Shown: positions 1-19,900, counted from the stretch's first letter. The stretch is 19,900 nt of DNA from Fimbriimonadales bacterium (GCA_041744215.1 JBGTLG010000008.1:1-19900); one strand, 5' to 3'. Numbers and translations are program-made. Notes: generated from the sequence alone by a model not told the origin.

Positions 1-1
1 C

Positions 2-3000
2 GAGACCATCAGGAGCCTTTCCGACTGGTTCCATCCTGGCATCGCCAGCACCTTCAACTTTTAGTTTTCCGAAGAGCAAACCCATCTGCGCTTCGTGCAG
101 TGCTTTCAGCTTCGTCCATGTCGGGTTCGCGACCTTGAGCCGATAGAACTCCGCCATCACGGCCGCGGTCGTAGGATCTGCGACTGGCCACAGCGTCGCA
201 AGCACCGACTCCGCACCTTTGAGCAACAACAGCGATGCAAAACTTTCGACGACTCCGCCAGCGTCGCTGGAAAGCTCGCGCGCCGTGCTACAGGCCGACA
301 TCGCGAACACTGCTACGCCTTCAAGAGCTTTTTCAGGAAGCGCCTTTAATTCGGATGCGGACCATGTCTCGCCATTTCCAAGAAGGAGGAATGACCTTAT
401 GTCGTTCCCAGGATTGAATTGGAAGTGGCTGGCGATGTGAATGACCTTCGGTCGGGAGGTTAGCGCCTGGATGAGCGCTTCCTTGCTGAACTTATCGTCG
501 GGAAGAGTCTTCGTTCCTGGCAGGGCCTTTGCGATGCCTTCCAGTTCTGATGGGACAAACTTCAATTCTGGAAAGTTGTGCATCTTGTTAGGGATGACCG
601 GATCCTCGACCGAGTGCTCTTTGCTTGTTCCCATCGCGACTCCCTTCCAATCTTGAATGGGTGTGGCAGCCAGGTTCGCCATCGCGGCAGGAGAGAAAAG
701 GACGGTGCCGTACTTTTCTATAAGATACTTCTCGCCATCCCAAAGCGCACCGATCGGAATGTGGCGGAGATTGCCTGAGAGCGACCAGAGAATCGTCTTC
801 GTGTCGTTCTTCTTAAGTTCGTCTTCGATCGGGGCGATGAGCAGGTCGTAAAACTCCTTGCCTAGTGGGCGGGGATCCAACTGTGGATTCTCGAGTGCAT
901 GCAGGAACGCCACAATCTTCTCGTTCCATTTGTCCACTTCGGTACGCTCTACTACTTCGCCCGAGAGATTTTTCGAAGTCGCCACCAGGAGTGCGAGGGC
1001 ATCGTCTGTAAGAGCCGTGAACACCGCGGTCGTTCCCGGCGGCATTTGGGCAAGAGCGGCTTGAAGGTCCTCGGACTCGCGTGTTTTGTCGAGCCGGTTC
1101 GTCTCCGGATCTATCTGCCTGCTCTCCGCTTCGATCTCTCGTAGCACGCGCGAAAGATCTTCCGATAACCCCGTCAGTTTGGCTTGCAAATCCTCGAGTT
1201 CGGTCTGCTGATCCGGCAGCCGCTCACGGATGTTCCTCAGCTCGACCTCTCTCTTGCCGAGCGTTCCGATGGAATCCATGACCGCTCCGAAACGGTCACT
1301 CCAGTCTTGCTCGCTCTTCGTGAATTCCGGTTTAGAGAATGTGCGTTCGTCGGCACTCGATTCATATTGGAAGAGCTCGTGTTCTTGTCCCAATACCATG
1401 ATCTGTGCCGCTTCTGCCAACCTCATTTCACCCACCAACCACAAAGACAACCTATCAAACTTATCCGAGACAGACTCAGTCAGGGCCCTCGTAACCTTTG
1501 AATCGATTCCTTCCGAAAGCATGCGGAGTCTCTGGGTGTGGACTAAGGCTAGCTTCACCATCATCAAGAAGGCCGGGTCCGCATTGAGATCGAGAAAAAT
1601 CGTTCCCATGTTACGTAGCGTTGCCGCCTCTCCGCGAATGTCTTCGACCCTCCTATGCAGCGGTAGCGCCTGCTCGTAGTGATCCAGAGCTTTGCGCTTC
1701 TCGCCAAGATCGGAATGGACAGTTCCGATGTTTTTTAGCGTCGTCGCTTCTCGGCTCATGTCTTCGGCTTGCCTGAAGAGCAGCAGGGCTCGCTCGTAGT
1801 ACTCCAGAGCTGTGCGATTCTCGCCGATGTAGGAATAGGCCGTTCCGATGTTGGACAGCGCCGCCGCCTCTCCTTCGATGTGCTCGTCTTTCCTGCTGAG
1901 CCGCGCAGCGTGTCCGAAGTACTCCAGAGCTTTGTGCTTCTCGCCGAGGTGCAAGTAGACGGCTCCGATATTGGTTAGCGCCGCCGCCTCTCCTCGGATA
2001 TCTTCGGACTTCCGATACAGTGGCAATGCATGTTCATACTGCTCCAACGCCATGCGTCTGTCGCCCAAGTCTGAATAGACCCACCCGATGTTGAGGCGCG
2101 TCGCAGCTTCCCCGCCCATCTTTCCGGCCAGCCTAAAGAGTGGTAGCGCCAATTCGAAGTAGTTTAAAGCCATGCGGTTCTCGCCAAGGTACGTATAAAC
2201 CAACCCGAGACTGTTCAGAATGTCCGCCTCTCCGTGAAAGTGCTTGACTTTTCGGAAAAGCGGCAGCGCTTCAGCGTAGTACTCCAGGGCCTTTGTCTTT
2301 TCGCCGAGTTGGGAATAGGACGCCCCGATCTGGCTCAGCGCAGTCGCCTCTCCGGAAATGTCTCCGCTCTCGCGTCGTAGTGGTAGGGTCTGTTCGTAAT
2401 ATTCCAGCGCCATACGTTGGTCGCCCAAGTCGGAATAGGTTGCTCCCATGTTGTACAGTGCCACCGCCTCTCCGCGAATGTCTGACGTCCTTCTGTATAG
2501 CGGGAGTGCCTGCCCGAAAAACTCCAGCGCTCTACGCTTCTCGCCGAGTTTAGAATAGGACACTCCGATCTGGTTCAGCGTGACCGCCTCGCCGGAAATG
2601 TCACCGATCTTCCGTCGGATTGCCAGCTCCTGCTGGCAGTACTGCAGAGTTTGGCGCTCCTCGCCGAGATCGGAGTACAACTCAGAGAGGGTCCCCAACA
2701 TGTCCGCCTCCATCTTTGAGTTCTCCGCCAGCCTCCAAAGCAACAACGACTCCTCAAATGATTCGATCGCTTTGTGTCTTTCGGCCAAATCGGAGTAGAG
2801 GCGTCCGAGACCGCCAAGCACGATAGCCTGCATTTCTACCTCCTCTTGGGTTTTCCAAAGTTGCACGGCCCGTTGCATGCATTCGATCGCTCGTTGGATC
2901 TCTCGCAACTCAAAATGGACTAGTCCTTTGACCATTAGCGTCGTCGCCTCTCCGATCATGTCTTCGGCCTTCCGATATAGCGGCAGTGCCTGCTCGTAGA

Positions 3001-3289
3001 ACGCGATCTCCTGACGTTGGCCACCAAGGATCCCTGACGCCTTGCCCAACCAGAAGAGAGACCACGCCTGGCCGGGAACATCCTCTAACTCAATCGCCTT
3101 CTCGTGCGCCGCCCGGGCCATCTTGAGCTTCTCTTGCCACGGTGCGGAACTCGCCTCGATCCGGTCCAGGCGCGCCTGCACTTCCGGGTGGGGCTTTTGC
3201 GGCGCCTTCTTCTGCTGCTCCTGCGCGGGGGGATTCTGAGTCCACTCGTGAGGACCCAGAGTGAAACTCGGCGCTTCCAACAGCGCCAA
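2..3289 (-). CDS. TPR-repeat + CHAT (caspase-like) domain protein, 3'-incomplete, start uncertain
   Basis: Manual translation gives an open minus-strand frame from just after TAA-TGA (3316-3311) to the window edge. It is missing from the ORF track because its stop lies outside the window. It has about 12.5 repeats of 40 aa (e.g. GEAAALTNIGAVYLHLGEKHKALEYFGHAARLSRK), a coiled-coil linker, then CHAT motifs LYDLLIAP-like (FYDLLIAP), LRHIPIGALWDG, VIHIASHF (His codon 427-425), AMSACST (Cys codon 292-290) and GAESVLATLWPVAD. Candidate starts are TTG 3289, TTG 3280 and ATG 3121, none with a good RBS. Confidence 0.93.
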   Translation of the reverse strand, partial: MALLEAPSFTLGPHEWTQNPPAQEQQKKAPQKPHPEVQARLDRIEASSAPWQEKLKMARAAHEKAIELEDVPGQAWSLFWLGKASGILGGQRQEIAFYEQALPLYRKAEDMIGEATTLMVKGLVHFELREIQRAIECMQRAVQLWKTQEEVEMQAIVLGGLGRLYSDLAERHKAIESFEESLLLWRLAENSKMEADMLGTLSELYSDLGEERQTLQYCQQELAIRRKIGDISGEAVTLNQIGVSYSKLGEKRRALEFFGQALPLYRRTSDIRGEAVALYNMGATYSDLGDQRMALEYYEQTLPLRRESGDISGEATALSQIGASYSQLGEKTKALEYYAEALPLFRKVKHFHGEADILNSLGLVYTYLGENRMALNYFELALPLFRLAGKMGGEAATRLNIGWVYSDLGDRRMALEQYEHALPLYRKSEDIRGEAAALTNIGAVYLHLGEKHKALEYFGHAARLSRKDEHIEGEAAALSNIGTAYSYIGENRTALEYYERALLLFRQAEDMSREATTLKNIGTVHSDLGEKRKALDHYEQALPLHRRVEDIRGEAATLRNMGTIFLDLNADPAFLMMVKLALVHTQRLRMLSEGIDSKVTRALTESVSDKFDRLSLWLVGEMRLAEAAQIMVLGQEHELFQYESSADERTFSKPEFTKSEQDWSDRFGAVMDSIGTLGKREVELRNIRERLPDQQTELEDLQAKLTGLSEDLSRVLREIEAESRQIDPETNRLDKTRESEDLQAALAQMPPGTTAVFTALTDDALALLVATSKNLSGEVVERTEVDKWNEKIVAFLHALENPQLDPRPLGKEFYDLLIAPIEDELKKNDTKTILWSLSGNLRHIPIGALWDGEKYLIEKYGTVLFSPAAMANLAATPIQDWKGVAMGTSKEHSVEDPVIPNKMHNFPELKFVPSELEGIAKALPGTKTLPDDKFSKEALIQALTSRPKVIHIASHFQFNPGNDIRSFLLLGNGETWSASELKALPEKALEGVAVFAMSACSTARELSSDAGGVVESFASLLLLKGAESVLATLWPVADPTTAAVMAEFYRLKVANPTWTKLKALHEAQMGLLFGKLKVEGAGDARMEPVGKAPDGL
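1575..3074 (-). repeat. Degenerate 120-bp coding tandem repeat (40-aa TPR-like units, 12 full plus 1 partial)
   Basis: CGCCTCTCC-like motifs (G-E-A codons) recur on the + strand near 1626, 1746, 1866, 1986, 2106, 2226, 2346, 2466, 2586, 2706, 2946 and 3066, an exact 120-bp period. Confidence 0.92.
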
Positions 3290-3663
3290 AGTCTTGCTGC
3301 GCGGAACGGCTCATTATCGAGGTCTTCTCCCAAGTGGTACTTGAAGCCACCTGAGAAGACAACAATTCGCGGCGCTCCCCAGCGGAGCGGAACGACAGCA
3401 GCTCGTCTTTGAGCCGCATTGTGAACGCCGCAGACTAGGACTTTTCCGCCGAGAACGATCTCCTCGGCTTCAGCTTCAATGGCATTGAGTTCCTCAGTGG
3501 AATGCTCATTCGGACCTATTGCCGCCTTCACGAGAGCAAGTTCGGAACGCAGGATGCGCGCGTTGCCGTAGAGCCACAGCCCCGCCTCTTCGTAGAAACC
3601 GGGCTCTTGGTCAAAAGGGGCAGTCCGAAGCGGTGGAAGTTGCCCTTTCGTAATCGAAGACAT
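3085..3663 (-). CDS. DprA/SLOG-like Rossmannoid protein, probably C-terminally truncated or frameshifted near 3285-3227
   Basis: Strong RBS (AAGGAGG) just upstream of ATG 3663. The segment LWLYGNARIL..AEEIVLGGKVLVCGVHN..LRWGAPRIVVFSGG follows the DprA/SMF pattern (LFxxGdxxLL..LaxxGxxIVSG..AlxxGgxTIAVLgtG). After RAARLWR the frame turns into Arg-rich shadow sequence overlapping the TPR-CHAT frame by about 205 bp. Confidence 0.6.
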   Translation of the reverse strand: MSSITKGQLPPLRTAPFDQEPGFYEEAGLWLYGNARILRSELALVKAAIGPNEHSTEELNAIEAEAEEIVLGGKVLVCGVHNAAQRRAAVVPLRWGAPRIVVFSGGFKYHLGEDLDNEPFRAARLWRCWKRRVSLWVLTSGLRIPPRRSSRRRRRKSPTRKCRRAWTGSRRVPHRGKRSSRWPGRRTRRRLS

Positions 3664-3908
3664 TGCTCAACCTCCTTGGTGCTCGCTAAGTCCGAAGACC
3701 TGGCGTGTCATCCCAATTTGAGAAGAGCCAGCGCATTGCGCAAAAGAAGTTGCTTTTGGGAAACAGAAGGCAGTAAGAAGGCAACCGCACTCTGCGCGCT
3801 CGTTTCCTTGATCGGCATGACGCACTGTCAACAGACGAAGCGAATCAACTTCGAACCGAGAGCGAGTTCAACCGGCGGCGCAAGAGGAGTAACAACGCCG
3901 CAGCGAAC

Positions 3909-4883
3909 TTAGGGATAGATCCCGAGTACTACGATTTCATAAGGCAGCGGTATGCGCTCGCCTGGGGTGATCGTCACCTGGTTTCGCACCTCTGTCAGAT
4001 CGACACGCGGCATTCCTAACACTTCCGCCGTCTGGCCGACGACCAGTTGTTTGATTCGCTCCTCTGTCTCTGATCCCGGCACCAACACCATTCGCAGATT
4101 CTGCTTGTATGTTGTCGTTTCCGAAATGTTGAGCGCGTTTCCGTAGCATGCGAATCCATCCTTTAGGGGAAATGCTGGGCTGGTCTTCCTCAGCTTGAAC
4201 CGAACGTAGTTGCTGTGCGCCGTACCGGTTGAGATGGTCGTTGTCGTGCTCGTTTTTGTCAAGACACAGCGCAAGCCGTTGTAGTGGGTGAAGGCGTTCT
4301 GCGCCGTCTTCGGCTGATACGGAATCGCGCCGGGCGGTAGCGGGTAGGAGTTGGAATGTACGGGCGTTCGGGTGCTGATCGTGCGGATTGTGTCGAGCAA
4401 ATCGAGATCATCGATGCGCGTTACTGGATGGATTTCCATTACGTGATCCGGATTGGTATTCGTGATCGCAGGAATGGGCGCGCCAATCACGTGGTCGTTT
4501 CCGCCGGGATGTTCGCACCAGAGTCTGCAGACTCCGCCAAGTTTGATGCGCTTACCGTCTGCAATACGTTGCTGCAAGTATCGGATCGCATCGTAGCGAT
4601 CCTGCGAGTTCATGAGTTCTGCGATCATCGGCATGCGGATCGTCGTCGTAGTACCGGCAATGTGGATGTCGTAGTCGTCTTGAGGCCTGCTGTTCGTAGT
4701 CCATTTCGGCTTGCTGTGCACAAACTGAACCCGCATCTGGGTTCCGATCAGGACCCGATCGCTGTAGTAGGCGAGCCACGAATTCGTAAGGGTGATCCTG
4801 ACGTCGGAAAACGCCGCCGAGTTCAACCCGACAAGTAGGAATGCCGAGAGGATGAATGCGGTGATTCGCCTTGTTCGTTTCAT
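3909..4883 (-). CDS. Secreted hypothetical protein with DxDxHI...WxEH...HxxEIHPV motifs
   Basis: Long ORF (track 3909-4955). ATG 4883 is preferred because it begins a typical signal peptide, MKRTRRITAFILSAFLLVGLNSAAFS. The mature part is beta-rich. Confidence 0.75.
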   Translation of the reverse strand: MKRTRRITAFILSAFLLVGLNSAAFSDVRITLTNSWLAYYSDRVLIGTQMRVQFVHSKPKWTTNSRPQDDYDIHIAGTTTTIRMPMIAELMNSQDRYDAIRYLQQRIADGKRIKLGGVCRLWCEHPGGNDHVIGAPIPAITNTNPDHVMEIHPVTRIDDLDLLDTIRTISTRTPVHSNSYPLPPGAIPYQPKTAQNAFTHYNGLRCVLTKTSTTTTISTGTAHSNYVRFKLRKTSPAFPLKDGFACYGNALNISETTTYKQNLRMVLVPGSETEERIKQLVVGQTAEVLGMPRVDLTEVRNQVTITPGERIPLPYEIVVLGIYP

Positions 4884-5108
4884 CTCCCGGCTTTCGACGC
4901 CGCGACCTCGTGTTCCTTCTGACCCTGTGGCTGCTCCCCTTATCATCACCTTCACCTAACTGAGGTCGATCATCTCGCTCTGAGGGAGATCTGGAGCGAG
5001 ACCCAGACCGATCCTCCTTAATGCAGCGCCTCGGGCTCTTTGCAAATCTCGAATTTTCAGGAAGGAATATCATGCTCCGCGTCGAATTGTTCATTAGGTA
5101 GGGACTTT

Positions 5109-5609
5109 ATGACCGATATGCCTAGGCAAAGTCGCAACTATTCGGCGGACCTTGAATCGTGGCTGACATGGCGATTTAAGCTGACCTTAGAGGATGCACA
5201 GGACGTCGCCCAGGAGGCCAGGATTACTGTATTCGCCAAGTCAACGACGGTCTCGGCCTCGTCCTGTACACCTTTGCTGCGTGCCGTCGCAATTAGGGTC
5301 GCCCTGAACCATGTTCGCAAGGAGAAACGCTTCCAAGACCTCATGGCGAGGACTTCCTTGCTTGTTTGCCCGTCCACCGATGAGCAATTCGCCGAGATCG
5401 ACGCCCGTTCGCTACTGCAATCCCTCTGCCTAAAGGCAACGCTCTCCGAGGCGGATGCAGCATTGCTATTCGGGGCCGTGATTGGACGACTCAGCCTTAG
5501 CCAACTTGCGGCACAAGCTGGTGCATCCGAATGCGCCGTGCGAAAGCGAATTGCTCGGGCGGTCCGCCGAATCCGAAAGGCAAATGTCGAGGCGGTCGTG
5601 CCGGAATAA
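5109..5609 (+). CDS. ECF-type sigma-70 family RNA polymerase sigma factor
   Basis: Region 2 motifs DAQDVAQEA and LRAVAIRVALNHVRKEKR, and region 4 HTH LSLSQLAAQAGASECAVRKRIARAVRRIRK. ATG 5109 follows AGGTAGGGA; the track's TTG 5040 start is less likely. Confidence 0.85.
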   Translation: MTDMPRQSRNYSADLESWLTWRFKLTLEDAQDVAQEARITVFAKSTTVSASSCTPLLRAVAIRVALNHVRKEKRFQDLMARTSLLVCPSTDEQFAEIDARSLLQSLCLKATLSEADAALLFGAVIGRLSLSQLAAQAGASECAVRKRIARAVRRIRKANVEAVVPE

Positions 5610-5620
5610 CCTCGGCGCGC

Positions 5621-5654
5621 CGACACTTTTTTCAAAGTTCTAAAAAATGTGTCG
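5621..5654. promoter_or_regulatory. Inverted repeat immediately after the sigma gene
   Basis: CGACAC-TTTTTT (5621-5632) pairs with AAAAAA-T-GTGTCG (5642-5654) around a 9-nt loop. Function (terminator or operator) is unknown. Confidence 0.4.
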
Positions 5655-5896
5655 CGGTTTGTGTCCCAATTTTTCTCCGAGAAGACATTAACTACCAACC
5701 ATCTACGGAATTGACCTTCATACGTAGGTGGGGACGGGATCCGAGGAGACCACGATCGTCGAAACGAAGGCTTTGCCCCAACCTTGGCCGACCCTTCGGA
5801 TGCGAAAGATTTACATCTTTCGCGATATCGTGAACTACCCGCGAGTTCTCGACGCATAGCGCGGGGCTCGGGTCTAGCGAGGAAACCAAGCAGACG

Positions 5897-6952
5897 ATGA
5901 CACCGAGACAAAGAGGGGATGTAAACAGCGGCCCAGGCTCTAGCCGGCGAGAGACCGCTGGCGCGATCGTAGCCGGGACGGTACTCCTCGCTGCCGTAAT
6001 CCTCGTGTCCTTAGGCATCAAGAGCAATACGGAGCCGCCCTCTTGGACGAGGCCCGACTTCCGCAGCCCCGAAGCAAAATCAGCAGACTCCGGAAGGACC
6101 GAAGGTGACCGCGCCTACTCCCGAGCCGACTTTCCAGCTGCAGAAGCCGCCTACCTAAAAGTTCTGCATGATTTCTCAGGATCCGAAGACCCCGACACTC
6201 AAGACCAAGTCGGCATTGCCCGCCTCAGGCTCGGCTACGTCGCCGGCAAGTCCGAAGACTTCGCAAAAGCCCAAGCTTGGTTTGACGAAGCTGCAACCGG
6301 CTACAAAGGCCGGGGCGGTGTGGATCCAGCGTTCGGTTCCATCGACGACCAGGGCGCCTACCAAGCTGCCGTCTCCCTCGCTGCTCAAGGAAAGATCGCC
6401 GAGGCAGAGCAAGCATTCGTCGCTTTCATCAAAGAGCGCAACCTGAGTCCACTTGTGCATGCGGCGTTCAACCGCCTCGTTAGGTTGACCGGCGGAAAAC
6501 CGAAAGCCGAACACGAAGCGCTCTTGCAGGAGGCGGTCACCGCACAAGAAAAGCACATCGCAATCGAATCCGCGATGTGCGGCCCGAAGGCTATCTGCCA
6601 TCTGCTCAAGCTCCTCGGGCGAGAAGAACCAGACTATCATGACGTCGCAAAACTCTGCAGCACGACAGAAAAGGGCACGACCATCCTAGGTCTAAGAACG
6701 GGCCTCAAAGAACTCGGGCTTCAGTCCTTTGGCTACCGGGTCAATCGCAGCGACGTCAGCCGCATCCCGCTCCCGGCAATCAGCCTAATCGAAGGGCACT
6801 ACGTCGTTATCGTCTGGATCAGTCGAACCAACATCGGCTTTTATGATCCGCTCTATCGGAGCGAGAGGGAGATCTCGCTTCCTCCCATCACCGACAATCG
6901 ATTTTCGCTCGACATCGTGACGCTTAAGTTGCTACAGGAGGATCTGCAATGA
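5897..6952 (+). CDS. Membrane-anchored TPR + C39-family cysteine peptidase (no ABC domain)
   Basis: N-terminal hydrophobic helix (AGAIVAGTVLLAAVILVSLGI) and three TPR-like helical hairpins. C-terminal C39 signature: CGPKAICHLLKLLG (C228), GTTILGLRTGLKELG, LPAISLIEGHYVVI (H301), FYDP (D317). Confidence 0.88.
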   Translation: MTPRQRGDVNSGPGSSRRETAGAIVAGTVLLAAVILVSLGIKSNTEPPSWTRPDFRSPEAKSADSGRTEGDRAYSRADFPAAEAAYLKVLHDFSGSEDPDTQDQVGIARLRLGYVAGKSEDFAKAQAWFDEAATGYKGRGGVDPAFGSIDDQGAYQAAVSLAAQGKIAEAEQAFVAFIKERNLSPLVHAAFNRLVRLTGGKPKAEHEALLQEAVTAQEKHIAIESAMCGPKAICHLLKLLGREEPDYHDVAKLCSTTEKGTTILGLRTGLKELGLQSFGYRVNRSDVSRIPLPAISLIEGHYVVIVWISRTNIGFYDPLYRSEREISLPPITDNRFSLDIVTLKLLQEDLQ

Positions 6953-9900
6953 ACTTCATCGAAACCGCTACCGCTCGTGTCATCGCCCGCGTGCTCGTCC
7001 TGGCGATGCTCAGCATTTCAGTGCCTTCCGCTTTGATAGCGGAAACTGCTGAGACACTCGGAAGAGTGAGCAAGATTAGAGCTGGAGTGACGTCTACCGA
7101 AGCGGTTGAGACACGCCCGCTCCTTGCCGCTGAGATGAGAGAGTTGAGCGGCAAGACGCTCCGCAATCCGTACATCGCGGGGTCACAGAAGTGGGGAATC
7201 AACTACAGCGGCGTCGATCTACTCACGGGCAACTTCTCCTTCTCGGCGACCGACCTCTCTTTCGAGGGAGGATACGGCATTCCGATCGCCGTCACGAGGA
7301 GCTATAGCTCGAACAGCGGAGATGAGGGGCCCTTCGGAAAGGGATGGTCTTTGAGCGCGGACATCCGGACGACGGCGGGTGGCGTCTTGAAATCGGGTGG
7401 AGCGCCAGTCCGGTCGGTGCCTGTTTCGATGATTGAGCGCCCCGTAGTGAGTCCCAACGATCCGAGAGACCCGACCGAATGGGCTGGCTGGTCGGGACAC
7501 ACTGGCGGGGGCCCGATGCAGGGAATTGGCCCGCAAACGATCACCGAAGGCGTAATCGCGACCGACGCGAGTGGATACGAGGAAACGATCCAAAGAGACG
7601 TGGACGGCGTTATGACGACTCCGCCGTGGGACAAGAACCTCACTGAAACGGTTTACGAGAAAAAGGAGCTTCCCGGGGGCGTCTGGCAGATTCCGGTCGA
7701 GATGACAGTGACCACGCCAGAGGGCACGGTCTACGTCTACGAAGCAAAAGGATTTTACGAGAAGCCGGGCAGCGCCAACGGCGAATTCGAAGAGGACACC
7801 GACGGGGTCTACGCCTACGGAGAGTATGACGCGAACCCAGCGCCGGCTCCAACACCCACATACATTCTGAAGATCGCGAGCATCACCGACCGCCATGGGA
7901 ATCAAGTCCTGTTCACCTACGGCGCGGGTTTAGTTTCGTTCTACACCGAAAGAGGATTGGCGCAGGAGAACCCGCTCGTGTCGGTGCTGATGGAAAACGG
8001 AAGAGAGATCGAGTTTGAATGGTACGAGAACCGCATAATCGAAGTCACCGATGGCGACCGAACAGTAGAGTATGGATACAACGGGTACGGCTTCCTTACT
8101 TCCGTCACGACACCAGGAGGCAAAACGACCGAGTACACCTACGGTGAGCCATACGGTGAAGTGCACACGGACAGCGACCTGCTCGTGAAGATCACCGATC
8201 CGCGCGGCTTGGAAACGCACATGTCCTACACCGTCGACGCCACCTTCATCTGGCCTTATGGCGTTTCGCTGGACGGAGTGTATTGCTACAGGATCATCCA
8301 CCCGAACGGCAACCATACCTACTTCGGCGCTGTAGACGTGAGTCTTCCATCTAGCGAAACACCATATTGGGACTCCCCTGCATACGACGTTTTGTGGAGC
8401 GATTGGGACAAGGCTTACGACGAAGGGGGAGCGAAGAAACTCAACGAAGGACAACTTAACGTATCTGCCTCCACGAGCGCACCCTACTTTGAAGTGTTCG
8501 TTCATGACGCAAACGCTAACACCGGAATGAACCCGGTTCACGTCAACGGTCCGCTGTCAGTGTATCGGCTGTTCAATATGTTTACTCAAGACCTCCTGAC
8601 GGAGTCCCGATATATTCATCGGAGCGCCTCGCAAGCCTCGGGAGGTCTTTACGAGGCTAGGAGGCTCGATGGCTGGCACTTCGGCGCTCAAGAAGTGACG
8701 GTGACGTCGACCTACAACTTCCGGGGCAGCCCGCTTAGCCGCGAAGTTCAAGAGGCGGCTTGGAATCCCAGCAGAAGTGTCGTGAGGACGACGGAGACTG
8801 AATACGCCTATTGGGGCGCTAAGAAGTGTTACCAGCAAAAAGCGGTGAAGGACAACGCAGGAAGATTCACCTATACGGACTATTTCGACACAGATGCGGC
8901 ACAAGGGAAAAAGGGACAAGTTTACAAAGTGTTCAACCAACCATTTGCGACGTTTTCGGGAACGAGCGGGGGGGGATGGCGCGCATCTATCGAAGTCGAC
9001 GACGAAGACGAATTCACTGCGACTTTCGACTACGACTCGTTAGGCAGGCCAACCGACGTCTGGAAGCTTCGCGATGATTCTTCGACCTATGACTACGTGC
9101 GCACCCGCACTACCTATCACCAATACTACGGCGGATCGGCGCACGAGGTTTACGAAGACTATCTCGGCGCCGACGAACGGGTCACCTCAACGGACGAATA
9201 TGATTCGGCTGGAAGGCCGCTTGTCGTCACCGACGCGGCAGGCAAAGTATTTGAAACCACCTACAACGCAGACGGGCAGGTGCTCTCAGTTTATAGAACT
9301 GACGTAAACCCCGACAAACTCATCGTCGGATACACCTACGGTTCCGCCGACGAAGAGAACGGAATGCCGATCTCAGTTACGGACGGAATCTATGAGTATT
9401 GGCAAGAGATCACGTATCACAATTCGGGAGGGGGAATCGGCCAAGTGGCGAGCGTTTCAGAAGGCGACGGACAAAGCTCTACCCCTATCTACAGCGCGTC
9501 GTATGCGTACACGGCAAGCGGTGAAAGGGAGGAGGCGACATACGTCACCCCAAACGGAACTACAAGGTGGGGCTATTACGATTACGTCAGGGCCGGGTCT
9601 CCGGATTCTCCGAAACGCGTGTTTCAGACTTTGAACAAACTGGACGGAAGCGGCGATAGGACGGCAGAGGAGTTTCATTATCAGTTCGATACGAGCGGTA
9701 GGTTGAGCCATGCCGCATTCGCCCAATCGCCGACTTTGGGGAGTCCTTCGAGCGGACAGTGGTATACGCAATACGATCCGGCTTCGTCGCGCGCCATCGC
9801 GTCTTATGAATACGGACCCGGAGGGCACGTTTTCAACGTGCAGCACATATGGCAGGTCTGGGACGACGATCCGTGGGTTCTCGCGTACGACACCGAAAAC

Positions 9901-11265
9901 GTGCAGAAGTCGGTATATCAGTACAACGCGACCACAGGCCTCAGAACCCAGGTCGAATACTTTCTGGAGTCCAGCGGCTGGACGCTGGATCACAAGCAAG
10001 CGTACGGCTACGATTCGAACCTCGACTACCTGACTTCGGCGACGTATTCGACCTCCTACACCGGCTCGGAGTCTTGGAGCTACGATGCAGCCGGGAACCG
10101 CACCGGAACCGGATACGCCTACGACAACCTCAACCGAATGGAATCGTCGCCGGGATACGTCTATCAAAATGACGTGCTTGGGAATAGGACATGGAGGAAC
10201 TTCGGGCAGTCCGGCGTGCAGAGGTACGTCTGGGACGAAGTCAATCGCCTAAAGAGCGTGTGTGGAACCTCCGACGGTGCGAGGTATGAGTACCGCGCGG
10301 ATGGGATGCGGATGAAAAAGGTCGCGGATCTGACGATCACCTGGAACCCGGGCGACAACGAGAACGAGGGCTCTGGATTCTATGATGACAACCTGTCCGT
10401 GAATAAGCCGACCACGCGATACTTCTACGACGGGCAAATGCCGATGGAAGAGGATTACAAGGTCCTCGGCGGCTTCGGTTCGCCGACTGTGACGGTGACG
10501 CAGTATGGTCTCGGCGCGAGAGGCATCGACTGGATTCGCAACAAAGTCGGCAGCGATCCGGAGACGATCGTGTTCCCGATTTATGATGGGCATGGGAACA
10601 TGATCTACACGCTCAAACGCGACGGCACCGATGACTATCTGCTCGGCAACAAACGCATCTACGGCGCATGGGGAGACCTAAGACACGACAGCAATCCAGG
10701 CGACGGACCCAACACGCAGTACGTCGGAAATCTCGGACACAAGAAAGACAATGAATCCGGCCTCACCTACATGCGCGCCCGCTACTACGAGCCGTGGACC
10801 GGACGGTTCATAAGCGAAGACCCGGCTGGTGATGGATGGAATTGGTTCGTGTATTGCGGAAATGATCCCTTCAATTTTGTAGACTATGATGGCAACAAGC
10901 GGATCAAACTATCTGATCTCGAGGGCTACAAGATGGCCGCGATGTTACTGGGGTTAAGCATGGGTGCAATTGCAGTACTGATTGCGAGTAATTCGAAGGC
11001 ATCAGATAAAGAAGGACTATGGATGGCTGCTAACTTAGCGTTAACTAGCGTCGCTCTAATCGGATATGGCGGCACGATCGGCAAGTTTGGCGAAGTCCTG
11101 CAATTTAGCAATCTCGCGTTTGGAGCACTCATTACGACATTGATTGTCGGCCTCGCAAGAACAGGCAACATCAGATATGGTCCGATAAATTTATATGTTA
11201 TGTCAATAGCTTTCTATGGCATTGCTGTTCTCGGTTTCGTGTTATGGGGATTGGAGATAAATTGA
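6949..11265 (+). CDS. Rhs/YD-repeat polymorphic toxin with signal peptide, DUF6531-like head and hydrophobic C-terminal domain
   Basis: RBS CAGGAGGA and ATGA overlap with the upstream gene. DUF6531-like VDLLTGNFSFSATDL..TRSYSS..GPFGKGWS; YD repeats (YDSLGRP, YDSAGRP, YDAAGNRT, YDNLNRM); Rhs core end YMRARYYEPWTGRFISEDP..NWFVYCGNDPFNFVDYDG; then a 123-aa C-terminal domain. Confidence 0.95.
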   Translation: MNFIETATARVIARVLVLAMLSISVPSALIAETAETLGRVSKIRAGVTSTEAVETRPLLAAEMRELSGKTLRNPYIAGSQKWGINYSGVDLLTGNFSFSATDLSFEGGYGIPIAVTRSYSSNSGDEGPFGKGWSLSADIRTTAGGVLKSGGAPVRSVPVSMIERPVVSPNDPRDPTEWAGWSGHTGGGPMQGIGPQTITEGVIATDASGYEETIQRDVDGVMTTPPWDKNLTETVYEKKELPGGVWQIPVEMTVTTPEGTVYVYEAKGFYEKPGSANGEFEEDTDGVYAYGEYDANPAPAPTPTYILKIASITDRHGNQVLFTYGAGLVSFYTERGLAQENPLVSVLMENGREIEFEWYENRIIEVTDGDRTVEYGYNGYGFLTSVTTPGGKTTEYTYGEPYGEVHTDSDLLVKITDPRGLETHMSYTVDATFIWPYGVSLDGVYCYRIIHPNGNHTYFGAVDVSLPSSETPYWDSPAYDVLWSDWDKAYDEGGAKKLNEGQLNVSASTSAPYFEVFVHDANANTGMNPVHVNGPLSVYRLFNMFTQDLLTESRYIHRSASQASGGLYEARRLDGWHFGAQEVTVTSTYNFRGSPLSREVQEAAWNPSRSVVRTTETEYAYWGAKKCYQQKAVKDNAGRFTYTDYFDTDAAQGKKGQVYKVFNQPFATFSGTSGGGWRASIEVDDEDEFTATFDYDSLGRPTDVWKLRDDSSTYDYVRTRTTYHQYYGGSAHEVYEDYLGADERVTSTDEYDSAGRPLVVTDAAGKVFETTYNADGQVLSVYRTDVNPDKLIVGYTYGSADEENGMPISVTDGIYEYWQEITYHNSGGGIGQVASVSEGDGQSSTPIYSASYAYTASGEREEATYVTPNGTTRWGYYDYVRAGSPDSPKRVFQTLNKLDGSGDRTAEEFHYQFDTSGRLSHAAFAQSPTLGSPSSGQWYTQYDPASSRAIASYEYGPGGHVFNVQHIWQVWDDDPWVLAYDTENVQKSVYQYNATTGLRTQVEYFLESSGWTLDHKQAYGYDSNLDYLTSATYSTSYTGSESWSYDAAGNRTGTGYAYDNLNRMESSPGYVYQNDVLGNRTWRNFGQSGVQRYVWDEVNRLKSVCGTSDGARYEYRADGMRMKKVADLTITWNPGDNENEGSGFYDDNLSVNKPTTRYFYDGQMPMEEDYKVLGGFGSPTVTVTQYGLGARGIDWIRNKVGSDPETIVFPIYDGHGNMIYTLKRDGTDDYLLGNKRIYGAWGDLRHDSNPGDGPNTQYVGNLGHKKDNESGLTYMRARYYEPWTGRFISEDPAGDGWNWFVYCGNDPFNFVDYDGNKRIKLSDLEGYKMAAMLLGLSMGAIAVLIASNSKASDKEGLWMAANLALTSVALIGYGGTIGKFGEVLQFSNLAFGALITTLIVGLARTGNIRYGPINLYVMSIAFYGIAVLGFVLWGLEIN

Positions 11266-11271
11266 TAGGAA

Positions 11272-11550
11272 ATGATGGCAGAATTACTACACGGAATTGC
11301 GTTACCATTGACCGTTGGCCTTATACTTGTGGCTATGAAATGTTATCGCGAACCTGAGTCTCCAGCGTTGAGGTCTCCATTAGCTATTGCAGTCCCAATC
11401 GCTGTTGCCCTAAACCCGCTGATGATGTGGCTAGCGTCAATGCAATGGATCGACCGAATAACATCGGCAGCAATAGCAGTATGTGGAGTGTTTAGTGTTT
11501 TGTTGTGGCTTCTGATTTCGATACGATGTGCCGCCAAACGGACTGAGTAG
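11272..11550 (+). CDS. Small membrane protein (about 3 TM), putative immunity protein
   Basis: Starts 6 bp after the Rhs stop, has three hydrophobic segments, and shares the lower GC of the Rhs C-terminal region. Confidence 0.7.
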   Translation: MMAELLHGIALPLTVGLILVAMKCYREPESPALRSPLAIAVPIAVALNPLMMWLASMQWIDRITSAAIAVCGVFSVLLWLLISIRCAAKRTE

Positions 11551-11821
11551 TAAAGTGATATATCCCTCCACTGCTTGCCGTGGAGGGTACAGGCCCAGCC
11601 AATCTTCATGTCGGCAGGGTGGCCGGAGCGAAACGATGCAAGAGAATGAAAGAAACTATCGGCAGAAACAATCTTGGGTGCCATGGGTGGTGGGCGAATT
11701 GCAACACGCTCCGTCACGTCACGCCGGCACTTCATACATGAACGGCCTTTCCCACCGCCCGTGAATTCAGACGAATTGCGATCGAGCAAAATCACAACAA
11801 AGTAAACGAATGAGGAAACGG

Positions 11822-12259
11822 ATGAAACAACTGACACTTGCAATCGCAGCCTTCGTGCTGACTTGCGCCGCAACGGCGCAGGGCTTTTTCACCATAGAGA
11901 TTCCCGCCGACGCCACAAACGGCATCAACGAACGCAAAGCGGCCCCAACTTGGATCGGCACGATGGACGGACAAACCCAGGTCGCCGACACCCGCCACGT
12001 TTTCGAGATCACGCTCAAAGTGAAAAGCGGAAGCGGCGGAGGCGATGGCCTTCCATCGGGCGCACAACTCGTCAACCTCGACGAAAGCGGCACCGTCTGC
12101 TGGGTCGGGATCATGGAGAGCGAAGAATTCGACGACGTCGGGGTAGCTTGGGAGATGACCGGAAAAGGCAGGGGCCTCTATCCCATCGAATCCGGAATGA
12201 ATCCTGAGACCGCCTACTTTATCGGATGCAAACTGACAGCCGGCCCCGCAGCGGGTTGA
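11822..12259 (+). CDS. Secreted hypothetical protein
   Basis: GAGG RBS before ATG 11822, signal peptide MKQLTLAIAAFVLTCAATA, beta-rich mature region. The track start is 11810. Confidence 0.75.
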   Translation: MKQLTLAIAAFVLTCAATAQGFFTIEIPADATNGINERKAAPTWIGTMDGQTQVADTRHVFEITLKVKSGSGGGDGLPSGAQLVNLDESGTVCWVGIMESEEFDDVGVAWEMTGKGRGLYPIESGMNPETAYFIGCKLTAGPAAG

Positions 12260-12520
12260 CTTCTGCCCCTCCCGAGGACTTAACCAACGGTGGCCTTGTG
12301 CCCGAGGGAATGCGCCCTAAACACTCGCAACACCGAACCCAACCCAGCCGGTGAACTCGAAAACCCGCGTTAACAATAATAAACGGTGATGAGTTCGATG
12401 AGTCCAGTGAGTCCGAGGAGCCGTTAACAAATCGAGCGCGGACAGGTCAACCAGAAACGATGGAGGGCGAAGTGTTAGGGAATGCGCTCCCTGCCAGCAT
12501 AGCCCCGGAGGCAAACCCGG

Positions 12521-12526
12521 TATACT
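12521..12526 (+). promoter_or_regulatory. Putative -10 element (TATACT) of purA
   Basis: TATACT ends 13 nt before the purA ATG. No recognisable -35 element or Shine-Dalgarno sequence. Confidence 0.45.
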
Positions 12527-12539
12527 CGCTCGTCCCGCC

Positions 12540-13829
12540 ATGCCTACGCTCATTATCGTCGGCGCGCTTTGGGGAGACGAGGCCAAGGGAAAACTCGTCG
12601 ACGTCTTTGGAGCAAGCGCCAAGTATAACGTCCGCTACAGCGGGGGCAACAACGCAGGCCACACAGTCAAAGTCGGCGCCGAAACTTTCAAGTTTCACCT
12701 GATCCCTTCGGGCATTCTCCACGAATCGTGCACCGCCGTACTCGGCGCAGGCATGGTCGTCTGCCCCGCCGCCCTCGTCGGCGAATTGAGAACGTTTCGT
12801 GAAAAGTCCGGTCGCAATGGAAGGCTTCTCATCTCCGGCGCAGCGCACGTCGTGTTTCCTTACCATCGTTCGCAAGACGCCGCAGAAGAAGAGATGCGCG
12901 GCGACAATCCGCTAGGGACCACCAAACGCGGCATCGGCCCTGCATACCAAGACAAGGTATCGCGCGTCGGAATCCGAATGTGGGAATTCATCAATCCCAC
13001 AAGATTGAAAGATCGGGTCGAAGAGGTTGTGTCTTTGAAGAATCGAACGCTCAAAGCGTTCGGCGAAAAACCGATAAAAGCGGAAGAGATCCTGGGCGAG
13101 TACTGTGACTATGCAGACGAAATCCGCCCCTTCGTCGGCGAAGCTGAACTCATTGTCAACGAGGCAATCCGTCGCGGCGAAAAAGTCTTGTTCGAAGGCG
13201 CGCAAGGAACGCTGCTCGATATCGATATGGGTACTTATCCATACGTCACCGGCAGCCACCCAACCGCCGGGGGCGCATGCGTTGGAACCGGGCTGCCGCC
13301 TACGATGGTGAACAACGTGCTGGGTGTCTGCGCCGCATACGCAACGCGCGTTGGCGCGGGTCCATTTCCAACCGAACTCGACAACGAAATCGGCGAAAGA
13401 ATCAGAGTTCAAGGAAACGAATTTGGAACGACGACGGGGCGCGCAAGACGGACGGGATGGCTCGATCTCGTCGCTCTCCGACATGCGTCGCGCATCAACG
13501 GTTTTACATCGCTCGCGATCACTCGCCTCGACGTCCTGAGCGGATTCGAACAGCTCGGGCTCTGCACCGGCTACGAAATCCGCGGCCAGCAAACCGATGC
13601 GTTCCCTTCCGATACCGAAAGACTAAGCGCAGCGATTCCTCTAATGGAGATGTTGCCAGGCTGGAATGAGAATCTTTCCAAATGCACCTCAATAGAGGCT
13701 CTTCCAGCTGAAGCCCAACGTTTCGTTGAGCGCATTGAGATGTTCACCGAAACGCCAGTCTCCGTAGTTTCTGTTGGACCCGAGCGGACCGAAACGATGG
13801 TGATTCGCCCAGACTTGATCTGGAACTAG
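12540..13829 (+). CDS. purA: Adenylosuccinate synthetase
   Basis: Motifs WGDEAKGK, GGNNAGHT, GTTKRGIGPAYQDK, EGAQG, TRVGAGPFPTE, EFGTTTGRARRTGWLD and SVGP; 429 aa. Confidence 0.99.
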   Translation: MPTLIIVGALWGDEAKGKLVDVFGASAKYNVRYSGGNNAGHTVKVGAETFKFHLIPSGILHESCTAVLGAGMVVCPAALVGELRTFREKSGRNGRLLISGAAHVVFPYHRSQDAAEEEMRGDNPLGTTKRGIGPAYQDKVSRVGIRMWEFINPTRLKDRVEEVVSLKNRTLKAFGEKPIKAEEILGEYCDYADEIRPFVGEAELIVNEAIRRGEKVLFEGAQGTLLDIDMGTYPYVTGSHPTAGGACVGTGLPPTMVNNVLGVCAAYATRVGAGPFPTELDNEIGERIRVQGNEFGTTTGRARRTGWLDLVALRHASRINGFTSLAITRLDVLSGFEQLGLCTGYEIRGQQTDAFPSDTERLSAAIPLMEMLPGWNENLSKCTSIEALPAEAQRFVERIEMFTETPVSVVSVGPERTETMVIRPDLIWN

Positions 13830-15472
13830 GCCACCCGGATCTTCTTCCCGGGTTTCATCTCCGGATACACCCTCGTAAGGGCACCCTTTGCAAACAGTTC
13901 GCGCAGAACCGCCACGACCTTCGGATCATAGTGCGTACCGGACTCTAACTCGAGCTGCTCAAAAACCGCAAGAGGCGACAACGTTTCGCGGTACGGTCGC
14001 CTTGAGTTCATTGCGTCCCAAGCATCCGCAACCGCAAGAATTCTTAACGAAGTCGACATCGATTCTGCTGTAAGCGCGTCAGGATATCCGCTCCCATCCA
14101 GCCATTCGTGATGGTTTCGGATCAAAGACAGAACGGAATCATTCAACCCAAGCGGCTTACAGATTCCGTATCCCACAAGAGGATGAGATTTCATGACAAT
14201 GAATTCCTCCTGGGATAATCTGCCGGGCTTGTTCAAGACCTCGTCGGGTACGCCGATTTTCCCCACATCATGGAGCAGCGCGCCAACGCGCAATTCTTCG
14301 ACCTCCAGCGCGGATAGAGATAAAGCATTAGCTATCAGCATGGACACGCTGCACACCCGCTCCGAGTGTCCGCGCGTGTACTCATCTCTCGCTTCAAGCG
14401 TGCGCACCAACGCCTCAAGAGACCGAACGTAAGCCGTACGCAATTTGGACTCCATCCTCGAGTTTAAGATGGACACGGATATCAGCGATGAAAACGTTTT
14501 GAGGAGATCGATGTCCGCAGCGTCGAAAGGCTCGCCGCGATTCGGCTCAATCACAGTCAACGTCCCGTAAAGCGGTTCACCGGATGCAATTCCTCCGTCG
14601 GGTGACACTCGCGCTGCGAGAGGAACGCTAGCTATGGCGTGCTCGCCAACTCCGTAGGACTGCCCGTCGACACGTGATTCGACACGGTTCACGATTTGAC
14701 CGCTTCTGGCGGCAAGGACTGATGCGCCTGACGCGATCTCGGTCCCATCGAGCAGTTTGACTTGAGAGAAGCCCGTCGAGAACGCAACGCGCAATGCGCC
14801 GCGTTCGTCCCCCACGAGGACGTAGCCACATACCGCTCCTGATTCGCGCACTGCGGCGGACAATAACTTCGGAAGAATTGCGGTGTGATCTTCAGTCGAA
14901 GACATCCCGGCGCCACACGAGAGCAGCGCAGAGAGGCGTCTTTCTCTCGCAGCTTGCGCCTCTTCTTCGACGTGAAACTTCGCTAACCCGATTGCCACGA
15001 TCGCAGACGTGAAGACTGTTATAAAGGCTAGAACTGCGTACGTTGTTCCGCCGCCCAAGAGTAGCTCGCCGGCAACGCCGGTCGAGCCGATCAGCGCGGC
15101 AAAAACCATCACGCGGATCGTGCTGCGCGACGCGATCGCCTCTGTGAGAATCAGCGCGGACCCGAGCACCCAGCAAAACGGGATGAGGTGGGTCAGGGAC
15201 AAGCTTGCTGCGGCAACCGCGAGGACCTCAAGAGTTCTCACCGCATGGAGAAACCGCTGGTAGGTCGCCTTGTCCGGCCAAGTCAGCCGTCCGAGCAGGA
15301 TCGAACCCACGGCAACGGACAGTACCACGACGTACGCCAGCCAGATGTAGATTGAAGCTTTGCTTAGCAGGAGAAGGCCGCCCGCGGCAACGAGAACCGC
15401 CAGCCGGGCTGCCGCTGTTAATCTTTCGATCCGCCTCCGAAAGTCCGCTCGGGTACTCAAACGCGCTAACAC
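13826..15472 (-). CDS. Membrane-bound GAF + HD-GYP cyclic dinucleotide phosphodiesterase
   Basis: About 5-6 N-terminal TM segments and a GAF-like middle (IASVPL..YGTLTV..FDAADIDLL). HD-GYP motifs RDEYTRGHSERV, LLHDVGKIG, HHEWLDGSGYP and VADAWDAMNSRRPYR. Convergent 4-bp CTAG overlap with purA. Confidence 0.93.
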   Translation of the reverse strand: MLARLSTRADFRRRIERLTAAARLAVLVAAGGLLLLSKASIYIWLAYVVVLSVAVGSILLGRLTWPDKATYQRFLHAVRTLEVLAVAAASLSLTHLIPFCWVLGSALILTEAIASRSTIRVMVFAALIGSTGVAGELLLGGGTTYAVLAFITVFTSAIVAIGLAKFHVEEEAQAARERRLSALLSCGAGMSSTEDHTAILPKLLSAAVRESGAVCGYVLVGDERGALRVAFSTGFSQVKLLDGTEIASGASVLAARSGQIVNRVESRVDGQSYGVGEHAIASVPLAARVSPDGGIASGEPLYGTLTVIEPNRGEPFDAADIDLLKTFSSLISVSILNSRMESKLRTAYVRSLEALVRTLEARDEYTRGHSERVCSVSMLIANALSLSALEVEELRVGALLHDVGKIGVPDEVLNKPGRLSQEEFIVMKSHPLVGYGICKPLGLNDSVLSLIRNHHEWLDGSGYPDALTAESMSTSLRILAVADAWDAMNSRRPYRETLSPLAVFEQLELESGTHYDPKVVAVLRELFAKGALTRVYPEMKPGKKIRVA

Positions 15473-15557
15473 CTTGCCCCCATAGGGGCGACTGCACTCG
15501 AACTCTCAAGTGTCCTGTCAGAATTGTCGGTCGGATACGCAATTCCTACAGGGCCGT

Positions 15558-15632
15558 TGGAGCGGGCGACGGGGGTCGAACCCGCGACCCTCTGCTTGGG
15601 AAGCAGATGCTCTACCACTGAGCTACACCCGC
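15558..15632 (-). tRNA. tRNA-Gly (anticodon CCC)
   Basis: Minus strand reads GCGGGTG TA GCTC AGTGGTA GAGC A TCTGC TTCCCAA GCAGA GGGTC GCGGG TTCGACC CCCGT CGCCCGC T CCA, a complete 75-nt cloverleaf with encoded CCA. Confidence 0.98.
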
Positions 15633-15643
15633 TCGAGCCGGTT

Positions 15644-15672
15644 ATTGTACTCGGGAACACCCGAAAATCCAA
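15644..15672 (-). promoter_or_regulatory. Sigma-70-type promoter of tRNA-Gly(CCC)
   Basis: TTGGAT (15672-15667), 17-bp spacer, TACAAT (15649-15644), ending 11 nt upstream of the mature tRNA 5' end. Confidence 0.7.
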
Positions 15673-15746
15673 GAAAATGGAAATGCTCAGAGATTCCTGG
15701 TATTCGCGATGTCCTAGTTCGGCCCGCCGCGTGGAACTGATTCTAT

Positions 15747-18700
15747 ATGAGGATCAAGTGGGCGTACTTGACTGTGTTGCTCTGTGCCCCGGTCGCCGGG
15801 TGGGCGGCTGATTATGAGCTTGTCATCCCCAACACCGGCGCGCAACTGAAGCATAGCCCGGCGTTGGTCGTCTACGGGCCCGGCGCGCTCAAGGCGGGAG
15901 ACCGGATCGTGAGTGTCCGGTTTGGGGGAGGCAAGGTAGGCAGCACAGCGGTCTCGGTTGAAGGCAGAAACACCTTCGACGGCCCGATCCTGTCCAAGGA
16001 CGCCGAGGTCGGCGAGTTTGTCGGCAAGGTCTACTTGGGGGCAGGTGATGCACCCGACAAAGCGGTCGGAGCGTCGATCGCCGAAGTTGCCCCTGGCGCA
16101 GCAGCCAGTGTCGCCGCTGCAGCAAAGGCAGCGGCGGCCAATCCGGATGCGCTTCCCCCCTGGGTGTTCTGGGTAGGTGGCGCGATCGGTTTGGGGTTCT
16201 TATTGCTCTTCCTCAGATCGAACATGTCCGGCAAGGTGACGCTGCCCGCTGGGCCGATCGGGCCCAGCAGGAGAAGTTCGATTGGCGAGATCTTCACTGA
16301 TGTCCAAAACCAAATCTCGAAGATGAGCGAGACTCAGCACGAACTTTTGGCGAACCCACCGGGGATGAAAGAACTGAAGAAGAAGCTCGGATCAATCGAG
16401 GAGCGGCTTGCCAAGATCGAGACGGCCGGACAGGCCGCCGCTCAAGCAAGTACAAAGATTTCCAGCGCTCTTATTGCCGCCGAAAAGCACGCCGCAGAGC
16501 TTTCAGCCGGCAGCGAGACTACTCAGAAGACGCTCGCCGAACTGAAGCGAAACGTCGACGCACTTAATGTCGAGTCCGCAAATCGCGGTGCCGACTTCAA
16601 AAAGCAAACCTCATCCGCGCAGCAGGCTATCGATGCGGTTCGCAACGCGGTCGCGGCCAATGAAACCGCCATTGCCAAGAGTGCAGAATCTATTCGCGCC
16701 GTCGAACAGCGCTTTGATCAAGTCGAGCAACGACTCGACTCGGCATTCGAATCTGTCGGTGGAAAACTGGATGATGTCGCGAAACAGGCGGCGAAGCAGG
16801 AGTTGGTTTCGTCGGCGGTCAACAAACTAACGGAAAGGTTATCTGGAATTGAGGCTAAACCTTCACTTGCTACAGCAGACATTGCGCCAATTGCCGAGGG
16901 AATCAGAGAGCTGACGGAGAAAACGCAAGCCGCCCTGACCGAACTCGATCGGCGACTCCTCGATTTGCGTTCGACGGTCGATGAGTTTTCTCAGCGAGAC
17001 GATCGATCAGCGTCGATCGACTCTCGGCTCGTCGAAATCTCTGCAAAGTTTGAAGACGTTGACGAAAGATTGTCGGCAATGCCTGCTCCGATCTCCGATC
17101 TGCAACCGTTAGCCGGCCGGCTCGATGAGCTGTCGCGTCGATTTAGTGAGATTGAAGAAAAGCTCAGCGCGCCAGCGAAAGAAACATTCGATCCCACACC
17201 TCTTGAGAGCCAGCTCGCAGAGATTGCCGCGAGAGTTGATGCGCTATCAGCTCAGATCGCACAAGTTCCAGATAACGCCTCGGAAGTTGCGGCAATGGAA
17301 CGCACGCTGGGTCAGTTATCCGATAGCGTTAAACTCCTACAGCAGCAAGCCGACGCGCAGAAGGACCCGGCAATCGAAACGACTCAACTCTATGACAAGC
17401 TCGAGGATCTGTCCGCGCAGCTCGTCGCTTTACAGCATCGAGTCGAAGAACAGCAGTTCGATTCGCAGCAAACTGCACAGCCTGCGGTGGCCAGCGTTGA
17501 GCCAGCGGCGGCTGAGGAACCGGAGGCTGATCAAGATTTCAAAGAATCCATGCCGGGACCCACGATCATCCTTGACCCCCCCCAAGATGTAGATTTGGAA
17601 TCCGATGACGCAGATGACTTGGATCTTGTTTCGCCCAAGGGATGGGCGGGTATGCGCGGCACTGCCGAAGGCAGATGCAGCGCTGAGTTCCATAGAGGAA
17701 TGAAGCTCAGCTCAGATGAGAAGCCCAACCTGTTGCATCCTGTTGACTCCCCCATGGGGACATCTCCCGTTGGCGGCCCAATTGCCTATGGTCGACGCCT
17801 TCTCTACACGCATGGACAGACCGTCCGCGGCTTTTGGCCGGGGCGTGAGGATCGAGCGATTTCGCTGCCAGAGGAACCTCCGACCGACGAATGGCGCTTG
17901 CTTCAAAGTGGGTCAGCAGTCTTCTGCGTTGGAGAGTCGACCGTTCACATCGGCGATCTCAACTCATGGGCGCGAAAAACTTCGTTCCCAGGAAAGTATT
18001 TCGCGCAAACGCACAACGGTGAACACTGGGTCGGCGCGTTCGAGGAAAGTGGCAGCGCATTCCTCGACTTCCGAACAATCCGCGGAGAACAGGCCCATCC
18101 GCCAGTAGCGCTTTCTGTATCTGCTGGAGGTTTGGAGGTAGTTGCGTCTGGCACGGACGTCTTTGCCTATTCTCTCGCTGGAGAAATCGTGAAGGTGGCC
18201 GCGGGTTCGGCTAAGCAAGTCGGTGCGTTCTCAGGATCGATCGTCCGCGTATGCAGACACAAAGACGCGCATCTCGCGTTGGTACACACAGATAAAGGCT
18301 TGTTGATTGAGCTTGTCGATGACCACGGCAAGCGCGTCGGGTATCTGCAACTCAATTTCAGCGCAGAACCAGAAGCTTTCGTCGCGATGGGTTCGCGGTT
18401 GTACCTGTTCGATCAAGACAAGTCCGAGTTCGTCGCGATCGATCTGAGGAAGATGTCCGTTGCACAGCGCTGGGCATCAAGCGATGTCGCACGAGTTCGC
18501 AAGCTATCCGGAATTCAATCTGCTCGGGCTCACTTCCTTGCAGTCGTTGGCGCGAGCGGCGAGAAGAACACAGGTCGGGCTTTTGTTGTCGACGTAAAGA
18601 CCGGTGACGAATACAACCTCTGTCAAGTGCTCGAGCCTTTTGTCTCAGTGATTCCGGTGGACACGCATGTTGCGGTGGTAACGCGGTGCTCGTATCAGAA

Positions 18701-18755
18701 CATCGTCCGTGTGTTTGCACCCTTCGAATCAATCTACGTCGCTAAGGCCGCGTAG
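15747..18755 (+). CDS. Large membrane-anchored coiled-coil protein with C-terminal beta-propeller-like region
   Basis: Signal peptide (MRIKWAYLTVLLCAPVAGWA), small beta domain, TM helix PPWVFWVGGAIGLGFLLLFL, about 390 aa of heptad-rich helix, an acidic/Pro linker, then about 330 aa of short beta-strand repeats. Confidence 0.8.
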   Translation: MRIKWAYLTVLLCAPVAGWAADYELVIPNTGAQLKHSPALVVYGPGALKAGDRIVSVRFGGGKVGSTAVSVEGRNTFDGPILSKDAEVGEFVGKVYLGAGDAPDKAVGASIAEVAPGAAASVAAAAKAAAANPDALPPWVFWVGGAIGLGFLLLFLRSNMSGKVTLPAGPIGPSRRSSIGEIFTDVQNQISKMSETQHELLANPPGMKELKKKLGSIEERLAKIETAGQAAAQASTKISSALIAAEKHAAELSAGSETTQKTLAELKRNVDALNVESANRGADFKKQTSSAQQAIDAVRNAVAANETAIAKSAESIRAVEQRFDQVEQRLDSAFESVGGKLDDVAKQAAKQELVSSAVNKLTERLSGIEAKPSLATADIAPIAEGIRELTEKTQAALTELDRRLLDLRSTVDEFSQRDDRSASIDSRLVEISAKFEDVDERLSAMPAPISDLQPLAGRLDELSRRFSEIEEKLSAPAKETFDPTPLESQLAEIAARVDALSAQIAQVPDNASEVAAMERTLGQLSDSVKLLQQQADAQKDPAIETTQLYDKLEDLSAQLVALQHRVEEQQFDSQQTAQPAVASVEPAAAEEPEADQDFKESMPGPTIILDPPQDVDLESDDADDLDLVSPKGWAGMRGTAEGRCSAEFHRGMKLSSDEKPNLLHPVDSPMGTSPVGGPIAYGRRLLYTHGQTVRGFWPGREDRAISLPEEPPTDEWRLLQSGSAVFCVGESTVHIGDLNSWARKTSFPGKYFAQTHNGEHWVGAFEESGSAFLDFRTIRGEQAHPPVALSVSAGGLEVVASGTDVFAYSLAGEIVKVAAGSAKQVGAFSGSIVRVCRHKDAHLALVHTDKGLLIELVDDHGKRVGYLQLNFSAEPEAFVAMGSRLYLFDQDKSEFVAIDLRKMSVAQRWASSDVARVRKLSGIQSARAHFLAVVGASGEKNTGRAFVVDVKTGDEYNLCQVLEPFVSVIPVDTHVAVVTRCSYQNIVRVFAPFESIYVAKAA

Positions 18756-18756
18756 A

Positions 18757-18800
18757 CTGCCTGTGGCATCGTGTTCATCGCTCGATCAGCCGCCAGGCAG
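18757..18800. terminator. GC-rich hairpin between convergent units (possible terminator)
   Basis: CTGCCTG/CAGGCAG, TGGC/GCCG and ATCG/CGAT stems right after the TAG at 18755. There is no U-tract. Confidence 0.4.
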
Positions 18801-18819
18801 GGGACAGGCTTAGAATAGC

Positions 18820-18864
18820 TGGAGCGGCTGATGGGAATCGAACCCACGTCACCTGCTTGGAAGG
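18820..18864 (-). mobile_element. 3' half of tRNA-Gly(TCC): att site (boundary) of an integrated element lying to the right
   Basis: Minus strand reads C CTTCCAA GCAGG TGAC GTGGG TTCGATT CCCAT CAGCCGC T CCA: anticodon loop, T arm, acceptor 3' strand and CCA. The D arm and acceptor 5' strand are absent upstream. Confidence 0.85.
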
Positions 18865-18993
18865 TAAATCGAAGACGTCGTAAGCCGTCGTCACTCGACT
18901 GATTTGAACTTGAAAGCGCGAGAGAACGTTCTCAGTTGTCGCTGGTTGTCGATCCGATACTACACCAAGATCTACACCGAAAACTCATTGGTG

Positions 18994-19899
18994 TCACTTA
19001 AATGTGCCCGCAGCCAAATCCTGAGCAAGTCTCTTATGGCATTCCTCGATGTAGTCAGGGTTCAGATCGACAGCGACTCCATTTCTTCCGAGTTTGAGGG
19101 CGACGGCTATCGTTGTGCCGCTGCCGACAAATGGATCGAGCACGATACCCCCTTTGGGGCAACCGGCACGGATGCAAGGCTCTATGAGGGCTTCCGGAAA
19201 GGTCGCCGAGTGATCTCCCCGGATCGGTCTGACCTTGACCGTCCAGACCGTTCGCCTATTCCTGCCCTTAGGGTGGCAGAATCTGGTTTTCGAGCCCCTC
19301 TTCGCCCTCTCCAGGCTCTCGTCACGGTGCGGTTCGCGCAAAGCGTCGATGTCGTAGTAGTAGCGCTTCTCTTTGCTGAACAAAAAGACGTACTCGTGCG
19401 CTCTGGTGGGACGGTCCTTCACAGGCTCCGGGTTCGGGTTTGGCTTGTGCCAGATGATGTCGGAACGAAGGATCCAGCCATCGCGCTGCAAGGCAAACGC
19501 TAAGCGCCAGGGAATCCCGATCAGATTCTTGTGCGCTAGGCCGCTCAACAGCGGATGGCGAAGCTTCGAGTGGTCCTCAATCGTCAACGGCCTTCTGTGT
19601 CTTTGACTGGTGAAAGTGCGTAGGTTGAAGACCTTCGAACCCGTCACGTGGCAGTCCCCAATGACCAGCCAAAGGGTCCCAGTTGCCTTGAGAACCCTCC
19701 GGACCTCAACGAACACGCGAGCGAGCCTCTCGATGTAGGACTCGACCGTCGTCTCCAATCCTATCTGCCCGGCAACGCCGTAGTCACGGACGAACCAGTA
19801 AGGGGGCGATGTGACGACGCAGTCCACCGATTCTGCTGGCAGCTTCCTCAGTTCCGTCAAGGCATCACCGCAAACAAATCGTGCCCAGGGCCTGTCCAT
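18994..19899 (-). CDS. Site-specific DNA methyltransferase, N4-C/N6-A family, beta class
   Basis: Catalytic motif VVTSPPY comes before the SAM-binding motif VLDPFVGSGTT. Also IGIPWRLAFALQRDGWILRSDIIWHKPN..DRPTRAHEYVFLFSK and HSATFPEALIEPCIRAGCP, typical of phage/ICE-borne MTases. The ATG is at the window edge, so the true start could be further upstream. Confidence 0.95.
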   Translation of the reverse strand: MDRPWARFVCGDALTELRKLPAESVDCVVTSPPYWFVRDYGVAGQIGLETTVESYIERLARVFVEVRRVLKATGTLWLVIGDCHVTGSKVFNLRTFTSQRHRRPLTIEDHSKLRHPLLSGLAHKNLIGIPWRLAFALQRDGWILRSDIIWHKPNPNPEPVKDRPTRAHEYVFLFSKEKRYYYDIDALREPHRDESLERAKRGSKTRFCHPKGRNRRTVWTVKVRPIRGDHSATFPEALIEPCIRAGCPKGGIVLDPFVGSGTTIAVALKLGRNGVAVDLNPDYIEECHKRLAQDLAAGTFK

Positions 19900-19900
19900 C

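What the first reader, a model, noticed from the sequence alone, without database searches (positions are those of the whole stretch)
5897..11550. Candidate protease-matured Rhs toxin system: stand-alone TPR-C39 peptidase + leader-bearing Rhs + membrane immunity
Seen: the C39 gene overlaps the Rhs start by ATGA, and the immunity candidate follows 6 bp after the Rhs stop. The peptidase has an N-terminal membrane anchor and the Rhs has a Sec-like signal peptide. No PAAR, VgrG, WXG or ABC-transporter module is visible in the window. Established: C39 domains normally sit on peptidase-containing ABC transporters and cleave double-glycine leaders of bacteriocins in the cytoplasm, and Rhs cages enclose C-terminal toxins. 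Inference: both proteins reach the extracytoplasmic side, where the tethered TPR-C39 binds and clips the Rhs pro-region to release or activate the toxin cage. This would be bacteriocin-like maturation applied to a 1438-aa Rhs. From memory, C39 domains also occur fused to the N-termini of some Rhs proteins; this locus would be a split, in-trans version.
Basis: partly seen in the sequence, partly recalled or inferred. Interest (0 to 1): 0.85.

Follow-up and report, generated by a model that had tools for sequence, protein, structure and literature searches.

The report
Exported C39 protease matures Rhs toxin
A membrane-anchored protease of the bacteriocin-leader-cutting type sits directly in front of a large Rhs toxin that carries a matching leader behind its export signal, and this pairing recurs across a whole phylum, pointing to an undescribed maturation step for these toxins.

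Summary
There are three co-oriented genes: a 351-aa TPR-C39 peptidase (5897-6952), a 1438-aa Rhs toxin (6949-11265, ATGA overlap) and a 92-aa membrane protein 6 nt downstream.

Cleavage itself is not shown.

- **Linkage:** 23 of the 32 best peptidase homologues in 401 genomes of the phylum have an Rhs gene directly downstream. Four loci encode fused TPR-C39-Rhs proteins; three show a GG/GA leader motif after the C39 domain.
- **Leader motif:** All 21 aligned partner Rhs proteins carry L(-12)xxxE(-8)M(-7)xxL(-4)xG(-2)[RK](-1) between the signal peptide and the DUF6531 plug. In the window this is residues 58-69.
- **Leaderless relatives:** Six Rhs of the same subfamily in two genomes lack the leader. 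Their signal-peptidase site joins the predicted mature N-terminus, to within one residue. No TPR-C39 homologue was found in either genome.
- **Location:** Short peptidase variants carry lipoprotein-type signals, which puts the enzyme outside the cytoplasm.
- **Complex model:** Score 0.74 against a best control of 0.06. It places the leader on the C39 domain. Similar complexes are solved, so this shows likeness only.
- **Genome:** No T6SS sheath, PAAR or second C39 was found.

I found no paper on this. The scan has noted the same principle in Fap/Fil fibre loci on other DNA, but not for Rhs. I class it as a new variant of a known kind.

The parts
5897..6952 (+). Gene for the 351-aa membrane-anchored TPR-C39 cysteine peptidase (P0001)
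   Evidence: ORF. Pfam C39 at residues 226-323. AF2 model with pLDDT 90.5. Best PDB fold matches are the ComA, PCAT1 and LahT150 peptidase domains, plus the YbgF TPR.
5957..6019 (+). N-terminal signal-anchor helix (about residues 21-41) preceded by R4, R6, R17, R18
   Evidence: Kyte-Doolittle 2.65 over residues 23-41. An N-terminal hydrophobic segment passes the threshold in 28 of 32 homologues. Helix 17-40 in the AF2 model. Topology is inferred.
6572..6865 (+). C39 catalytic domain. Cys228 codon 6578-6580, His301 codon 6797-6799, Asp317 codon 6845-6847.
   Evidence: C228 and H301 are invariant and D317 is at least 90% conserved in 35 sequences. In the 32-sequence set the counts are 32/32, 31/32 and 29/32.
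6949..11265 (+). Gene for the 1438-aa Rhs toxin (P0002); its start overlaps the peptidase stop (ATGA)
6949..7041 (+). Predicted Sec signal peptide of the Rhs (residues 1-31, ALIA|E)
   Evidence: Hydropathy 1.63 over residues 3-21. Partner Rhs proteins have equivalent segments ending in AxA-like sites. Inferred; no SignalP.
7042..7155 (+). Predicted pro-region (residues 32-69), removed by the C39 peptidase
   Evidence: It lies between the signal peptide and the mature N-terminus defined by leaderless relatives. Inferred.
7120..7155 (+). Double-glycine-type leader motif, residues 58-69 (L58 = -12, E62 = -8, M63 = -7, L66 = -4, G68 = -2, K69 = -1). Predicted cut is K69|T70.
   Evidence: G68 is invariant and L58 at least 90% conserved in 21 partner Rhs. 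Complex-model interface covers residues 45-58, 60 and 62-71. Register follows the published consensus (PMC6363468 passages).
7213..7371 (+). DUF6531, the N-terminal plug of the Rhs shell (residues 89-141)
   Evidence: Pfam. DUF6531 is the N-terminal plug in the Tse5 structure (PMC10684867 passages).
10660..10893 (+). Rhs-associated core (residues 1238-1315) with the C-terminal aspartyl autoprotease-type motif
   Evidence: TIGR03696, E 4.8e-18.
10897..11262 (+). C-terminal toxin candidate, 122 aa and strongly hydrophobic (three segments above threshold)
   Evidence: Kyte-Doolittle segments 1329-1347, 1383-1401 and 1417-1435. No Pfam match and no PDB sequence match at E<=1. G+C falls to 0.49 here.
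11272..11550 (+). 92-aa immunity candidate with three hydrophobic segments
   Evidence: No family hit. Small multi-TM ORFs of 83, 92 and 129 aa follow the related toxin tips in L038, L039 and L051. Function is inferred from position only.

Best explanation
This is a three-gene toxin module. I propose that the Rhs toxin is matured outside the cytoplasm by its own dedicated C39 cysteine peptidase.

Steps (all inferred unless marked):
1. The peptidase inserts with its N-terminus in the cytoplasm, so that its TPR and C39 domains face the periplasm.
2. The Rhs is exported by Sec through an ordinary N-terminal signal peptide.
3. Behind that signal lies a roughly 38-residue pro-region. It ends in a helix with the spacing of a bacteriocin double-glycine leader: L58, E62, M63, L66, G68, K69.
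4. This helix docks in the groove of the C39 domain. The enzyme cuts after G68-K69.
5. The mature Rhs therefore starts at T70, about 19 residues before the DUF6531 plug of the shell. T6SS Rhs toxins cut themselves at the equivalent place.
6. The Rhs shell holds a 122-aa hydrophobic toxin that probably damages membranes. The 92-aa membrane protein encoded next door probably protects the producer.

Shown: the gene arrangement, the domains, the conserved catalytic triad, the conserved motif, the phylum-wide linkage, the fused forms and the leaderless relatives.

Inferred: both topologies, the cleavage itself, its exact site, and what it achieves. The route across the outer membrane is unknown.
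For: Linkage:
- P0001 homologues were found in 83 of 401 genomes of the phylum.
- Of the 32 best non-self hits, 23 have an Rhs ORF within 300 nt downstream on the same strand.
- Two (L044, L048) have a leader-bearing Rhs upstream instead. For three more (L055, L057, L060), as for L048, there is no downstream DNA. Four have none downstream (L056, L059, L061, L062).
- No other window gene is syntenic with these loci.

Rosetta-stone fusions:
- Four single ORFs encode TPR + C39 + (DUF6531) + RHS.
- In L068 the C39 domain (259-375) is followed by LSPEELRNAWGG at 389-400, then DUF6531 at 428-504.
- L069 has ...SAEATSIVGG and L067 has ...VEANAYWGA. I saw no clear motif in L070.

Motif:
- G68 is invariant, L58 is at least 90% conserved, and position -1 is R or K in 21 of 21 partners.
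- The register equals the published L(-12)x3E(-8)L(-7)...G(-2) consensus, in which -4, -7 and -12 sit in the groove (PMC6363468 passages).
- Partners of short C39 variants carry the usual endings GT, GA, GA and GS. G012 has GG.

Specificity:
- Of 30 DUF6531 loci inspected, 9 carry the motif and all belong to one Rhs subfamily. 19 other Rhs have neither the motif nor a C39 within 1.5 kb.
- 33 of 34 non-self genomes with a leader-bearing Rhs also had a P0001 hit. The base rate is 82 of 400.

Leaderless relatives:
- G073 has one Rhs of the subfamily whose signal peptide runs straight into ...THA|DTLRNP. Its genome has no Pfam C39 match (96% complete).
- G388 has five paralogues reading ...PASA|GPYRNAY, with variants GQY/GPF. 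This is where leader-bearing relatives read ...G-R|GPYRN.

Extracytoplasmic enzyme: 4 of 5 short C39 variants have a lipobox-like L-x-G-C signal.

Active enzyme: catalytic C, H and D are conserved.

Complex model: ipSAE 0.74 (runs 0.72, 0.78, 0.74) against a best control of 0.06. That mark was reached by 116 of 157 solved complexes and 2 of 215 mismatched pairs. The runs agree in at least 65% of contacts and partner pLDDT is 56. The interface includes C228, G229 and 296-302 on the enzyme, and 45-58, 60 and 62-71 on the Rhs.

Precedent: FapD is a periplasmic stand-alone C39 that needs its active-site Cys (PMC5557850 passages).
Against: - No cleavage has been observed. Every topology call rests on hydropathy and inspection by eye, because no SignalP, LipoP or DeepTMHMM was available.
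- Position -1 is Lys/Arg. Characterised C39 enzymes cut after Gly-Gly, Gly-Ala or Gly-Ser.
- The -2 Gly is replaced in two relatives outside the alignment: A-S in G061 and A-R in G048.
- Linkage is not universal. Four of 28 assessable peptidase genes lack a downstream Rhs (L056, L059, L061, L062). Three leader-bearing Rhs (L112, L113, L114) have no C39 within 5.2, 2.1 and 6.5 kb upstream.
- Motif and peptidase are confined to related Rhs subfamilies, and kin are not independent. Co-occurrence therefore overstates the support.
- The complex pass may reflect memory of solved C39-leader structures such as 6MPZ. My own alignments were used, so the calibration counts hold only roughly.
- G388 is only 68% complete and does hold a different exported C39-like protein.
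- The TPR domain has no assigned role.
Confidence: 0.72

Rival explanations
1. Sheddase variant. The N-terminal hydrophobic segment of the Rhs is not removed by signal peptidase and instead tethers the toxin to the inner membrane. The C39 cut is then the step that releases the folded Rhs from the membrane, rather than the removal of a soluble propeptide.
For: The enzyme is itself membrane-anchored, which would hold it next to a tethered substrate. The linker between the hydrophobic segment and the leader varies widely in length, from about 25 to 80 residues, as expected for a spacer.
Against: The Rhs segment is only mildly hydrophobic (1.63 against 2.65 for the peptidase anchor). In many partners it ends in AxA-like sites (ALIA, NLYA, AFA, ALA). 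Leaderless relatives rely on just such a site.
Confidence: 0.15
2. Binding without cutting. The C39 domain acts as a chaperone or dock for the leader, like the inactive C39-like domain of HlyB, and holds the Rhs for hand-over to an unknown outer-membrane route.
For: The HlyB C39-like domain (3zua) is among the best fold matches. The complex model shows binding only.
Against: The Cys-His-Asp triad is kept across the family: C228 and H301 are invariant and D317 is at least 90% conserved in 35 sequences. Inactive C39-like domains lack the Cys (PMC6363468 passages). Leaderless relatives begin where the cut is predicted.
Confidence: 0.07
3. Unrelated substrate. The peptidase acts on something else, such as another envelope protein or a protein of the target cell, and travels with the Rhs as an accessory gene. 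The leader-like motif would then be a structural element of this Rhs subfamily.
For: C39-type domains also occur as C-terminal toxin domains of polymorphic toxins (Tox-PLC39; PMC3482391 passages). Some peptidase genes lack a neighbouring Rhs.
Against: In fusions the C39 domain sits N-terminal and directly before a GG motif, not at the toxin end. The motif keeps the leader register across Rhs proteins that are only 21-53% identical to the window's in this region. It is missing in the genomes where no TPR-C39 homologue was found.
Confidence: 0.05
4. Classical cytoplasmic processing. The peptidase faces the cytoplasm and removes the whole N-terminus, including the hydrophobic segment, before export by an unidentified transporter, as in bacteriocin systems.
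For: This is the textbook location of C39 domains (PMC5557850 and PMC6363468 passages).
Against: No ABC transporter is in the window and this is the only C39 in the genome. Basic residues precede the anchor helix. Short variants carry lipoprotein-type signals. The fused forms L068, L069 and L070 start with a signal-like segment.
Confidence: 0.03

Closest known systems
C39 peptidase domains of PCAT/AMS ABC exporters (ComA, PCAT1, LahT) with double-glycine leader peptides
   Same: Same fold: ComA peptidase domain 5xe8_A with TMt 0.71, plus PCAT1 7n87 and LahT150-leader 6mpz. Same Cys/His/Asp triad. The substrate motif has the same register: L-12, E-8, hydrophobic -7 and -4, G-2.
   Different: The enzyme stands alone and is not fused to an ABC transporter, and the genome holds no other C39. 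It is predicted to face the periplasm. The leader follows a Sec signal peptide instead of forming the N-terminus. Position -1 is Lys/Arg. The cargo is a 1438-aa Rhs protein rather than a small peptide.
FapD, the periplasmic stand-alone C39 peptidase of the Pseudomonas Fap amyloid system (PMC5557850)
   Same: An exported stand-alone C39 with an essential active-site Cys, acting on a Sec-exported partner of its own operon (passages).
   Different: Sequence similarity is negligible: the NCBIfam FapD model scores 15.3 bits against a cut-off of 330. FapD has no TPR and no membrane anchor. Its operon makes fibres exported through FapF, and the passages I read leave its substrate open. Here the partner is a toxin and a cut site can be proposed.
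T6SS Rhs toxins with N-terminal autoproteolysis (Tse5, RhsA, Rhs1, TseI); Tse5 as a pore-forming Rhs (PMC10684867)
   Same: An Rhs shell with a DUF6531 N-terminal plug and an Rhs core motif. A cut is predicted just upstream of the plug, as in Tse5, which is cut at K47|P48 before its plug at 48-124 (passages). The C-terminal toxin is hydrophobic, as in Tse5-CT.
   Different: There is no PAAR or VgrG, and no T6SS sheath gene was found in the genome. The protein has a Sec signal. The N-terminal cut is assigned to a separate enzyme, not to the Rhs itself. The toxin tip has no detectable sequence relative in the PDB.
Sec-dependent Rhs/YD toxins such as WapA of Bacillus and bacterial teneurin-like proteins (PMC13018210)
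   Same: A signal peptide is followed by an Rhs/YD shell and a polymorphic C-terminal toxin with a neighbouring immunity gene. DUF6531 also matches in the B. subtilis control genome.
   Different: In the passages and listings I saw, none of these is reported with a dedicated C39 peptidase or a double-glycine-type pro-region.

Membership tests
Peptidase family C39 (Pfam PF03412) | Profile match above the curated cut-off | tested here: met
   41.3 bits against a cut-off of 22, residues 226-323.
Peptidase family C39 (Pfam PF03412) | Catalytic Cys and His (plus Asp) present and conserved | tested here: met
   C228 and H301 are invariant and D317 is at least 90% conserved in 35 sequences. The codons were read.
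Peptidase family C39 (Pfam PF03412) | Papain-like C39 fold | tested here: met
   AF2 model with pLDDT 90.5. Top PDB matches are the ComA, HlyB-CLD, PCAT1 and LahT150 domains.
Peptidase family C39 (Pfam PF03412) | Cleaves after a double-glycine-type motif | not testable with these tools
   Needs an enzyme assay. Only a complex model is available.
PCAT/AMS bacteriocin export system | C39 domain fused to an ABC transporter, with cytoplasmic processing coupled to export | tested here: not met
   The protein is a stand-alone 351-aa chain. There is no ABC module among the 16 window ORFs and only one C39 match in the genome.
PCAT/AMS bacteriocin export system | Leader at the extreme N-terminus ending in GG, GA or GS | tested here: not met
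   The motif lies at residues 58-69, behind a signal-like segment, and ends in G-K.
Double-glycine-type leader | L(-12), E(-8), hydrophobic -7 and -4, G(-2) in register | tested here: met
   L58, E62, M63, L66, G68. G68 is invariant in 21 of 21. Consensus taken from PMC6363468 passages.
Rhs/YD-repeat polymorphic toxin | RHS/YD repeats, Rhs-associated core, DUF6531 N-terminal plug | tested here: met
   PF05593 and PF20148. TIGR03696 E 4.8e-18 and TIGR01643.
Rhs/YD-repeat polymorphic toxin | Variable C-terminal toxin with a cognate immunity gene directly downstream | tested here: inconclusive
   A hydrophobic 122-aa tip and a 92-aa three-segment membrane ORF lie 6 nt apart, and neither has a family hit. 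The genome holds 10 further core-plus-tip cassettes. Toxicity and protection are untested.
T6SS-delivered Rhs effector | PAAR or VgrG linkage, and a T6SS in the genome | tested here: not met
   No PAAR and no VipB/TssC in a genome that is 93% complete. None appears in the window.
FapD-type periplasmic C39 (NCBIfam NF058616) | Match to the FapD equivalog model | tested here: not met
   15.3 bits against a cut-off of 330, E 0.009.
FapD-type periplasmic C39 (NCBIfam NF058616) | Exported, stand-alone enzyme | tested here: inconclusive
   Stand-alone status is shown. Export is inferred from the anchor helix and from lipobox-like signals in 4 of 5 short variants. No signal-peptide predictor was available.

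The most novel reading that the evidence does not exclude
Exported C39 peptidases and a post-Sec double-glycine-type leader form a general, T6SS-independent maturation system for a large class of Rhs toxins in this phylum. In these toxins the separate enzyme does the job that N-terminal self-cleavage does in T6SS Rhs toxins. The enzyme cuts after Gly-Arg/Lys, a specificity not described for C39. The system exists in three interchangeable designs: an anchored TPR-C39 acting in trans, a lipoprotein C39 acting in trans, and a C39 fused in cis. If so, it supplies the first defined enzyme/cut-site pair for periplasmic C39 peptidases. It also implies that the pro-region controls when or where the toxin shell becomes competent for release.
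Probability: 0.55. Interest if true: 0.8.

Novelty: new variant of a known kind. Interest (0 to 1): 0.7.

Why it matters
Rhs toxins are among the commonest bacterial weapons. How the many T6SS-independent, Sec-exported ones are matured and released is largely unknown.

C39 peptidases are textbook cytoplasmic leader-cutters on ABC exporters. The one studied periplasmic example, FapD, had no defined substrate in the passages I read.

This locus offers a concrete pair of enzyme and cut site (C228; K69|T70). Comparative evidence supports it from three directions: conserved linkage, natural fusions, and leaderless relatives whose signal-peptidase site sits at the predicted cut.

The idea can be tested with one co-expression experiment. 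It would link bacteriocin-type leader processing to large protein toxins. It also gives a sequence signature for finding such toxins: a signal peptide, then LxxxE[ML]xx[LIM]xG[RKGAS], then DUF6531. The full-length enzyme family has 266 representatives at E<=1e-30 among 1.84 billion protein clusters and no literature that I could find.

Tried and rejected
- **The search for related loci with P0001 in genome contigs:** I switched to the genome search.
- **The search for homologous proteins:** only five homologues, with no context.
- **The protein-atlas search and the listing of cluster members:** not available, so I have neither source names nor taxa for the family. The only hint is a sub-threshold match of the upstream ECF sigma factor to the 'Rhodopirellula/Verrucomicrobium family' model.
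- **Conserved neighbours beyond the pair:** blastp of 12 other window ORFs against the ORFs of the 40 context loci gave nothing at E<=1e-5. The upstream ECF sigma factor is therefore not part of a conserved module.
- **Promoter and terminator scan of 5000-12600:** no sigma-70-like site. The one good hairpin (11862-11882) lies inside the next ORF's signal-peptide coding region, so I do not read it as the operon terminator.
- **ORF 11528-11764:** it looks non-coding.
- **Toxin tip:** no Pfam match and no PDB sequence relative at E<=1. Its similarity to the tips in L038, L039 and L051 is weak, and P0003 found no homologue by blastp at 1e-3.
- **Literature:** four searches found no paper linking a C39 peptidase to N-terminal processing of an Rhs protein. 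Zhang et al. 2012 list C39-like domains only as C-terminal toxin domains (passages). A search for the Fil-pilus structure mentioned in an earlier scan note did not find it.
- **TPR as substrate binder:** I rejected this as a claim because no TPR residue appears in the confident interface.
- **Second structure job:** left unused. Folding a fused C39-GG-Rhs N-terminus would add little beyond likeness to solved C39-leader complexes.

Full report
**1. What is in the window**

- P0001: 5897-6952, 351 aa.
- P0002: 6949-11265, 1438 aa.
- P0003: 11272-11550, 92 aa.

The peptidase stop and the Rhs start share ATGA at 6949-6952. Six bases separate the Rhs stop (TGA, 11263-11265) from the next ATG.

P0001 matches Pfam Peptidase_C39 at residues 226-323 (41.3 bits, cut-off 22) and TPR_16 weakly. 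An AlphaFold model built on 35 homologues has a mean pLDDT of 90.5. It shows a long N-terminal helix (17-40), a helical repeat region and an alpha/beta domain. The best PDB fold matches are the peptidase domains of ComA (5xe8_A, TMt 0.71), PCAT1 and LahT150, the inactive C39-like domain of HlyB, and the periplasmic TPR protein YbgF for the repeat part.

P0002 has DUF6531 (89-141), RHS repeats and the Rhs-associated core (1238-1315). Its last 122 residues are strongly hydrophobic, with three Kyte-Doolittle segments. P0003 has three such segments. Neither has a family or PDB match. G+C drops from about 0.56 to 0.49 over the toxin tip and P0003, as expected for an exchangeable tip/immunity cassette.

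**2. Genome setting**

The window lies in a 2.68-Mb assembly that is 93% complete. Searches of the whole genome gave:
- one C39 match, this gene;
- one DUF6531 match, this Rhs;
- 11 Rhs-core matches, namely this gene plus 10 short core-plus-tip ORFs on other contigs;
- no T6SS sheath protein and no PAAR.

The organism therefore appears to own a single full-length Rhs, a stock of spare tips and one C39 peptidase. No T6SS was detected.

**3. Is the pairing conserved?**

P0001 finds homologues in 83 of 401 genomes sampled from the phylum, counting the window's own genome. I fetched the surroundings of the 32 best non-self hits plus eight weaker ones. ORFs were called mechanically and compared with P0001 and P0002 by blastp and by HMMs built from my alignments.

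Among the 32 best hits:
- 23 have an Rhs ORF starting within 300 nt downstream on the same strand.
- 2 (L044, L048) have the Rhs upstream instead.
- L055, L057 and L060, like L048, end at a contig edge with no downstream DNA.
- 4 (L056, L059, L061, L062) have no Rhs downstream.
- 29 of the 32 have some Rhs-like ORF in the fetched stretch.

Nothing else in the window is syntenic with these loci, so the peptidase-Rhs pair is the conserved unit.

Four loci encode single ORFs of about 1480-1570 aa that Pfam reads as TPR + Peptidase_C39 + (DUF6531) + RHS repeats.

A profile of the full-length enzyme finds 266 representatives at E<=1e-30 among 1.84 billion 50%-identity clusters. The best 150 are all stand-alone proteins of 231-499 aa.

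**4. The enzyme looks active and exported**

In 35 aligned sequences C228 and H301 are invariant and D317 is at least 90% conserved. In a 32-sequence set the counts are 32/32, 31/32 and 29/32.

A single N-terminal hydrophobic segment, preceded by basic residues, passes a Kyte-Doolittle threshold in 28 of 32 homologues. P0001's segment scores 2.65, which is typical of an anchor. The N-terminal segment of the Rhs scores 1.63 and ends in ALIA|E, which is typical of a cleaved signal.

Independent support comes from a shorter branch of the family (194-282 aa, Pfam C39 E 1e-16 to 1e-25). These genes also sit directly upstream of Rhs genes. By eye, four of the five carry a lipoprotein-type signal ending L-x-G-C. 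Lipoproteins are exported, so at least this branch works outside the cytoplasm. I had no SignalP, LipoP or DeepTMHMM, so all topology statements remain inferences.

**5. The leader**

I aligned the N-termini of 21 partner Rhs proteins, which are 21-53% identical to the window's in this region. Three parts stand out:
- a signal-like segment;
- a linker of very variable length;
- a conserved block, R-x-L-[ST]-x-x-E-M-x-x-[LM]-x-G-[RK], lying 3-10 residues before the conserved 'RNPY..G..W' start of the plug region.

G68 is invariant, L58 is at least 90% conserved, and position 69 is R or K in all 21.

In the window the block reads L58, E62, M63, L66, G68, K69. This is the published register of double-glycine leaders: Leu(-12)-x3-Glu(-8)-Leu(-7), with -4, -7 and -12 in the enzyme's hydrophobic groove and Gly at -2 (PMC6363468, passages read).

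A regular expression for the motif occurs 17 times in 1.44 million residues of six-frame ORFs of this genome. One hit in a 1438-aa protein is therefore only mildly unlikely (about 0.017). It is the conservation and position that carry the weight.

Outside this alignment the endings vary:
- Canonical endings occur in G012 (GG), G011 (GA), the partners of the short lipoprotein-type enzymes (GT, GA, GA, GS) and the fusions (GG, GG, GA).
- Two relatives replace the -2 Gly: A-S in G061 and A-R in G048.

In fusion L068 the order is C39 (259-375), then LSPEELRNAWGG (389-400), then DUF6531 (428-504). That is enzyme, cut site and plug on one chain.

**6. Specificity and leaderless relatives**

DUF6531 occurs in 57 of 151 sampled genomes, with 91 matches. 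By comparing coordinates by eye, 13 of the 91 lie within 3 kb of a P0001-like hit.

Of the 30 best DUF6531 loci that I read:
- 9 carry the motif, all from one Rhs subfamily;
- 19 belong to other Rhs types, with no motif and no C39 within 1.5 kb;
- 1 is a pseudogene fragment;
- 1 (G073) belongs to the subfamily but lacks the leader.

A profile of the leader-plus-plug region found 46 of 401 genomes. Thirty-three non-self genomes have a match covering the leader columns, and G012 has the leader behind an insertion. Of these 34, 33 also had a P0001 hit, against a base rate of 82 of 400. The exception, G209, holds only a 116-aa fragment.

The matches that start precisely after the leader columns are the most informative.
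- G073 has one such Rhs. Its signal peptide runs straight into ...THA|DTLRNP, and its genome (96% complete) has no Pfam C39 match.
- G388 has five paralogues reading ...PASA|GPYRNAY, with variants GQY and GPF.
- G388 gave no P0001 hit. Its one Pfam C39 match is a different 245-aa exported protein. The genome is only 68% complete.

In leader-bearing relatives the same place reads ...G-R|GPYRN. So where the leader is absent, the ordinary signal-peptidase site sits where the canonical register predicts the C39 cut, to within one residue in G073. For the window this gives K69|T70.

These genomes are related, so the counts are descriptive and not a statistical test.

**7. Complex model**

I folded residues 45-351 of the enzyme with residues 36-95 of the Rhs, each with its own alignment.
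- The score was 0.74 (runs 0.72, 0.78, 0.74), against a best control of 0.06.
- That mark was reached by 116 of 157 solved complexes and by 2 of 215 mismatched pairs.
- The runs share at least 65% of contacts, and partner pLDDT is 56.
- The confident interface comprises C228, G229, 259-264, 278-283, 296-302 and 333-339 on the enzyme, and 45-58, 60 and 62-71 on the Rhs. That is the leader block up to the predicted cut.
- No TPR residue is in the interface.

C39-leader complexes have been solved (6MPZ appears among my fold matches), and my own alignments were used. The pass therefore shows likeness to a known binding mode, not proof that this pair binds.

**8. Mechanism proposed**

Both proteins are exported by Sec. 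The anchored C39 domain recognises the amphipathic leader helix of the Rhs pro-region and cuts after G68-K69. This removes residues 32-69, or releases the Rhs if its signal segment stays uncut.

The cut lies just upstream of DUF6531. In the Tse5 structure DUF6531 is the N-terminal plug of the shell, and Tse5 cleaves itself at K47|P48, directly before its plug at 48-124 (PMC10684867, passages read). Self-cleavage upstream of the shell is reported for other Rhs/YD toxins as well (PMC13018210, passages). In this family a separate enzyme seems to do that job.

The hydrophobic C-terminal tip resembles the pore-forming Tse5-CT in kind only, not in sequence. The small membrane protein is the obvious immunity candidate.

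Several things remain unknown: what the cut achieves, the role of the TPR domain, and the route across the outer membrane.

**9. Comparison with what is known, and novelty**

The parts are known. C39 peptidases and double-glycine leaders are well described. Rhs shells with a DUF6531 plug are well described. FapD shows that a stand-alone periplasmic C39 with an essential Cys exists, although the passages I read leave its substrate open (PMC5557850).

The locus fails the membership tests for a PCAT system: there is no ABC transporter and the leader is not N-terminal. It fails for a T6SS Rhs effector: no PAAR or T6SS was found. It fails for the FapD equivalog: 15.3 bits against a cut-off of 330.

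Four literature searches found no paper connecting a C39 peptidase with N-terminal processing of an Rhs. Zhang et al. 2012 list C39-like domains only as C-terminal toxin domains. Only papers held in the library could be searched, and I read no supplements.

Earlier notes of this scan describe the same principle in Fap/Fil-type fibre loci of other genomes: a Sec signal, then a double-glycine-type leader, next to an exported C39. They also describe C39-GG cassettes acting in cis in a giant protein. One of these notes partly fell on later checking. They are unchecked leads, and none concerns Rhs.

I therefore class this as a new variant of a known kind: bacteriocin-type leader processing moved to the periplasm and applied to a large Rhs toxin, with an unusual basic residue at position -1.

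**10. Verdict**

My confidence in the mechanism is 0.72 and my interest score is 0.70.

Noticed in passing
G000 contigs C3, C4, C13, C19, C27, C28, C29, C36, C40, C42 (loci L073-L082): Ten further Rhs-core-plus-tip ORFs (235-599 aa open frames) are scattered over other contigs of this 2.7-Mb genome, which has only one full-length Rhs. They look like a stock of spare toxin tips for recombination into the single main gene.
   Followed up: partly
window 10500-12000: G+C drops to 0.49, against 0.55-0.59 on either side, exactly over the toxin tip and the immunity candidate. This is consistent with a recently swapped cassette.
   Followed up: no
window 2-3289 (-): An ORF running off the window end (more than 1096 aa) combines many TPR repeats with a CHAT (caspase-like) protease domain.
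   Followed up: no
window 5040-5609 (+): An ECF-type sigma factor lies directly upstream of the peptidase gene. It matches NCBIfam ECF models only below their cut-offs, and it is not conserved next to the pair in the 40 context loci.
   Followed up: partly
window 15747-18755 (+): A 1002-aa protein gives only coiled-coil-type matches (SMC/Rad50-like, below cut-offs). Its function is unknown.
   Followed up: no
window 13826-15472 (-) and 18994-19899 (-): A GAF plus HD(-GYP-type) signalling protein, and an N6/N4 DNA methylase that runs off the window end. Adenylosuccinate synthetase lies at 12540-13829 (+).
   Followed up: no
L068:3592-8301 (-) and L069:4518-9092 (+): In two fused C39-Rhs proteins the Gly-Gly of the leader is followed directly by Cys-Cys and a Cys/Gly/Pro-rich stretch before the plug. 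If the cut occurs there, the new N-terminus would begin with two cysteines.
   Followed up: no
L153-L157 (G388): Five near-identical leaderless Rhs paralogues of the same subfamily occur in one genome. Each has a short classical signal peptide joined directly to the conserved mature N-terminus.
   Followed up: yes
L056:12500-14422 (-) and L065:3624-5369, 7199-8869 (+): Longer proteins (556-640 aa) carry a C39 domain related to P0001, but no Rhs was detected nearby. They may be a further branch of exported C39 proteins with other substrates.
   Followed up: no
L033, L038, L036, L039, L049 downstream of the main Rhs: Arrays of one to four orphan Rhs C-terminal fragments follow the main Rhs gene in several relatives, the classical displaced-tip arrangement.
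   Followed up: no
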